Source: Calditrichota bacterium
GTDB lineage: Bacteria; Calditrichota; Calditrichia; Calditrichales; J004
Direction: 5' to 3'
Assembly: GCA_003696775.1 (NCBI GenBank)
Contig: RFFS01000125.1
Span: forward strand, 1 to 63,075
Length of the DNA: 63,075 nucleotides
The notes under the pieces were generated by a model. That model was not told the origin of the DNA, ran no database searches, and saw only the letters and a program-made list of their open reading frames with translations. The translations under genes and the position numbers were made by a program. Shown here in pieces: positions 1 to 63,075 of this stretch (positions are counted from its first letter, which is position 1; each line of letters begins with the position of its first letter).

Positions 1-105
1 GGCGTCGGTAAATGTGGTCATTGCCAGATCAATGATACCTACGTGTGTCAGGATGGCCCCGTTTATCATTATCCCCGTGTTAAACAACTGGAGGAAGCCA
101 TATGA
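1..105 (+). CDS. C-terminal fragment of a hydrogenase-associated FeS/FAD oxidoreductase subunit (group 3b gamma/HydG-like); 5' end lies outside the window
   Basis: Frame 1 is open from the window edge: [34 protein letters not shown]. GxCGxC is the tail of the CGxGxCGxC 2Fe-2S motif of AsrB/HydG-type subunits. Stop overlaps the next start (ATGA, 102-105). Confidence 0.55.
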
Positions 106-866
106 ACAAGCCCAAAGTAGCCTTTTTTGATTTTACCAGTTGTGAAGGATGTCAGTTAAACAAATTGAATCTTGAAAACGATTTGCTGAGCTTGTTGGAA
201 CTGGCGGATATCGTTGAATTCCGTGAAGCGATGGATGACCAGGCAGATTTCTATGACGTGGCTTTTATAGAGGGCAGCATCAGTACCCCTACCTGTGTGC
301 AGCGTATTTTTGATATCCGTCGCCGAACAAAATATCTGGTATCTCTGGGCGCATGCGCCGTACAGGGCGGTGTGAACGCCATGCGTAACCTGCAACCGGC
401 CGATGAGGTACAGGAGGCCGTTTACGGTGAGGCCAAATATCTGTTTCCGTCTATACCTGTGCAACCGGTAAGCGCATATGTTAAGGTAGATTTTGAGGTA
501 CGGGGGTGCCCGATGAGCACGCCGGAGTTTCTGCATATTTTCAAATCCATCGTATTGGGGCGCAAACCGGAAATATTTGATCATGCGGTATGCGTGGAAT
601 GTAAATTAAGGGAAAACGAGTGTGTCTTGGACAAGGGAATGTTTTGTCTCGGGCCGGTGTCCCGTGCCGGATGCGAAGCGGTATGCCCGTCCAATGGACA
701 GTATTGCACCGGTTGTCGTGGTTTGGTCAGCAATGCCAATATCGAAGGTGGTATCGCTATGTTGCAACGTTATGGATTTTCTCGTAAGGAGGCCATTAAA
801 AAGCTGGAAATGTATTCCGCTTTAAATGAACGTGTCCATCAAAAGACGGAGTGTGAACATGCATAA
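102..866 (+). CDS. [NiFe]-hydrogenase small subunit, group 3 (delta/HydD-like)
   Basis: N-terminal [11 protein letters not shown] proximal-cluster motif. C-terminal Cys-rich region ([11 protein letters not shown]...[26 protein letters not shown]) for extra FeS clusters. Lies directly upstream of the large subunit. Confidence 0.85.
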
Positions 867-2166
867 AAACTTAGATATCAACGTGCATCACCTGACGCGT
901 GTGGAAGGGCATGGTAATATTGTGGTGAATATGAAAAACGGCAAGCTGGAAAAAGCCGAGCTGGATATTGTGGAAGCGCCCCGTTTTTTCGAGGCCATGC
1001 TCAAAGGACGCAATTTTAAGGAAGTGGCCATCATCACTTCCCGCATATGCGGTATTTGTTCCCTGGGACATCAAATCACTTCCTTAAAAGCGACCGAAGC
1101 CGCATTGGGACTGGAAGTAAGCGAACAAACAAAAATTTTACGGCGCATACTGATCGACGGCGCCACATTTCAAAGCAATGTGTTGCATGCGCTGTTTTTA
1201 GCGGCGCCTGACTTTTTGAATGTGGGTTCTGTTTTTCAGGTGGTAAGCAGCCATAAAGATGTGGTACTGGCCGCTTTGCGTTTAAAACGTCTAGCTAATG
1301 ACATCGGTGATGTGTTAAGCGGGCGGGCCATTCATCCCATACGTTGTGTCCCCGGCGGTTTTACCATGTTACCCACTGAAGAACAGTTGCGGAAGATAAT
1401 GGATGATCTTAAAGGGCAGGGGATGCAGGACCTGAAATTTATTACCGGAGTTTTGGCTTCACTGGCCGGAGAAATACCACAGTTTGAACGGGAAACGGAA
1501 TACATCAGCCTGAAGGATGCCAATGAATACGCGTTTTATGACGGAGATATCTTCTCTTCCGATACCGGAGCCCGCCCGGTTGAAGATTATTTAGATGTTA
1601 CCAATGAATTTGTGGTGCCGCATTCCACAAGCAAACATGCCCGCTATAACCGTTCTTCCTATATGGTGGGTGCCCTGGCTCGTTTTAATAACAACCATGA
1701 ACAATTGCATCCCGTGGCACGGGATGTAATGAAAGAACTGGGGCTGTCGGCGCCGTGCTACAACCCGTACATGAACACCGTTGCGCAAATGGTGGAAGTG
1801 GCTCATTGTATCGAAAACAGCATTATGCTGATCGATCAATTACTGACAGACGGTATTAAACAGGAAAAACCCGCTGATCATCCCACACGTTATGGACGCG
1901 GTGTGGGGGCCACGGAAGTGCCGCGGGGTATTTTATTCCATGAATATACCTACAATCGTCAGGGTAATATCGAATCGGCGAACTGCATTATACCAACAGG
2001 TCAGAATTTGGAAAACATAGATGACGACATGAAAAAACTGGTACCGGAGATTCTTTCCGAAAGCAAAGAGGCCATTACGCATAAACTGGAAATGCTGGTG
2101 AGAGCATACGACCCGTGCATATCCTGTTCGGTGCATATGTTGGATGTGTCATTTATAGAAGAATAA
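859..2166 (+). CDS. [NiFe]-hydrogenase large (catalytic) subunit, group 3b-like
   Basis: N-terminal RICGICSLGH (RxCGxCxxxH) and C-terminal DPCISCSVH (DPCxxCxxH) NiFe-ligand motifs. Start moved to the ATG at 859 ([19 protein letters not shown]), which overlaps the small-subunit stop by 8 nt and has GGAG upstream. Confidence 0.9.
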   Translation: MHKNLDINVHHLTRVEGHGNIVVNMKNGKLEKAELDIVEAPRFFEAMLKGRNFKEVAIITSRICGICSLGHQITSLKATEAALGLEVSEQTKILRRILIDGATFQSNVLHALFLAAPDFLNVGSVFQVVSSHKDVVLAALRLKRLANDIGDVLSGRAIHPIRCVPGGFTMLPTEEQLRKIMDDLKGQGMQDLKFITGVLASLAGEIPQFERETEYISLKDANEYAFYDGDIFSSDTGARPVEDYLDVTNEFVVPHSTSKHARYNRSSYMVGALARFNNNHEQLHPVARDVMKELGLSAPCYNPYMNTVAQMVEVAHCIENSIMLIDQLLTDGIKQEKPADHPTRYGRGVGATEVPRGILFHEYTYNRQGNIESANCIIPTGQNLENIDDDMKKLVPEILSESKEAITHKLEMLVRAYDPCISCSVHMLDVSFIEE

Positions 2167-2170
2167 AAAC

Positions 2171-2641
2171 ATGGTCACTGTAATAGGCATAGGCAATCGT
2201 TTACGTGGTGATGATGCCGTGGGTCCGGTCGTTATAGACCGTTTGCAAAACAGTTTGTCTGCCGAAAACCTGAAACTGGCGGAATTGGACAGTGATGCGT
2301 TTGCGTTACTTGATTATTTATTAAATGAGGAATATATCATTTTGGTGGATTGCGCTCAAATGGGGGCCGTTCCGGGTACGGTTAAAACTTTTCCCCTGGA
2401 AAAAGCGCGTCTGTCGGGTTCCGAACATTTAGTGAGTTTGCACGGATTCAGTTTCGCGGAAATTCATGAGATGGCTGCCGGTTTGGGGGCGGCGGCCCGC
2501 TGCACCATTGTAGGCATCCAGCCCGCTAACGTACGTTTTGGCGATAAACTATCACCGGAAGTGGAACAGGTCATACCCCGTGTGCTCGAAATTATAAAGA
2601 GGGAGGCAAAATTGTATGAAAAAGAAAATATTAGTCATTGA
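2171..2641 (+). CDS. Hydrogenase maturation endopeptidase (HycI/HoxW/FrhD family)
   Basis: GIGNRLRGDDAVG N-terminal motif, about 156 aa, 4 nt downstream of the large subunit. Confidence 0.85.
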   Translation: MVTVIGIGNRLRGDDAVGPVVIDRLQNSLSAENLKLAELDSDAFALLDYLLNEEYIILVDCAQMGAVPGTVKTFPLEKARLSGSEHLVSLHGFSFAEIHEMAAGLGAAARCTIVGIQPANVRFGDKLSPEVEQVIPRVLEIIKREAKLYEKENISH

Positions 2642-3002
2642 TGATGATATCGACCTGGTGGAAGCCATGCGGATCACCCTGGAAAACGCCGGATTTGATG
2701 TTATCGACGCCCAAACCGGCGAGCGCGGGGTTGCTCTGGCCCTTGCGGAACACCCCGACCTGATTATCCTGGATATAATGATGGGCAGCCAGGATGAGGG
2801 TTTTCATGTGGCTTACAAAATCCGTTCTCATGAACAAACGCGCGATATACCTGTTATCATGCTTTCAGCGGTGTCCCAGGAAACAGGGTATGCTTTCGAT
2901 CCTGAAAAGGATGAAGATTTTCTACCCGTGCAGGAATTTATTGAAAAACCGGTCAATCCGGCCGCACTGGTGGATAAAGTGAAAGCGCATCTGGGATTTT
3001 GA
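2616..3002 (+). CDS. Stand-alone response-regulator receiver domain (CheY-like)
   Basis: KKILVIDDD, acceptor-type LIILDIMM, conserved Lys in IEKP, and no output domain. Strong SD (AAGAGGGAGG) precedes the ATG. Overlaps the protease gene by 26 nt. Confidence 0.85.
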   Translation: MKKKILVIDDDIDLVEAMRITLENAGFDVIDAQTGERGVALALAEHPDLIILDIMMGSQDEGFHVAYKIRSHEQTRDIPVIMLSAVSQETGYAFDPEKDEDFLPVQEFIEKPVNPAALVDKVKAHLGF

Positions 3003-3004
3003 GC

Positions 3005-4348
3005 ATGCAGGCCAACAGCCCGGGTAGCCATTCGGAACGCCTGCCCTTTCTCACCGCTTCTATTTTAAACGACCGGATAGCCTGGTCCATCCGATTGCGA
3101 TGGCTGGCTTTGACCGGATTTGGGGTGGTGACTTTTTTTGTGCGCCTGGAAGGTTTTGAACATGTATATATTTCCATTTATTATACGTTGGCTTTTTTGG
3201 GGGGCATAAACCTTTTTTATTATATCGTCTATCGATTTAAAGATGATTTTTCCATCCGGGATGAATTTATCTTCCTCACCATTCATATCGTGCTGGATGT
3301 GATTATACTGACCATGTTGATTCATTTCGCCGGTGGCATCGAAAACCCGCTCTATTTTTTTTATATCTTTCATGTCATAATAAGCAGCATTCTTTTTCCT
3401 GGCCGTTGGCCGTATCTGTTCACGTCCTTTGTTTTTGTATTGTTTTTACTTTTGGTTATGGGCGAATTTTATCAGTTTATCCCCCATTATTGTATTTATC
3501 AAAGCGGATTTCATGATAACCCATTGCTTAACGGATTGATCATCGCCATTTTTACCACAACCATCTTTTTAACCACCTATATTGGAACCGGCTTTATGCG
3601 ACTGTTCCGCGGAAGTCAGAATGAAATACAAAAACTCAATCGTCAACTCATGGCTAATGAACAGGAACGTCTCCGTTTTTACCGTTTTACTTCCCATGAA
3701 CTCAAAACACCCGTGGTGGCCATTAAAACCGGTATTGATACGGTATTGAACAGCTTTGGCAGCGATTTACCCCAACAGGCGGTTCATTTGTTGCAACGCG
3801 CATCGCATAGAGCCGGTCAAATGTTGGAGATGTTAAAGGAATTACTGGAATTGGCCCGTTTCCCCGAACAAAACTCCCTTCAGGAAAGGAAGCCATTCGA
3901 TTTGCGCGCATTACTGCATCGTCTTGTGGACAGTTTCAGGGAAACCGCGACGGCGCGTGGCGTTCATATGGACGTGCATATGCCCGAAGACCCGGTTATT
4001 ATATCCGCCGTGGAGAAGGATATACAAACGGTATTTAATAATCTGATCAGTAATGCCATCCGATATAACAAAAAAGATGGCCGGGTGGTTATTGTCCTTT
4101 CCCATACGTCTGACGGTGTGACGGTGGAGGTCAGTGATACGGGGATCGGGATTCCCGTTGAGCAGCAGAACAAAATTTTTGAACCTTTTTTCCGAACCGC
4201 GGAAGCCAAACAACACGTATCCGACGGCACGGGGTTGGGATTGAGTCTGACCCGGCAGATTATTGAAAAATCAGGAGGGGCCATATATGTGGATTCCCGT
4301 CCGGGTGAGGGGACCCGTTTTAAGGTATTTTTACCGGGGGGCAATTAA
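3005..4348 (+). CDS. Membrane sensor histidine kinase (multi-TM N-terminus + HisKA + HATPase_c)
   Basis: H-box FTSHELKTP, N-box LISNAIRYN, G1 DTGIGI, G2 GTGLGL, and several hydrophobic helices in the first ~200 aa. ATG at 3005 preferred; an in-frame TTG at 2999 is an alternative. Confidence 0.85.
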   Translation: MQANSPGSHSERLPFLTASILNDRIAWSIRLRWLALTGFGVVTFFVRLEGFEHVYISIYYTLAFLGGINLFYYIVYRFKDDFSIRDEFIFLTIHIVLDVIILTMLIHFAGGIENPLYFFYIFHVIISSILFPGRWPYLFTSFVFVLFLLLVMGEFYQFIPHYCIYQSGFHDNPLLNGLIIAIFTTTIFLTTYIGTGFMRLFRGSQNEIQKLNRQLMANEQERLRFYRFTSHELKTPVVAIKTGIDTVLNSFGSDLPQQAVHLLQRASHRAGQMLEMLKELLELARFPEQNSLQERKPFDLRALLHRLVDSFRETATARGVHMDVHMPEDPVIISAVEKDIQTVFNNLISNAIRYNKKDGRVVIVLSHTSDGVTVEVSDTGIGIPVEQQNKIFEPFFRTAEAKQHVSDGTGLGLSLTRQIIEKSGGAIYVDSRPGEGTRFKVFLPGGN

Positions 4349-4350
4349 CA

Positions 4351-4815
4351 ATGAAAATCGGCGGTTTATTGGAACGAAACGGATTAACCTTATATCAAAT
4401 CCGATCCCGGCGGGATCAACCCGGCATGGCGGCGACCATACTGAAATTTTACGCCCGGCGGCAAATCAATATAGAATATCTTACGGAAGCAGGCTCGCCA
4501 CAGGGTGATGCGGTGCTTCATGTCTGTATCGATGACGATCATTTTGAAGAAGTGCAAGAATTTATGCGTGAAAATCCGATGGCGATTAAGGATTTACAGA
4601 TACATTATGAACGTCATATGAGCACCATTGGCATTTACGGGCCGCATTTCCGGGAAAAACCCGGGATCGGCGCGCGCTTTTGCTCATTGTTGGGCAATGC
4701 CGGAATCAATATCCATGGCATATCCAGCAGTATTTCCTCGATATGTTGTGTTATAAAAACCGTTCACATCGAAGATGCCCGTCGCGCCATCCTTTCTTAT
4801 TTCCGGTTACCCTAA
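4351..4815 (+). CDS. Tandem ACT-domain protein (aspartokinase regulatory-domain-like)
   Basis: About 154 aa with two ACT-like beta-alpha-beta-beta-alpha-beta repeats (PGMAATILKFYARRQINIEYL... and PGIGARFCSLLGNAGINIHGIS). Starts 2 nt after the kinase stop. Confidence 0.6.
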   Translation: MKIGGLLERNGLTLYQIRSRRDQPGMAATILKFYARRQINIEYLTEAGSPQGDAVLHVCIDDDHFEEVQEFMRENPMAIKDLQIHYERHMSTIGIYGPHFREKPGIGARFCSLLGNAGINIHGISSSISSICCVIKTVHIEDARRAILSYFRLP

Positions 4816-4893
4816 ACCGACTTCATTTAAAAAATACGGCTGAATAAATCATCTTTTTGTTTTAAATTGCCTGCCTTACAACAGGGAGGCACC

Positions 4894-5718
4894 ATGCGCA
4901 CTTTGCAAAATAAAACATATATCATTACGGGCGCCAGCAGAGGGATCGGCCGCGCCATTGCCATACGCCTGGCCCGTGCCGGCGCATCGGTTGTGGCTGC
5001 CGCTAAAACCACCCGAAAACATCCCAAATTACCGGGCACCCTGCCGGAAACGGTGGAATTGGTGGAAAAAGCGGGCGGAAAAGGACTGGCCGTGCGTACC
5101 GATGTGCGTTTCCCGGAACAACTGGACAACCTGGTGGCCAAAACTATCGCGACTTTCGGACGTCTGGACGGTGTGATTCACAATGCCGGCGCCATTTCTC
5201 TTACACCGTTGGCGGAAACATCCGTCAAGCTTTACGATCGCATGCATCAGGTGAACGATCGCGCGGTTTTCCTGCTTAGCAGGGCGGCGTATCCTTATTT
5301 AAAAGAACATGGCGGACACATCGTCACTCTTTCACCTCCCCTTAACCTTAAAGATAAATGGCTGAAACCGCATATCCCTTATACGGTCAGTAAATACAGC
5401 ATGACCCTGTTGGCCATGGGCATGGCCCTGGAATTCAGGGATGCAAATATCGCCGTCAACAGCATATGGCCGGCCACTCTAATTGCCACGGCGGCCATCG
5501 AATTCGCCGTTGGCGATCGCGCCTTGTTGAACCATTGTCGCAAACCCGACATCATGGCCGACGCGGTTTATGAAATTTTGTGTCGTGATGCGCGGACATT
5601 AACCGGACAAGCATTGATCGATCAATCTTTTTTGGAGCAATGCGGTTACAACACGTTTGAATCGTATGCTTATAACCCGGATTATGCCGATAAAATCCAT
5701 CCGGATATTTTCCTTTAG
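4894..5718 (+). CDS. Short-chain dehydrogenase/reductase (SDR; HSDL2-like)
   Basis: TGASRGIGRAIA cofactor motif and YTVSK (YxxxK) catalytic motif. ATG at 4894 is preceded by AGGGAGG. Confidence 0.85.
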   Translation: MRTLQNKTYIITGASRGIGRAIAIRLARAGASVVAAAKTTRKHPKLPGTLPETVELVEKAGGKGLAVRTDVRFPEQLDNLVAKTIATFGRLDGVIHNAGAISLTPLAETSVKLYDRMHQVNDRAVFLLSRAAYPYLKEHGGHIVTLSPPLNLKDKWLKPHIPYTVSKYSMTLLAMGMALEFRDANIAVNSIWPATLIATAAIEFAVGDRALLNHCRKPDIMADAVYEILCRDARTLTGQALIDQSFLEQCGYNTFESYAYNPDYADKIHPDIFL

Positions 5719-5743
5719 GGAAGGCAAGGGATAACGGGCGAAC

Positions 5744-5752
5744 TATAATTTG
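5744..5752 (+). promoter_or_regulatory. Candidate -10 box (TATAATTTG) upstream of the polyamine/PspA cluster
   Basis: Perfect TATAAT followed by TTG, about 60 nt upstream of the 5812 start. I saw no convincing -35. Confidence 0.3.
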
Positions 5753-5811
5753 TAACCCTTAAACGCGCTGTTTAACTTACCGCGCAACAACCATATCGGT
5801 GTATTCAACGA

Positions 5812-7482
5812 ATGACCTCAAAAACTTACACACATCGGAACGCCGGACGCATGCTCTATTTTGCCATGCTGGTTTTGGGAGCAAGCGGTCTGGCCTATGA
5901 ATATTCCTTCAGTAAAGTATCCGCCGATATTCTGGGTAATTCCGTTCAGCAATGGGCGTTGATCATTGGTGTGATGATGTTTTTTATGGGAGTAGGCAGC
6001 GATGTACAAAAATATCTTTCCGATGACAACCTGTTCGACAGCTTTATTTTACTGGAAAGTGTTGTGGCATTATTGGGCGCCACGGGTCCGGTGTTGTTGA
6101 TCTACGCCTACGGGGTTATGCCGCTTCATTTTGTTCTGGTACAATATTTTTTTATCATCAGCATCGGACTGATTATCGGCATGGAAATTCCGTTAATAAC
6201 CCGCATCAACGCCCGATTTTTACCGGAGTTGCGTCTTAATCTGGCGGCGGTATTGAAAATGGATTACATCGGCGCGTTGATCGGCGCTTTGGTATGGGTC
6301 TTCGTTTTGATTACCCGCTTCGAAATCAGCCATGCGGCGTTTATAATCGGCTTTGTCAACTGGGCTGTCGCCCTGATGACGATGATCTTTTTTTATAAGG
6401 AAATACGCCGCAAATTATGGGTATGGTTGTTCACCTGGCTGACGGGCATCGCTTTGATCATCGGTTTTTTTAATGTGAAACACTGGCGTGTGGAGGCCGA
6501 GCAATACCTCTACCGCGATCCGGTAATTTACAGCCATACCACGCCTTATCAGCATATCGTATTAACCAAAACCCAAAACGGTGATATCTATTGTTATATC
6601 AACGGCCATTTGCAGTTTTACAGTGGCGATGAGTTCATATACCACGAAAACCTGGTGCATGGTGTCATGGCCGTGGCGCCGGAGCGCGCCCGGGTGCTTA
6701 TTTTAGGTGGCGGTGACGGACTGGCGTTGCGTGAGGTGCTCAAATATCGCGATGTCCGGCTTGTTACCCTGTGTGACCTGGATGTGCAAATGACCACACT
6801 GGCTAAAACACAACCGGAATTGCAACATCTTAATCGGCATGCCTTTTGGGATGACCGCCTGCATGTGGTGCAAAAACCCGACGTGCAACCGGGAGCGCCT
6901 TATACGGTTTACAGCCGCAACCGAAACATCCTGTGGCGCGGCGGGGCTGATTCCGTGGCCACGGTGCATGTGATAAATATGGACGCGGCGCGGTTTCTGG
7001 AGCGCATTTCCGGTACCTACGATGTGATCATCATTGATTTTCCCGATCCCAACGCGCCGGAACTTTCGCACCTTTATTCCCGTACCTTCTACGAGCATGT
7101 ACGTAAAAAATTAAGCCGGAACGGCCTGATGATCCAACAATCCACATCCCCTTACCACGCCCGTGAGGTATTTTTATGCATAGGGAAAACCATGCGTGCC
7201 GCCGGTTTAAGCACGTTGCCGTTAAAGGACAATGTGCCCAGCTTTGGGGAGTGGGGCTGGTGGATTGCCGGGCGCAACGATGTTTATTCGCCTTCAAACT
7301 TGCGCCAACGAATAAACAACGTCGATACTCTGACCGTCCCGACGCATTATCTGACCGCGGCAACACTCAAAAGCAATCTGATTTTCCCTAAAGGTATTCT
7401 GCCCGATGAGACCATCGAAGTGAATGCGCTTGGTACGAATATAATTTATCGTTATTATCAGATGGCATGGCAAAATGAATAA
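5812..7482 (+). CDS. Polytopic-membrane + spermidine-synthase-fold fusion (polyamine aminopropyltransferase-like)
   Basis: About 220 aa of hydrophobic helices, then SpeE-type motifs: LILGGGDGLALRE (SAM/dcSAM site), LCDLD, IIIDFPDP. Confidence 0.8.
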   Translation: MTSKTYTHRNAGRMLYFAMLVLGASGLAYEYSFSKVSADILGNSVQQWALIIGVMMFFMGVGSDVQKYLSDDNLFDSFILLESVVALLGATGPVLLIYAYGVMPLHFVLVQYFFIISIGLIIGMEIPLITRINARFLPELRLNLAAVLKMDYIGALIGALVWVFVLITRFEISHAAFIIGFVNWAVALMTMIFFYKEIRRKLWVWLFTWLTGIALIIGFFNVKHWRVEAEQYLYRDPVIYSHTTPYQHIVLTKTQNGDIYCYINGHLQFYSGDEFIYHENLVHGVMAVAPERARVLILGGGDGLALREVLKYRDVRLVTLCDLDVQMTTLAKTQPELQHLNRHAFWDDRLHVVQKPDVQPGAPYTVYSRNRNILWRGGADSVATVHVINMDAARFLERISGTYDVIIIDFPDPNAPELSHLYSRTFYEHVRKKLSRNGLMIQQSTSPYHAREVFLCIGKTMRAAGLSTLPLKDNVPSFGEWGWWIAGRNDVYSPSNLRQRINNVDTLTVPTHYLTAATLKSNLIFPKGILPDETIEVNALGTNIIYRYYQMAWQNE

Positions 7483-7506
7483 ACCCATCAACCACCGAGG
7501 TGTATT

Positions 7507-8346
7507 TTGAAGGAAAATGTGTTTAAATATCTGGCCCTGTTCTTTTTCTTTATGGTCATCTGGTCCTTTTGCAGAGGCCCTGAGGAGAGCGTTCAAAACG
7601 GGGATGTGTATGATGTGACCGTGCAAACCCTTACGCCGGCCAGTGAGGGGTTGGACCTAAGAGCGGTTGGCGCTTTGCTGAAAAAGGCTAAGGATGCCGA
7701 GACACTGGAAAAATTGCTGAACGATCCCAAAGAGGGTGTTAATAATCTGGAATTAAACGGCGACGGACAAGTGGACTATATTAAGGTGACGGAATACGGC
7801 AACGGAAATATACGCGGTTTTGCTTTGTCCACGGAACCGGCCAGGGGCGAGGAGCAGGAGATCGCTACCATCGAAGTGGAAAAAAGCGGTGATAAGGCAA
7901 ATGTGGAAATTCAGGGTAACGAACAAATTTACGGTACCCGTCAGTATTATCATTCCAGTTTCGGGTTAACCGACTTTCTCATTATGAGCTATCTGTTCAG
8001 TCCGCATCGTTTTTATATGTCGCCATGGAATTATGGCTATTATCCGGGCTATTATCAACCCTGGCGTACCGCGGATTATAACCGATACCGTCACCGGGTT
8101 TCCCAATACAGTAAAAGTGCCGGTTTTCGGTTTAGTCGTACGGAGTCCGTTAAAAGTCCGGTAACATCGCCTAAAGCGGGTAAAACCGCGAGCCATGTAC
8201 GTGCGCCCTTAAAAAATCCCACAAAATCGCAAAAAAGTTTTCAGGCACGTACCCGTCAAACCCGGCGCAGCGGCGGTTTTGGACGTTCCTCCTCCGTGCG
8301 TCGCGGCGCCTCGTCCCGTAGTGGCGGTTTTCGTTCCGGTAAATAA
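7507..8346 (+). CDS. Hypothetical anchored/secreted protein with aromatic-rich core and Arg/Ser/Gly tail (possibly YjfM/DUF1190-like)
   Basis: TTG start with GAGG 6 nt upstream. N-terminal hydrophobic segment LALFFFFMVIWSFC. WNYGYYPGYYQPW. C-terminal RRSGGFGRSSSVRRGASSRSGGFRSGK. Confidence 0.55.
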   Translation: MKENVFKYLALFFFFMVIWSFCRGPEESVQNGDVYDVTVQTLTPASEGLDLRAVGALLKKAKDAETLEKLLNDPKEGVNNLELNGDGQVDYIKVTEYGNGNIRGFALSTEPARGEEQEIATIEVEKSGDKANVEIQGNEQIYGTRQYYHSSFGLTDFLIMSYLFSPHRFYMSPWNYGYYPGYYQPWRTADYNRYRHRVSQYSKSAGFRFSRTESVKSPVTSPKAGKTASHVRAPLKNPTKSQKSFQARTRQTRRSGGFGRSSSVRRGASSRSGGFRSGK

Positions 8347-8360
8347 ACAAGAGGTTCATA

Positions 8361-9266
8361 ATGGAAAAGTTCATAAACGTATTGTTCGACACGGAGCCGG
8401 TTGCCTGGCTGGTTCAATTTGAAGGTGCGGTCTATTTTGTCGTTGTCTTTCTTATTCTCTATTTCGCCAGGCTAATGTATGACATGTTAACGCCTTTTAG
8501 TCTTAACGATCAATTGACGTCGCGGGATAATAAAGCCGTGGCCGTATCCTTTGGCGGCTATATGGCCGGTGTGTTACTTGTTCTGCTGGGCGTTCTTCAA
8601 AGCGGTGGCGTTGGCAACGGACAGACTCCCGCGCATGTGGATTTAATTAAAGATTTGCTGGATACGCTGATTTGGGGCGTGATCGGAGTCGCGCTACTAA
8701 ATATCGCCCGGTTGATCAATGACACGTTTATCCTGCGTAAATTCAGTGTTATTAAGGAGTTGACGGATGATCGCAATATTGGCGTGGGCGCGGTATTGTG
8801 GGGCGGCTACCTCGGTTCCGCGCTTATTGTACAGGCCGCCATTTCCGGAGAATCCAACGGATGGGGCATGGATATCGCTCTTTCCGTGCTCTATTTTCTG
8901 ATCGGACAGGCCGGATTTATTCTCTACGCTTATATCTTTCAATGGCAAACCCGTTTTGATGTGCATGCCGAAATCGAACGTGACAACGCGGCCGCCGGAG
9001 TCTCTTTCGGGCTGAGTTTATTGGCGGTGGGTATCTTGCTGGCGGGTTATCTGCATCATTACGATTCCATTCCGGGCTTTTTTGTCTGGCTTGTCATCAG
9101 TTGGTTTGTGCTGGCCGTCAGTCGATATTTAAGCGATAAATGGGTGCTGCCCGGCGCCTTGCTGGATGAGGAAATCGCGCAGGATGGTAACTGGGGCGCC
9201 GCGTTGGTGGAAGGCAGTATTGCCGTGGTCATTGCCTTGTTGATGATTCCCGTCTTTTTGATTTAA
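8361..9266 (+). CDS. Membrane protein with four tandem DUF350 (YjfL-like) repeats
   Basis: Four copies of the DUF350 pattern, each followed by a Gly-rich TM helix: LTPFSLNDQLTSRDNKAVAVSFGGYMAG; FSVIKELTDDRNIGVGAVLWGGYLG; RFDVHAEIERDNAAAGVSFGLSLLA; LLDEEIAQDGNWGAALVEGSIA. Confidence 0.8.
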   Translation: MEKFINVLFDTEPVAWLVQFEGAVYFVVVFLILYFARLMYDMLTPFSLNDQLTSRDNKAVAVSFGGYMAGVLLVLLGVLQSGGVGNGQTPAHVDLIKDLLDTLIWGVIGVALLNIARLINDTFILRKFSVIKELTDDRNIGVGAVLWGGYLGSALIVQAAISGESNGWGMDIALSVLYFLIGQAGFILYAYIFQWQTRFDVHAEIERDNAAAGVSFGLSLLAVGILLAGYLHHYDSIPGFFVWLVISWFVLAVSRYLSDKWVLPGALLDEEIAQDGNWGAALVEGSIAVVIALLMIPVFLI

Positions 9267-9279
9267 TTTCAGGATACAT

Positions 9280-10071
9280 ATGAATAAATACCAACTATCA
9301 TCGGAACAACGTAAACGGTTTGCCGGGCTTTATCTGTTGGAATACATGATCAACACGCCTTACACGCCGCCTATTTTCCTGGAAGGCAACGATCAGGACC
9401 TGGAAGAGATTCTGGCCTGGATGATGGCGGAAGAATGGATAAGCATTTTCAAGGATTCCATTTACATCCCCACGGAAAAGGGGCGCCTAACGCTTAAAAA
9501 CTTTATGGCCCGTTATAGCGAATATCTGACCATGTTCGATATTTACTGCGCGGTGGACTTGCAGGAAGGAGAATTTGCTTTTTCCTATTGGAATGAATTT
9601 GAAGATGACGACGCGTTCCGTGCCTTTCTAAATGAAGATCGTTGGGATGATTTACGTATCGCCGTGGCGGAATATAAAAAGATGGACCCCGTGGAAATCG
9701 TTTTTATGAGTTTTATCAACGAAGGGCGATTTGGACGCAATGAAAGCGGCTGGCAATTCGACTTGCTGCTTGGCTCCGTATGGGACGAAATTCTGGAAAT
9801 ATGTGATACGGCCATCCATTGGCGGGAACTGGGTTACGAGGATGAACAGGGCCGCGTGGATGCCCGCGATGTGATCGAGGATATTATTGTGCAGGGCACG
9901 GAAATCATGTTGGAATTGCTGGGTGACGCCTATCACCCCGCGCCACCCGCCCATGATGCGGACAGTGATGCGGAATATGTGGTAGAAAGCGTTGATCTGC
10001 CGGAATACGACAGCACGCATTATCGTAAATATCTTGATCCGAAATATAAAAGTAAGAACTGGATTAACTGA
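9280..10071 (+). CDS. Hypothetical highly acidic cytoplasmic protein
   Basis: 263-aa ORF in operon context. I recognise no motif. Asp/Glu-rich, no hydrophobic segments. Confidence 0.6.
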   Translation: MNKYQLSSEQRKRFAGLYLLEYMINTPYTPPIFLEGNDQDLEEILAWMMAEEWISIFKDSIYIPTEKGRLTLKNFMARYSEYLTMFDIYCAVDLQEGEFAFSYWNEFEDDDAFRAFLNEDRWDDLRIAVAEYKKMDPVEIVFMSFINEGRFGRNESGWQFDLLLGSVWDEILEICDTAIHWRELGYEDEQGRVDARDVIEDIIVQGTEIMLELLGDAYHPAPPAHDADSDAEYVVESVDLPEYDSTHYRKYLDPKYKSKNWIN

Positions 10072-10077
10072 TTAGCC

Positions 10078-11163
10078 ATGACGCTGTTATTCAGACTGTT
10101 TCGAAAACTGTTCCACCATGGCGGAAGGAATAATCTGCTGCGTGTCCTCAGCTTAACGCTGATGTTGAACATCATCTTCGGCGTGGCTTTTTATTTTGCC
10201 GAGCGCGATGTCCAGCAGGGATTATCCCTGACAGATGCCATCTGGTGGGCAATGGTCACCATGACCACCGTGGGGTACGGCGATATATACGCTCAAACCT
10301 GGATCGGTCGTTTTCTGATTTCCTACCCGTGTATGTTGCTTGGTATCGGCATTCTCGGTTATCTGGTGGGGACGGTGGCCGAAATGATTTTGGATTACGG
10401 TTCCCGCAAAAAGAAAGGATTATTGAGGATTAAAATGAACAATCATCTGATTATCTGTAATTATCCCGGTGAACAAAAGGTATTGCGTGTGATCGAGGAA
10501 CTACGGCGCAGCCGGGAATTTTCCGATGCGGGTCTGATCCTGGTTGCTCAAAAGCCGGAAACTTTGCCGGAATCGTTGACGGAGCAAAATGTACGCTTTG
10601 TGCGCGGTCATCCGGCGCGGGAAGAGATTTTGGACAAAGCGGCTGTGCGTCAGGCCCGTGGAGTCTTTGTTCTGGCGCAGGACCCGGCCGATCCGGCTTC
10701 GGATACCTTGTCGTTTGCCATTGCCACACAGGTGCATATAATGGAAAAAGAGATGAAAAAAGACCTGCGCGTGGTGGTGGAACTGGTTAGTCAGGAGAAC
10801 ATGGCCATGATGCGCCGTTCGGGCGCAGACGGTATTGTCAGCGCCGATGGAATTATGGATGCTCTGATAGCCCAGGAATTTTTATTTCCCGGTTTAAATT
10901 CGGTTTTTCATGAAATATTAAGCAATGCCCGTGGCAGTCAGTTTTACATCGTTCCCAATAAACTGGGGGCCGGGCGATACGGTGCATTATGCCGTAAAGC
11001 ATTGGAATCCGGACGTCCGATTACCCTTGTGGGGCTGAAACGCGGGAAACAAACGCTGCTGAATCCCGATCCATCTCAGGAGATCCATCAAGATGATGAC
11101 CTGATTATATTAGCCCCGGGCCGTAATGAGTATGAATCTTTAACTAGTGAAAAAATGACCTGA
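10078..11163 (+). CDS. Two-TM K+ channel with cytoplasmic RCK/TrkA-N domain (MthK-like)
   Basis: Selectivity filter TTVGYGD between two hydrophobic helices, followed by a Rossmann-like RCK region (HLIICNYPGEQK...). Confidence 0.85.
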   Translation: MTLLFRLFRKLFHHGGRNNLLRVLSLTLMLNIIFGVAFYFAERDVQQGLSLTDAIWWAMVTMTTVGYGDIYAQTWIGRFLISYPCMLLGIGILGYLVGTVAEMILDYGSRKKKGLLRIKMNNHLIICNYPGEQKVLRVIEELRRSREFSDAGLILVAQKPETLPESLTEQNVRFVRGHPAREEILDKAAVRQARGVFVLAQDPADPASDTLSFAIATQVHIMEKEMKKDLRVVVELVSQENMAMMRRSGADGIVSADGIMDALIAQEFLFPGLNSVFHEILSNARGSQFYIVPNKLGAGRYGALCRKALESGRPITLVGLKRGKQTLLNPDPSQEIHQDDDLIILAPGRNEYESLTSEKMT

Positions 11164-11186
11164 AAAGTTTAAAAAAAGGAGCGACA

Positions 11187-11597
11187 ATGAACGTAACTAT
11201 TGCCACACGTAAAGAAACCGACTTGGTGACATTTCTTGAAATGAATGAATTTGAAACAGAGCAACTCGCGGAAAATATTTTACGGGTACGCCGCCATGAG
11301 GAACTACCGGTTTATGTCAGTTTTAACGGCGACAGCCTGTACTTTGAAGTGGATCTGGGCAACATCAGCGCCATTGCCGATCAGGACCTCTATTTTAAAT
11401 TACTCGATTTAAACACAGAAGTGCTGCCCGTAAGCTTTGGCATCAATAACAGCCATCCGGAAGACCCGCGTCTGGTTTTGGTGGAAAGCCGGGAAACCGA
11501 TGACTTGAGCGATCAGGAATTGTTGGCGGTCTTTGATGCCCTGGAACTGGCTGTTGATCGCGCGGAAGCGTTGCTGCAACCCCTGTTGAACGGATAA
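11187..11597 (+). CDS. Small acidic protein, possibly YbjN/YjfI (DUF2170)-like
   Basis: 136 aa, acidic, alpha/beta pattern. The family call is from size, composition and neighbourhood only. Confidence 0.45.
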   Translation: MNVTIATRKETDLVTFLEMNEFETEQLAENILRVRRHEELPVYVSFNGDSLYFEVDLGNISAIADQDLYFKLLDLNTEVLPVSFGINNSHPEDPRLVLVESRETDDLSDQELLAVFDALELAVDRAEALLQPLLNG

Positions 11598-11599
11598 AA

Positions 11600-12367
11600 A
11601 TGGGTCGTAAACAACACGCGCCGTATCGGATACTGTTTGAGAATGAATCTTTGGTCGTTGTGGATAAATCGGCGGGCGTGCCGGTTATCCCGGAACGATT
11701 TAACGCCGGAGCCGTGGCCCTGAACCACCTTTTACAGACACGATCGGGGCGTCAGGAGCAGGCTGTGTGGGTGGTACACCGCATCGATAAAGACACCAGC
11801 GGAGTGGTGCTGATGGCTAAAACAGCCGGTGCCCATAAAGTTTACAGCCGTCTTTTTGCCGAACAGGCGATGCATAAAGAGTATCTGGCGATCTGCCAGG
11901 GCCGTGCCGACGCCCCGGAGGGTTGTGTGACCCTACCGTTACGCGTCTCATCGAGGGGTGTCACACGCGTGGATACCCTGGAAGGTAAACCATCCGAAAC
12001 CCGTTATCGGGTGCTGAAGCAATACCGCCGTTTTGCAACGGTTCAGGCGCGCCCCCTTACCGGACGACAGCATCAGATACGGGTGCATTTGCGTGCGGTG
12101 GGGCTGGGGTTGGCCGTGGACCCGCTTTATATGAAGACAACAGCCGTGGACCTGTCCATGATCAAGCGGGGGTATAAATTTAAACCCGATACGACGCCAA
12201 GGCCTTTGTTAAACCGTCTTTCCCTGCATTGTAACGTCCTGGCGTTTGATGATCCCATAAGCGGGCATTCCATGCGTTTTGAGGCCGAACTGCCCACGGA
12301 CATGCAAACGCTGATTAAACATCTGGAAAAATGGGGCGCCGAACAAACAAGCACAAATTTATCATAA
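11600..12367 (+). CDS. RluA-family pseudouridine synthase (lacks S4 domain)
   Basis: Catalytic HRIDKDTSGVV motif and GRQHQIRVH motif. Starts 2 nt after the previous stop. Confidence 0.85.
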   Translation: MGRKQHAPYRILFENESLVVVDKSAGVPVIPERFNAGAVALNHLLQTRSGRQEQAVWVVHRIDKDTSGVVLMAKTAGAHKVYSRLFAEQAMHKEYLAICQGRADAPEGCVTLPLRVSSRGVTRVDTLEGKPSETRYRVLKQYRRFATVQARPLTGRQHQIRVHLRAVGLGLAVDPLYMKTTAVDLSMIKRGYKFKPDTTPRPLLNRLSLHCNVLAFDDPISGHSMRFEAELPTDMQTLIKHLEKWGAEQTSTNLS

Positions 12368-12378
12368 AGGAGAAAAAC

Positions 12379-13068
12379 ATGAGTATTTTCAGCCGCCTGT
12401 TTAAAGTGGGTGAAGCCAAAGCCAATCAAATTGTGGATAGTCTGGAAAAACCGGAATTGATGTTGGAGCAGGCCATCAAAGACAAGGCGAAGCAGATCAG
12501 CGAAGCCAAAAAAGCTGTGATGGGTGTGATTGCTACCGAAAGGCAAACCCGTGCCTTGTTGCTTAAGGAACAAAACGAAAAGGAAACCTGGGAAACCAAG
12601 GCCCGGCAGGCCCTGCAAAGCGGCCGGGAAGACCTGGCGGCCCGTGCGCTGACCCGCGCCACGGAACATGAACAAAAAGCGACTCAATTACAGCAAACCT
12701 GGCAGTCCCAAAAGGCAAGCGTGGACAAACTGAAGCTGGAAATCGTCAAAATGGAAGATGAATTGGCTGAATTCAAACGTAATAAGGACTTTATAATCGC
12801 CCAGGCTAAAACCGCCGAAGTCAAAAAACAGATTTATCAGGCCAAGGCCAAAATGTTGAACGATCGCAGCGCAGACGATTTAATGGCGCGCATGAAAGCC
12901 AAAGCCGAACGCGCCTCTTTTGAAGCCGAAGCCGCGGAAGAAATGGCGGTGGATGTTAGTGGGGACAGCCTGGAAAAGGAATTTGAACAATTGGGTGCCG
13001 GCAGCGCTTCCACCGAAGTGGCCGCAAAACTGGAAGCCATGAAAAAACAATTGGGAAGCGGCCGGTAA
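12379..13068 (+). CDS. pspA: PspA/IM30-family membrane-stress protein (YjfJ/PspA-like)
   Basis: MSIFSRLFKVGEAKANQIVDSLEKPELMLEQAIKD N-terminus typical of PspA/IM30, with long coiled-coil composition. AAGGAG SD precedes the ATG at 12379. Confidence 0.9.
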   Translation: MSIFSRLFKVGEAKANQIVDSLEKPELMLEQAIKDKAKQISEAKKAVMGVIATERQTRALLLKEQNEKETWETKARQALQSGREDLAARALTRATEHEQKATQLQQTWQSQKASVDKLKLEIVKMEDELAEFKRNKDFIIAQAKTAEVKKQIYQAKAKMLNDRSADDLMARMKAKAERASFEAEAAEEMAVDVSGDSLEKEFEQLGAGSASTEVAAKLEAMKKQLGSGR

Positions 13069-13445
13069 TGCATTCGCCCATTTTAGGACGGCATTTGCTA
13101 CTGGAATTGTACGATTGTGCCAATGATTTTTTGAATGACCCGGCAAAAATTGAAAACGGGTTGCAACAGGTGATACTGGCTATCGGTGCCACGGCGGTAC
13201 AAAGCGTTTTTCATCGCTTTGAGCCGATTGGGGTGAGCGGTGTGATTGTCCTGGCGGAAAGTCATCTGACCATTCATACCTGGCCGGAATATCGCTATGC
13301 GGCACTGGACCTGTTTACCTGCGATTCGCGAATCGATTACAATCAGGCTGAAGCTGCGTTCAAGGCCTTATTTAAGGCCGGACGCAGCGAGAAAACGGAG
13401 CTGAAGCGCGGACAGATGTCGCATATACAAAAGCAGGTTATTTAA
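13068..13445 (+). CDS. speD: S-adenosylmethionine decarboxylase proenzyme, small pyruvoyl class (SpeH/SpeD)
   Basis: VLAESHLTIHTWPE self-cleavage (E|S) motif, 125 aa. ATG shares one base with the pspA stop (TAATG). Confidence 0.85.
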   Translation: MHSPILGRHLLLELYDCANDFLNDPAKIENGLQQVILAIGATAVQSVFHRFEPIGVSGVIVLAESHLTIHTWPEYRYAALDLFTCDSRIDYNQAEAAFKALFKAGRSEKTELKRGQMSHIQKQVI

Positions 13446-13459
13446 AAAAGGGGCGTAAA

Positions 13460-14317
13460 ATGAAAAAGATCGGTCTGGCTCTGGGTGGCGGGGGCGCGCG
13501 TGGTCTCGCGCATATAGGCATTTTACGGGTTTTTGAGCGGGAAAACATTCCCGTGGATGTTATTACCGGATGCAGCATCGGCGCAATTATCGGCGGACTG
13601 TATGCCTATTTCCAATCCGCGGAAAAAACCGAATCCTTCCTCCGAAAGATGTTATCTTCCGAGGCTATTGACGATCTCGATCTGGAAATATTTACATCCA
13701 TTGAACACAAAAGCATGACCGAACAACTGTTCGACTATATTAATAGCATACGACGCTATTTTTCCATGCTTAAAACACTGAATCAACAGGCGATTTACAC
13801 AACGGAAGACGTCAATAAAATTTTTAAGGATTTTCCCGATGCCGCGATCAAAGACCTGGATGTGCGCTTTGCCACCATTGCCACGGACCTGATTTCCGGA
13901 AGAGAAATTGTGTTGGACGAAGGCCCGTTAAAAGAAGCGGTGATCGCCTCCGCCTCCATTCCGGGTATCTTTCCGCCGGTTAAAATTAAAGACCTGTTGT
14001 TGATAGACGGCGGCGCCACGGATACCATACCCGTACAGGTGGTGAAAGGCCAGGGCGCGCAATATGTTGTGGCGGTGGATGTGTCCAAGGATATCCATGA
14101 TGTGGATGATCTGGACAACGGCCTTAAAATTATTTATCGCGCCGAGGATATTGTCACCTGGCATTTGACGCAGGAACGTCTGGCCGGTGTGGACGTGTTG
14201 ATCAGCCCCAATGTAAAAAAGTACAGTTGGGCGGCCATTGATAAGATGGATGAAATTATAGAAGAGGGCGTTTTCGCCGCGGAAAACGCCCTCGATCTGC
14301 TGCAAAAGTTGTTATAA
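13460..14317 (+). CDS. Patatin-like phospholipase
   Basis: GGGGARG oxyanion motif, GCSIG nucleophile elbow (GxSxG), and IDGGATD catalytic Asp motif. Confidence 0.85.
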   Translation: MKKIGLALGGGGARGLAHIGILRVFERENIPVDVITGCSIGAIIGGLYAYFQSAEKTESFLRKMLSSEAIDDLDLEIFTSIEHKSMTEQLFDYINSIRRYFSMLKTLNQQAIYTTEDVNKIFKDFPDAAIKDLDVRFATIATDLISGREIVLDEGPLKEAVIASASIPGIFPPVKIKDLLLIDGGATDTIPVQVVKGQGAQYVVAVDVSKDIHDVDDLDNGLKIIYRAEDIVTWHLTQERLAGVDVLISPNVKKYSWAAIDKMDEIIEEGVFAAENALDLLQKLL

Positions 14318-14327
14318 GCGAACAGGA

Positions 14328-16256
14328 CTATTTTAAAAGCATCATCCTGCCGTTATATACGGATGTACCGGCCCGGAAACGGTAGTAATAAATTCCGGAC
14401 GGCAACATACGTTGCGCGTCGTTGCGGCCGTCCCAGCTTATTTCATGACGACCGGGCTCATGGACACGGTTTACCAGCAGGCGGACCCGTTGCCCGGCGG
14501 TATTAAATATGTCGATGCGCACCCGTTGGCGTCGGGGCAGGTCATAACGCAGAGTGGTGGCCGGATTAAACGGATTGGGATAATTGGGATAAAGCCGAAT
14601 GTGTGTGGGTAAAGCAACCGGTGGTGCTTCCCGTATGCCGGTAATTTGGCCGTCCACATAAAGCACCGCACGGTCGGGACGATAAGCGATGTGACATAAA
14701 AAGCTGTCGGCACATACAAGTGTATCAAACTGACCCGTTGTACTTTGATAAGTCATGACCACAAAGCTGTCGCCCTCCTGTGGAACAAACGGCGCTGTAA
14801 AGGCTACACGCATGGTGCCGGCCAATTCCGCAGAACCATCAATTTGAAGCAGGTCATGGTCTTCACCCGCAAAATAACCGCCGATATCCACATTGAACAC
14901 GCTATGAGCCGATAGGGGAAACCGGCCCGTTACGGTTAACGTATCGGGCGGTCCGTCCGGTGCGATATGCCCGTCGTTTTGCTGAAAATAGTCATAAATT
15001 TCCAAAACCCCGGCCCCCTGAATCCAACCCGTGGAGTCATTGTATAATCCTGCCTGACAGGTCAGTACGCCGTTGTGGTCGATAAGGATTTTACCGGCAT
15101 TTTCCAATGTAACAGGCGAGAAAAGATTTTGGTGGCCGCCCGCCTGATGAAGTGTCCCCGCGTTATAAAACCAACCCGCATTGTTTCCCCATGTATCATA
15201 TGCACCGGCCATTAAATGAATCGTGCCGAAGTTTCGAAACACACCGTCAAAACCAAAATTGACACTGCCTTTTTTCCACTCAATTTCTGTTACATTGTTT
15301 ACAGTACCTAAAATCCATTTGATTTCGGAACTGTCGATTTCACAATGGGCGTTTTTCAGCAGGGTTACCGTAGCGCTGTCACTCAATACACCGCCGTGCC
15401 ATTTAAGTGTTCCGGCAATGGAAATATCGGCGTTGCCCACCAGTTGGCCGTCATTTTCCAGTTGGACAATCATGCTGTCTGCAAATCGTAATGGTGTGCC
15501 ATTCACCCGGAAAATCCCCCCTTGCGTGGAAAATGTTCCCGCGCCACTAAGAACCGGATTGTCTATGATGTGGGTTCCGTAAGAAGCCGACAATGTTGCT
15601 CCGGAAGAAATATAAACACTATCCCGGATGGTACTGTGCAAGGCAAGGTCCAGTGTGCCGTTTATGATATTGATACGCCCCATATTCGTAAATATGGTTT
15701 CCAGATGGGTGGTGGAGGGCGTCGTGGCGTTTAAACTGTCCCGTTTTATTAAAACGCCTTCATTTTGCATTTCTCCCCACTGAAATCCTCCGATCGTGCC
15801 GTTGTTATACAACTCCAGAACGTGACGATTGATAAAAAAGGTGGAATTCTCGTAAAACCCGATCGATCCTTCGCGTACGATAAACGTTCCGTTGTTTTCC
15901 ATTGTCCCGGCAAAGCCTTTTTCATCGCGGCCTTCTATTAAAACCATGGCGGAATCCTCTATGACAATTCTACCCGAACCATAAATTTTACCACCCTGCC
16001 ATTGAAAGTTTTTATGAATGTAGAGTAGGCCGTTGTTGTTGATAACGGCAAGTCCGGAGAAAAGTAAGGCCCCCACCGAGGCGGTATCGCCCGTGTTGAT
16101 GGTGATTTCACCGCTGTTTATTATAACAGTGTCCCGCGCACCGGGAATGCCCGTTGGGTTCCAGGTGGATGACTGCTTCCAGTCACCGGAACCGAATGCC
16201 GGAGTATAAGTTGTTTGCGCGGTAATAAGTAGCGGGTAAAAGAGAATAAAAGTCAT
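14328..16256 (-). CDS. Secreted beta-helix repeat protein with T9SS (Por) C-terminal sorting domain
   Basis: Gly/Asn/Thr-rich repeats typical of parallel beta-helix or autotransporter-type passengers. C-terminus LYPNYPNPFNPATTLRYDLP...SGIYYYRFRAG...GRMMLLK matches the T9SS type-A CTD pattern. Confidence 0.8.
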   Translation of the reverse strand: MTFILFYPLLITAQTTYTPAFGSGDWKQSSTWNPTGIPGARDTVIINSGEITINTGDTASVGALLFSGLAVINNNGLLYIHKNFQWQGGKIYGSGRIVIEDSAMVLIEGRDEKGFAGTMENNGTFIVREGSIGFYENSTFFINRHVLELYNNGTIGGFQWGEMQNEGVLIKRDSLNATTPSTTHLETIFTNMGRINIINGTLDLALHSTIRDSVYISSGATLSASYGTHIIDNPVLSGAGTFSTQGGIFRVNGTPLRFADSMIVQLENDGQLVGNADISIAGTLKWHGGVLSDSATVTLLKNAHCEIDSSEIKWILGTVNNVTEIEWKKGSVNFGFDGVFRNFGTIHLMAGAYDTWGNNAGWFYNAGTLHQAGGHQNLFSPVTLENAGKILIDHNGVLTCQAGLYNDSTGWIQGAGVLEIYDYFQQNDGHIAPDGPPDTLTVTGRFPLSAHSVFNVDIGGYFAGEDHDLLQIDGSAELAGTMRVAFTAPFVPQEGDSFVVMTYQSTTGQFDTLVCADSFLCHIAYRPDRAVLYVDGQITGIREAPPVALPTHIRLYPNYPNPFNPATTLRYDLPRRQRVRIDIFNTAGQRVRLLVNRVHEPGRHEISWDGRNDAQRMLPSGIYYYRFRAGTSVYNGRMMLLK

Positions 16257-16469
16257 AAAAACCGATCAGACATAACTCCGGAACATGGCACCATCCTTTA
16301 TTTGGGTAATCATTGGGTTGACAAAATATCCCTTCGGATGGTTTGCATGGCGTGTTTAAAATAATCTCCTGACGGGAAAGGAATGATTCAATATTATGTC
16401 TTATTATTTTGTATCAGGTTGGATATCCTCTAAAAAAATAGTGAAAGAATGATTTCATTATTATACAAA

Positions 16470-16504
16470 TAAAAAAAGGCCACATCCCGTGCGATGCGAC
16501 CTTT
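16470..16504 (-). terminator. Probable intrinsic terminator after the GWxTD gene
   Basis: Imperfect hairpin AGGTCGCATC-GCACGG-GATGTGGCCT on the minus strand, followed by a T-run (A7 on the plus strand, 16471-16477). Confidence 0.5.
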
Positions 16505-16521
16505 CAAAAATTATACGGGCA

Positions 16522-17904
16522 TCAGCGATAAAATCCGCCGCCGTCTATGCCCACTTCCTTTTCCCAATAGGGATTTTGCAGTTCCTTGCGATGGGTGGAA
16601 TGGATAAGGTAATATCGTCCGAAACCGTTTTTATCGACAAAAACAAAAATAACACCGCCCTGAATTTGATTGTATTTCCATATTTCATAGGGCTTAACGC
16701 CGGAAGTACTGGGATGGCGTTCAATTTCATCGGGCTCGCCGTATAAAATCAAAACCCGGCCGCGATCGGTTTTCCAGCCTTGCTGACCGCTGCGTGAAAA
16801 ACGGGCGTTGGCCTCTTCCAGCCGGCGTAAAAAAAGTGCACGACTATTACCCGCATCCTGATGACGGCTTTTATCCTGTCGTTGCCAGAAACGGGTTAAA
16901 AAGGTGCGCATGGCATCGGCGTTGTCCAGTTCATCAAATACTTTTTGTTCTTCCCGACTGGCGTAATATCGGGCCTGGTCAAATTCCTTTTCCAGATCGT
17001 CGCGACTCATGCCCACAAAGGCTTCATCCATTTCCGGGAGGCTGCTACCCTTTGACGCGGCGGGTTTACGCCGCAGCTTGACCACGGCAAACCGCTTGCT
17101 GATGCGCGTATTGGCACGGGGCGCATCACCCGAAACCGCAATATTCAAATTATACACACCGGCCGGCAGGCCCATGGCATTGAATCCGCCGACTTCCACC
17201 TGATCACCGCTTTTAACGGCACGCTGGCGTGGGGGACCCTGCTTAATTGTATCGCCCTTTAGATTGGTGACATAATAGCTGACATGATACGAGTTGAACC
17301 GATCCAGATTATAGAGTTCCACATAATAATAGAGCATGGGATGCAACACATCGAAGCGGTTATGGGCGTTGGGGATAACCGTCATGCCGTTTTTGTAAAA
17401 CAGACCCTGCGCCTGCGGGCTTTTTTGGATGGAACCCGCCAGTTGGATACCGGAAATGGCCAGTTCCCTGCCAAACGCCGGTACAAAAACGGTTAGTTCA
17501 TATTCGCCGGTACGGTGGGCCAACAGGTCTTCCAGTTGCAAACGGGCGGTGTAAGTGCCGGGTGGGAGCAGGGCATGGAAAACATCGTTAAACTGATTGA
17601 ATAAATTCAGCCGGGATGTATCGCTTGCCAGATTTTTATAAAGATGCGCGGACTGAAAAACCGTGTCCTGCTTATGCAATACCAACAGCCGGGTGCGGTA
17701 TTGGGCATAAAGACTATCCTGATGTTGCCGGTATTGCAAATTGCCCTGGTAAAAGGATATGTAAAATTCCACATAGGCAGTTGCCGAATCGTTTTTAAAA
17801 TAAGCATAGTCCGCGCTGATGGGTAAAAAACTTGTTTGCGCGCTTAACAACGGACTCAATAAGAACAGGGTCAGCACGCATTTACTGAAAAGCGACCGAT
17901 ACAA
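16522..17904 (-). CDS. GWxTD-domain secreted protein
   Basis: GWKTDRGRVLILYGEPDEI motif near the C-terminus. Preferred start is the TTG at 17904 (AAGGAG 9 nt upstream), giving signal peptide (M)YRSLFSKCVLTLFLLSPLLSAQ. ATGs at 17940 and 17985 are alternatives deeper inside smc. Confidence 0.8.
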   Translation of the reverse strand: MYRSLFSKCVLTLFLLSPLLSAQTSFLPISADYAYFKNDSATAYVEFYISFYQGNLQYRQHQDSLYAQYRTRLLVLHKQDTVFQSAHLYKNLASDTSRLNLFNQFNDVFHALLPPGTYTARLQLEDLLAHRTGEYELTVFVPAFGRELAISGIQLAGSIQKSPQAQGLFYKNGMTVIPNAHNRFDVLHPMLYYYVELYNLDRFNSYHVSYYVTNLKGDTIKQGPPRQRAVKSGDQVEVGGFNAMGLPAGVYNLNIAVSGDAPRANTRISKRFAVVKLRRKPAASKGSSLPEMDEAFVGMSRDDLEKEFDQARYYASREEQKVFDELDNADAMRTFLTRFWQRQDKSRHQDAGNSRALFLRRLEEANARFSRSGQQGWKTDRGRVLILYGEPDEIERHPSTSGVKPYEIWKYNQIQGGVIFVFVDKNGFGRYYLIHSTHRKELQNPYWEKEVGIDGGGFYR

Positions 17905-20900
17905 TTTTTGAAACTCCTTCTTCTTCCATAGTGACGCCATACATGTTTTTGGCGGCTTCCATGGTGCGTTTATTATGGGTGACAACTAAAAACTGGGTGG
18001 TGTCGGTAAACTGCTGAAGGGCGTCAGTAAAGCGTTTAATGTTTACATCATCCAGCGGAGCATCCACCTCATCCAATATACAAAACGGACTGGGTTTGAC
18101 CAGATAAATGGAAAAGAGCAAGGAAATGGCCGTCAGGGTCTTCTCCCCGCCGGATAACAGCGACAGGGTTTGCAGATGGCGTCCCTTGGCCGTTACTTCG
18201 ATGTCGATATCGGCTTCCAGCGGGTCTTTGCTCTCATCCAGCCGAATGGTTCCCTTGCCATTGGGGAAAAAGGACGAGAAAACACGCTCGAAATGGCCTT
18301 TGATCGCATCAAAAGTAGTCACGAATTTTTCCCGGGCGGTTGTGTTTATTTTGTCGATGGTTTCCACCAGGGAGGCTTCCGCGCGCTCCAGATCGTCACG
18401 TTGCTTACTTAAAAAAGTGAGCCGTTCGTTTTCTTTTTCATATTCGCTTACCGCGAGAGGATTAACCGGTCCCAGGTGTTTAATCCGGTTTTTCAACGAC
18501 TGAATTTCCTGTTCGGTTTCATCTTCTTCAAGATGTTCGCTGGGGATATGGGCATCTATGTCCACGCTGTATGTTTCATTGATGGTCTGGCGGATGCTTT
18601 CCGTTTTATAATTGTATTCGTTGATCTTCACTTCAAGATTTTTGGATTTTTCCAGGGAAGAATCGTGTTTGCGGCGGTATTCCCGGATCTCGTTTTCCAG
18701 TTCCCGGCGTTTATCCTTGAGCTCATTATAACCGAGTTCCAGTTCTTCGCGTTTTTTATCCAACGTATCCCGTTCTTCCCATAGCACGTTGCGTTGCGCC
18801 ATACGGGATTCGATATCGGTTTTCAATTGTTCGCTATGCGTGCCCACATCGCGGATGGCTTTTTCCAGCCGTTCGATGGCTTTCCGCGCCTCATCAACGG
18901 ATTGACGGGAACGGCGGATGTCATTTTCGCGGTTATGCACCTGATTGTTGGCGTTGCTCAGGCGCAACTGGGTGTTCTGATACGTGTCCAACAACTGTTG
19001 GAAGGTATCGTTCACGGCGTCAAAGTCGTTGGTGCGTCGGATACTTTCTTTTTCAAGTTCGTTCAGGGCGTCTTGTTCTTCCCGCAGGTTGAGTTGAATG
19101 TCATCGGCTTCTTTTTTCAGTCGTTCGTTTTGTTCCGTTAATCGTTGAATCTGAGTGGCGGATGCTTCCCATTGCCGACGCATCTGGTCGCGCCGGTATT
19201 GTGCCTGACGCGCTTCGTTGTTCTGTTGATAATAACGGGTACGTATCTCTTCCAATTCCTTGCCGGCTATTTCCAGACGGTCACGTATCTCCGCCAGAGC
19301 TTCGCTTTTTTTATCCATTTCCCCGGAAAGACCCAATAAGCGTTTTTCCAGAGCCATGGCCTGGGTGCGCAGTTCCTTTAGTTTGTTTTTACGACTCAGA
19401 ATATGTGCTTCGTTTTTGGAACTGCCGCCGCTGATTTCCCGCCCAAAACGCACGGTATGTCCGTCCCTGCTGATATAGCGGTAGGCCGCCGTTTCCGCTG
19501 AGGCGCGGATGGCTTCCGGTAAATTTTCCACTATCAACACATCGCCAAGCAAGATATGCAACAGGTTCCGATACGCGTCGTCGAATTCCAGATGGTCCAC
19601 CAGTCGGTTGCCATGCGCGGGCAGTTCCGGTGCCCGTATGGTATTGATCCGATCCAGCGGAATACAGGTGATGCGCCCCTTATTCTGTTCCCTGACCGTT
19701 TGAATCAGTTTTTCCGCCACTTCCACCGTATCCACCACAATGTAATTGAGAGCCTCGCCCAGAGCCTGTTCACTGAGAGCCGCATAAGCATCCCCGGCCT
19801 GGATAAGTTCCGCCAAAGGGCCGTGTACGCCGGGAAACTCCCGACGATGGGTCATCACATATTGCGTGCTTTGCGCGTGACCTTCGTATTTGCTGATGAC
19901 GTTTTCATAAAAAGATTGCCGACTTTTCACTTTCTCAAAATCGGAGAGCGCTTCGTTGTAACGATTGCGCAGTTCTTCGAGTTGGGCCACCCATTCCTTA
20001 TCCTGTTGCCGTAAGCGATCCATTTCCCGTGCCAGGGCCGATTGTTTTTCTTCGATATCTTCCGATTGCCCGGTAAATGCGTCGATCTGAAGGGTGATGG
20101 CGTCCAATTCTTTTTTAAGACGTTCACGTTCGATTTCGACTTTTTCGATCTGCTCTTTGTTGAATTCCAGTTGATAGTTTTTTTTGTCGATGGCTTCTTT
20201 TTTATTGCTTAATGCCTGGAATTTTTCACGATAGGCGCGGTTTAGCCGGTCGATATGCGCTTTTTCCGCTTCAATTTGTTTTTGCATGGCGCGGCGTTCT
20301 TCCGCCACCAGATTGAATTCGGTTTGTAAAGCGGCCTGATTTTCCTTTAACGTGTCCAGCTCGGTGGTCATCTCTTCGATGTTATTCCGCCAGGTTTCGA
20401 TTTTTCGATTGTATTCATCAATTTCGGAATGATACCGCTCCCTGTTTTTAGCCATTTCCGTGATGCGCGTTTCAGCCACGGCGTTTTCACGGTTGATGGT
20501 GTTGATTTTTGTGTCCAGTTCATAAATACGCCCACGGACACTTTTCAACTCCTGTTCCAGAGCGATGCTTTGCCTGTTATAATCTTCCAACAGGGCTTCT
20601 TCTATGGTAATTTGATGTGAGCTTTCTTCCTTTTCGCGGCTCAGGATAGACAGCTCCTTTTCCAGCGGCGCAATCCGGTCGCGTAAGTTGTGATAACGAT
20701 AGACCGCGAGATCGATTTCCAGCTTTTTCAGTTTTTCGGTGTACTCCAGATAGCGGCGTGCCTTGCCCACCTGGCGATTCAGGGAGGCGACGTTTTTCTC
20801 CACTTCCAGTATGATATCATTGATCCGGTCCAAATCCACGCGTGTGGCGTCCAGTTTGCGCAATGCCGATTTCCGGCGTGTTTTGTACTTAACCACACCG

Positions 20901-21394
20901 GCGGCTTCTTCGAATAAAACACGACGCTCCTGCTTATTTTCGGAAAGGATGCTTTCCACCATTTTCAGCTCAATAACGGAGTAGGAATTGGCGCCCATCC
21001 CTGTATCCATAAATAGGTTGATCACGTCCTTAAGGCGCACCGGTACTTTATTAATCAGGTATTGGCTTTCGCCGGAACGGTACAGACGGCGTGAAATCAC
21101 CACCTCGCTGTATTCGGAATCCAGTACATTGCGGTTATTCTGGATAGTCAGCGATACCTCGGCCATGCCCATGGGTTTACGGGATTTTGTGCCGTTGAAG
21201 ATGACACTTTCCATTTTGTCGCTTCGCAGACTACTGGCGCGTTGTTCGCCCAAAACCCAGCGTATGGCATCGACAATGTTGGATTTGCCGGAGCCATTGG
21301 GGCCGATTATGGCCGTCAGACCGGAATCAAAGTCCAGTTTAATTTTATTCGCGAAGGATTTGAATCCATGTATGTTTAATTGTGAAAGATACAT
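17882..21394 (-). CDS. smc: Chromosome segregation protein SMC
   Basis: Walker A GPNGSGKSN, long coiled coils, hinge region, signature LSGGEKTLTAISLLFSI, and Walker B FCILDEVDAPLD; 1170 aa. Confidence 0.95.
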   Translation of the reverse strand: MYLSQLNIHGFKSFANKIKLDFDSGLTAIIGPNGSGKSNIVDAIRWVLGEQRASSLRSDKMESVIFNGTKSRKPMGMAEVSLTIQNNRNVLDSEYSEVVISRRLYRSGESQYLINKVPVRLKDVINLFMDTGMGANSYSVIELKMVESILSENKQERRVLFEEAAGVVKYKTRRKSALRKLDATRVDLDRINDIILEVEKNVASLNRQVGKARRYLEYTEKLKKLEIDLAVYRYHNLRDRIAPLEKELSILSREKEESSHQITIEEALLEDYNRQSIALEQELKSVRGRIYELDTKINTINRENAVAETRITEMAKNRERYHSEIDEYNRKIETWRNNIEEMTTELDTLKENQAALQTEFNLVAEERRAMQKQIEAEKAHIDRLNRAYREKFQALSNKKEAIDKKNYQLEFNKEQIEKVEIERERLKKELDAITLQIDAFTGQSEDIEEKQSALAREMDRLRQQDKEWVAQLEELRNRYNEALSDFEKVKSRQSFYENVISKYEGHAQSTQYVMTHRREFPGVHGPLAELIQAGDAYAALSEQALGEALNYIVVDTVEVAEKLIQTVREQNKGRITCIPLDRINTIRAPELPAHGNRLVDHLEFDDAYRNLLHILLGDVLIVENLPEAIRASAETAAYRYISRDGHTVRFGREISGGSSKNEAHILSRKNKLKELRTQAMALEKRLLGLSGEMDKKSEALAEIRDRLEIAGKELEEIRTRYYQQNNEARQAQYRRDQMRRQWEASATQIQRLTEQNERLKKEADDIQLNLREEQDALNELEKESIRRTNDFDAVNDTFQQLLDTYQNTQLRLSNANNQVHNRENDIRRSRQSVDEARKAIERLEKAIRDVGTHSEQLKTDIESRMAQRNVLWEERDTLDKKREELELGYNELKDKRRELENEIREYRRKHDSSLEKSKNLEVKINEYNYKTESIRQTINETYSVDIDAHIPSEHLEEDETEQEIQSLKNRIKHLGPVNPLAVSEYEKENERLTFLSKQRDDLERAEASLVETIDKINTTAREKFVTTFDAIKGHFERVFSSFFPNGKGTIRLDESKDPLEADIDIEVTAKGRHLQTLSLLSGGEKTLTAISLLFSIYLVKPSPFCILDEVDAPLDDVNIKRFTDALQQFTDTTQFLVVTHNKRTMEAAKNMYGVTMEEEGVSKIVSVAFQ

Positions 21395-21400
21395 AGTGTT

Positions 21401-23833
21401 TTAATACAATGTCCGTGAGTTAATAAGTGTCTGGAGTTGTTCAAACCAATGGGGTTGTGGATTGAAAAGGGCAAAAAAGATAAGCATCGTCACGATATAA
21501 CTCAAGAGAAGGATCATAAAAACAGCGCCAAAGCGAATGACGAGTAAAACGCGGATGCCGTTTATCAACCGGTAATGACTCCAGATGATAAACAAAGCCG
21601 CCAGGGTGAGCGCCGCCCACACGTATGTTTGATATACCAGAGCATGGTAGGTGATCATGCTTAAGGGCATCATAAAGGCCAGAGGTGCGCCGGACCATGT
21701 ACCGATGGCCACGGCCTGTCGGAAGCGGATATAGCGTTTTTTGAGGATGGCCCATAATTTGATTAAAACCGCCAACATCAATGGATAAAGCAAAAAAAGC
21801 GGCACAGCGGCGGTAACCAGCCAACCCTTATTGTTGAGTAGTCTTAAAATGTGCCCGTACACAACCGGATCGGGTGTGAATATGGCCAGCCATTCATGAA
21901 AAAAAAGAGTACGGCCGGCATAATATAACAGAGACGCGCAGAAAACACCTAAAACAAATGCGGAGTTTATGCCGATCATTAGGGTGTTGAAAACAGGTAT
22001 GATGCGCCATTCACGCATATCCACAAAAAAACCGTAACTGCGCCGCATGGCTCGTTTAAAATTTTCCCTGAAATTGGGATAGCGTCGAAAGAAAAAGAGA
22101 AAAATCAAAGTCCAGACAAATATGACAATGGCGAAAAAGTTATGTGTCGATATGGGAACGTTGTTCGGGGGCAGGGATAAGGTTGCCAGACTGTCTTTTA
22201 TGTTAAGACTCGTCATTTGTTCTTCGGGTATTGCGCTGAGAAAGCCCACCGCTTCCACGGGATAGGGCGCATCGGAGGTATCCTGAATCGTGCCGGAATA
22301 TCGTACGGGCATATCGTTAAACGCATCGCTGAAATAGCCCCGGGTACGTGCGGACGGATCATTTTGCGCCCACTGTGACAATCGCCGGCTTTTATCCAGG
22401 GCAAAGGCCGCATAATTTTCAGAGGCGTGTCGTCTGATAAAACGTCCCGCATGAGCCGGCAGGCTGGATCCGGTAAGAGTGTCCCATTCCGTGAAGGGCC
22501 GGTAAGGTGCGTATAGCATAAAATCGACGCCGGTGTTCCGGCCATGTCCCGCTTTCAACGGGGCAATGTAGGTAAGCAGCGGAGCGATACGCATGGCCAG
22601 ATCATTACTGATTAGGAAATAACGTTGATTGACCGGCGCGTCGGCATCCAGTTCATTACCCAGTCCCAATGCAAAAAAGGACGGGTGCCTGCCAAGCGAT
22701 GGCATCAGTTGTTGCAATGCGGCGCGCGTGGCGTTTAAAAAGGTTTCGTTATTGATCCAATCGGCCGGAAAGCGGCTGACGGGGAGTTCGGGTAACAACA
22801 ACAGGCCCAGGCTGTCGGCCAATGTGAAAACCGATTCCGGCGGCACATATCCCGGAAAGCGCACGGCATTATAGCCGGCTTGCCGCACCTTTTTTAGGAC
22901 AGCACCATAATAATCGTTTCGTGTGCGACCGCTCATATCCATGGGGTTAAAATAGAGATTGATGCCCTTAAATCGAAAACGTTGCCCATTCAGAAAAAAA
23001 GCGGAATCGGTGACACGAGCGGTGCGGAAACCGACGGTTATATCTTCCCTGCCGAGGGTTTGTAAAAATCGTTTTAAACGAAAGGAAATCGTCAGATGTA
23101 CGGGATGTGCCGGTTCCCACAGCGCTCCGGTTGGCAGAGTGATCTCTTCCGAGTATGTCCCGGCGTCAGGCAACAAGGGGCGCCGGTTTTTATAAAGGCT
23201 TTGCCCCTGATCATTGCGTACATCAACTTCCAGAGCATGGCCCTCCTTAATGCGGAAATCCGGTGTTACCCGGAAACGCAGCCGCACATGCGCTTTGTTT
23301 TCCATGCGCGTGATCGTGTAAGAAAAATTACTTATCCGTTTATGCGGAATTTTGATGAGCCGGATCGAACCCGCCAGACCATTGAAAAAGGGAGCAGCAA
23401 AAAGATGATTAAAAACGGGAGGCCATGCCGAACGGGCGTGGAACACCACACGCCACCGATTGGGCCCTGTTTTTAAAATGCCCGGTGGAATTTTGTGCCG
23501 CACCGGCAGCCAGTCCAGAGATGTTTGGAAAACACGTTGCTGATTTATAAAAACCGTTGCGCTGCCCGGAATGCCATCCATGTATAAGAGATAATCTTCG
23601 GTATGACGCGCCTCCAAACGGGTCTCACCCCGGGCAATGAGCGTGTCGCTCCCCAAGGCGATGAAAGGGAGGGGCAGCGTTTCGCCGTTGGCGGGCTTTA
23701 CGTTAAGTTGCCGGTGTACGGCAATGTCATTCGTATCCGTCGTGCTGATACGGGCCGGTAAAATGGGGAAAATAATTTCCCTTGCCGGAAGTGAGGCTAC
23801 CAGGAATGGAATCAAAAAGAGTAAAAGACGCAT
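21401..23833 (-). CDS. Signal peptide + GH2-like (sugar-binding/Ig/TIM-barrel) ectodomain fused to a C-terminal polytopic membrane domain
   Basis: Start set at MRLLLFLIPFLVASLPA (7 nt after the upstream stop). TIM-barrel-like FKGINLYFNP, GYNAVRFPGYVPPE, and RHPSFFALGLGNE (GH-A acid/base NE motif). About 245 C-terminal residues (nt 21401-22141) form at least 6 hydrophobic helices. Confidence 0.65.
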   Translation of the reverse strand: MRLLLFLIPFLVASLPAREIIFPILPARISTTDTNDIAVHRQLNVKPANGETLPLPFIALGSDTLIARGETRLEARHTEDYLLYMDGIPGSATVFINQQRVFQTSLDWLPVRHKIPPGILKTGPNRWRVVFHARSAWPPVFNHLFAAPFFNGLAGSIRLIKIPHKRISNFSYTITRMENKAHVRLRFRVTPDFRIKEGHALEVDVRNDQGQSLYKNRRPLLPDAGTYSEEITLPTGALWEPAHPVHLTISFRLKRFLQTLGREDITVGFRTARVTDSAFFLNGQRFRFKGINLYFNPMDMSGRTRNDYYGAVLKKVRQAGYNAVRFPGYVPPESVFTLADSLGLLLLPELPVSRFPADWINNETFLNATRAALQQLMPSLGRHPSFFALGLGNELDADAPVNQRYFLISNDLAMRIAPLLTYIAPLKAGHGRNTGVDFMLYAPYRPFTEWDTLTGSSLPAHAGRFIRRHASENYAAFALDKSRRLSQWAQNDPSARTRGYFSDAFNDMPVRYSGTIQDTSDAPYPVEAVGFLSAIPEEQMTSLNIKDSLATLSLPPNNVPISTHNFFAIVIFVWTLIFLFFFRRYPNFRENFKRAMRRSYGFFVDMREWRIIPVFNTLMIGINSAFVLGVFCASLLYYAGRTLFFHEWLAIFTPDPVVYGHILRLLNNKGWLVTAAVPLFLLYPLMLAVLIKLWAILKKRYIRFRQAVAIGTWSGAPLAFMMPLSMITYHALVYQTYVWAALTLAALFIIWSHYRLINGIRVLLVIRFGAVFMILLLSYIVTMLIFFALFNPQPHWFEQLQTLINSRTLY

Positions 23834-23840
23834 GGCGCTC

Positions 23841-24551
23841 CTAAAGCATGGATTGCAGGTCGCGGATGGCGTGTTCCATGCCGATATAGAGGGATTTGTG
23901 CACAACGGGCTCGGCTACAACAATATCCTCGATGTACTCCAGTGCGGCGATATCGCGCAGATTGTCATAGCCTATGCCGCCGGAAATATTAATGCCCAAA
24001 CCCAACTTGCCGGCCGCCAGCAACAGTCCGTTCAGCTTGTCAAGAAAATCGATTTCACTGGCCATATCTTCCGCTTCATCCAACACGGAGGCATCAATCT
24101 CGATGTAATCTAACTCCAGCTTGGAGGCGGCTTTTACTTCGGAAAGTTCCGGGGCTATCAGGGCGGAAGTGAGTATGCCGTTGGAACGTAATTCGGCAAT
24201 GTAATTTTGCAGGGTGGGGACATAATTAGCCAGGGAAAGGGTTTCGGGTTTCAATGTATGCACATCGCCCGGGGCCACAAAGGTGACCATGGGCACTTTC
24301 ATGGCAATTAATGCGCGTATGCGTTCCTCGGTCAGGTTTACGCGTACATTGAAATGGGTTTTGACCAGTTCGTTTAACAAACGCACATCCCGCGCCGTTA
24401 CTGTTTTTTCATCATCCCGGAAATAACATACGATGGATTCGGCGCCGCCTATTTCCGCCAGTAAAGTAGCGTTGACCGGGTCCGGTTCGTTGCCGCCCAG
24501 GGTATTACGGATAATGGCAATAGGGTCCACATCAAAAGCGATACGCTGCAT
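23841..24551 (-). CDS. PdxJ-fold protein (pyridoxine 5'-phosphate synthase-like) with non-canonical active-site positions
   Basis: Collinear with PdxJ over the whole length (DVDPIAIIRNTLGGNEPDP ... LGLGINISGGIGYDNL), but residues I recall as catalytic are replaced. See findings. Confidence 0.7.
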   Translation of the reverse strand: MQRIAFDVDPIAIIRNTLGGNEPDPVNATLLAEIGGAESIVCYFRDDEKTVTARDVRLLNELVKTHFNVRVNLTEERIRALIAMKVPMVTFVAPGDVHTLKPETLSLANYVPTLQNYIAELRSNGILTSALIAPELSEVKAASKLELDYIEIDASVLDEAEDMASEIDFLDKLNGLLLAAGKLGLGINISGGIGYDNLRDIAALEYIEDIVVAEPVVHKSLYIGMEHAIRDLQSML

Positions 24552-24562
24552 TTGGCCTCCGT

Positions 24563-25078
24563 TTAAAATGTTGATAAATCTTCCCAGCGCACAATTTTCC
24601 AGATGCCGCCGGATTTTTCCTTTAAAATGAATAATGCCTCGCCGTTTAACGTCGGAATTTCCCGTCCGCCGTCAAAAGTGAGTTGAAATATCTGCTTCAT
24701 TTCCACCAGGGAACTGTCTTCGGTAAGGTATATTTCCCTTATGGTGCCGCCCCAATTTAAGCGAATTGTCTGAAAATGTCGAAAAAGACGTACCGTGGTG
24801 CGTATATCCGTATCACGCCCCCAGATGATATCCGTCACCGGTGTGGTGGCGTAATTCTTGGAAACAAAAATAAAACTGCTATCCAGCAGGTCACTGTAAA
24901 CAACCGAATCCTTGAAATTATAGGCATACTCGAAATTGGTCATCACGTCTTGCGGGCTGCTTTGGTCGGTTAATATTTCGGTATGCATGCCGGCGTTCTG
25001 GTCGAGCCGCGGGGCAAACGGATTACAGGCGACCGATAATATAACAATGAAAATATAAAGAGTTCCTTTAAATTTCAT
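24563..25078 (-). CDS. Lipoprotein, NTF2/SnoaL-like (hypothetical), paralogue of the upstream gene
   Basis: Lipobox LSVAC followed by NPF. C-terminal GGIWKIVRWEDL pattern. Confidence 0.6.
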   Translation of the reverse strand: MKFKGTLYIFIVILSVACNPFAPRLDQNAGMHTEILTDQSSPQDVMTNFEYAYNFKDSVVYSDLLDSSFIFVSKNYATTPVTDIIWGRDTDIRTTVRLFRHFQTIRLNWGGTIREIYLTEDSSLVEMKQIFQLTFDGGREIPTLNGEALFILKEKSGGIWKIVRWEDLSTF

Positions 25079-27850
<2,772 letters not shown>

Positions 27851-27920
27851 CCGCGGATATCGATTGTCGTAAGCGGTCGTTTCCGAAATGAATCAGGGAA
27901 TAAAGTCCGGCCTTTTTTGT

Positions 27921-27951
27921 TTGACTTTAGAATACCGCGCCTCTAAATTTG
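27921..27951 (+). promoter_or_regulatory. Candidate promoter for secDF
   Basis: TTGACT (27921-27926), 17-nt spacer, then TAAATT (27944-27949). The same box reads TAAATTTG, which fits the Bacteroidota-type TAnnTTTG motif. Lies about 88 nt upstream of the secD ATG. Confidence 0.4.
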
Positions 27952-28038
27952 GCTTCTTTTGTTAATCCAACGACCCGATCCCCGGATTAATATTTTTATC
28001 AATCACAAACTAAACTCATTTGGAGGTTTTACGGTTTA

Positions 28039-29919
28039 ATGAAGACGAATACGACGGCGCGACTGACATTTATTTTAGCTGTTCTGGCGCTCGCCCTTTA
28101 TCTCCTCTATCCTACCATCCGTTTAAGCATGATGACCGACGCGGAAAAAACTGAGCTGCAAAAAAACGACCCTGACGCTTTTAACACATTGAAATCAAAG
28201 GCAATAAGTCTGGGCCTTGACCTGCAGGGCGGCATGCATGTGGTGCTGGAAGTGGATATCAGGGAATTGCTGGATAAACTGGCCAAAAACAAAAACCCTG
28301 TTTTTGTTAAGTCGCTGGAAGAAACCGCCGCGGCCTTAAAAGGTAAGGATGATGATTTCATCACGGTATTTAATGAGAAATTAAAAGAAAAGGGCATGAA
28401 TATTGCCCGGTATTATTCCGCCTCCGATCGCCGCACGGAAGATAAGGTATTAAGTTATCTTCATACGCAAACCGAGGAAGCGGTTGATCGCTCTCTGGAA
28501 ATATTACGCAATCGTGTGGATCAATTCGGTGTTTCCGAACCCACCATTCAAAAACAGGGCAGTAGCCGCATCATCGTGGAATTGGCCGGCGTAACCAATC
28601 CCCAACGGGTACGTAAACTGATCGGTAAAACAGCGCTCTTGGAATTTAAATTGCTGAAAGACCCCACTATCACCACCAATGTGGCCACCAAGATTAACAA
28701 TTTTATTCAATCCAAAATTACGCCATCGGACAGCAGTGCAACCGCTTCCGGGGAAAGCAAGGACAGTACTTCCACCGCTCTGGAAGAATTGTTCGGTGTA
28801 AAGGAAAAAGCGGATTCCGCCTCATCGGTAGCGGCCGGCGATAGTTCCGCCAATCTTTTTGAAGCCAATCTATTCTTTCAATCGCCTTATGACCGCAGCA
28901 CCTTGCTGGTGCCGGCCGACAAGGAGAATAAATTCAAGAGAATCATCAGTTTGCCTGAAATTCAAAAAATCATTGCCGAAGAAGCGGGCAGTGCCGAATT
29001 TTTATGGGGTTCCAAAAAAATCCAAAACGGAGAATACCTTCAGGTTTTTCTGGTCAATAAAAAGCAGGAACTTTCCGGTGAATATATTGTGGATGCGCGT
29101 CCGCAAAACGGAAGTCCGAGCGATCCCTCTTCGGCCGGTAAATTTGAAGTCAGCCTGACCTTCAGCGATGAAGGAGCTAAGGTTTTTGCCCGTGTAACCG
29201 GGGCTAACCTGCAAAAACGTCTGGCCATCATTTTAGATAACCGTGTGGTATTGGCGCCGACATTACAGGCTAAAATCACCAGCGGCCGGGCGCGTATCAC
29301 CGGCATGGATACCTTTGAAAGCGCCAAAGACCTGAGTATTGTACTGAAAGCCGGCGCCTTGCCAGCCCCGGTACGCATCATAGAAGAACGGACGGTAGGG
29401 CCGTCCCTCGGACATGATTCCATCGTAGCCGGTAGCTACTCGGCGATAATGGGGCTCATTCTTGTTATGGTGTTTATGGCACTTTATTACAAATTTTCCG
29501 GAGTAATCGCCGATTTTGCCTTGTTTCTGAATATCTTCTTCATCATGGCGGTGATGGCTTCCCTGGGCGCCACGCTGACCCTGCCCGGTATTGCCGGTAT
29601 CATTCTGACCATCGGTATGGCGGTGGACGCCAACGTGCTCATATTCGAACGCGTGAGGGAAGAACTCCGCAAGGGTAAAACCATCCGCGCCTCGCTTGAT
29701 CAGGGGTATGGCAAGGCATTCATTACCATTTTGGACGCCAATGTTACCACATTCATCGCCGGGATGGTATTATATACCTACGGTACCGGTCCCATTAAAG
29801 GGTTTGCCGTTACCCTTATGATTGGTATTGTGGCCAGTATGTTCACAGCCATTTTTGTATCCCGTGTGATATTCAATCTGATACTGGAAAATACCAAAGT
29901 CACCAAACTGAGCATATAA
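28039..29919 (+). CDS. secD: Protein translocase subunit SecD
   Basis: N-terminal TM, large periplasmic domain, and C-terminal 5-TM block with GIAGIILTIGMAVDANVLIFERVREE. Confidence 0.9.
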   Translation: MKTNTTARLTFILAVLALALYLLYPTIRLSMMTDAEKTELQKNDPDAFNTLKSKAISLGLDLQGGMHVVLEVDIRELLDKLAKNKNPVFVKSLEETAAALKGKDDDFITVFNEKLKEKGMNIARYYSASDRRTEDKVLSYLHTQTEEAVDRSLEILRNRVDQFGVSEPTIQKQGSSRIIVELAGVTNPQRVRKLIGKTALLEFKLLKDPTITTNVATKINNFIQSKITPSDSSATASGESKDSTSTALEELFGVKEKADSASSVAAGDSSANLFEANLFFQSPYDRSTLLVPADKENKFKRIISLPEIQKIIAEEAGSAEFLWGSKKIQNGEYLQVFLVNKKQELSGEYIVDARPQNGSPSDPSSAGKFEVSLTFSDEGAKVFARVTGANLQKRLAIILDNRVVLAPTLQAKITSGRARITGMDTFESAKDLSIVLKAGALPAPVRIIEERTVGPSLGHDSIVAGSYSAIMGLILVMVFMALYYKFSGVIADFALFLNIFFIMAVMASLGATLTLPGIAGIILTIGMAVDANVLIFERVREELRKGKTIRASLDQGYGKAFITILDANVTTFIAGMVLYTYGTGPIKGFAVTLMIGIVASMFTAIFVSRVIFNLILENTKVTKLSI

Positions 29920-29953
29920 AAGCACGAAAGCTGAAAAGGAGAAAAAGAATTCG

Positions 29954-30847
29954 ATGGAGTTTTTCACGAACACGAATTATGATATTGTTGGAAAAAGAAA
30001 AATCGGCTATATCCTTAGCGGAAGCCTGATTCTTATTTCCATCATTTCCCTGATACTACACGGCGGACCGAAATATAATATCGATTTTACCGGCGGTTCT
30101 CTGTTGCAGTTAAAATTTGAAAAAGACGTTGCCATCCAGGATATCCGCAAAGCCCTGGCTACGGAAAACATGAAAGACGCGGAAATCAAACATTTTGGCG
30201 CCAAAAACGAAGTGGCCATTCGCACCGGAGTGGAAGTCGATATTGAAACAGTGGGCCATACGATTGAAAATGCCATCAAAAAAGCCCTGCTGGATAACCC
30301 TTTCAGCGTGGAACGCGTTGAAAAAGTGGGGCCCAAGGTCGGGCATGAACTGATTATCGACGCTTTGCTGGCCATTCTCTGGTCCATGGTCTTGATTCTC
30401 TTTTATATCATGTGGCGTTTTGAATTTAAATTTTCCATTGGCGCCATAGTCGCTTTGGCTCATGACGTAACCATCACCATGGGTATATTTTCCGTTTTTA
30501 ACATAGAAATTTCCGCGCCGATCATCGCCGCGATCCTGACCATTGTCGGTTACTCGCTTAACGATACCATTGTGGTGTATGACCGAATCCGTGAAAACCT
30601 GAAATCCACCAGCAAACGCGCCGCGGATATTTCCGGAATTGTTAACCGCAGCATTAACGAAACCCTGTCCCGCACCATTATGACCTCGGGCACCACTTTG
30701 ATTGTGGTGGTTGTGCTTTATTTTTTCGGTGGGGAAGTGCTGCGCACTTTTGCCGAGGCCCTTATCATCGGTATTGTGGTGGGAACCTATTCATCCATTT
30801 TTATCGCCAGCCCCATTGTAATTGACTGGAAACATAAAAAAGCATAG
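29954..30847 (+). CDS. secF: Protein translocase subunit SecF
   Basis: GIDFTGG-type motif (NIDFTGGS) and TIVGYSLNDTIVVYDRIREN. Follows secD. Confidence 0.9.
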   Translation: MEFFTNTNYDIVGKRKIGYILSGSLILISIISLILHGGPKYNIDFTGGSLLQLKFEKDVAIQDIRKALATENMKDAEIKHFGAKNEVAIRTGVEVDIETVGHTIENAIKKALLDNPFSVERVEKVGPKVGHELIIDALLAILWSMVLILFYIMWRFEFKFSIGAIVALAHDVTITMGIFSVFNIEISAPIIAAILTIVGYSLNDTIVVYDRIRENLKSTSKRAADISGIVNRSINETLSRTIMTSGTTLIVVVVLYFFGGEVLRTFAEALIIGIVVGTYSSIFIASPIVIDWKHKKA

Positions 30848-30860
30848 CAGCGGGTTTTAT

Positions 30861-31196
30861 ATGGAAATTGCCGTATCGGAACAAAAAAATGCGGTGGTCA
30901 TCGCCCTTACCGGTAAAATTATGGGTGGTCCGGAAGCCGGACAGCTCAATGACCGGATCAACAGCCTGATCGATGAAAAAAAAACAAACATCGTTATCGA
31001 TCTGGCCGGAGTGGAATGGATGAACAGTTCCGGATTAGGCATCCTCATCGGAACAGTAACCACTCTTACTAAAAATAACGGCCGCCTGGTTCTGATACAT
31101 GTTTCCGAACGTATTGCTCATTTATTAAAAATCACCAAGCTGTCTTCCGTTTTTACCATCGCGGAAGACCTGGATAACGCCTTACAAAAATTTTAA
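30861..31196 (+). CDS. STAS-domain anti-sigma-factor antagonist (SpoIIAA-like)
   Basis: IDLAGVEWMNSSGLGILIG with the phosphorylatable-Ser context. About 111 aa from the ATG at 30861. Confidence 0.8.
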   Translation: MEIAVSEQKNAVVIALTGKIMGGPEAGQLNDRINSLIDEKKTNIVIDLAGVEWMNSSGLGILIGTVTTLTKNNGRLVLIHVSERIAHLLKITKLSSVFTIAEDLDNALQKF

Positions 31197-31216
31197 TCTT
31201 ACACAGACCTTTATTA

Positions 31217-31249
31217 AACTCCGGTTGAAAGAAGCCGGAGTTTTTTTTT
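31217..31249 (+). terminator. Intrinsic terminator
   Basis: AACTCCGG / CCGGAGTT stem followed by T9. Confidence 0.7.
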
Positions 31250-31260
31250 GGAGAGAAAGT

Positions 31261-32541
31261 ATGTCCGTTTCCATTGTAGTCGGCGCCCAATGGGGTGATG
31301 AAGGCAAAGGCAAAATCATCGATGTTTTAAGTGAGAACGCCTCGGCCGTGTTGCGTTATCAGGGCGGGGCAAACGCCGGTCATACGGTATATATCGGCGA
31401 ACAAAAATATGTGCTTCATCTGATCCCTTCCGGCATTTTACGCCCGGATGTGGTTTGTTTCATTGGCGACGGCGTGGTGTTGGACCCGATCGCTTACCAG
31501 GAAGAGCTGGATGTGTTGCACAAAGCGGGCATCCGCACCGAAGGGCGCTTGTGGGTCTCTCCCCGAACCCATATCATTTTGCCCTATCACAAAAGGCTGG
31601 ATATGTGTGCCGAAAAACGCAAGGGAAAAAAGAAAATCGGCACCACCGGACGGGGTATCGGCCCGGCCTATATGGATAAGTACAGCCGTATGGGCTTGCG
31701 CGCCATAGATTTACTTAACGAACCAATACGCCGTGAACGGATTCTGCAAAATCTGGAAATGAAAAACTTTTTATTAACCAGCTATTACGAAGAAACGCCG
31801 CTTGATCCCGAAGATATATTACAACAGGCGGCCGCCTGCGCCGATATCCTGAAACCCTACGTGCGGGAAACCATCCCCGATTTAGCGGAAATGAACGCCA
31901 AAGGCAGGCATCTGTTAATAGAAGGTGCGCAAGGCGCCATGCTGGATATCGATTACGGTTCCTATCCCTACGTCACCTCGTCCCATCCGGTGGCCGGCGG
32001 CACTTTTACCGGTTCCGGGCTGGGCGTATATAGCGGAGGGGATATGCGTCTGTTGGGTGTGGCCAAGGCTTATCTGACCCGTGTGGGCAACGGCCCCTTT
32101 CCCACCGAACTGGATGATGAAACAGGTCGCATGTTACGTGATCGCGGAAATGAATACGGCGCCACAACCGGACGACCGAGACGGTGTGGCTGGTTGGACC
32201 TGGTGGCGCTAAAATATTCCTGTCTGGTTAACGGTCTGACCCATCTCGCCATTACCAAGCTGGATGTATTGGATGGCTTTGACACGCTGAATGTAGCCGT
32301 TGCATACCAATATAAGGGCCGCAGGCTCGACTTCTTTCCGGCAGACCTTCAGGCACAGGAAGAAGTGACCCCGGTTTACAAATCCTTCAAAGGCTGGCAA
32401 AAGGATACATCCACCTGCCGGGAATATGATGACTTACCCGACGCGGCGCGGGCGTATCTTGCCTATATTGCCGAATTTTTGGGTATTCCGGTGCACATTG
32501 TGTCCACGGGACAAAGACGCGATCAAATCATTTTTGTATAA
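31261..32541 (+). CDS. purA: Adenylosuccinate synthase
   Basis: GAQWGDEGKGK P-loop, GTTGRGIGP, and GATTGRPRRCGW. Confidence 0.95.
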   Translation: MSVSIVVGAQWGDEGKGKIIDVLSENASAVLRYQGGANAGHTVYIGEQKYVLHLIPSGILRPDVVCFIGDGVVLDPIAYQEELDVLHKAGIRTEGRLWVSPRTHIILPYHKRLDMCAEKRKGKKKIGTTGRGIGPAYMDKYSRMGLRAIDLLNEPIRRERILQNLEMKNFLLTSYYEETPLDPEDILQQAAACADILKPYVRETIPDLAEMNAKGRHLLIEGAQGAMLDIDYGSYPYVTSSHPVAGGTFTGSGLGVYSGGDMRLLGVAKAYLTRVGNGPFPTELDDETGRMLRDRGNEYGATTGRPRRCGWLDLVALKYSCLVNGLTHLAITKLDVLDGFDTLNVAVAYQYKGRRLDFFPADLQAQEEVTPVYKSFKGWQKDTSTCREYDDLPDAARAYLAYIAEFLGIPVHIVSTGQRRDQIIFV

Positions 32542-32542
32542 A

Positions 32543-33424
32543 ATGCTCTATAAGTTGTATCCCTGGTTGTTTGGGGCAATGCTGTGTGGTCTGACTTTTT
32601 GCGGGCGTTCCGACGATACCACCGTGTCCGGGGCCGCTGCATTGACCATACTTTATACGGCCAACATCAACGGAAATATTGATAATTGTATGTGCGGAGA
32701 CCCGCCATTGGGCGGCATGGATCATATCGCTTCCTACATTCAGGGCAAACGCCAAAAAGGCGCCGTTTTGTATATCGAAGGCGGGGATGCCCTGAACAGC
32801 TATGATTATCCGCAATTAAATGATGCGACACGGCGTATTTACGGGATAATTCAACCGGATGTCTGGGCGCCTGGTGATCAGGAATTCATTCAGGGAACAG
32901 CCTATGCCCGCTCCCTGTTTAAGGAACATGCTTCCGCTATCATCGCTGGTAACTGGCATGTAAAAGGGGATACCGGCTTACCGGCTTTTAAAATTGTACA
33001 AAAGAACGGTTGGCGTATCGGTCTGGCCTCCTATATGGAGCCCACCCTGCCCGAAACGCGCACCAACCGGGATATCCTGTTTGATCCGCAAAAGTTCGAT
33101 CGCATCAACCGTGAGATGAAAAGTGTGCCCCTTTCCATTTTAATCTATCATGGCGCGGTGGATGATGTGAAACAACTCATCAACCGGTTTTCAGACTGGG
33201 ATATCATCCTGCTGTCGCATTATCAGCAACAAACGGTTTTCCAAAACGGGCATACTTTGGTGGTGTGTCCCGGCTCGGATGGAGAATATATAACGGAAAT
33301 GGTCTTAACGCCGCATGAGGGGAGGCCAACGCCGGATATTCAGGTGAAACAAATACCCGTAACGACGGATTTACCGGCGGATGAGGTTATCCATGATATT
33401 ATCAAAACCTATCAACCGGGATAA
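32543..33424 (+). CDS. Lipoprotein with 5'-nucleotidase/metallophosphoesterase-like fold but non-canonical metal motifs
   Basis: The ATG at 32543 starts 1 nt after the purA stop. Signal/lipobox LCGLTFCG. LTILYTANINGNIDNCMCGD, IEGGDALN and APGDQEFIQG are collinear with motifs I-III of UshA-type phosphoesterases. Confidence 0.55.
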   Translation: MLYKLYPWLFGAMLCGLTFCGRSDDTTVSGAAALTILYTANINGNIDNCMCGDPPLGGMDHIASYIQGKRQKGAVLYIEGGDALNSYDYPQLNDATRRIYGIIQPDVWAPGDQEFIQGTAYARSLFKEHASAIIAGNWHVKGDTGLPAFKIVQKNGWRIGLASYMEPTLPETRTNRDILFDPQKFDRINREMKSVPLSILIYHGAVDDVKQLINRFSDWDIILLSHYQQQTVFQNGHTLVVCPGSDGEYITEMVLTPHEGRPTPDIQVKQIPVTTDLPADEVIHDIIKTYQPG

Positions 33425-33468
33425 AAATTAACAGTTATAAAGTGAAAAGCGCGGTGGAGTAGTCGATA

Positions 33469-33768
33469 ATGAGTAACATGCCTGACGAAGCCCTACTTAA
33501 ACAAATACGCGTCTTTCGGGAAACGATAGACCGTTTGGATGAAGAGATTGTTCAAAAGTTGAACGAACGCGCCCGGGCGGCCATGGAAATCGGCCATATC
33601 AAACGCCGCGCCGGTTGGCCTGTATATGTTCCCACGCGGGAAGAAGAAGTGATCGCTCATGTCATTAAAGCCAACCAGGGCCCGTTATCCGACGCGGCGA
33701 TTCAACGTCTTTTTGAGCGCATTATAGATGAATCACGCAGACAGGAACGGGAATCCACCAAAGAATGA
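33469..33768 (+). CDS. Chorismate mutase (AroQ class)
   Basis: About 99 aa, all helical. LKQIRVFRETIDRLDEEIVQKLNERARAAMEIGHIKR is typical of the AroQ helix 1. Confidence 0.8.
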   Translation: MSNMPDEALLKQIRVFRETIDRLDEEIVQKLNERARAAMEIGHIKRRAGWPVYVPTREEEVIAHVIKANQGPLSDAAIQRLFERIIDESRRQERESTKE

Positions 33769-34841
33769 ACACCACCCGAATCATGCGTCAGAATGTAAAA
33801 AAACTGAAAACCGGCCAAAAAATCTTTCTGCTCCTGGCAATCATCATACCTTGGCTGGCGTTTGCGATTTTCGATTATTTTCAGCTGCCGCAAACGGTGA
33901 AGGCCGAAAAGAAGATCAATGTGTATATACCGGCCGGCGCCGGATTGTCGCAAATTGCCGATAGTCTGTTGGTCAAAGGTCTGATCCGTAATAAAAAAAT
34001 GTTCAATTGGATTGTGACCAGTCTCGGATATGAAAAAAAACTGCGTGCCGGTGTTTTTGCCGTGCCGTACGGACTGAATACCTATCAGGTGGTGCGTTTT
34101 CTGATAACCGCCCGGGAAGAACGTTTCAAAATCACCTTTCTGGAAGGCTGGAAATTAAGCGATTACGCGCGACAGGTGGAACGGCAGGCACACATCCCGG
34201 CCACCCTTTTCGACAGCCTGGCCCATGACACGGCATTTATCCGTTCTCTGGGCATCCGGGCCATTTCCCTGGAAGGTTATCTGTTGCCGGATACCTATTT
34301 TCTCGAGTATCATATCGGCGCCAAAAAGTTGATACGTCAATTAGCGAACCGTACATTGAAGCTGTTCGCGGAAGATTCCGTTAAAAAGGCCATGATAAAT
34401 ATTGGCTTAAATCGCCATCAGGTATTAACTTTGGCTTCAATTGTGGAAGGAGAGGCTCTACTGGATGAAGAACGGCCGGTTATCGCATCCCTTTATTTGA
34501 ATCGCTTAAAAAAAAATATGAAATTGCAAGCCGACCCCACAATACAGTATATACGGAAAGGTCCGCCCGGCAGACTATTATTTAAAGACCTGGAAATTGA
34601 ATCTCCGTACAACACGTACAAATATTACGGTTTACCACCCGGACCTATAAACAATCCGGGTATTAAATCAATTTTAGCGGTACTGTTTCCCAGTCAAACC
34701 AACTACCTGTATATGGTAGCCGTGGGAGATGGCAGTCATGCTTTTACAACCAATTTAAAAGATCATTTGCGGGCCAAGGCGCGTTTTGACCGGGTGCGCA
34801 GAGAATGGAAACGAAAACAACGGAATAAAACAAAAACGTAA
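33765..34841 (+). CDS. mltG: Endolytic murein transglycosylase MltG (YceG family)
   Basis: N-terminal TM, LEGYLLPDTY catalytic-region motif, and ASIVEGEA. ATGA overlap with the previous gene. Confidence 0.85.
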   Translation: MNTTRIMRQNVKKLKTGQKIFLLLAIIIPWLAFAIFDYFQLPQTVKAEKKINVYIPAGAGLSQIADSLLVKGLIRNKKMFNWIVTSLGYEKKLRAGVFAVPYGLNTYQVVRFLITAREERFKITFLEGWKLSDYARQVERQAHIPATLFDSLAHDTAFIRSLGIRAISLEGYLLPDTYFLEYHIGAKKLIRQLANRTLKLFAEDSVKKAMINIGLNRHQVLTLASIVEGEALLDEERPVIASLYLNRLKKNMKLQADPTIQYIRKGPPGRLLFKDLEIESPYNTYKYYGLPPGPINNPGIKSILAVLFPSQTNYLYMVAVGDGSHAFTTNLKDHLRAKARFDRVRREWKRKQRNKTKT

Positions 34842-34844
34842 CAC

Positions 34845-37061
34845 ATGGCTTTAAATTTAGAAGGATTAAATCCGCAGCAATTAGCGGCGGTTAAACAAAC
34901 GGAAGGCCCGGTGCTTATTCTGGCCGGCGCCGGTTCCGGAAAAACCCGCACACTGACCATGCGCATCGCCTATTTAATCGAAGAGAAGGGCGTGGCGCCA
35001 CAGAATATTCTGGCCGTTACCTTTACCAATAAAGCGGCCCGGGAAATGAAGGAACGCATCGAACAGCAAATCGGCAACGCCATCAACGGTTTATGGGTTG
35101 GGACGTTTCATAGCATCTGCGCGCGTATTATGCGTATCGAAGCGGAAAACATGGGCTATTCCCGAAATTTCAGCATTTACGATACCGATGATCAAACACG
35201 CGCCGTGAAAAAGGTGATCAGCACCTTATCCGTTCCCCAACAGCTCTATAGCGCCAAGATGATTCAGAACCGGCTTTCCCGCGTTAAAAACCAGTTTCTG
35301 TTCCCGGAAGACCTGTATAATATGGAAGACCGTAAGGGGCTCGATGAATTTTTGCCTTCCATATATATGTCCTATCAGCGCTTTTTGCGCGAAAACAACG
35401 CGCTGGATTTTGATGATCTGCTGATGAAACCCATCAAGCTGTTTCAGGAAAACGAAGATATCCGCCGGAAATATGCCGACCGTTTCCGCTACGTGCTGGT
35501 GGATGAATATCAGGACACCAACCGCGCCCAATATCTGTTGGTGCGCGAGCTTGTGAAAGACCACGGTAATATTTGTGTGGTGGGTGATGAAGATCAGTCC
35601 ATTTATGGCTGGCGCGGCGCTGATATATCCAATATCCTTAATTTTAAAAAGGATTATAAAGATTCCAAGGTCTTTAAGCTCGAGGAAAATTACCGTTCCA
35701 ATAACAATATCCTCACGGCTGCCAACGCTGTGGTTAAAAACAATTCCGAACGACTTGGCAAAGACCTGTGGACCAAAAAAGGCGACGGGGAAAAGCTGGA
35801 AGTCCTTTACGGACAAAACGAACAGGACGAAGACAAAAAACTCCTTGAAAAAATCCATGATGAAGTCTATCGCAATAAACGGAGTTTTAAGGATATTGCC
35901 ATTTTATACCGAACCAATGCCCAAAGCCGGATCATCGAAGATACCCTGCGGCGTAATGCGATCTCTTATAAACTGGTAGGCGGTGTCAAATTTTACGATC
36001 GTAAGGAAATCAAGGATATCATCAGCTATCTAAAGCTGATCGTCAATCAGCAGGACAGCATCGCGCTTAAACGCATCGTCAATTTTCCCCTGCGCGGCAT
36101 TGGCGATACTACGGTTGGCAAAATCGAAAAATATGCCGAACACATGCAAATTTCCCTTTACGAAGCCATGGGCCGCGTACAGGAAGTGGCCAGTATTTCA
36201 CCGGCCATGAGTCAGCGGGTGTTGGGCTTTTATAATCTGATCGAAAAATTCATTCGTCTTAATAACGAAATCAGCCCACTGGAACTGGCCTCCACCCTAG
36301 CGGCCGAATCGGGCATTATGCATCATTATCAAACCGAATACGACCAATATGAAAGCGAAAGCCGGGTTCAGAATATCAAGGAATTGTACGACAGCATCGA
36401 AGAGTACATGAACCGCCGCGAACAGGAAGGGCAGGCAGCCACTTTGGGTGGTTTTTTGGAAGAAGTGAGTCTGATGACCGACATCGATCGTTGGAATACG
36501 GAAAACAATTCCGTAACCTTGATGACCCTGCATGCCGCAAAGGGACTGGAATTTCCGGTGGTATTTATAACCGGTCTGGAAATGGGGCTGATGCCTCTAC
36601 AACGTAACTCGGCGGATTTATCCCAGTTGGAGGAAGAGCGGCGTTTGATGTATGTGGGAATGACCCGCGCGGAAGAACGGTTGTATCTTTCCTTATGTCG
36701 TAACCGCCGTAGAAACAATAACTTTGGCCCCACACAACCTTCGCTGTTTCTGGATGAAATTCCACGGGAACTTTTAATTATCAGCGGGTATAACACAGCT
36801 TCGGCCAGCTCCGATTACGGACGGCACCGACGACATAAAACCAAAATGAAAAGCTACCTGACCAGGGAAAAGGAAAACCAGTCGGTGGATGATACTTATA
36901 AAGTAGGGCAAAAAGTCTATCATGCCACATTTGGCAAAGGGCAGATTCGTCAACTGGAAGGACATGGTAACCGGATGAAAATAACGGTTGACTTCACGGA
37001 CGAGGGCATTACCAAGAAACTGATCAAAGAGTTTGCCAATTTAACACCGCTTGAAGAATAA
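34845..37061 (+). CDS. pcrA: ATP-dependent DNA helicase PcrA/UvrD (SF1)
   Basis: Walker A AGAGSGKT, DEYQDTN, TLHAAKGLEF, and VGMTRAE. Confidence 0.9.
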   Translation: MALNLEGLNPQQLAAVKQTEGPVLILAGAGSGKTRTLTMRIAYLIEEKGVAPQNILAVTFTNKAAREMKERIEQQIGNAINGLWVGTFHSICARIMRIEAENMGYSRNFSIYDTDDQTRAVKKVISTLSVPQQLYSAKMIQNRLSRVKNQFLFPEDLYNMEDRKGLDEFLPSIYMSYQRFLRENNALDFDDLLMKPIKLFQENEDIRRKYADRFRYVLVDEYQDTNRAQYLLVRELVKDHGNICVVGDEDQSIYGWRGADISNILNFKKDYKDSKVFKLEENYRSNNNILTAANAVVKNNSERLGKDLWTKKGDGEKLEVLYGQNEQDEDKKLLEKIHDEVYRNKRSFKDIAILYRTNAQSRIIEDTLRRNAISYKLVGGVKFYDRKEIKDIISYLKLIVNQQDSIALKRIVNFPLRGIGDTTVGKIEKYAEHMQISLYEAMGRVQEVASISPAMSQRVLGFYNLIEKFIRLNNEISPLELASTLAAESGIMHHYQTEYDQYESESRVQNIKELYDSIEEYMNRREQEGQAATLGGFLEEVSLMTDIDRWNTENNSVTLMTLHAAKGLEFPVVFITGLEMGLMPLQRNSADLSQLEEERRLMYVGMTRAEERLYLSLCRNRRRNNNFGPTQPSLFLDEIPRELLIISGYNTASASSDYGRHRRHKTKMKSYLTREKENQSVDDTYKVGQKVYHATFGKGQIRQLEGHGNRMKITVDFTDEGITKKLIKEFANLTPLEE

Positions 37062-37067
37062 GAATCC

Positions 37068-40000
37068 ATGAAACACACTTTCCGTTTTTACATTTTAGTC
37101 ATTCTGACACTGTCCCCGCTTGTTGGATACAGCCAGAGCGACGGAAACGATTTTTCGTATGCTCTGAAATTATATGAACAAAAATTTTACGATCTGGCTG
37201 CCCGTCAGTTTGTGCGCTATTATACCCGTTTCCCGCAAAGCGCCCATGTGGACGAGGCCAAATTTTACGCCGGCGCCGCACTGTTTCATTTAAAAGAATA
37301 TAACAAAGCCCGGGTGGAATTTCAGAGTCTGGCTCTTGAGTATCCCAAAAGCCCGCGCGCGGCGGAAGCCTGGTATAAAGTGGGGGAATGCTATCGGTTT
37401 TTAAAACAACCGGAAGAGGCGGCCAAGGCCTTTGAGGCGGTTAAAACACTTTATCCCAAGCACAACCTGGCGCCCAAAAGCCTGCTGCAGGCGGCGGCAC
37501 TACGCCAACAAATGGGCGAAGCGGAACAAGCCGAAGCGTTGCTGCAGGCTGTCATCGACCGCTATGCCGATCATCCGGAAAAATATCCGGCCCTGTTGGA
37601 TATGGCTGCCCTGCGGCTTAAACAAAAGGACCTGGATCGCGCGCAAAAGATCATCGCCACACTTTTCCAGGAAGAATTGCCTGACAATGTGATGGCCCGG
37701 GCCTTGTTCCTTCGCGCGCAAATCAATGCTCAAAAGGGACAATACGGACAAGCGCTTGGGGATTATACATCCATTGTGGAAGATTATGACGATACCCCCC
37801 AGCACATCCCCGCTGCTCTCGCGGCGGCCCGTATCGCCTTTGGCATGGGCAGCACCAAACAAGCGCTTTCTTTTTTAAGTGATGTACATCCCGCCACCGG
37901 CGACACGCTGACCATACGCGCGTTGCATATGCTAAAAGGGGATATTCATTTTACCGGTGGGCATTACAGTCTGGCTGTGAAAGAATATCAGTCGATTGGC
38001 ACCGGTAACGATTCCCTTGCTGCCACGGCACTCATCAAGGAACTGCTGGCCATGGATAAACAGGGCACGCTTACCGAAGGTGGCGTCCGTTTAAAACGGC
38101 TGGCGGGCCTCATGCATTATTTACCCCGTCCTTTGGCACATGCCCTGATGATATGGTTATCTGAAAAAGGTTATTCATCCGCCGCGTTAGGATTTTTAAA
38201 CGCCATACCCCAAAATCAATCAGACCCCGCCTTTGAAATACAGTGGAAAAGTCGTTTCCTTTTTCAAAATAAAGACTGGAATGCGCTTTACGGCTTGCTG
38301 GAAGGCTATCCGTCTTTTATAAACAAACTGAAAGAGCCAGATGAAATACTTTATTTTTACGGGCAGGCGCTGTTTCATCTGGAAAAATACACGGATTCGC
38401 GCGATGTACTTGACGCTCTCCTGCGGCGGTACCCGGCCGGCCGTTATACCGAAAAGGCGACAGAACTCAGGAATAACATCGATGCCTTCTATCTTTTGGA
38501 CAGTCCCAAAGCCATACGTGCCCTGGCGCGTCTGAACTATGCTTTTATAGAAGGCGATAAGCAGGACGCCTTGTTTAAACTGGGGCGCATCTACTATGCG
38601 GAATTGAAAGATTATCAAACCGCTGCGGAAATATTTGAACGCGCGTTAAAACAAACAGGGCAAAACAACGGCGACGCCTGGTTGTGGTTGGGAAAATCCA
38701 ACAATCAATTATTGAAGAAGGCCTGGCTAAACGGTGAAAACGGCGACGATTATCGTACACGGGCGGAGGCGGCTTTTATCGAAGCGGTGAAAAATAGTGC
38801 GCGATGCCAAAACCCGGATGAAGCTTCCTGGTTGCTGGTTAAAACACGCTTACAATCGGATTCTATAACAACGGGCAAAGTTAAAAGCTATATGCAGGGC
38901 CTGCTTAAAAAATTTCCGCAAAGCGCCTACACGGAAGAATGGTTGGCAAACATGGCCTATCGACTGGCGTTTGACAGCGCTTATGCCGCCGATGCCCGCA
39001 ACGCTTATAAACAATTGATCACCCAATACAAGGAAAGTGAACAATACTCCCTCTATCTTTACAATTACGCCCGTCTGATACAGGAAGAACAACCCGACGT
39101 TGCCCTGAGCTTGTATAAAACCATCGCATTGGATCACGGCACCAGCTATTGGGCCGACAAAGCCTTGCTGGAAGTGGCCCGGTATTACGACCGTAAAGCA
39201 ATGCATGCCGAAGCCCTGACCTTGTACAATCGATATTTACAACATTATCCCTATGCCACATCCGTGGATGAAGTAAAAAGCGCCATGGCCGCCGACTATT
39301 TAAAAACCGGCCAGGCCGCGAAAGCCATCCGTCAACTGGACGGTGTCATCCGATTGCCCATCTTGTCCGACGCGGTGTTGGCCGGATTGGTGTATGCCAA
39401 AGACAACACATTGGATGATCTGATTGTATTGGCCCGTGCTTATGATCAATCCAATGATTTTCCGCGCGCGGTGGCCCATTATAACGCGTTCCTGCGTCTT
39501 GCGCCAAACCATCCCCGCTCCTCCGAAGTTTCCTTCGCGCTCGCGGCCTTGTATGAAAAATCCGGCCAAAAACAAATCGCCATCGATTTGTACAAAAAAA
39601 TTGAAAGCGGTACGGAACCCTGGGCGGCACAGGCCGGCTTAAAAGCGGCGCATATTTATTTCGAACAAATGGATTACAAAAAAGCAGCGGCCCTGTATGG
39701 AAAATGGGTTCGTGGCGCTCAAAAAGACAATGCCGGGGCCTATTCTAATTACATTGTCAGCCTGATCCGTTCGGGGCAGATCACCAGCGCGGAACAACAG
39801 ATTAAAATCTTCAGGAAACAGTTTAACCGGCAAGAGGACAATAACGCGCGCTTTATCCTTGAATTAGGGCAATATTACCGGAAAAATAAAAATTTTAAAT
39901 CCGCTTTGAAATATTTTGAGCGGGTCATTGACGATTACGACGCAAGCCCTTATGTGGATGACGCGACTTACCGCAAAGCGTTGGTTTATATAACCCTGAA

Positions 40001-40673
40001 TAAACATGACGACGCCCTGGAAATATTATCCGCTTTCCCTCAAAAATATCCGAATAGCGATCAACTTGCCGCGGTTTATAACACTTTGGGAACCATTTAT
40101 TATCGCGGCGAAGCCTATGATAAATCCATCGCTGCCTTTAAAAAAGCGCTAAACTATCCCGCGGAGGAACGGCTTAAAAAACAGACCATGTCCAATTTGA
40201 TTAAAACCTACACCATGACCGGCTTTTGGGACGCAGCTCAGAGTCTGGCGCGGGAATATGTGCAAACCTGGCCGCAAGCCGGTGACCGTATCGATAAGGA
40301 TATCATCATCGCCCAGGCATTTATCAATTTAAATAAATATCAGAATGCGGTGGATTATCTTAAAAGAATCAAAATTCGCGCCGATAGTGAAAAAGAACCG
40401 GAAATTCAATATTACATAGGCGAAGCCCTGCTTAAGGCCGGGCGTTACGAGGAAGCCATCGCGGAATTTGTTAAAATCCCCTTACTTTCCAAAAAAACAA
40501 AATTGCAATGGGAAGCCAGCGCCTTGTATTATTCCGGTCAGGCCTATGAAAAACTCGGACGCATCGACGATGCGGTGCGTATGTATCGTGAAATCATCAA
40601 CCGCCCGGGTATTGACCTGATTCTGAAACGGGAAGCGGAAAAGCGGATCGGTCAGATAACGGGGAAAGGTTAA
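37068..40673 (+). CDS. Very large secreted TPR-repeat protein
   Basis: Signal peptide, then many TPR/YbgF-like repeats over 1201 aa (recurrent A..Y..G.....G....A...F..........). Confidence 0.75.
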   Translation: MKHTFRFYILVILTLSPLVGYSQSDGNDFSYALKLYEQKFYDLAARQFVRYYTRFPQSAHVDEAKFYAGAALFHLKEYNKARVEFQSLALEYPKSPRAAEAWYKVGECYRFLKQPEEAAKAFEAVKTLYPKHNLAPKSLLQAAALRQQMGEAEQAEALLQAVIDRYADHPEKYPALLDMAALRLKQKDLDRAQKIIATLFQEELPDNVMARALFLRAQINAQKGQYGQALGDYTSIVEDYDDTPQHIPAALAAARIAFGMGSTKQALSFLSDVHPATGDTLTIRALHMLKGDIHFTGGHYSLAVKEYQSIGTGNDSLAATALIKELLAMDKQGTLTEGGVRLKRLAGLMHYLPRPLAHALMIWLSEKGYSSAALGFLNAIPQNQSDPAFEIQWKSRFLFQNKDWNALYGLLEGYPSFINKLKEPDEILYFYGQALFHLEKYTDSRDVLDALLRRYPAGRYTEKATELRNNIDAFYLLDSPKAIRALARLNYAFIEGDKQDALFKLGRIYYAELKDYQTAAEIFERALKQTGQNNGDAWLWLGKSNNQLLKKAWLNGENGDDYRTRAEAAFIEAVKNSARCQNPDEASWLLVKTRLQSDSITTGKVKSYMQGLLKKFPQSAYTEEWLANMAYRLAFDSAYAADARNAYKQLITQYKESEQYSLYLYNYARLIQEEQPDVALSLYKTIALDHGTSYWADKALLEVARYYDRKAMHAEALTLYNRYLQHYPYATSVDEVKSAMAADYLKTGQAAKAIRQLDGVIRLPILSDAVLAGLVYAKDNTLDDLIVLARAYDQSNDFPRAVAHYNAFLRLAPNHPRSSEVSFALAALYEKSGQKQIAIDLYKKIESGTEPWAAQAGLKAAHIYFEQMDYKKAAALYGKWVRGAQKDNAGAYSNYIVSLIRSGQITSAEQQIKIFRKQFNRQEDNNARFILELGQYYRKNKNFKSALKYFERVIDDYDASPYVDDATYRKALVYITLNKHDDALEILSAFPQKYPNSDQLAAVYNTLGTIYYRGEAYDKSIAAFKKALNYPAEERLKKQTMSNLIKTYTMTGFWDAAQSLAREYVQTWPQAGDRIDKDIIIAQAFINLNKYQNAVDYLKRIKIRADSEKEPEIQYYIGEALLKAGRYEEAIAEFVKIPLLSKKTKLQWEASALYYSGQAYEKLGRIDDAVRMYREIINRPGIDLILKREAEKRIGQITGKG

Positions 40674-40699
40674 ATAATAATGCCATTTCAGGAGATATT

Positions 40700-42034
40700 A
40701 TGTTGCGGAATCTCATTCTTATAAGTGTGTTAGCGATTGTTCTATTCGGTTGGGGCTGCTCCGGCTCCAAAAGCGGGGACAACGCACCGGTTTTTAATGA
40801 CGAAACCGTACAATCCCAGGTGGACGATTTGTTGGATAAAATCGATGATAATCCATCGAACAACGAATACCGCATGCAACTTGCTAAAATCTATCATGAA
40901 AACGACCGTTCCCTGGAAGCGTTGAAAGTTTTGGAAGACGGTTTGAAAATCGATCCCAATGATATGGAACTTAAATATATGTACGGCACCATTTCCGAAG
41001 CGAAAGGGGATTTACGCCGCGCCTACACAGCTTACAAGGACGTGTTGCAAAGCGCTTCCGGCAACGATTATCTGGATCGAATCGCGCCCAAGTTTACCGA
41101 TGCCTTTGTCGTAAAACCGTTGGTGCAAACCCCGGCCAACGAAGCCTTTGCCACTTTTAATGCCGACGGTTCCAAAATTATTTATCAGGCCGATACGGAC
41201 GGCAACTGGGATTTGTTTGAATATACCCTTGGTGATTCGGTATCCAAACAACTCACCCACACACCATTCCATGAAGAGACACCGAGCTGGCACCCTTCGG
41301 GTAACTTTATCGTTTATACCAGTACGCAGGACGACAGCCGTGATGTTCAGTACAGTTTGCTGGTGCGCGATATTTACCTGTGGAATTTAACGACGGGACG
41401 CAAGACCAACCTGACCACCAACAGTTCCGATGACTGGCTGCCCCGATATTCCGAAAAAGGGGATGTGATTTCCTTTGTCTCAGAACGGGATGACTTACGG
41501 GATGTCCCCTTTGAGCAGTTACGCAGTGAAATATATGTTATGGAAAACGACGGCCGGTTCCAGCACCGCATTACCACCAACGAGGCCGTTGACGGCGGCG
41601 TGGTGGTCGCGCCGGGCAGCAACAAAGATCAGGGCATCGTTTTTTACGATAATAATCAAACCGGTGATTTTGAAATTTACCGTAATGACTACACAGGTAA
41701 GGATGAACGCCGCATCACCTTTAATCCCGAAGGCAACGATTTAGCGCCCGATGTATCATCCAACGGTGATAAAATTGTCTTCTATTCCGATCGCGACGGC
41801 AATTATGAACTCTATTTGATGAACAGCGACGGTTCCTCGCAGGTGCGGCTCACCTCCAACCCGGGTAATGATCTGAATCCGCAATTTTCACCGGATGGCA
41901 GCAAGGTGCTGTTCCATTCCAATCGCGCCGGTAATTATGATATATACATGCTTGATTTAAGCCAACAGAGCAGCGGCGCCTCCGTTTATGATGTGCTGAA
42001 TAATATCGATCAGGCCCTCAAAGCCTTAAAATAA
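40700..42034 (+). CDS. Lipoprotein with N-terminal TPR and TolB-like PD40 beta-propeller repeats
   Basis: Lipobox LFGWGCSG. Repeats PSWHPSGNFIVYTS, APDVSSNGDKIVFYSDRDGNYELYLMN, and PQFSPDGSKVLFHSNRAGNYDIYML. Confidence 0.8.
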   Translation: MLRNLILISVLAIVLFGWGCSGSKSGDNAPVFNDETVQSQVDDLLDKIDDNPSNNEYRMQLAKIYHENDRSLEALKVLEDGLKIDPNDMELKYMYGTISEAKGDLRRAYTAYKDVLQSASGNDYLDRIAPKFTDAFVVKPLVQTPANEAFATFNADGSKIIYQADTDGNWDLFEYTLGDSVSKQLTHTPFHEETPSWHPSGNFIVYTSTQDDSRDVQYSLLVRDIYLWNLTTGRKTNLTTNSSDDWLPRYSEKGDVISFVSERDDLRDVPFEQLRSEIYVMENDGRFQHRITTNEAVDGGVVVAPGSNKDQGIVFYDNNQTGDFEIYRNDYTGKDERRITFNPEGNDLAPDVSSNGDKIVFYSDRDGNYELYLMNSDGSSQVRLTSNPGNDLNPQFSPDGSKVLFHSNRAGNYDIYMLDLSQQSSGASVYDVLNNIDQALKALK

Positions 42035-42052
42035 ATTCCATAAACATTTTGT

Positions 42053-42086
42053 AAGCCTGTTTCCTTTAAGAAACAGGCTTTTTTTA
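42053..42086 (+). terminator. Intrinsic terminator
   Basis: Perfect 11-bp stem AAGCCTGTTTC / GAAACAGGCTT, 6-nt loop, then a T-run. Confidence 0.85.
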
Positions 42087-42146
42087 TACACTTTTGCGCC
42101 ATTTGGTGTACTGTTGTATATTCTTTTGTTTATACAGGAACCTGCC

Positions 42147-44414
42147 ATGAATCTCGAACAACTGATCGATTATCTGTCCCGGGAATCGTCTTTTCAGTCC
42201 CGTGTGCAAAAATGGATGACCATCCCCGGGAAAGAGGCGCACTATGTGCCGTTTCCCTCCACATTGGAGCCGGCGCTGATTGAAGCATTTCGCAAAAAGG
42301 GCATCAACGGCTTGTACAGCCATCAGGCAGCCACGTTCGACATCGCGCAAAAGGGTGAAAATGTCGTGGTGGTAACGCCCACCGCCTCGGGTAAAACCCT
42401 GGCCTATAATTTACCTGTATTCAATCGTCTGTATAGGGAGCCTGAAACACGCGCTCTTTATCTTTTCCCAACAAAAGCTCTGGCCCAGGATCAGCTAAAG
42501 GAAGTCGAAGATATCAATCTGAAGCTGGACATCGGCGCCAAAGCCTTTACTTTTGACGGCGATACACCCGCCGATATCCGGCGTACCATTCGCAAAGCCG
42601 GACATCTGGTGATCACCAATCCGGATATGTTACACCAGGGTATTCTGCCGCATCATACCTTGTGGATAAAATTATTCGAAAATTTGCGCTATATCATCAT
42701 TGACGAGCTGCACATGTACCGTGGAGTTTTCGGTAGTCATGTGGCCAACGTCATCGCCCGGCTCAAGCGAATTTGTCGCTTTTACGGCACCACGCCGCAG
42801 TTTATCATGTCCAGCGCCACCATACATAACCCCCGTGAATTGGCGGAAACCATAGCCGGTGAACCGGTACAACTGATAGATGAAAATGGCGCGCCTTCCG
42901 GTAAAAAACATTTTGTACTCTATAATCCGCCGGTTGTAAACGCCGAGTTGGGTTTACGGCGTGGTGTGGTAAATGAAGTAAAACAGATCGCACGGAAAAT
43001 CATACCCACCGGCGCGCAGGTTATCATCTTTGCGCGTAGCCGGATGCGTGTGGAGCTTTTGGTTACTTACCTGCGGGATATGGCCGGCGAGCTGGGACTG
43101 GAACGAAGGCAAATCCGCGGTTATCGGGGCGGGTATCTGCCTTTGGAACGTCGGGAAATTGAAAAGGGCGTTAAAAGCGGCGCCATACGCGTGGTGGTCA
43201 GCACCAATGCCCTGGAACTGGGGATCGATATCGGTCAACTGGATGTAGCCATCCTGGCCGGTTACCCCGGCTCCATCGCCAGCGCCTGGCAACAGGCGGG
43301 TAGAGCGGGGCGGCGTAACAAGACCTCCCTGACTATTATGGTGGCCTCCAGTGCGCCTCTGGATCAATATCTCATGGAAAATCCAGGTTATTTTTTCGGA
43401 AAAAATCCCGAAACCGCCTATGTGGACCGTGAAAATCTTCCCATTTTAATAAGCCATGTAAAATGTGCCGCCTTTGAATTACCTTTCGAAGAAAATGAGA
43501 CATTCATTCCCAATGCCACCCAAACCCTGCTCGATTACCTGGCATCGGAAAATATCCTGCGTAAAACAAACGGACGTTATTTTTGGATGAGTGCCATTTA
43601 TCCCGCGGATGAAGTGGGACTGCGCAACAGTACCCAGGAAAATGTGGTCATCATCGATACCACACGCGATAACCGGGTGATCGGCGAAATGGACTTGTTT
43701 GGCGCTCAGGAAATGCTACATACCGAAGCGATTTATATACACAATAGTATAAGCTATTACGTGGACAAGCTGGAGTGGGAAGAGCGTAAAGCCTACGTAC
43801 ACCGGGTAGATGCGGATCATTATACCGACGCCATTACCAAAACCGATATTAAGGTGCTGGACGTGTCGGAAGAGCTTTCCCTTGGGCCGTACGGAAAGAT
43901 TTTGGCCGATGTGGCCGTGGCCCGTACGGTTACCGGATATAAAAAAATTAAATTCAAATCCCATGAAAACATCGGTTTCGGCAGAGTTTACCTGCCCGAG
44001 ATGGAAATGCAAACCACGGCTCTGCTACTGCGCTTCAGCCGGTCGGCACTGGAAGAAAAGGGTCTTCGGGAATCCCACATGGGAGAAGGATTGAAAAGTG
44101 TTGCCTACGCCCTGCGCAATCTAGCGCCGTTGTTCATCATTTGTGATGTGACCGATATTGCCGTTTTTTCCATGGTCCGCGACCCATTTACGCATGAACC
44201 GACCTTGTATGTGTATGATAAATATCAGGGAGGCATGGGGTTGAGTAAAAAATTATTCAGCCGGGAACAGCTTCTGTTGGAAGCGGCGCGGGATCATATC
44301 CGGCAATGTGTCTGCGCCAAGGGTTGTCCGTCCTGCATCGGACCCACACTGGAAGCCGCGGATAACAGTAAACAACTCGCTTTAATCCTTTTAAACGCGG
44401 CGTTGGACGGATAG
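42147..44414 (+). CDS. mrfA: DEAD/DEAH-box helicase with C-terminal DUF1998 zinc module (MrfA/YprA-like)
   Basis: Walker A TPTASGKT, DEAD-box variant IIDELH, helicase C motifs (QQAGRAGRR), and C-terminal four-Cys CVCAKGCPSC. Confidence 0.8.
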   Translation: MNLEQLIDYLSRESSFQSRVQKWMTIPGKEAHYVPFPSTLEPALIEAFRKKGINGLYSHQAATFDIAQKGENVVVVTPTASGKTLAYNLPVFNRLYREPETRALYLFPTKALAQDQLKEVEDINLKLDIGAKAFTFDGDTPADIRRTIRKAGHLVITNPDMLHQGILPHHTLWIKLFENLRYIIIDELHMYRGVFGSHVANVIARLKRICRFYGTTPQFIMSSATIHNPRELAETIAGEPVQLIDENGAPSGKKHFVLYNPPVVNAELGLRRGVVNEVKQIARKIIPTGAQVIIFARSRMRVELLVTYLRDMAGELGLERRQIRGYRGGYLPLERREIEKGVKSGAIRVVVSTNALELGIDIGQLDVAILAGYPGSIASAWQQAGRAGRRNKTSLTIMVASSAPLDQYLMENPGYFFGKNPETAYVDRENLPILISHVKCAAFELPFEENETFIPNATQTLLDYLASENILRKTNGRYFWMSAIYPADEVGLRNSTQENVVIIDTTRDNRVIGEMDLFGAQEMLHTEAIYIHNSISYYVDKLEWEERKAYVHRVDADHYTDAITKTDIKVLDVSEELSLGPYGKILADVAVARTVTGYKKIKFKSHENIGFGRVYLPEMEMQTTALLLRFSRSALEEKGLRESHMGEGLKSVAYALRNLAPLFIICDVTDIAVFSMVRDPFTHEPTLYVYDKYQGGMGLSKKLFSREQLLLEAARDHIRQCVCAKGCPSCIGPTLEAADNSKQLALILLNAALDG

Positions 44415-44415
44415 A

Positions 44416-45621
44416 ATGGACCTGACACGAAAATTACGCTATCTGCAATCCCAGACTGCACCCGCGTCGGATTCATCGAAAAACAACGCGCAACACCAGG
44501 CGCCCTTAATGGCCCTGAAAGAACATTTTGACGGGCGTTTGCTTTATCCCGAACAACCGGTGTTGCTTTTGGAACACCATAAAATTGTTGACGGTATGCC
44601 CACGACTCTTGACTGGTATTGGCTGAGCAAGGGAGAAGCGCCACATGCCATTCCAATTGACAAATGTCTTTTTTTTGATTTGGAAACCACCGGTTTGCAG
44701 GGTGGCAGCGGAGTATATGCCTTTCTGGCCGGTTTTGCCTGGTTCCGGGACGACGTGGTAAACTGCCGGCAATATTTTTTGCCCGATTATGGCCGGGAAG
44801 ACCGGTTGTTTCACGATTTAAACCAATGGTTTCAATCTTTTGATTATCTCGTTTCTTATAACGGCAAATCATTTGACCTTCCGGTATTGCGCAGTCGGTT
44901 TTTAATGAACCGCCTGCCACTGGAACTGGACAACAAGCCCCATTTTGATCTGTTGCATATGGTTCGAAGGGTGTGGAAGGATACCCTGCCCACATGTGAT
45001 TTACAAAGCGTTGAGCGTCGGATATTGGGATACACCCGTACGGATGATATTCCGGGCGCATATATTCCGCGGGCTTATCTTGATTTTATACAACTTGGAC
45101 GGGTACATGATATCATTCGGGTGATCGAACACAACCAAACCGACTTGATCAGTTTGCCACGCATCGCTTCCGTCCTGCATAACATCAATCGACAACCGCA
45201 TGCCGCGCTGAATGATACGGATAGTTGCATGGCACTGGCGCGGTCCATCTACCCGATGCATGATGCGCTGGATTTTTATCTGCTTATGGAACGGAATGTA
45301 CAGGTTGCCAGGCACCCTGATTTTCTTTTTTACAAAAGCATGCTGTTAAAGCGTAACAAGCGCATGCAACAAGCTTATGATTTATGGCAACAATTATTCC
45401 ATCACCCTCTATACAGTTACCGGGCTTACGAGGAGACGGCTAAATATTTAGAGCATCACATTAAAAATCATAAAGAAGCACTTCAAATTGTGGATCGGGC
45501 GCTCGATCAATTGGCCATTCAAAAGGAATTCGGCTATGTGCGAGGTGATTTGATAAAAAAATTTGTACATCGACGAAACCGATTATTGAAAAATTTAAAG
45601 TCCGGCTTAAATAATTCTTGA
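44416..45621 (+). CDS. mrfB: RNase-H-fold DEDDh exonuclease with helical/TPR-like C-terminus (MrfB/YprB-like)
   Basis: ExoI FFDLETTGL, ExoII SYNGKSFDLPVL, and ExoIII HNQTDLISL. Starts 1 nt after the helicase stop. Confidence 0.7.
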   Translation: MDLTRKLRYLQSQTAPASDSSKNNAQHQAPLMALKEHFDGRLLYPEQPVLLLEHHKIVDGMPTTLDWYWLSKGEAPHAIPIDKCLFFDLETTGLQGGSGVYAFLAGFAWFRDDVVNCRQYFLPDYGREDRLFHDLNQWFQSFDYLVSYNGKSFDLPVLRSRFLMNRLPLELDNKPHFDLLHMVRRVWKDTLPTCDLQSVERRILGYTRTDDIPGAYIPRAYLDFIQLGRVHDIIRVIEHNQTDLISLPRIASVLHNINRQPHAALNDTDSCMALARSIYPMHDALDFYLLMERNVQVARHPDFLFYKSMLLKRNKRMQQAYDLWQQLFHHPLYSYRAYEETAKYLEHHIKNHKEALQIVDRALDQLAIQKEFGYVRGDLIKKFVHRRNRLLKNLKSGLNNS

Positions 45622-45698
45622 AATATTTTGTAAAAAGTGTAATTTATTATTCATACCACTGAATCTTAACTCATTTTACACACCCGGAGGAGGGATAT

Positions 45699-47492
45699 AT
45701 GAAATACAGCAACCTGGGGGCCATGTTTTTAGCCAAGCGGGAGGAGAACCCGCACCTTGTAGCCTACCGTTACAAAGAAGACGGGCAATGGAAATCGGTA
45801 ACCTACGGTGAAGCGGTAATTCGTGGTGAACAGATTGCTGCCGGTTTAGCCGATCTCGGTGTAAAAAGACAGGATCGAGTTGCCATCATTTCTTCTAATC
45901 GTCTGGAATGGGCCCTGATTGATTACGCGGCACAAAGCCTTGGAGCCATTTTGGTGCCGATTTATCCATCTTTGTTAAAAGAGCAGGTGCAATATATCCT
46001 CAACGACAGTGAATCTCTGGTGGTTTTTGCCCTGGATAACACACAAACGGATAAAATTGACGCCGTGCGTGAAAATCTGAAAACCACAAAACATTTTATT
46101 CTTATAGATGAAAAAAACAGCCGGTTGAAAGACCCCTGGGTGGGATTGGAAGTGCTGACCGAGCGCGGCGTGGCTTTTCTGGAAAAACAACCGGATTATG
46201 TGACAAACGCCAACAAGGAAGTTAAGGAAGACGATTGGGCCACCATTATTTATACATCCGGAACCACCGGCGAACCGAAAGGGGCCATTCTTACCCATAA
46301 AAATCTGCTCTCAAATGTGGAAGCGGGCCTGCAGTGTCTCTCTGTCAGTTCAGACGACGATTTTCTAAGCTTTTTGCCGCTCAGTCATGTTTTTGAACGC
46401 ATGGCCGGTCACTTTTTGGCCTTTTACGCTTCATGTACCATTGCCTACGCGGAAAGCATCGACGCCGTACCGGTGAACATGGGGGAAATCAAACCCACCA
46501 TCATGGCATCCGTCCCGCGCCTTTACGAGAAAATGTACGCCCGTGTTTTGGATAATGTGGAAATGGGCTCGCCCGTTAAACAAAAAATCTTTCATTGGGC
46601 GGTTAAAGTGGGCAGGGAATATGTTAATCGCCAGCAATACGGCCGTAAAATCGGCTCCGCTTTACAGTTTAAAAGAAATCTGGCTTTTAAACTGGTCTTT
46701 TCCAAACTGGCGGAACGGGTGGGCGGACGTATCCGTTTTTTTATCAGTGGCGGTGCGCCGCTTTCGCCGGAAATTGCTGAGTTCTTCGGTGCCGCCGGTT
46801 TGCTTATTCTGGAAGGATACGGTCTCACGGAAACCTCGCCGCTTATTTCCGTTAATCGTTTGAATAAATTCCGATATGGCACCGTTGGGCCCGTGGCGCC
46901 CGGCGTGGAGGTGAAAATCGCCGAAGACGGTGAAATTTGCGCCCGGGGTCCCAATATCATGGTCGGCTATTACAAAAAAGAAGCCGAAACCAAGGAAGTG
47001 ATCGATGATGAAGGCTGGTTTCATACCGGCGATATCGGTTTGATCGATGAAGACGGTTTCCTAAAAATCACCGATCGTAAGAAAAACATCATTGTAACTT
47101 CCGGTGGTAAAAATATCGCGCCGGCACCGATTGAAAATATTATGATAACCAGCAAATACATTGAGCAATTTATGATGCTGGGTGATAACCGTAAATTTTG
47201 CAGCGCCGTTTTGGTACCGTCTGAAGAAAACTTGAAAAAATGGGCCGATGCCAAAGGGCTTCAATATTCCGGTTACCAGGAACTGGTAAAACTTCCGGGA
47301 GTGGAAGACCTGATTCGTTCGGAAATCGATCGTTTATCCGCGGGACTGGCCAGTTACGAAACCATCAAAAAGTTCGTCATCGCCCGTGAACCTTTCAGCA
47401 TCGAAAGCGGGGAGCTGACACCGTCACTCAAAATTAAAAGAAAAGCGGTGCTGGAAAAATATGCGGATGAAATAGAGGCTTTATATCAGTAA
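45699..47492 (+). CDS. Long-chain acyl-CoA synthetase (AMP-forming, ANL superfamily)
   Basis: AMP-binding motif YTSGTTGEPKGA, GYGLTET, and TGDIG...DG...I.DRKK. GGAGGAGG SD. Confidence 0.85.
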   Translation: MKYSNLGAMFLAKREENPHLVAYRYKEDGQWKSVTYGEAVIRGEQIAAGLADLGVKRQDRVAIISSNRLEWALIDYAAQSLGAILVPIYPSLLKEQVQYILNDSESLVVFALDNTQTDKIDAVRENLKTTKHFILIDEKNSRLKDPWVGLEVLTERGVAFLEKQPDYVTNANKEVKEDDWATIIYTSGTTGEPKGAILTHKNLLSNVEAGLQCLSVSSDDDFLSFLPLSHVFERMAGHFLAFYASCTIAYAESIDAVPVNMGEIKPTIMASVPRLYEKMYARVLDNVEMGSPVKQKIFHWAVKVGREYVNRQQYGRKIGSALQFKRNLAFKLVFSKLAERVGGRIRFFISGGAPLSPEIAEFFGAAGLLILEGYGLTETSPLISVNRLNKFRYGTVGPVAPGVEVKIAEDGEICARGPNIMVGYYKKEAETKEVIDDEGWFHTGDIGLIDEDGFLKITDRKKNIIVTSGGKNIAPAPIENIMITSKYIEQFMMLGDNRKFCSAVLVPSEENLKKWADAKGLQYSGYQELVKLPGVEDLIRSEIDRLSAGLASYETIKKFVIAREPFSIESGELTPSLKIKRKAVLEKYADEIEALYQ

Positions 47493-47506
47493 CGATCTGA
47501 CTCGCG

Positions 47507-47532
47507 AGCCCGCTGACCGGCGGGCTTTTTTC
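47507..47532 (+). terminator. Intrinsic terminator
   Basis: AGCCCGC / GCGGGCT stem, 6-nt loop, T6. Confidence 0.7.
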
Positions 47533-47561
47533 ATTATAATTCCAAAATAGAAGGGAGTTGT

Positions 47562-48572
47562 GTGGCATCTTCCACAAAAAACACATACGCCTCATCCGGC
47601 GTGGATATACAAAAAGGCGAGGAAGCGGTCGCTTCGGTAAAAGACATGATTCACAGCACCTTTACGCCAGGTGTGTTAAGTAATGTGGGGGGCTTCGGCG
47701 GCCTGTTTGAAATACCAGCCGGTTACCGGCAGCCGGTTTTAGTATCCAGTACCGACGGCGTAGGGACAAAGTTACGCGTGGCCGTACTCGCCGGGCGCCA
47801 CGATACGGTGGGGGAAGACCTTGTTAACCATTGTGTGAATGATATTGCGGTGACCGGCGCGCGTCCGTTGTTTTTTCTGGATTATTACGGAACCGCCACG
47901 CTGGAACCGGATGTATTTCGGGATGTTTTGAAAGGGTTCACGCGTGGCTGCCGAAATAACCGGTGCGCCCTGATCGGCGGTGAAACAGCGGAAATGCCCG
48001 GCATCTATCATGGCAAGGATTACGACCTGGCCGGTACAATAGTCGGCATTGTGGAAAAAGATGCGATTGTGGATACACAACGCATAACCGAAGGCGATGT
48101 GTTGATTGGCGTACCGAGTTCCGGCCTGCATACAAACGGTTATTCTCTGGCCCGAAAAGTGTTGTTGGAAGTCTATCGCCCTGATGATCATGTGCCCGAG
48201 CTGGGTGTAACACTGGCCGATGAATTATTGCGCGTGCACACCAGTTACCTGCGTTTGATTCAGGAAACACAAAATCTGGTGCACGGCTTCGCGCATATCA
48301 CGGGTGGAGGCATCGCCGGCAACACCCGCCGCATCCTGCCACGGGGTCTGGCTCTGCACATACGTTGGGACAGTTGGCCTCGCCTGCCTGTATTTGATTT
48401 GATTGCTCGTTTGGGGCATGTTCCGGAAGATGATATGCGCCGTGCATTTAACCTGGGTGTTGGCCTGGTTATAATTTGCTCGGAGGAACAGGCCGATTCC
48501 GTTATGGAACAGGCGCGCGCGTTGCATGGCCATGCCTGGCCGGTGGGACACATCATCCGGGAAAAAGGATAA
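47562..48572 (+). CDS. purM: Phosphoribosylformylglycinamidine cyclo-ligase (AIR synthetase)
   Basis: YASSGVDIQKGE, DGVGTKL, and GGETAEMPG. GTG start with AAGGGAG SD. Confidence 0.9.
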   Translation: MASSTKNTYASSGVDIQKGEEAVASVKDMIHSTFTPGVLSNVGGFGGLFEIPAGYRQPVLVSSTDGVGTKLRVAVLAGRHDTVGEDLVNHCVNDIAVTGARPLFFLDYYGTATLEPDVFRDVLKGFTRGCRNNRCALIGGETAEMPGIYHGKDYDLAGTIVGIVEKDAIVDTQRITEGDVLIGVPSSGLHTNGYSLARKVLLEVYRPDDHVPELGVTLADELLRVHTSYLRLIQETQNLVHGFAHITGGGIAGNTRRILPRGLALHIRWDSWPRLPVFDLIARLGHVPEDDMRRAFNLGVGLVIICSEEQADSVMEQARALHGHAWPVGHIIREKG

Positions 48573-48657
48573 ATCGCCCAACGGTTGTTTTTTTCGTTCG
48601 GAAAGATGTGTATATTTTATTTATCCCGCAATCAATTTCATAAAACAGGATAACGAA

Positions 48658-49299
48658 ATGATAATGGAAATAACCTTTACCGTTTTAATAGCTTATTTGT
48701 CAGGTTCCTTTCCCACGGCCATCATCGCCGGAAAATTACTGAAGGGAATCGATATCCGGGAGCACGGTAGCGGGAACGCCGGGGCGACCAATGTGCTCCG
48801 TGTATTGGGCTGGCAGGCCGCGCTCATTGTCCTGCTCATCGATATGTTCAAGGGGTTCGCGCCTGTATTTTGGGTAGCACCGGCCTTAAGTCAACAGCCT
48901 GAGCATACGGTTTACCTGCAAATATTTGCCGCCATCGCCGCCATAGTGGGACATATATGGACCATTTTCGCCGGTTTTAAAGGCGGTAAGGGCGTCGGTA
49001 CATCGGCCGGTGTGTTTTTGGGGCTGGCGCCGATTCCCCTGTTAAGCGCCCTGGGCGTCTTTGTGATAATCGTCTGGCTGACCCGCTATGTTTCTCTCGG
49101 ATCCATACTCGCGGCTTTGGCCTTTTTGGGTGGTTTGCTTATTCAACGTTTTCTCCTGCATATGCCCGTGCCCGATGTTTTGCTCTACCTCGGTGCCGTG
49201 GTGGTCATTTTAATCTGGTACGCACACAGGGAAAATATCAAACGGCTGTTGGCCGGTAATGAAAACAAGGTCAGCTTTCAATCTAAAAAAGGAGCATGA
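48658..49299 (+). CDS. plsY: Glycerol-3-phosphate acyltransferase PlsY
   Basis: YLSGSFP, HGSGNAGATNV, and FKGGKGV motifs. Start set at the ATG at 48658. Confidence 0.9.
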   Translation: MIMEITFTVLIAYLSGSFPTAIIAGKLLKGIDIREHGSGNAGATNVLRVLGWQAALIVLLIDMFKGFAPVFWVAPALSQQPEHTVYLQIFAAIAAIVGHIWTIFAGFKGGKGVGTSAGVFLGLAPIPLLSALGVFVIIVWLTRYVSLGSILAALAFLGGLLIQRFLLHMPVPDVLLYLGAVVVILIWYAHRENIKRLLAGNENKVSFQSKKGA

Positions 49300-49302
49300 T
49301 AC

Positions 49303-50316
49303 ATGAAGGTTGCAATGATCGGTTCCGGCAGTTGGGGAACCGCGCTGGCCATGGTTTTGGCGGAAAACAAACATCAGGTTCATTGTTGGACCAAAGACGC
49401 CACCGTGGTCAACACCGTGGCCGAAACAGGGGAAAACCAAAAATATTTACCGGGTATAAAATTGCCCGGGGAAATTCTTTTTACTACCGACCTCAATGCG
49501 ACGTTACAAGACACCGAAATGGTGGTCAGCGCCGTCCCGTCCCAGGTAACGCGCGAGGTGTTGCGGCAAATTCCCACGGAAGTATTGAACGATGAACAGG
49601 TCTGGGTGACCGTTTCCAAGGGGATTGAAAACAACACCTATAAACGCATCAGCGAAGTCATAGCCGAAACGGTGCCGGTTGGCGCGGAACGTATTGTGGC
49701 CTTATCCGGCCCCAGCCATGCCGAAGAAGTGGCGCGCCGGATCCCAACGGCCATTGTTTCGGCTTCAGTGAACTTGAATGCCGCGCAACAGGTGCAGGAA
49801 GCCTTTAAAACACCCTATTTCCGGGTGTACGCCAATGATGATGTTACCGGAGTGGAACTGGGTGGCGCGCTTAAAAATATCATTGCCCTGGCGGCCGGTA
49901 TCTGCGACGGTGCCGGTTTTGGTGATAACACCAAAGCCGCCCTGATCACCCGCGGTTTGGTGGAAATGAACCGACTGGGTAAAAAAATGGGCGCACGCAG
50001 CGATACCTTTGCCGGATTAAGCGGCATGGGTGATTTGATTGTTACCTGTATGAGCCGCCATTCACGCAACCGTCATGTGGGCGAACAGATCGGGAAAGGA
50101 CGCTCGCTTCAAGAAATCCTGGATGAAATGGTCATGGTGGCCGAGGGCGTTAAAACTACCTTGTCCGCTTATGAATTATCACGGAAATACGGGGTGGAAA
50201 TGCCAATCACCGAACAAATATATTTAACCCTTTTCAAAAACAAGCCACCTCATCAGGCCATGGTGGATCTAATGACACGGGAATCTAAAGTGGAAGACTG
50301 GGGCCAGTCGAATTAA
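49303..50316 (+). CDS. gpsA: NAD(P)H-dependent glycerol-3-phosphate dehydrogenase
   Basis: [11 protein letters not shown] dinucleotide fold, [12 protein letters not shown], and MVAEGV. Confidence 0.9.
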
Positions 50317-50335
50317 GGTACATTCCGGAGGAAAC

Positions 50336-51343
50336 ATGCAAAAAATTGTAACACTCACGCGACATATCATTGAAGAACAACGGCGTCATCCGGGCGCCAC
50401 GGGGGAATTCACCAATTTGATCAACGATTTGGCATTTGCCATAAAGCTGATCTCTTACAATACCAATAAAGCCGGTTTGCTTGGTGTTTTGGGCGAAGCG
50501 GGTAAAACCAATGTACAGGGCGAAAATGTTAAAAAACTGGATGTTTTTGCCCATGAAACCATGTTCCGCGCCCTTGACCACGGCGGCCACCTGTGTGTGA
50601 TGGGTTCCGAAGAAGAAGAGCATCCCATCGCCATCCCCAAACAGTTTCCGATCGGAAAATATGTTATCCTGTTTGATCCGTTGGATGGTTCCAGTAATAT
50701 CGACGCCAACGTTTCCGTGGGTACCATCTTTTCCATTTATCGCCGTGTAACACCGGACGGCACGCCCGGTACACTGGAAGACTTGTTGCAACCCGGTTCC
50801 AGCCAAATTTGTGCCGGTTATGTGGTGTACGGCTCCAGCACTATGTTGGTCTATACCACCGGAAACGGTGTGCATGGTTTTACCCTGGACCCCAGTTACG
50901 GTGAATTTGTGCTCAGTCATCCCGATATTAAAATTCCGTCCAAGGGCAAAATATACAGTGTAAATGAAAGTAATTTTGATTACTGGGATAACAGCATCAA
51001 ACAATATGTGCATTATGTCAAGCAGATCGATGAAGCAACCGGACGACCGATGAATTCACGCTATATCGGTTCCATGGTCAGCGATTTTCATCGTAATTTG
51101 CTGTACGGCGGTATCTTTTTGTATCCGGCCAGCCGCCGCGCGCCTCAAGGCAAGTTGCGGCTCGCATACGAAGCCAACCCCATGGCCTTCATCATCGAAC
51201 AGGCCGGTGGCAAGGCATCGGACGGGGCGCAGCGTATTCTGGATATTGTACCGGAAAAACTACATCAACGCACACCGTTGTTCATCGGCTCCCGTGAAGA
51301 TGTGGATTTGGTCGAAAAATTCATTCGCGGCGAAATGCCCTGA
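50336..51343 (+). CDS. fbp: Fructose-1,6-bisphosphatase class 1
   Basis: GEENVKKLD-type (GENVKKLD), [11 protein letters not shown], and MRYIGSMVAD-type ([13 protein letters not shown]). Confidence 0.9.
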
Positions 51344-51448
51344 TGGCATATAAAATTTTGATTGAAAGTACGGGACTGAGTAAGTTCCCGGCTTGGAAAA
51401 TGACTTATGGCATAGTTTTAACGGTTTGGATATGAGGATGGAAAAGCA

Positions 51449-52744
51449 ATGGCAGAATACATAAAAATCAAGGATGTCGCCCGTTACAATGGGCAGGAAG
51501 TGACACTGAAAGGTTGGTTGTACAACAAACGCTCCAGCGGAAAATTACGTTTTTTATTACTGCGTGACGGTACGGAAATCATCCAATGTGTTGTTTTTAA
51601 AGGATCGGTATCACCTGAAGTGTTTGAGCGCGCCACACAACTGACGCAGGAAAGCTCCTGTATCATTACCGGTGTCGTCTCCGAAGACAAACGATCCGCT
51701 CTGGGTTATGAGATTCAGGTTAATGACCTGGAAATTGTTCAAATCGCCGGGGAATATCCCATCAGCAAAAAAGAGCACGGCGTTGATTTTTTGATGGATC
51801 ATCGCCATTTATGGCTGCGCTCCAAAAAACAACACGCGCTGATTCGTATCCGGCATGAGGTGATACGCGCCGCGCGCGAATTTTTTGACAGCCGTGATTT
51901 TACATTGGTCGATACACCCATCTTTACGCCCAACGCGGCGGAAGGCACTACCACGCTTTTTGAAACGGATTATTTTGACCAAAAAGCCTATTTAACCCAA
52001 AGCGGTCAGTTATATGGTGAAGCGGCGGCCATGGCCTTCGGTAACATCTATTGTTTCGGTCCCACCTTTCGCGCGGAAAAATCCAAAACCCGCCGTCATC
52101 TTACGGAATTTTGGATGATTGAACCGGAAATGGCCTATTGCGACCTGGATCAGGATATGGATGTGGCTGAAGCGTTTGTAACGCACCTTGTGCAAAGTGT
52201 TCTTAAAAACCGTCGCCGAGAGCTGGAAGTTTTGGAACGGGATACAAGCAAGCTGGAAAATATCCGTCCGCCATTTCCGCGCATTCATTACAATGAAGCG
52301 GTGGAGATCATTAAAAAACAGAATCCCGATTTTATCGACGGCGATGATTTTGGCGCCGCGGATGAAACGATCATATCCGAACAGTTTGACCGGCCGGTCA
52401 TGGTGCATCGCTATCCGGCCGAAGTGAAGGCGTTTTATATGAAACGCGACCCGGAAAATGCAAATCATGCTCTGGCCATGGATATGCTGGCGCCGGAAGG
52501 CTATGGCGAAATCATCGGCGGTTCCCAGCGTGAAGATGATTATGACGCGCTGCTTGAACGCATCCGCGAACACAATCTGCCTGAAAAAGCCTTTGCCTGG
52601 TATCTCGATTTACGCAAATACGGAAGCGTGCCCCATGCCGGTTTTGGATTGGGGATCGAACGCACCGTCGCCTGGATTGCCGGTATCCGCCATGTGCGTG
52701 AGACCATTCCGTTCCCGAGAACCATGACCCGTTTGTATCCGTAA
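51449..52744 (+). CDS. asnS: Asparagine--tRNA ligase
   Basis: Class IIb motifs [46 protein letters not shown], and the ...FPR tail. Confidence 0.85.
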
Positions 52745-52745
52745 T

Positions 52746-53033
52746 ATGACACCGCCGGTCGTTCAAACCATCCGGTACATCAGTCATGGCCGGGTACAGG
52801 GAGTCGGATATCGCTGGTTTGTAACGCAATGCGCCCGTCAGCTGGGTGTGAAAGGGCAGGTGCGCAATTTACCCGACGGCACGGTGGAAACCATCGCCGC
52901 GGGTACTCCTGATGCGTTGGATGCTTTTCTTTTGGAGCTTAAAAAAGGGCCGCCGGCCGCCAGGGTGCAACGAGTGGATAGCATGCCAACCGAAGAAAAC
53001 CGGCATTTTACAATATTTGAAGTGGTGTATTGA
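52746..53033 (+). CDS. acyP: Acylphosphatase
   Basis: GRVQGVGYRWF motif, 95 aa. Confidence 0.85.
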   Translation: MTPPVVQTIRYISHGRVQGVGYRWFVTQCARQLGVKGQVRNLPDGTVETIAAGTPDALDAFLLELKKGPPAARVQRVDSMPTEENRHFTIFEVVY

Positions 53034-53554
53034 TGAAAACTGACGATCTATATAATATTATCCGGGATGTACCCGATTTTCCCAAGCCGGGCATATTATT
53101 CAAGGATATCACCCCCTTATTAAAAAGCCCGCAACACTTTTCCTATTGTCTCGATGTGTTGCAGCAAATATTATCGGACTACAAATTTGATTATATTGCC
53201 GGTATCGAATCACGTGGATTTGTTTTCGCGGCGCCATTGGCAGATCGGTTGAATACGGGGTTTGTGCCCATACGCAAACCCGGTAAGTTGCCCTGGAAAA
53301 GTTATCAGGAATCCTATGACCTTGAATACGGTTCCAATACCCTGGAAATACACCGGGATGCCCTGGAAAAGGGCAGTCGGGTGGTGGTCATGGACGATTT
53401 ACTGGCCACGGGAGGGACAGCCCTGGCCGCAAACAAACTGGTGGAAAAATGCGACGGTACGGTTGTGTTGGACTTGTTCGTTATCGGTTTGTCCTTTTTG
53501 AACGGTACAAAAGTTTTGGAAGATTATCCGACAAAAACTATTTTAAACTTTTAA
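53033..53554 (+). CDS. apt: Adenine phosphoribosyltransferase
   Basis: FKDITPLL and PRPP motif VVVMDDLLATGGTA. ATG overlaps the acyP stop (TGATG); an in-frame TTG at 53030 is an alternative. Confidence 0.9.
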   Translation: MKTDDLYNIIRDVPDFPKPGILFKDITPLLKSPQHFSYCLDVLQQILSDYKFDYIAGIESRGFVFAAPLADRLNTGFVPIRKPGKLPWKSYQESYDLEYGSNTLEIHRDALEKGSRVVVMDDLLATGGTALAANKLVEKCDGTVVLDLFVIGLSFLNGTKVLEDYPTKTILNF

Positions 53555-53576
53555 CTTCAATTAAAAGAGCAGTTTT

Positions 53577-54692
53577 ATGAAAAAAAAGTTACTCCTTCTT
53601 ATTCTCATTGTCGTAAGCATGGTATATGCCGGTGAGAAATGGTTTCGTTTATATAAGCAAGGGGTGGAAGCCTTGCAAAACGGACAATATGAACTAGCTG
53701 TTCAAAAGCTTGAAGCCGCCCTGGCCGCCAAAGACCGGGAAACTAAAAAAATTCGCACTTACGGCATGCATTTCATCGAATACTTCCCGCATCGGGAGTT
53801 GGGCATAGCCTATTATTTTTTGGATAAGAAGAAAAAAGCGCTCTTCCATTTAAAAAAATCGTACAAAACCGAACCCACGGAACGGGCGCGATCCTATCTT
53901 AAAAAACTGGCGGGCGATTATCTGGACAATCCGCCACCCCAAAAGAACATGCCACCGGAAAGTAAGAATGCGCCGGTCCGGGCACACGCTTCCAAATTAA
54001 AACTCGTGGGGGAACGCATGGGTATTGCTGTGTTGCCGTTTGAAAACAAAGGCGCCAGCCGCGATCTGGGCAATATTGTCCTGGATAAAATGATCAACGC
54101 TTTGGTCAACAAAGGCCGTTTCAAAGTTATCGAACGGGCGCAACTGGAAAAAATACTGGAAGAGCAGCAGCTCGGTCAATCCGGCATTATCGATGCCAGT
54201 ACCGCCGCGGAAATAGGCAAGGGCCTGGGCGTGGACGCCATGGTGCTTGGTTCCGTGGCCGTTACACCGGATGGGGCCGCCAGCATCGATGCCCGCTTGA
54301 TCGACACCGAATCGGCTAAAATCATTTTGGCGCATGATGCTTATGCCCGTGATAAAAGCGTCCAAACCGTAAAAACCGCCGTCCAACAACTGGCCGATGA
54401 TATCACAACCGATTTACCCCTTGTTCAGGGTTTTGTGATCCAAACACCCCAACCCGGCTCCTTAATGCTCGATATGGGCAGCCAGTCCGGATTGCGGAAA
54501 GGAGTGAAATGCGTGATATACAAAGAAGGCAAGGAAATCCGTCATCCCGTAAGCGGTGAAGTATTGGGCAAGGAAACCATTATTCTGGGCACAGCCATCA
54601 TAACGGAAGTATATGACAAATATTCCAATGCCCGTATCGAAGGCACACCGAAAGGCGCCATTACGGTTGGAGATCGATTTGTAACCAAATAA
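53577..54692 (+). CDS. Envelope lipoprotein-like protein with CsgG/LpoB-like domain and C-terminal beta-barrel module
   Basis: Signal peptide, TPR-like helix pair, IAVLPFENKG...LVNKGRFKVIERAQLEKILEEQQLGQSGIID (CsgG-family core pattern), and C-terminal LDMGSQSGLRKG...GDRF. Confidence 0.55.
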   Translation: MKKKLLLLILIVVSMVYAGEKWFRLYKQGVEALQNGQYELAVQKLEAALAAKDRETKKIRTYGMHFIEYFPHRELGIAYYFLDKKKKALFHLKKSYKTEPTERARSYLKKLAGDYLDNPPPQKNMPPESKNAPVRAHASKLKLVGERMGIAVLPFENKGASRDLGNIVLDKMINALVNKGRFKVIERAQLEKILEEQQLGQSGIIDASTAAEIGKGLGVDAMVLGSVAVTPDGAASIDARLIDTESAKIILAHDAYARDKSVQTVKTAVQQLADDITTDLPLVQGFVIQTPQPGSLMLDMGSQSGLRKGVKCVIYKEGKEIRHPVSGEVLGKETIILGTAIITEVYDKYSNARIEGTPKGAITVGDRFVTK

Positions 54693-54702
54693 GGGAGGTA
54701 TT

Positions 54703-55902
54703 ATGAAGACATTTGTACTGTTGCTATTGCTAACGGGATTGTGTTGGCCCGCATTCAGTCAGAATAACACAAACTTTGCCATAAACGGAAACGGCGCCCG
54801 AGCGGCGGGCATTGGTTATGCGTTTACCGGTGTGGCCGACGATGCCTCCGCGATTTCCTGGAATCCTGCCGGCTTAACACAACTTTATCAGATGGAAGCC
54901 AGTGTGGTGGGGCGTTCTTCCGTGGGACAGGCCGAAGTAACCGGTTTTAAAGACCTGGGTATCGAATCCTGGAACGCCGAAGCGGCCAGCGCCTTTCAAT
55001 TTAACTTTGCCAGTTTCGTTTTACCGATCAGTGTGGGCGATTTCAATATTGTAAGTGGTCTGGCTTATCGCCGTATGTATGATTTTACCTCGGAGTTAAC
55101 ACAAACCATCACCGCCAGCGCGTTTGGGTTCTCATTTCAGCAACGGGAGTTTTATTCCGACATAAACGGAGGTATCAACGCCATTGCCCCGTCTCTTGGC
55201 GTGGAACTCAATGATATGATTTCCGTGGGGGTAACCGCTAATATCATGACGGGCAGTGAAGACGGCTTCAGTTCGCAGACCGATGATCAGGTGACCGTTT
55301 CCGAGGCTACCTATGCTCTGGATTATTCCGGCCTTTCCTTTGATCTGGGCTTGTTGTTTAAGTTGAATGATATGTTTTCCGCCGGGGCGCTTATAACTCT
55401 GCCACATAGCCGTAAATTCACTTATACCGACTTCAACGGTGTCGATCCGCAAACTGGAGAGCAGGAATTGAGTGTGCCGCTTTTTTACAGACTGGGGGCC
55501 GCTATTCGCCCCACCGATCGCCTGTTACTGGCCGCGGATTTAAATGTCCAACCCGTTTCCAAGGTGGAATTTGAAGGCGTTACTCTGGCCGATCTAATCG
55601 GACAGGAAGACCTGAATTCGCTGCATTTCGGTCTGGAATATTTATTGGGTGAAGAAACGATCATTCCCATACGATTGGGCTTTTACACCCAACCGCTGGG
55701 CTTTAACGATGATAACGGCGATCCGGTTGTGGCCGGCGTATTAACAGCCGGAACAGGTATCAGCATCGGCACCATTTTGCTGGACGCCAGTCTGGAATAC
55801 GCACGTTCTGAGCAAGTGACCGATAAAACCGCAAATATCAATTTAACCACTAACGAACTGGTGTTTACATTGGGCGCGGTGATTCATCTCGGCAGTGATT
55901 GA
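54703..55902 (+). CDS. Outer-membrane beta-barrel protein (FadL/PorV-like, family uncertain)
   Basis: Signal peptide ending AFSQ, and alternating hydrophobic beta-strand pattern throughout with Gly/aromatic girdles. Confidence 0.5.
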   Translation: MKTFVLLLLLTGLCWPAFSQNNTNFAINGNGARAAGIGYAFTGVADDASAISWNPAGLTQLYQMEASVVGRSSVGQAEVTGFKDLGIESWNAEAASAFQFNFASFVLPISVGDFNIVSGLAYRRMYDFTSELTQTITASAFGFSFQQREFYSDINGGINAIAPSLGVELNDMISVGVTANIMTGSEDGFSSQTDDQVTVSEATYALDYSGLSFDLGLLFKLNDMFSAGALITLPHSRKFTYTDFNGVDPQTGEQELSVPLFYRLGAAIRPTDRLLLAADLNVQPVSKVEFEGVTLADLIGQEDLNSLHFGLEYLLGEETIIPIRLGFYTQPLGFNDDNGDPVVAGVLTAGTGISIGTILLDASLEYARSEQVTDKTANINLTTNELVFTLGAVIHLGSD

Positions 55903-55930
55903 TACGACCGCATGAGACATAAAATATTCA

Positions 55931-55955
55931 AGGCCGCCGCGTGCGGCCTTTTTTG
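55931..55955 (+). terminator. Intrinsic terminator
   Basis: AGGCCGC / GCGGCCT stem, 5-nt loop, T-run. Confidence 0.7.
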
Positions 55956-56018
55956 TTGATCCGTCCATCCTTACTTTTGCTTTAAATCTTTATAACAATT
56001 AAATTTGACGCTTATCCC

Positions 56019-56093
56019 GCCCCATTAGCTCAGTAGGATAGAGCACGGGATTCCTAATCCCGGTTAGCCCAGGTTCGAGTCCTGGATGGGGCA
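56019..56093 (+). tRNA. tRNA-Arg(CCT): tRNA-Arg (anticodon CCT)
   Basis: Hand-folded cloverleaf. Acceptor GCCCCAT/ATGGGGC, D arm GCTC-AGTAGGATA-GAGC, anticodon arm CGGGA-TTCCTAA-TCCCG, T arm CCAGG-TTCGAGT-CCTGG, discriminator A. Followed by CCG, so CCA is not fully encoded. Confidence 0.85.
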
Positions 56094-56133
56094 CCGTATG
56101 TCTATAAAAATTTCAACTTTAAGGAGATTGCTA

Positions 56134-56811
56134 ATGTTAAAAGCGCCTAAAAAATATTCAAAAAAAGAATTAAAACACGATCCGTTGCTGGATACCATGG
56201 TTAAAACCCAGACCTTTTATGAAGATAATAAAAAACGCATACATGGCATGGGAGGCGGTATTCTGGTCATCGCCGTGATCATTTTTCTGCTTAGCTATTT
56301 ACATCAGTCCAACGAACAAAAGGCGGCCATTCTTTTTGGAAAAGCCCAGGTAGAATATCAGGATATGAATTATACCAAGGCCAAAACTTTTCTGGAATAT
56401 CTGGTGGATGCCTATGGTGGTACCACATCCGGTGATCAGGGCCTCTTTTTGTTGGCAAATATCAACTACAATCAAAATAAAATTGCCGAAGCCAAAGCGC
56501 TATATCAGCGTTTTGTGGATAGTTATTCCGGAAGTGAAATATTGCTTTCTTCCGGTTACGCCGGTTTAGCGGCCTGTAATGAAGCGGAAGGAGATTATGC
56601 CGCCGCCGCTGAAAATTATCTGAAAGCCTGGCATGAAGCCGGTGATTTCCCGGAAGCCGATAATTATCTGTTTATGGCCGCCGTTAATTATGAATTTGCC
56701 GGACAAAAGGATAAAGCCACGGAATATTATCAAAAACTGACGGAAACGTATCCTAAATCCCGTCACGTGTTCGAAGCCCGGGCCAAATTAACCCTGCTCG
56801 CCTCCAAATAA
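56134..56811 (+). CDS. Membrane-anchored TPR protein (YfgM-like)
   Basis: ATG at 56134 with AAGGAG upstream. KKELKHDPLLD, one TM (ILVIAVIIFLLSYL), then TPR-like repeats. The ORF-track start at 56086 overlaps the tRNA. Confidence 0.6.
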   Translation: MLKAPKKYSKKELKHDPLLDTMVKTQTFYEDNKKRIHGMGGGILVIAVIIFLLSYLHQSNEQKAAILFGKAQVEYQDMNYTKAKTFLEYLVDAYGGTTSGDQGLFLLANINYNQNKIAEAKALYQRFVDSYSGSEILLSSGYAGLAACNEAEGDYAAAAENYLKAWHEAGDFPEADNYLFMAAVNYEFAGQKDKATEYYQKLTETYPKSRHVFEARAKLTLLASK

Positions 56812-56821
56812 AAGGAAAATC

Positions 56822-58003
56822 ATGGCTGCAACCCGCTCCGAAAAAGATTTGTTTATACAAGTCTATAAACGTTTTCCGGAACCCATAGATCATGGGGAAG
56901 GTATTTACCTGTTCGATCAAAAGGGCAGGAAATATCTTGATTTTTTATCCGGAATAGCCGTCAATGCACTGGGCTATAATCACCCCGCTGTGTTACAGGC
57001 CGTCGAAAAGCAACTCAAACGAAATCTGCATCTGAGCAACTATTTTGTACAGGATGTTCAGTTGGAATTGGCGGAATCCCTGTTAAATCTCACGCCGTAT
57101 TCAAAACTGTTTCTTTCCAACAGCGGAACGGAAGCCATTGAAGGACTGATTAAACTTGTACGCAAATGGGGCTTGCAACGCGGTAAAAGAAAAATCATCG
57201 CTTTTGAAGGTGGTTTTCATGGCCGCACTCTGGGCGCAGTAAGCATCACCGGTCAAAGCAAATACCGCGAGAGTTTCCAACCCCTGTTGCCGGACATCGA
57301 ATTCATACCGTTTAATGATGTGAACGCGCTCAATAACGCCCTGGACGAGAATGTGGCCGGTGTCTTTTTTGAAGGGATAACGGGCGAGGGCGGTATTGTG
57401 CCGATTTCCGATGCCATGCTCAAAGCGTTGAAGCAAGGAAAGGAAAAATACGATTTCCTTATCATAACCGATGAAATTCAAACCGGCGTGGGACGCACCG
57501 GCTATTTTTATTATTATGAAACGTTTCCGTTCTCGCCGGACGCCATTGCCACGGCCAAAGGGTTGGGGGGCGGACTGCCACTGGCCGCTTTTTGTGTTAA
57601 GGAAGAAATCGCCGATGTGTTTAGTCCCGGTGAACATGGCACCACTTACGGGGGCAATCCCCTGGCATGTGCCGCCGGACTGGCCACCGTCCGGGAAGTG
57701 TCTCAACCGGCATTTTTGGCGCATGTGCGCGACACCGGCGCCTATTTGATGCAACGCTTAAAAGAAATCATCGATCTTTATCCGGACTTGTGTCTGGATG
57801 TGCGCGGCAGCGGTTTAATGTGCGGACTCGATGTGGCCCGCAACGGTTCGGAAATCATGCACGCGGCCTTTCACAAAGGATTGATCTTTAATATCGCCGG
57901 CGGCGGAAAAACACTGCGCTTTTTACCACCATTGATTATCGGGAAAGAAAATGTGGACGAAGCCATGGATATCCTGCTTCCGTTATTAAAAACATTCCGG
58001 TAA
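56822..58003 (+). CDS. argD: Acetylornithine aminotransferase (class III PLP aminotransferase)
   Basis: SNSGTEAIE, FHGRT, DEIQTGVGRTG, and the PLP-Lys context ATAKGLGGG. Confidence 0.85.
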   Translation: MAATRSEKDLFIQVYKRFPEPIDHGEGIYLFDQKGRKYLDFLSGIAVNALGYNHPAVLQAVEKQLKRNLHLSNYFVQDVQLELAESLLNLTPYSKLFLSNSGTEAIEGLIKLVRKWGLQRGKRKIIAFEGGFHGRTLGAVSITGQSKYRESFQPLLPDIEFIPFNDVNALNNALDENVAGVFFEGITGEGGIVPISDAMLKALKQGKEKYDFLIITDEIQTGVGRTGYFYYYETFPFSPDAIATAKGLGGGLPLAAFCVKEEIADVFSPGEHGTTYGGNPLACAAGLATVREVSQPAFLAHVRDTGAYLMQRLKEIIDLYPDLCLDVRGSGLMCGLDVARNGSEIMHAAFHKGLIFNIAGGGKTLRFLPPLIIGKENVDEAMDILLPLLKTFR

Positions 58004-58008
58004 GATAC

Positions 58009-58956
58009 GTGTACGATTATGTATTCATAAGTGAACACATTTTGCTGCTGTTAATATGCGGCGCGTTTTACTTTTTGATTCGTTTTGTGGCCGTTCAACA
58101 TAAAAAATGGCTGGACCCGTCATTTGAAACGCCTTCTTACAGCGCGAAACTAAGCCGATGGTTGTTTCAGGGCTTGTTAATCGCCCTCGGTATCAATTTC
58201 GTTCTGGCTCAAATTTACACCTTTTTACTGGCGTATCAGGTTATTCAACTGGAACAGGTGATTCGGATTCCCAACACGGTTATTCATGGTTTATGGCTCG
58301 CTCAGGCCGAGGGTTGGATATATGTGTTTGCCATTTTGCTTTTGCTCATTTATTATAAATTCCGGACAACCGAACGTTTGGCCTGGTTAAAAAAAGTCGT
58401 TACGGGATTATCTGTTTTGTTTATCATCCTGTTGCTCGTCCGGGGTGTGATGTATTTCCTGTCGCTCCAAGCCCTTATGCTTCCGGCTCTGGAGCGATCC
58501 ACCGGTTATACCTCCACATTGGACAGGATGTCCGACCTGAACGCTTTGCTTATAACGGGCGTTATACTGGTCCTGACCATAACATATCGACTGTTACGCC
58601 AAAAACGGAAAAACATTTATTACAGGCTCTATTTGGGAAGTAACTTGTTGGCTTTTATCATATTAGCCATACCTTACCAACGGATGGGGGAAGCGTTGTT
58701 GAATACCAATATGACATGGGTGGCCGGTTTTAGTCATCATGTTTATTTCGTTTTACCTGTATTCCTTTTTCTGGTATTCAGTGCCCTCGGATCGTTAATA
58801 CTATCCGGTATCTATCTGAGTATCAGTCCGCGTCTGCTTGTTCCGTCTTTTGGCCGCGCTTATGCCTTGAAATTTGCCGGTATCAATTTTATTTCATTAC
58901 TCATTTTAACAATGGTACCGATTTATCCACTTTTATTGCGCATGCTGTTTGATTAA
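58009..58956 (+). CDS. Hypothetical polytopic membrane protein
   Basis: At least 8 hydrophobic segments and no recognisable motif. GTG start, which is uncertain. Confidence 0.5.
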   Translation: MYDYVFISEHILLLLICGAFYFLIRFVAVQHKKWLDPSFETPSYSAKLSRWLFQGLLIALGINFVLAQIYTFLLAYQVIQLEQVIRIPNTVIHGLWLAQAEGWIYVFAILLLLIYYKFRTTERLAWLKKVVTGLSVLFIILLLVRGVMYFLSLQALMLPALERSTGYTSTLDRMSDLNALLITGVILVLTITYRLLRQKRKNIYYRLYLGSNLLAFIILAIPYQRMGEALLNTNMTWVAGFSHHVYFVLPVFLFLVFSALGSLILSGIYLSISPRLLVPSFGRAYALKFAGINFISLLILTMVPIYPLLLRMLFD

Positions 58957-58974
58957 AATCCGGAAGGAATAGGG

Positions 58975-59709
58975 ATGTTTTCACAAAAATTACTTATTCG
59001 TTTGAAAAACGCGTTCAATGTAACCGTGCTGACTGGGGCGGGCATATCCGCCGACAGCGGGATACCCACTTTTAGGGGCCCGGATGGTTTGTGGAAAGAC
59101 CAGGAAGTGGAGAAACTGGCTACCCTTGAAGCCCTGGAGAATGAACCGGAAGTATTCTGGGAATTTTATAACTGGCGGCGTCAACTGTTGAAGGACATCA
59201 AACCGAATTTCGCCCATTTTTCACTGGTCGATATCGAAAACTATTTCGAGGATTTCACTTTGATCACGCAAAACGTGGATAATCTGCATGCGATTGCCGG
59301 CAACAAAAATCTGGTGGAACTGCACGGTAACATCACCCGTAACCGTTGCACAAGTTGTGATCATATTGTGCCCATGGAACAAATGGCGGAGCAGGCCATT
59401 CCATACTGTGATAAATGCGGCGCCATTATGAAACCGGATGTGGTTTTATTTGGAGAACCCCTAAACCCCAAACTGTTACGGCAGGCGCAAACAGCCAGCG
59501 CGGAGTGTGAAGTGTTTTTTTCCATCGGTACCTCATCCGTGGTGGAACCGGCTGCATCCCTGCCGTATATCGCCAAGGCCAATGGCGCATATATAGTGGA
59601 AATCAATCCGGAGTCCACGCCCTTAACCGAAAATGCCGACGAAGTCATTAATATTCCGGCGGCCAAAGCCTTAACGGCGCTGGTTCTTATTTTGGACAGA
59701 ATACGCTGA
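58975..59709 (+). CDS. cobB: NAD+-dependent protein deacylase (Sir2/CobB family)
   Basis: GAGISADSGIPTFRG, QNVDNLH, catalytic His in ELHGN, and Zn Cys pairs CTSC...CDKCG. Confidence 0.85.
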   Translation: MFSQKLLIRLKNAFNVTVLTGAGISADSGIPTFRGPDGLWKDQEVEKLATLEALENEPEVFWEFYNWRRQLLKDIKPNFAHFSLVDIENYFEDFTLITQNVDNLHAIAGNKNLVELHGNITRNRCTSCDHIVPMEQMAEQAIPYCDKCGAIMKPDVVLFGEPLNPKLLRQAQTASAECEVFFSIGTSSVVEPAASLPYIAKANGAYIVEINPESTPLTENADEVINIPAAKALTALVLILDRIR

Positions 59710-59731
59710 AAAAACTAAAAAGCGCAAATAT

Positions 59732-61789
59732 ATGCAAACTTTAAAAAAAATCTTATTCTGGGCGGTATTGTGGAGCATGACCTCCTGCGCGTATTATAAC
59801 ACCTTCTTCAACGCCAAACGCTATTTTGAGCAAGCCGGGGCTAAAAAGGAAGCCCTGACCGAAGATGTGAAAAATCTGCCCAAGGACATTCGCAATGGTT
59901 ATCTGAAAGCCATAGAGAAGTCCTGGAAAGTTATCAATGTTTACGGCGATAGCAGCCGCTGGGCCGACGATGCGTTGTTTCTGATCGGTAAAAGTCATTA
60001 CGAATTGGAAGAATATGACAAGGCGGAAAAGATATTCGAACAGTTTAAGCAAAAATATGTCCGATCGGAGTGGTTACCCCGAGTACAGATATGGCTGGGC
60101 AAAACCTATATGCAACAAGAGAAGCGGGATAAGGCTCTGGATATTTTTTCTTCACTGCTGAGTGGTGAACAGGAAGAGGCCATTCAGGCGGAAGCGCATC
60201 TTTATATGGGACATATTTATTTCAATTCCGAAACCTATGATGAAGCTATTGCCCACTATCAAAAAGTCATGGAACTGGGTGATGAAGAACGCTTGTTGAC
60301 CGAAGCTTTGAATTATATGGCCGAAGCGCATTACGCGCTGGGCGCATATGACAAGGCGATCGAAAATTATCAGGAAATCTTAAAATACGATCAACCCGTT
60401 GCCAAACGCTACGATGCGTTTTCAAAATTAATAGATGCTTTGATCGAGAAAAAAGATTATGATAACGCCGCGCGGATCATGAAAAACGCCTTAACCGACC
60501 AACGATTTAAAGATTATTTTTCCCTGATAGAAGTTAAAATAGCCAACCTATCGGAATTCCGAAATGAAAAAGATTACGCGCTGGAACTATATCGGGAGGT
60601 TATGAAAAAATACCCGCGAACCAATGGTTCGGCGTTGGCGGCCTATTATATGGGGCAAATATACGAACTTGATTATGGCCGGATGGATTCCGCTAAAACC
60701 ATGTATGATAAGGTTAAAAGGGAATTTGCGAAATCCGAAGCTGTGAAAGATGCCGCTGAGCGTTCCAGAACGCTATCCGTATATTTAAAAATTCATAAAC
60801 AACTTTTAAAAGACAGGGAAGACCTCTATAAGTTGGAACATGGCGATTCCTCATTGGTGGATAGTCTGGTTACGGGCTTGGATACCGTGGAAATTACTGT
60901 CCATACGGATACGGACAGCAGCCAAAATAATAATCACCCAAACGATCCGTCGGCGCCTGCCGCGGCCAATAATTCCGCTCAGCCCGGAGACAAAACGTCT
61001 TCTAAGGCGAACAAGTCATCCGGTATGCGTAAAAAAGTAAAAGAAAAGAAAAAAGCCGTCAACCGCAAACCGGAAGATGTACAGCTTAGTCTAAAACGGA
61101 ATTCTTACAACCTGGGGGAATTCTTTTTACTTACCTACGACCGGCCGGACAGCGCCGTGCGGGCTTATCAACATTTTATTGAACAATTCCCGGATGATTC
61201 CGTGCTTACTCCCAAGGCGTACTATTCGCTTTACACCGCTTACAAAGAATTGGACGACAGCCTCAACGCCCGGATTTACAAACAACGCCTGATGGAGCAC
61301 TATCCTGAGAGTATTTACAGCTTAAAACTGTCCGGCGCCTATAAACCGAAAGCCGCGAAAGAAAATTCTAAATTTCATAAAGATTATTTACTGGCGGAAG
61401 ATGCCATGGACAAGGGCCATTATCGGCAAGCGATTGATTTGTTTACCCAAATTGCCGAAAGCGATTCCGGTGACACTTGGGGAAAGAAAGCGCGATATAG
61501 CATTGCCTGGATTTATGAACATAAACTCAATGATATCTCCAAAGCCGTAGAAGCATACTCCATCTTTGCCAGGGAATATCCCACAAGCAGAGAAGCCCGC
61601 CTGGCCCTGGGAAAGTCCACATTGCCCAAAATTGAAACCGATTCAACCGCGGTCGTCGGCGATAGCAGTCGGGCCCTTCCTTCCGCCGGGCAAACAAAGC
61701 ACAACATAAAAGAACCCGCGCGTAAAGCTAAGGAGCCGGCCTTGAAAAAAGACCCGGAAAATAAGGAACCCCATCCGGATGATGAGTAG
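59732..61789 (+). CDS. TPR-repeat lipoprotein with low-complexity linker
   Basis: Lipobox WSMTSC, multiple TPR/YbgF-like repeats, a central Ser/Asn/Pro/Lys-rich segment, and a Lys/Glu/Pro-rich tail. Confidence 0.7.
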
Positions 61790-62207
61790 AAAGTCGTTTG
61801 CATGCATTGGCGTCTTTGTATTAAGTTCCCTTTTGTTATCATGTGCGCATGGTCGTGCTTACCGACAACACTCTGTTCATGTAACACCCAAACAGGGCAG
61901 GGTGGTAAACGAAAAAGTAATCAGGGGTGTGGCATCCTTTTATGGAGGGAAATTTCACGGGCGCCAGACGGCCAATGGTGAAACGTTTGATATGTACGCT
62001 TACACCGCTGCCCATAAATCTCTGCCTTTTAATACCTGGTTACGTGTAACCAATCTGGATAACGGTCATCAGGTAGAAGTACGGATCAACGATCGCGGGC
62101 CTTATGTTAAAGGCCGGGTATTGGACCTTTCCTATGCGGCAGCCAGGACATTGGGCATGATAAAAACCGGCACCGCCCGGATAGAAGCAGTCATTATCAC
62201 ACATTAA
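61779..62207 (+). CDS. rlpA: RlpA-family lytic transglycosylase (DPBB domain only)
   Basis: [22 protein letters not shown] and VRINDRGPY. Lipobox LLLSC. Overlaps the upstream gene by 11 nt. Confidence 0.85.
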
Positions 62208-62232
62208 GAAACGAAACATGAAAGGATACACA

Positions 62233-62556
62233 ATGGGACATTACATTACGCTTACAGATACGAATTTTGAAGAAGAAGTAGAAAAATCGGATATACCCGT
62301 TTTGGTTGATTTTTGGGCGGAATGGTGCGCACCGTGCCGTATTATCGCTCCGGTTGTGGAAGAACTTGCCGAACAATACGCCGGGAAAATCAAAGTAGGT
62401 AAATTTGATGTGGACAGCAACCCGCAAATATCCATGAAATACGGTATCCGTTCCATACCCACATTATTGATCTTTAAAAACGGCAACGCCGTGGATACCA
62501 TTGTGGGTGCCGTGCCTAAAAATGTGATCGAAGAAAAACTGCAGGCACAATTATAA
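62233..62556 (+). CDS. trxA: Thioredoxin
   Basis: [11 protein letters not shown] active site, [14 protein letters not shown], 107 aa from the ATG at 62233; an in-frame ATG at 62218 is an alternative. Confidence 0.9.
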
Positions 62557-62598
62557 ATACAAGCAATCTTAACCGCACATGCACGGGGACCGTCTTAG

Positions 62599-63075
62599 AT
62601 GATCAATTTTCATAATGTCCGCTTTGTAAAAAGCATTACCCGGATGAGTCAAAGACCGGAGCCTCCGTTGCCGGAAGTCTGTTTTATAGGGCGTTCCAAT
62701 GTAGGAAAATCATCCTTATTGAACGCCCTTTTTGGTACACGCAAACTGGTCAAGGTTTCTTCCACGCCGGGTAAAACTCAACTGATCAATTATTTTCTGG
62801 TGGATAACCGATTTTATTGTGTGGATTTGCCCGGTTACGGTTACGCGAAATTACCCAAAAAAGAACAGATTAAATGGCAAAAAATGATCGAGGGGTATCT
62901 ACGCGAGAACCCTTCCCTTAACCGTATATACTTATTGATCGATGTACGCCACACCCTTCAGGAACTGGACAGGCAAATGCTGGAATGGCTTATTCATTTC
63001 AATCTGAATTTTGATATCATTCTTAGCAAATGCGACAAGATTTCAAGCAATGAATTAACTAAAATGAGGCAATAC
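62599..63075 (+). CDS. engB: Ribosome-biogenesis GTPase EngB/YsxC, 3' end outside the window
   Basis: Frame is open to the window end. G1 GRSNVGKSSL, G3 DLPGYGYA, and G4 SKCDK. Confidence 0.85.
   Translation, partial: MINFHNVRFVKSITRMSQRPEPPLPEVCFIGRSNVGKSSLLNALFGTRKLVKVSSTPGKTQLINYFLVDNRFYCVDLPGYGYAKLPKKEQIKWQKMIEGYLRENPSLNRIYLLIDVRHTLQELDRQMLEWLIHFNLNFDIILSKCDKISSNELTKMRQY

Follow-up and report, generated by a model that had tools for sequence, protein, structure and literature searches.

A conserved operon type combining a membrane aminopropyltransferase, S-adenosylmethionine decarboxylase and PspA, and its possible role at the bacterial envelope

Ten closely packed genes in a Calditrichota bacterium bring enzymes of polyamine type together with PspA, DUF350 and K+-channel proteins, which raises the question of whether they belong to one unit, how much of that unit is shared with other bacteria and what it might do. 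An earlier note on this DNA had regarded the ten genes as a candidate membrane-stress module. Here, the cluster was analysed within its window, i.e., the whole stretch of 63,075 nt, and compared with its counterparts in other genomes.

Layout of the cluster and its flanking signals

The ORF list of the window showed ten co-directional ORFs on the + strand, spanning 5812-14317 and separated, in order, by 24, 14, 13, 6, 23, 2, 11, -1 and 14 nt, while the minus-strand gene beyond the patatin stop ends 10 nt away from it, at 14328. These coordinates confirm the ten-ORF cluster, co-directionality, gap sizes and convergent end that had been claimed for it. The gap list is exact only with the PspA start placed at the ATG at 12379; the ORF could start at 12331 or 12379, and the latter was chosen since homologues of 228-232 aa support it. 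Motifs visible in the translations include GGGDG, DFPDP, TVGYGD, an RSGGFG/RSGGFR tail, GGGxRG/GxSxG/DGG and HRID, and a profile-HMM check run on all ten proteins upheld every domain call made from them earlier. The features are as follows.

TATAAT hexamer, 5744..5749, + strand: inside the 93-nt leader; a weak candidate for a -10 box
g1, 5812..7482, + strand: seven-helix membrane domain (residues 1-235) fused to an aminopropyltransferase (SpdSyn-fold); core
g2, 7507..8346, + strand: N-terminal anchor, acidic ectodomain and very basic low-complexity tail (RSGGFG); core
g3, 8361..9266, + strand: 8-TM protein with two DUF350 (YjfL-type) domains; core
g4, 9280..10071, + strand: acidic cytosolic protein, winged-helix-like at the N-terminus and with a novel domain at the C-terminus; core
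g5, 10078..11163, + strand: 2-TM K+ channel with a TVGYGD filter and, at the C-terminus, an RCK domain; core, missing in a minority of loci
g6, 11187..11597, + strand: small acidic CesT/Tir-like chaperone-fold protein, partner in a CesT-PspA dyad; core
g7, 11600..12367, + strand: RluA-family pseudouridine synthase without S4 domain, between the CesT-like gene and pspA
g8, 12379..13068, + strand: PspA/IM30 (bacterial ESCRT-III), starting with an amphipathic helix, MSIFSRLFKV; core
g9, 13068..13445, + strand: class 1b pyruvoyl S-adenosylmethionine decarboxylase (AdoMetDC), its start overlapping the pspA stop by 1 nt; core
g10, 13460..14317, + strand: patatin-like phospholipase (RssA-like), motifs intact

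The TATAAT box reported upstream of g1 is indeed present, but its value as a promoter is weak: a search for a -35 partner found none, and the window holds 53 TATAAT copies versus ~40 expected, with four further + strand copies falling within the cluster. No Rfam match was found in 5600-5900, and the leader did not align with the leaders of relatives. Terminator-like signals on the + strand of 5812-14317 numbered 23, compared to 16.3 +/- 4.5 in shuffled sequence, i.e., no excess, and every one of them was intragenic, in agreement with the claim that no terminator lies between the cluster genes. From spacing alone, we infer that the operon would be co-transcribed. RluA would then necessarily be co-transcribed with it, and the adjacent patatin gene is probably co-transcribed here as well.

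Conservation of the gene set

Using g4 as the anchor for a locus search, we found 116 g4 relatives among species-representative genomes and kept 80 loci, one per species, from >10 phyla. A neighbourhood confined to this genome had been named as grounds for rejecting the module, and the loci decisively contradict this: eight of the ten genes proved to be colinear in most of them. The recurrent order is TM-SpdSyn / anchored protein / 2xDUF350 / g4 / K+ channel / CesT-like / PspA / AdoMetDC, with median intergenic gaps of 6-24 nt (6 nt between g4 and g5). The commonest string, g1 g2 g3 g4 g5 g6 g8 g9 AAA (26 loci), ends in a ninth gene for an AAA+ ATPase that is usual in loci outside Calditrichota. 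The same order and strand occur in Calditrichota, Verrucomicrobiota, Myxococcota, Thermodesulfobacteriota, KSB1, Acidobacteriota, Planctomycetota and others, and three further genomes, with independent gene calls and Pfam labels, showed the same gene order. When only same-strand, informative loci are counted, g1 is present in 59/67, g2 in 67/70, g3 in 72/78, g5 in 62/75, g6 in 67/69, g8 in 66/68, g9 in 49/63 (51/80 loci on either strand) and the AAA+ ATPase in 43/59. The conserved core is g1, g2, g3, g4, g5, g6, g8 and g9, and the K+ channel is thus a core member of the operon. Since the K+ channel is missing from ~13/75 loci and speD is non-adjacent in ~14/63, these two are not strictly obligatory in cis.

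The view of the cluster as a ten-gene unit did not survive this comparison: RluA was present in 4/56 informative loci and patatin in 2/51, all close Calditrichales relatives. RluA occupies its slot only in loci L001/L009, L005 and L012 and is absent from other Calditrichota, and patatin was found only in L005 and L012. Both are Calditrichales-specific additions outside the conserved module. Their profiles gave PseudoU_synth_2 at 2e-29 and TIGR00005 at 176 bits (under the cutoff of 192.7) for g7, and Patatin at 7e-33 and the RssA model at 130 bits (under the cutoff of 272) for g10. These two genes do behave as would be expected if ten unrelated housekeeping genes (polyamine synthesis, K+ channel, rRNA/tRNA modification, PspA, lipase) had been packed together by chance. 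For the core eight, however, that explanation is contradicted by the order, strand and short gaps kept across phyla, and we consider it very improbable. An anti-phage defence island, in which patatin would be the effector alongside an ion channel and a "phage shock" protein, is equally hard to credit. The patatin weakly matches generic PADLOC phospholipase effector models (4e-8), but none of the other nine proteins has a PADLOC system-specific match, the match of g1 to mad2 is of the generic methyltransferase-fold kind, and 49 of the 51 loci do without patatin. In addition, the flanks are ordinary chromosomal housekeeping genes (SMC, SDR, an ACT-domain protein and a histidine kinase), and no mobile-element genes were seen. 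The protein identities of 44-79% also speak against the loci being recent horizontal copies of one element. Our preferred reading, which we hold with belief and doubt in about equal measure, is that this cluster exemplifies an envelope-maintenance operon which is widespread, conserved vertically and built on an eight-gene core.

The core proteins and a proposed mechanism

The catalytic part of g1 matched Spermine_synth (8e-32) and passed the equivalog cutoff of NCBIfam PRK03612, named "polyamine aminopropyltransferase" (571 bits vs a cutoff of 472); a match to NF037959 (41.5 bits vs a cutoff of 40) covers part of g1 only. YHE, GGGDG and DFPDP do not vary across 56 g1 homologues, apart from one position at 0.98. 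For g9, scores were 8.6e-37 with AdoMet_dc and 125.5 bits with TIGR03330 (cutoff 75.7); compared with T. maritima 1vr7 (4e-32), ESHLTIHTWPEY and the next Cys are kept, and the ES/H/C pyruvoyl motif is intact. Since catalytic motifs are intact and family cutoffs are passed, both enzymes look active, which is consistent with the earlier proposal that SpeD feeds the membrane aminopropyltransferase.

These enzymes could simply provide a local supply of free polyamine (spermidine, thermospermine or longer), made at the membrane by g1 and g9 and exported or held at the envelope via the MFS-like domain or DUF350, while the K+ channel keeps charge and osmolarity in balance and PspA guards the proton-motive force. 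The operon would then be an osmotic/ionic stress module with no covalent envelope modification. Besides the equivalog match, the closest solved structures to g1, thermospermine synthase 6bq2 and T. thermophilus aminopropyltransferase 1uir, are true polyamine synthases, the acidic motifs of the acceptor site are all retained, and marine lineages are common among carriers. On osmotic upshift, E. coli takes up K+ in exchange for putrescine, and in P. aeruginosa the products of PA4773/PA4774 reportedly make spermidine that lies at the surface and shields the outer membrane (work of Johnson et al. in 2012). Conversely, related fusions reportedly failed to complement an E. coli speE mutant, and their carrier species are said to lack spermidine; this work, by Li et al. 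in 2019, is said to concern MFS-SpdSyn fusions, which may be another subfamily than g1, given how barely and how incompletely g1 matches NF037959. Free polyamine also leaves unexplained the strict order of g2, g4 and the CesT-PspA pair with the enzymes, and some loci without the K+ channel retain all other genes. We regard this explanation as possible but somewhat unlikely.

The AF2 model of g1 residues 1-235 (pLDDT 91) has seven helices, and Foldseek matched it mostly to MFS transporters (probability ~1.0, TM 0.5-0.58), with modest E-values of 0.009-0.3. From this model we confidently describe the N-terminal domain as a half-MFS-like six-helix bundle plus TM7, which is new here. Mean K+R is 2.2-3.1 in loops 0/2/4/6 vs 0-1 in loops 1/3/5, and no eighth hydrophobic segment was found. 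Since the helix count is odd, the K/R bias places the N-terminus inside and the MFS topology rule agrees, the catalytic domain is predicted, without proof, to face the periplasm; the prediction combines helix parity with a simple count of K/R and the analogy of fold. The opposite orientation would suit a mechanism like that of MprF, the analogy for a transporter-like domain fused to a transferase, as both are in g1. A cytoplasmic catalytic domain would aminopropylate the head group of an inner-leaflet lipid (e.g., PE), and outward flipping of the cationic lipid by the MFS-like domain or DUF350 would change surface charge. The production of dcSAM (decarboxylated SAM) in the cytoplasm by g9 fits this scheme, and the K/R-rich linker after TM7 (3.5 in 25 residues) speaks for an inside location. 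However, seven helices with a clear N-in charge bias and no eighth hydrophobic segment put the domain outside unless one helix is non-spanning, and we consider the scheme improbable.

The remaining core proteins are less familiar. No Pfam or NCBIfam match was found for g2, a protein with 709 homologues, one hydrophobic segment, an ectodomain of pI 4.5 and a tail of pI 12. The basic RSGGFG/RSGGFR tail is conserved, and "anchored" is the right word for g2 since Cys22, at a lipobox-like site, is not conserved in the family. Its ectodomain carries an invariant DxDxDG/EF-hand-like loop and the conserved motif NN[LI]DL[ND]xDGKVDYIKVTEYG. In g3, DUF350 (5.2e-54) matched as two 133-position copies with 8 TM segments, its eight hydrophobic segments having an alternating K/R pattern; the "4x DUF350" described earlier corresponds to these two copies in older 2-TM units. 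The "acidic orphan" g4 is acidic (pI 4.28, all three segments acidic) but no orphan, having 549 homologues across phyla at 51-77% identity. Clustering at 50% identity gave 296 clusters, of which the best-scoring 150 span 95-335 aa. No Pfam model matched g4, and its AF2 model (pLDDT 86, pTM 0.84) gave a best Foldseek E-value against PDB of only 0.07. It is a compact, highly conserved unnamed family and marks this operon type better than any other member does. The channel g5 matched Ion_trans_2 (8.6e-16), TrkA_N (4e-8) and Slo-like_RCK (1e-5), and its RCK domain is without the GxGxxG dinucleotide motif. For g6 (pI 4.09), CesT_Tir_1 (1.4e-6) and CesT (3e-5) were above cutoffs and DUF2170 reached only 0.025, while g8 matched PspA_IM30 (3.2e-37) and fell short of the equivalog cutoffs set for LiaH and for classical PspA.

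If the region is an envelope-maintenance operon, as we prefer, AdoMetDC would supply dcSAM, and the g1 fusion, instead of making bulk cytoplasmic spermidine, would hand the aminopropyl group of dcSAM to an amine acceptor at the membrane. The g1 protein is probably a dimer, in which two six-helix bundles would rebuild an MFS-like transporter, and, with the catalytic domain facing outward as predicted, dcSAM, acceptor or product would pass through this fused domain or the DUF350 protein; to our knowledge, dcSAM export has no precedent. We would place the anchored Ca-loop protein g2 as an extracytoplasmic partner and g4 (acidic, aromatic-rich and not plausibly DNA-binding) as a cytosolic adaptor or ligand sensor. 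The CesT-like/PspA pair may seal and remodel the inner membrane in the manner of ESCRT-III, with the AAA+ ATPase, in loci having one, in a Vps4-like role, and the RCK-gated K+ channel may provide charge and voltage compensation. For g2, g3, g4 and g6, the roles given are guessed from what the proteins are composed of and where their genes lie.

Comparison with known PspA-polyamine systems

The E. coli yjfIJKLMC locus, with its PspA paralogue and DUF350 protein, was correctly described in the earlier note, and its yjfIJKL operon is upregulated through a promoter mutation in heat-adapted strains (PMC12492005). The likeness of the present proteins to it is remote: g8 matches the PspA of that locus, YjfJ, at only 28% over 81 aa, and BLAST of g6 against YjfI gave no match. 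Related PspA-polyamine operons have already been described, with no mechanism given (Ravi et al., 2024; Li et al., 2019). CesT-PspA operons with 7TM-SpdSyn, 8TM DUF350 and a Ctha_1186 lipoprotein are reported together with a sister group having a K+ channel and AdoMetDC (Ravi et al., 2024; PMC11237479), the AdoMetDC linkage being cited there to Li et al. (2019). Since the architecture of g2 matches Table S3 of that paper, g2 is probably its "Ctha_1186 + low-complexity" protein. The claim that the K+ channel lay outside the described neighbourhoods was wrong, since related CesT-PspA polyamine operons described by Ravi et al. (2024) include one whose ligand-sensing domain is intracellular. The same authors proposed that PspA monitors polyamine level or the aminopropylation of other substrates (PMC11237479).

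Gene content and layout of the cluster

Ten ORFs, g1 to g10, lie on the + strand of the window at 5812-14317; an earlier note had read them as a candidate membrane-stress module built on SpeD, a membrane aminopropyltransferase and PspA. This reading was right in outline, but the gene membership needed correcting. Profile-HMM searches upheld the DUF350, PspA and SpeE-fold calls, whose failure the note had named as grounds for its rejection.

Genes of the cluster and of its 3' flank
g1: 5812-7482, + strand, TM-SpdSyn fusion; Spermine_synth 8e-32; NCBIfam equivalog PRK03612, 571 bits vs a cutoff of 472
g2: 7507-8346, + strand, anchored protein; no family
g3: 8361-9266, + strand, two DUF350 copies, 5e-54; eight hydrophobic segments
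g4: 9280-10071, + strand, acidic protein; no family
g5: 10078-11163, + strand, K+ channel, Ion_trans_2 + RCK; TVGYGD filter
g6: 11187-11597, + strand, CesT-like; CesT_Tir_1 1.4e-6, DUF2170 only 0.025
g7: 11600-12367, + strand, RluA-family pseudouridine synthase; HRID catalytic motif, without S4 domain
g8: 12379-13068, + strand, PspA_IM30, 3e-37; PspA-like amphipathic N-terminus
g9: 13068-13445, + strand, class 1b AdoMetDC (speD); TIGR03330, 125.5 bits vs a cutoff of 75.7
g10: 13460-14317, + strand, patatin, 7e-33
Convergent neighbour: 14328-16256, - strand, T9SS-type C-terminal sorting region (FlgD_ig/CHU_C/Por_Secre_tail, all weak)
GWxTD-domain gene: 16522-17985, - strand, next after the convergent neighbour
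SMC: 17882-21394, after the GWxTD gene

With the PspA start set at the ATG at 12379, since its homologues are 228-232 aa, the spacings originally reported (24, 14, 13, 6, 23, 2, 11, -1 and 14 nt) were reproduced exactly, and the cluster ends 10 nt short of the stop of the convergent gene at 14328. Terminator-like matches on the + strand were all intragenic and not commoner than in shuffled sequence. A TATAAT box does lie at 5744-5749, but it carries little weight as a promoter because a scan gave no partner at -35 and the window is rich in this hexamer, with 53 copies in the window vs ~40 expected and four further + strand copies within the cluster. Leaders of four Calditrichota relatives did not align and therefore yielded no conserved promoter motif. 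An Rfam scan of the whole window at gathering thresholds returned a single tRNA and nothing else, and a permissive Rfam scan of the leader (5600-5900) gave no match, with no riboswitch or attenuator detectable.

The flanks (histidine kinase, ACT protein, SDR, the protein with the T9SS-type C-terminus, GWxTD protein and SMC) are ordinary chromosomal genes whose synteny is restricted to close relatives, and the T9SS-type tail, GWxTD and SMC neighbours fit a chromosomal locus of the FCB group or Calditrichota. Since a 99%-identical copy of g2 (7507-8346, protein P0121) occurs on a 42-kb JGI metagenome contig, genomes nearly identical to the window's source have been sampled elsewhere. A reading of the locus as anti-phage defence was rejected, PADLOC having given only generic phospholipase-effector and methyltransferase-fold matches and nothing system-specific.

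Conservation of the operon across phyla

Among three g4 homologues with Pfam-labelled neighbours, the same gene order was found in a 4.7-Mb Calditrichales genome (locus L001) and in an 8.8-Mb genome (L002), while in the third genome (L003/L004) it matched in part. For a census, one genome per GTDB species was scanned with the g4 alignment, yielding 116 relatives, and 80 loci were kept. These came in the majority from Verrucomicrobiota, with Calditrichota, Thermodesulfobacteriota/Deltaproteobacteria, Myxococcota, KSB1, Nitrospinota, Planctomycetota, Lentisphaeria, Acidobacteriota, Gemmatimonadota and Spirochaetota also represented. Presence was counted from phmmer searches of the loci, translated as six-frame ORFs, with each of the ten proteins as query, considering only same-strand matches and informative loci. 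Results were 59/67 for g1, 67/70 for g2, 72/78 for g3, 62/75 for g5, 67/69 for g6, 66/68 for g8 and 49/63 for g9; the RluA gene g7 was present in 4/56 and the patatin gene g10 in 2/51. Hence, of the ten-gene unit first proposed, the core is conserved, but the unit itself comprises eight genes (nine elsewhere) and leaves RluA and patatin outside. The commonest string, g1 g2 g3 g4 g5 g6 g8 g9 followed by an AAA+ ATPase gene, occurs in 26 loci, and median gaps from neighbour to neighbour are 6-24 nt.

The window's complete ten-gene string was found once more, in L005. A g6-like CesT gene and pspA are adjacent in 63 related loci (median gap, 14 nt); in the window the RluA gene is inserted between them. 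RluA occupies this slot only in L001/L009, L005 and L012, the CesT-like gene of the remaining Calditrichota being directly followed by pspA. The only loci with a patatin gene after speD are L005 and L012, which at 77-79% g4 identity are the closest relatives. Both RluA and patatin are passengers specific to the Calditrichales and are not to be counted as parts of the machine.

Clustering of unassigned neighbouring ORFs revealed the ninth recurrent gene, an AAA+ ATPase with PF00004, AAA_lid_6 and a weak TerB-like N-terminus (e.g., L039:13540-14877, + strand, ~445 aa). It lies directly 3' of speD in 43 of 59 informative loci, from Myxococcota among others and including 36 of the 38 in Verrucomicrobiota. 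None was found in Calditrichota loci, and tblastn gave no match in the whole 63-kb window.

Several loci depart from the common string. Three reduced Verrucomicrobiota loci ('Moanabacter'-like; L003, L004 and L040) have g2, g4, the K+ channel, CesT, PspA, SpeD and the AAA+ ATPase but neither TM-SpdSyn nor a recognisable DUF350 in the vicinity, and are adjoined by the ATP synthase operon; a 172-aa multi-TM ORF lies upstream in these three and in L035 and L002. A Lentisphaeria locus (L016) is reduced to g4, the CesT-like gene, pspA, speD and the AAA+ ATPase gene, and has neither g2 nor the K+ channel. The channel alone is missing from an otherwise whole operon in L059, L060, L062, L063, L073, L079, L082 and L084, mainly Akkermansiaceae and Luteolibacter loci and mostly MAGs. 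In one Calditrichales genome (L001:13926-15727), a class I methyltransferase and a Cys/Met-metabolism PLP enzyme lie between pspA and speD, a hint of some connection with SAM/methionine recycling.

Enzymes, membrane domain and accessory proteins

The nearest relatives of the g1 SpdSyn domain are thermospermine synthase ACL5 (6bq2, 4e-28) and the broad-specificity aminopropyltransferase of T. thermophilus (1uir); the g1 domain contains a ~35-residue, poorly conserved insertion (0.36). Across 56 homologues of g1, YHE, GGGDG and DFPDP are invariant (one position 0.98), as are both Asp of CDLD, so that the dcSAM-binding GGGDG and the acceptor-binding D-x-x-D-P are present and at least 98% conserved in the family. 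In g9, which matches T. maritima AdoMetDC (1vr7) at 4e-32, the stretch ESHLTIHTWPEY...FTC aligns to that enzyme and the ES cleavage site, His and Cys are retained. Since the catalytic motifs are conserved, both g1 and g9 look active, and judging from their sequences the pair can form dcSAM and transfer its aminopropyl group. A look-up of the exact g1 sequence returned no record. The g1 protein is a full-length member of PRK03612; the NCBIfam 'fused MFS/spermidine synthase' family NF037959 matches it at 41.5 bits (cutoff, 40), the best stretch covering only residues 383-462.

Residues 1-235 of g1 were modelled with AF2 from 25 homologues (pLDDT 91, pTM 0.87), giving seven long helices. The alignment came from a search with the membrane domain as query that returned only 28 proteins, a set uninformative on alternative architectures because many of them are short or annotated partial. 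Foldseek comparison of the model with the PDB found mostly MFS transporters (POT, PHT1, sialin, NorA, NorC, SLC37, NarK and others) at probability ~1.0, query TM-scores of 0.5-0.58 over ~190-240 columns and E-values of 0.009-0.3, along with a few low-scoring ZIP and ENT chains. We read the modelled domain as half of an MFS fold, with six helices, to which a seventh is added. Averaged over the family, K+R counts reach 2.2-3.1 for the N-terminus and loops 2, 4 and 6 but only 0-1 for loops 1, 3 and 5, in agreement with the MFS rule that each half begins and ends in the cytoplasm; no eighth hydrophobic segment was seen in g1. Taken at face value, TM7 is predicted to place the catalytic domain on the periplasmic side, with the caveat that the linker after TM7 is itself K/R-rich. 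Because SpdSyn domains dimerise, a g1 homodimer could rebuild a 12-helix MFS-like transporter.

The anchored protein g2 (709 homologues) has one N-terminal hydrophobic segment, an acidic ectodomain (pI 4.5) with an invariant loop of DxDxDG/EF-hand type (NN[LI]DL[ND]xDGKVDYIKVTEYG), and a basic tail of 90 residues (pI 12) that is 60-70% conserved despite its low complexity. Its lipobox-like Cys is not conserved in the family. A second TM, which would make the tail cytoplasmic, was rejected, the family-mean hydropathy peak being only 0.4. The RCK domain of the K+ channel g5 is without the GxGxxG motif, as in Ca-gated MthK and unlike NAD-binding KTN domains.

The protein g4, first labelled an acidic orphan, has 549 homologues (51-77% identity over the full length) in Calditrichota, KSB1, Deltaproteobacteria, Gemmatimonadota and others, and so is not an orphan. 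Its alignment has a mean column identity of 64% and many invariant aromatic and acidic residues. An exhaustive profile search among 1.84 billion representatives gave 296 clusters at 50% identity, and the best 150 of these (95-335 aa) included no domain fusion hinting at partners. The model of g4 (pLDDT 86) has an N-terminal winged-helix-like unit, to which the top Foldseek matches (FadR, PadR, DtxR and MukF; best E = 0.07) are confined, and a C-terminal domain without significant PDB match. Since the protein is acidic throughout, the would-be recognition helix included, DNA binding is unlikely, and a role as autoregulator was rejected as improbable on the same grounds. A further candidate, an ESCRT-II-like winged-helix adaptor, was attractive but unsupported, with no ESCRT-II match among the fold search results. 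Many g4 homologues (alignment A1; e.g., proteins P0046, P0063 and P0116) have a hydrophobic, W/L-rich C-terminus (...SPLWLGLWLL), which could serve to associate with the membrane; g4 of the window ends in KSKNWIN, without such a tail.

These features can be assembled into a scheme of aminopropyl transfer outside the cytoplasm, which, taken as a whole, we regard as rather unlikely. In this scheme, g1 dimers would rebuild an MFS-like transporter passing cytoplasmic dcSAM to the periplasm-facing aminopropyltransferase domain, which would covalently aminopropylate an envelope component, for instance lipid head groups, amines of the cell wall, or g2 on its conserved basic tail or its ectodomain. 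PspA and CesT (plus the AAA+ ATPase), the K+ channel and g4 as a sensor might then respond to or buffer the altered membrane charge. Were the catalytic domain to face outward as predicted, this would imply that decarboxylated SAM is exported and that the envelope is modified in a new manner; if the scheme is true, extracytoplasmic transfer would be a previously unknown envelope-modification chemistry in many phyla.

Comparison with known systems

PspA/Vipp1, the bacterial ESCRT-III, has repeatedly been linked to polyamine enzymes, and two independent comparative studies raised the question of why, without a mechanism. The window-type variant is the most self-contained known, combining a dcSAM source and a membrane-fused transferase in one tight operon with a K+ channel, an acidic protein family that is new and extremely conserved and, in most phyla, an AAA+ ATPase. 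Since this self-contained operon is also present in cultured isolates (at least two, of Verrucomicrobiota), the PspA-polyamine question becomes directly testable. PspA-polyamine operons are already known as a kind, and the window operon is a further form of them; new here are the operon census, the g4 family as a marker and the AAA+ ninth gene, as well as the modelled half-MFS fold of the g1 membrane domain and the predicted outward-facing catalytic domain.

Li, Kurihara, Kim, Liang and Michael are said to have linked, in 2019, class 1b AdoMetDC with a membrane-transporter/SpdSyn fusion and with DUF350. Their MFS-SpdSyn fusions, with which DUF350 clusters, reportedly fail to complement speE, and aminopropylation of a non-putrescine substrate was reportedly proposed; a setting with PspA, g4, a K+ channel and an AAA+ ATPase was apparently outside their focus. 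The half-MFS fold modelled for g1 suits the 'MFS' description reportedly given in that work, whereas g1 itself is a full-length PRK03612 protein with only a marginal NF037959 match. A dedicated SpeD/SpeE pair said to work similarly is P. aeruginosa PA4773-PA4774 (speD2/speE2), which, as Johnson and colleagues reportedly described in 2012, makes surface spermidine for envelope protection and not for bulk needs. In contrast to the window pair, those enzymes are reportedly soluble and PmrAB-regulated, with no link to PspA, DUF350 or a K+ channel.

The succession of PspA, as a bacterial ESCRT-III, and an AAA+ ATPase (in the 43/59 loci) parallels Snf7-Vps4, as discussed by Ravi et al. (2024; PMC11237479). 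However, the ATPase is of the AAA + AAA_lid_6 type with its weak TerB-like N-terminus, not Vps4, and is missing from the window. In a search for classical Psp components (PspB, PspC and PspF), only PspA_IM30 was found in the cluster, and g8 scores 76.5 bits against the PspA equivalog TIGR02977 (cutoff, 243). The Psp survey of Popp et al. (2022) leaves polyamine, K+ and DUF350 contexts unmentioned.

Ravi et al. distinguish three groups of CesT/Tir-PspA operons, and refer to Li et al. (2019) on the linkage with AdoMetDC (PMC11237479). In their group 3, which takes in E. coli yjfIJKLMC and Alteromonas, an ATP-grasp ligase occurs together with a 4-TM DUF350 protein, DUF1190 and DUF2491, sometimes with an Ion_trans_2+TrkA K+ channel (the Alteromonas variant) and, in sister variants, with AdoMetDC (PMC11237479). 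The gene content of E. coli yjfIJKLMC was confirmed by look-up; yjfC of E. coli K-12 (L085:9029-10001) is now named 'peptide--spermidine ligase' in RefSeq. The window operon resembles this group in its CesT-fold protein, PspA paralogue, DUF350 and polyamine-related enzyme, and the Alteromonas variant in its K+ channel, which, having been put forward as an undescribed member, proves to be both core here and already known from related operons. However, the enzyme of group 3 is the ATP-grasp, GspS-like YjfC instead of an aminopropyltransferase, and its DUF350 protein has 4 TM vs 8 in the window; Pfam/NCBIfam searches of the cluster found no YjfC-like ATP-grasp ligase, DUF2491 (YjfK) or DUF1190 (YjfM). 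Sequence similarity to the E. coli yjf proteins is remote, at the level of a common superfamily: g8 and YjfJ share 28% over 81 aa (E = 7e-5), while g6 gave no BLAST match to YjfI and matched DUF2170 below the cutoff. The sole experimental hint found for a relative is the strong upregulation of E. coli yjfIJKL via a promoter mutation in heat-adapted strains (PMC12492005).

Group 2 (Shewanella oneidensis SO_3765 type) comprises an 8-TM protein of the YjfL/DUF350 family, a spermine-synthase domain fused to TM segments, a LipoSIG+Ctha_1186+low-complexity protein, the CesT-PspA pair, DUF4178 and RHH (PMC11237479). The window operon shares with it the CesT-like/PspA gene pair, the 8-TM double DUF350 protein and a membrane-fused SpdSyn, here with seven helices and a predicted MFS-like fold; g2, with its anchor, conserved globular part and basic low-complexity tail, resembles the Ctha_1186 protein in its overall architecture. 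In the window, however, the SpdSyn gene comes first, no DUF4178 or RHH match was found among the ten proteins, and the g4 family and K+ channel stand in the middle in their place. Relative to group 2, therefore, the operon adds the g4 family, the K+ channel and an in-operon AdoMetDC and, in other phyla, the AAA+ ATPase. It is a hybrid, in which the enzyme and membrane parts of group 2 are combined with the K+ channel and AdoMetDC of group 3 and its variants, and with the undescribed g4 family.
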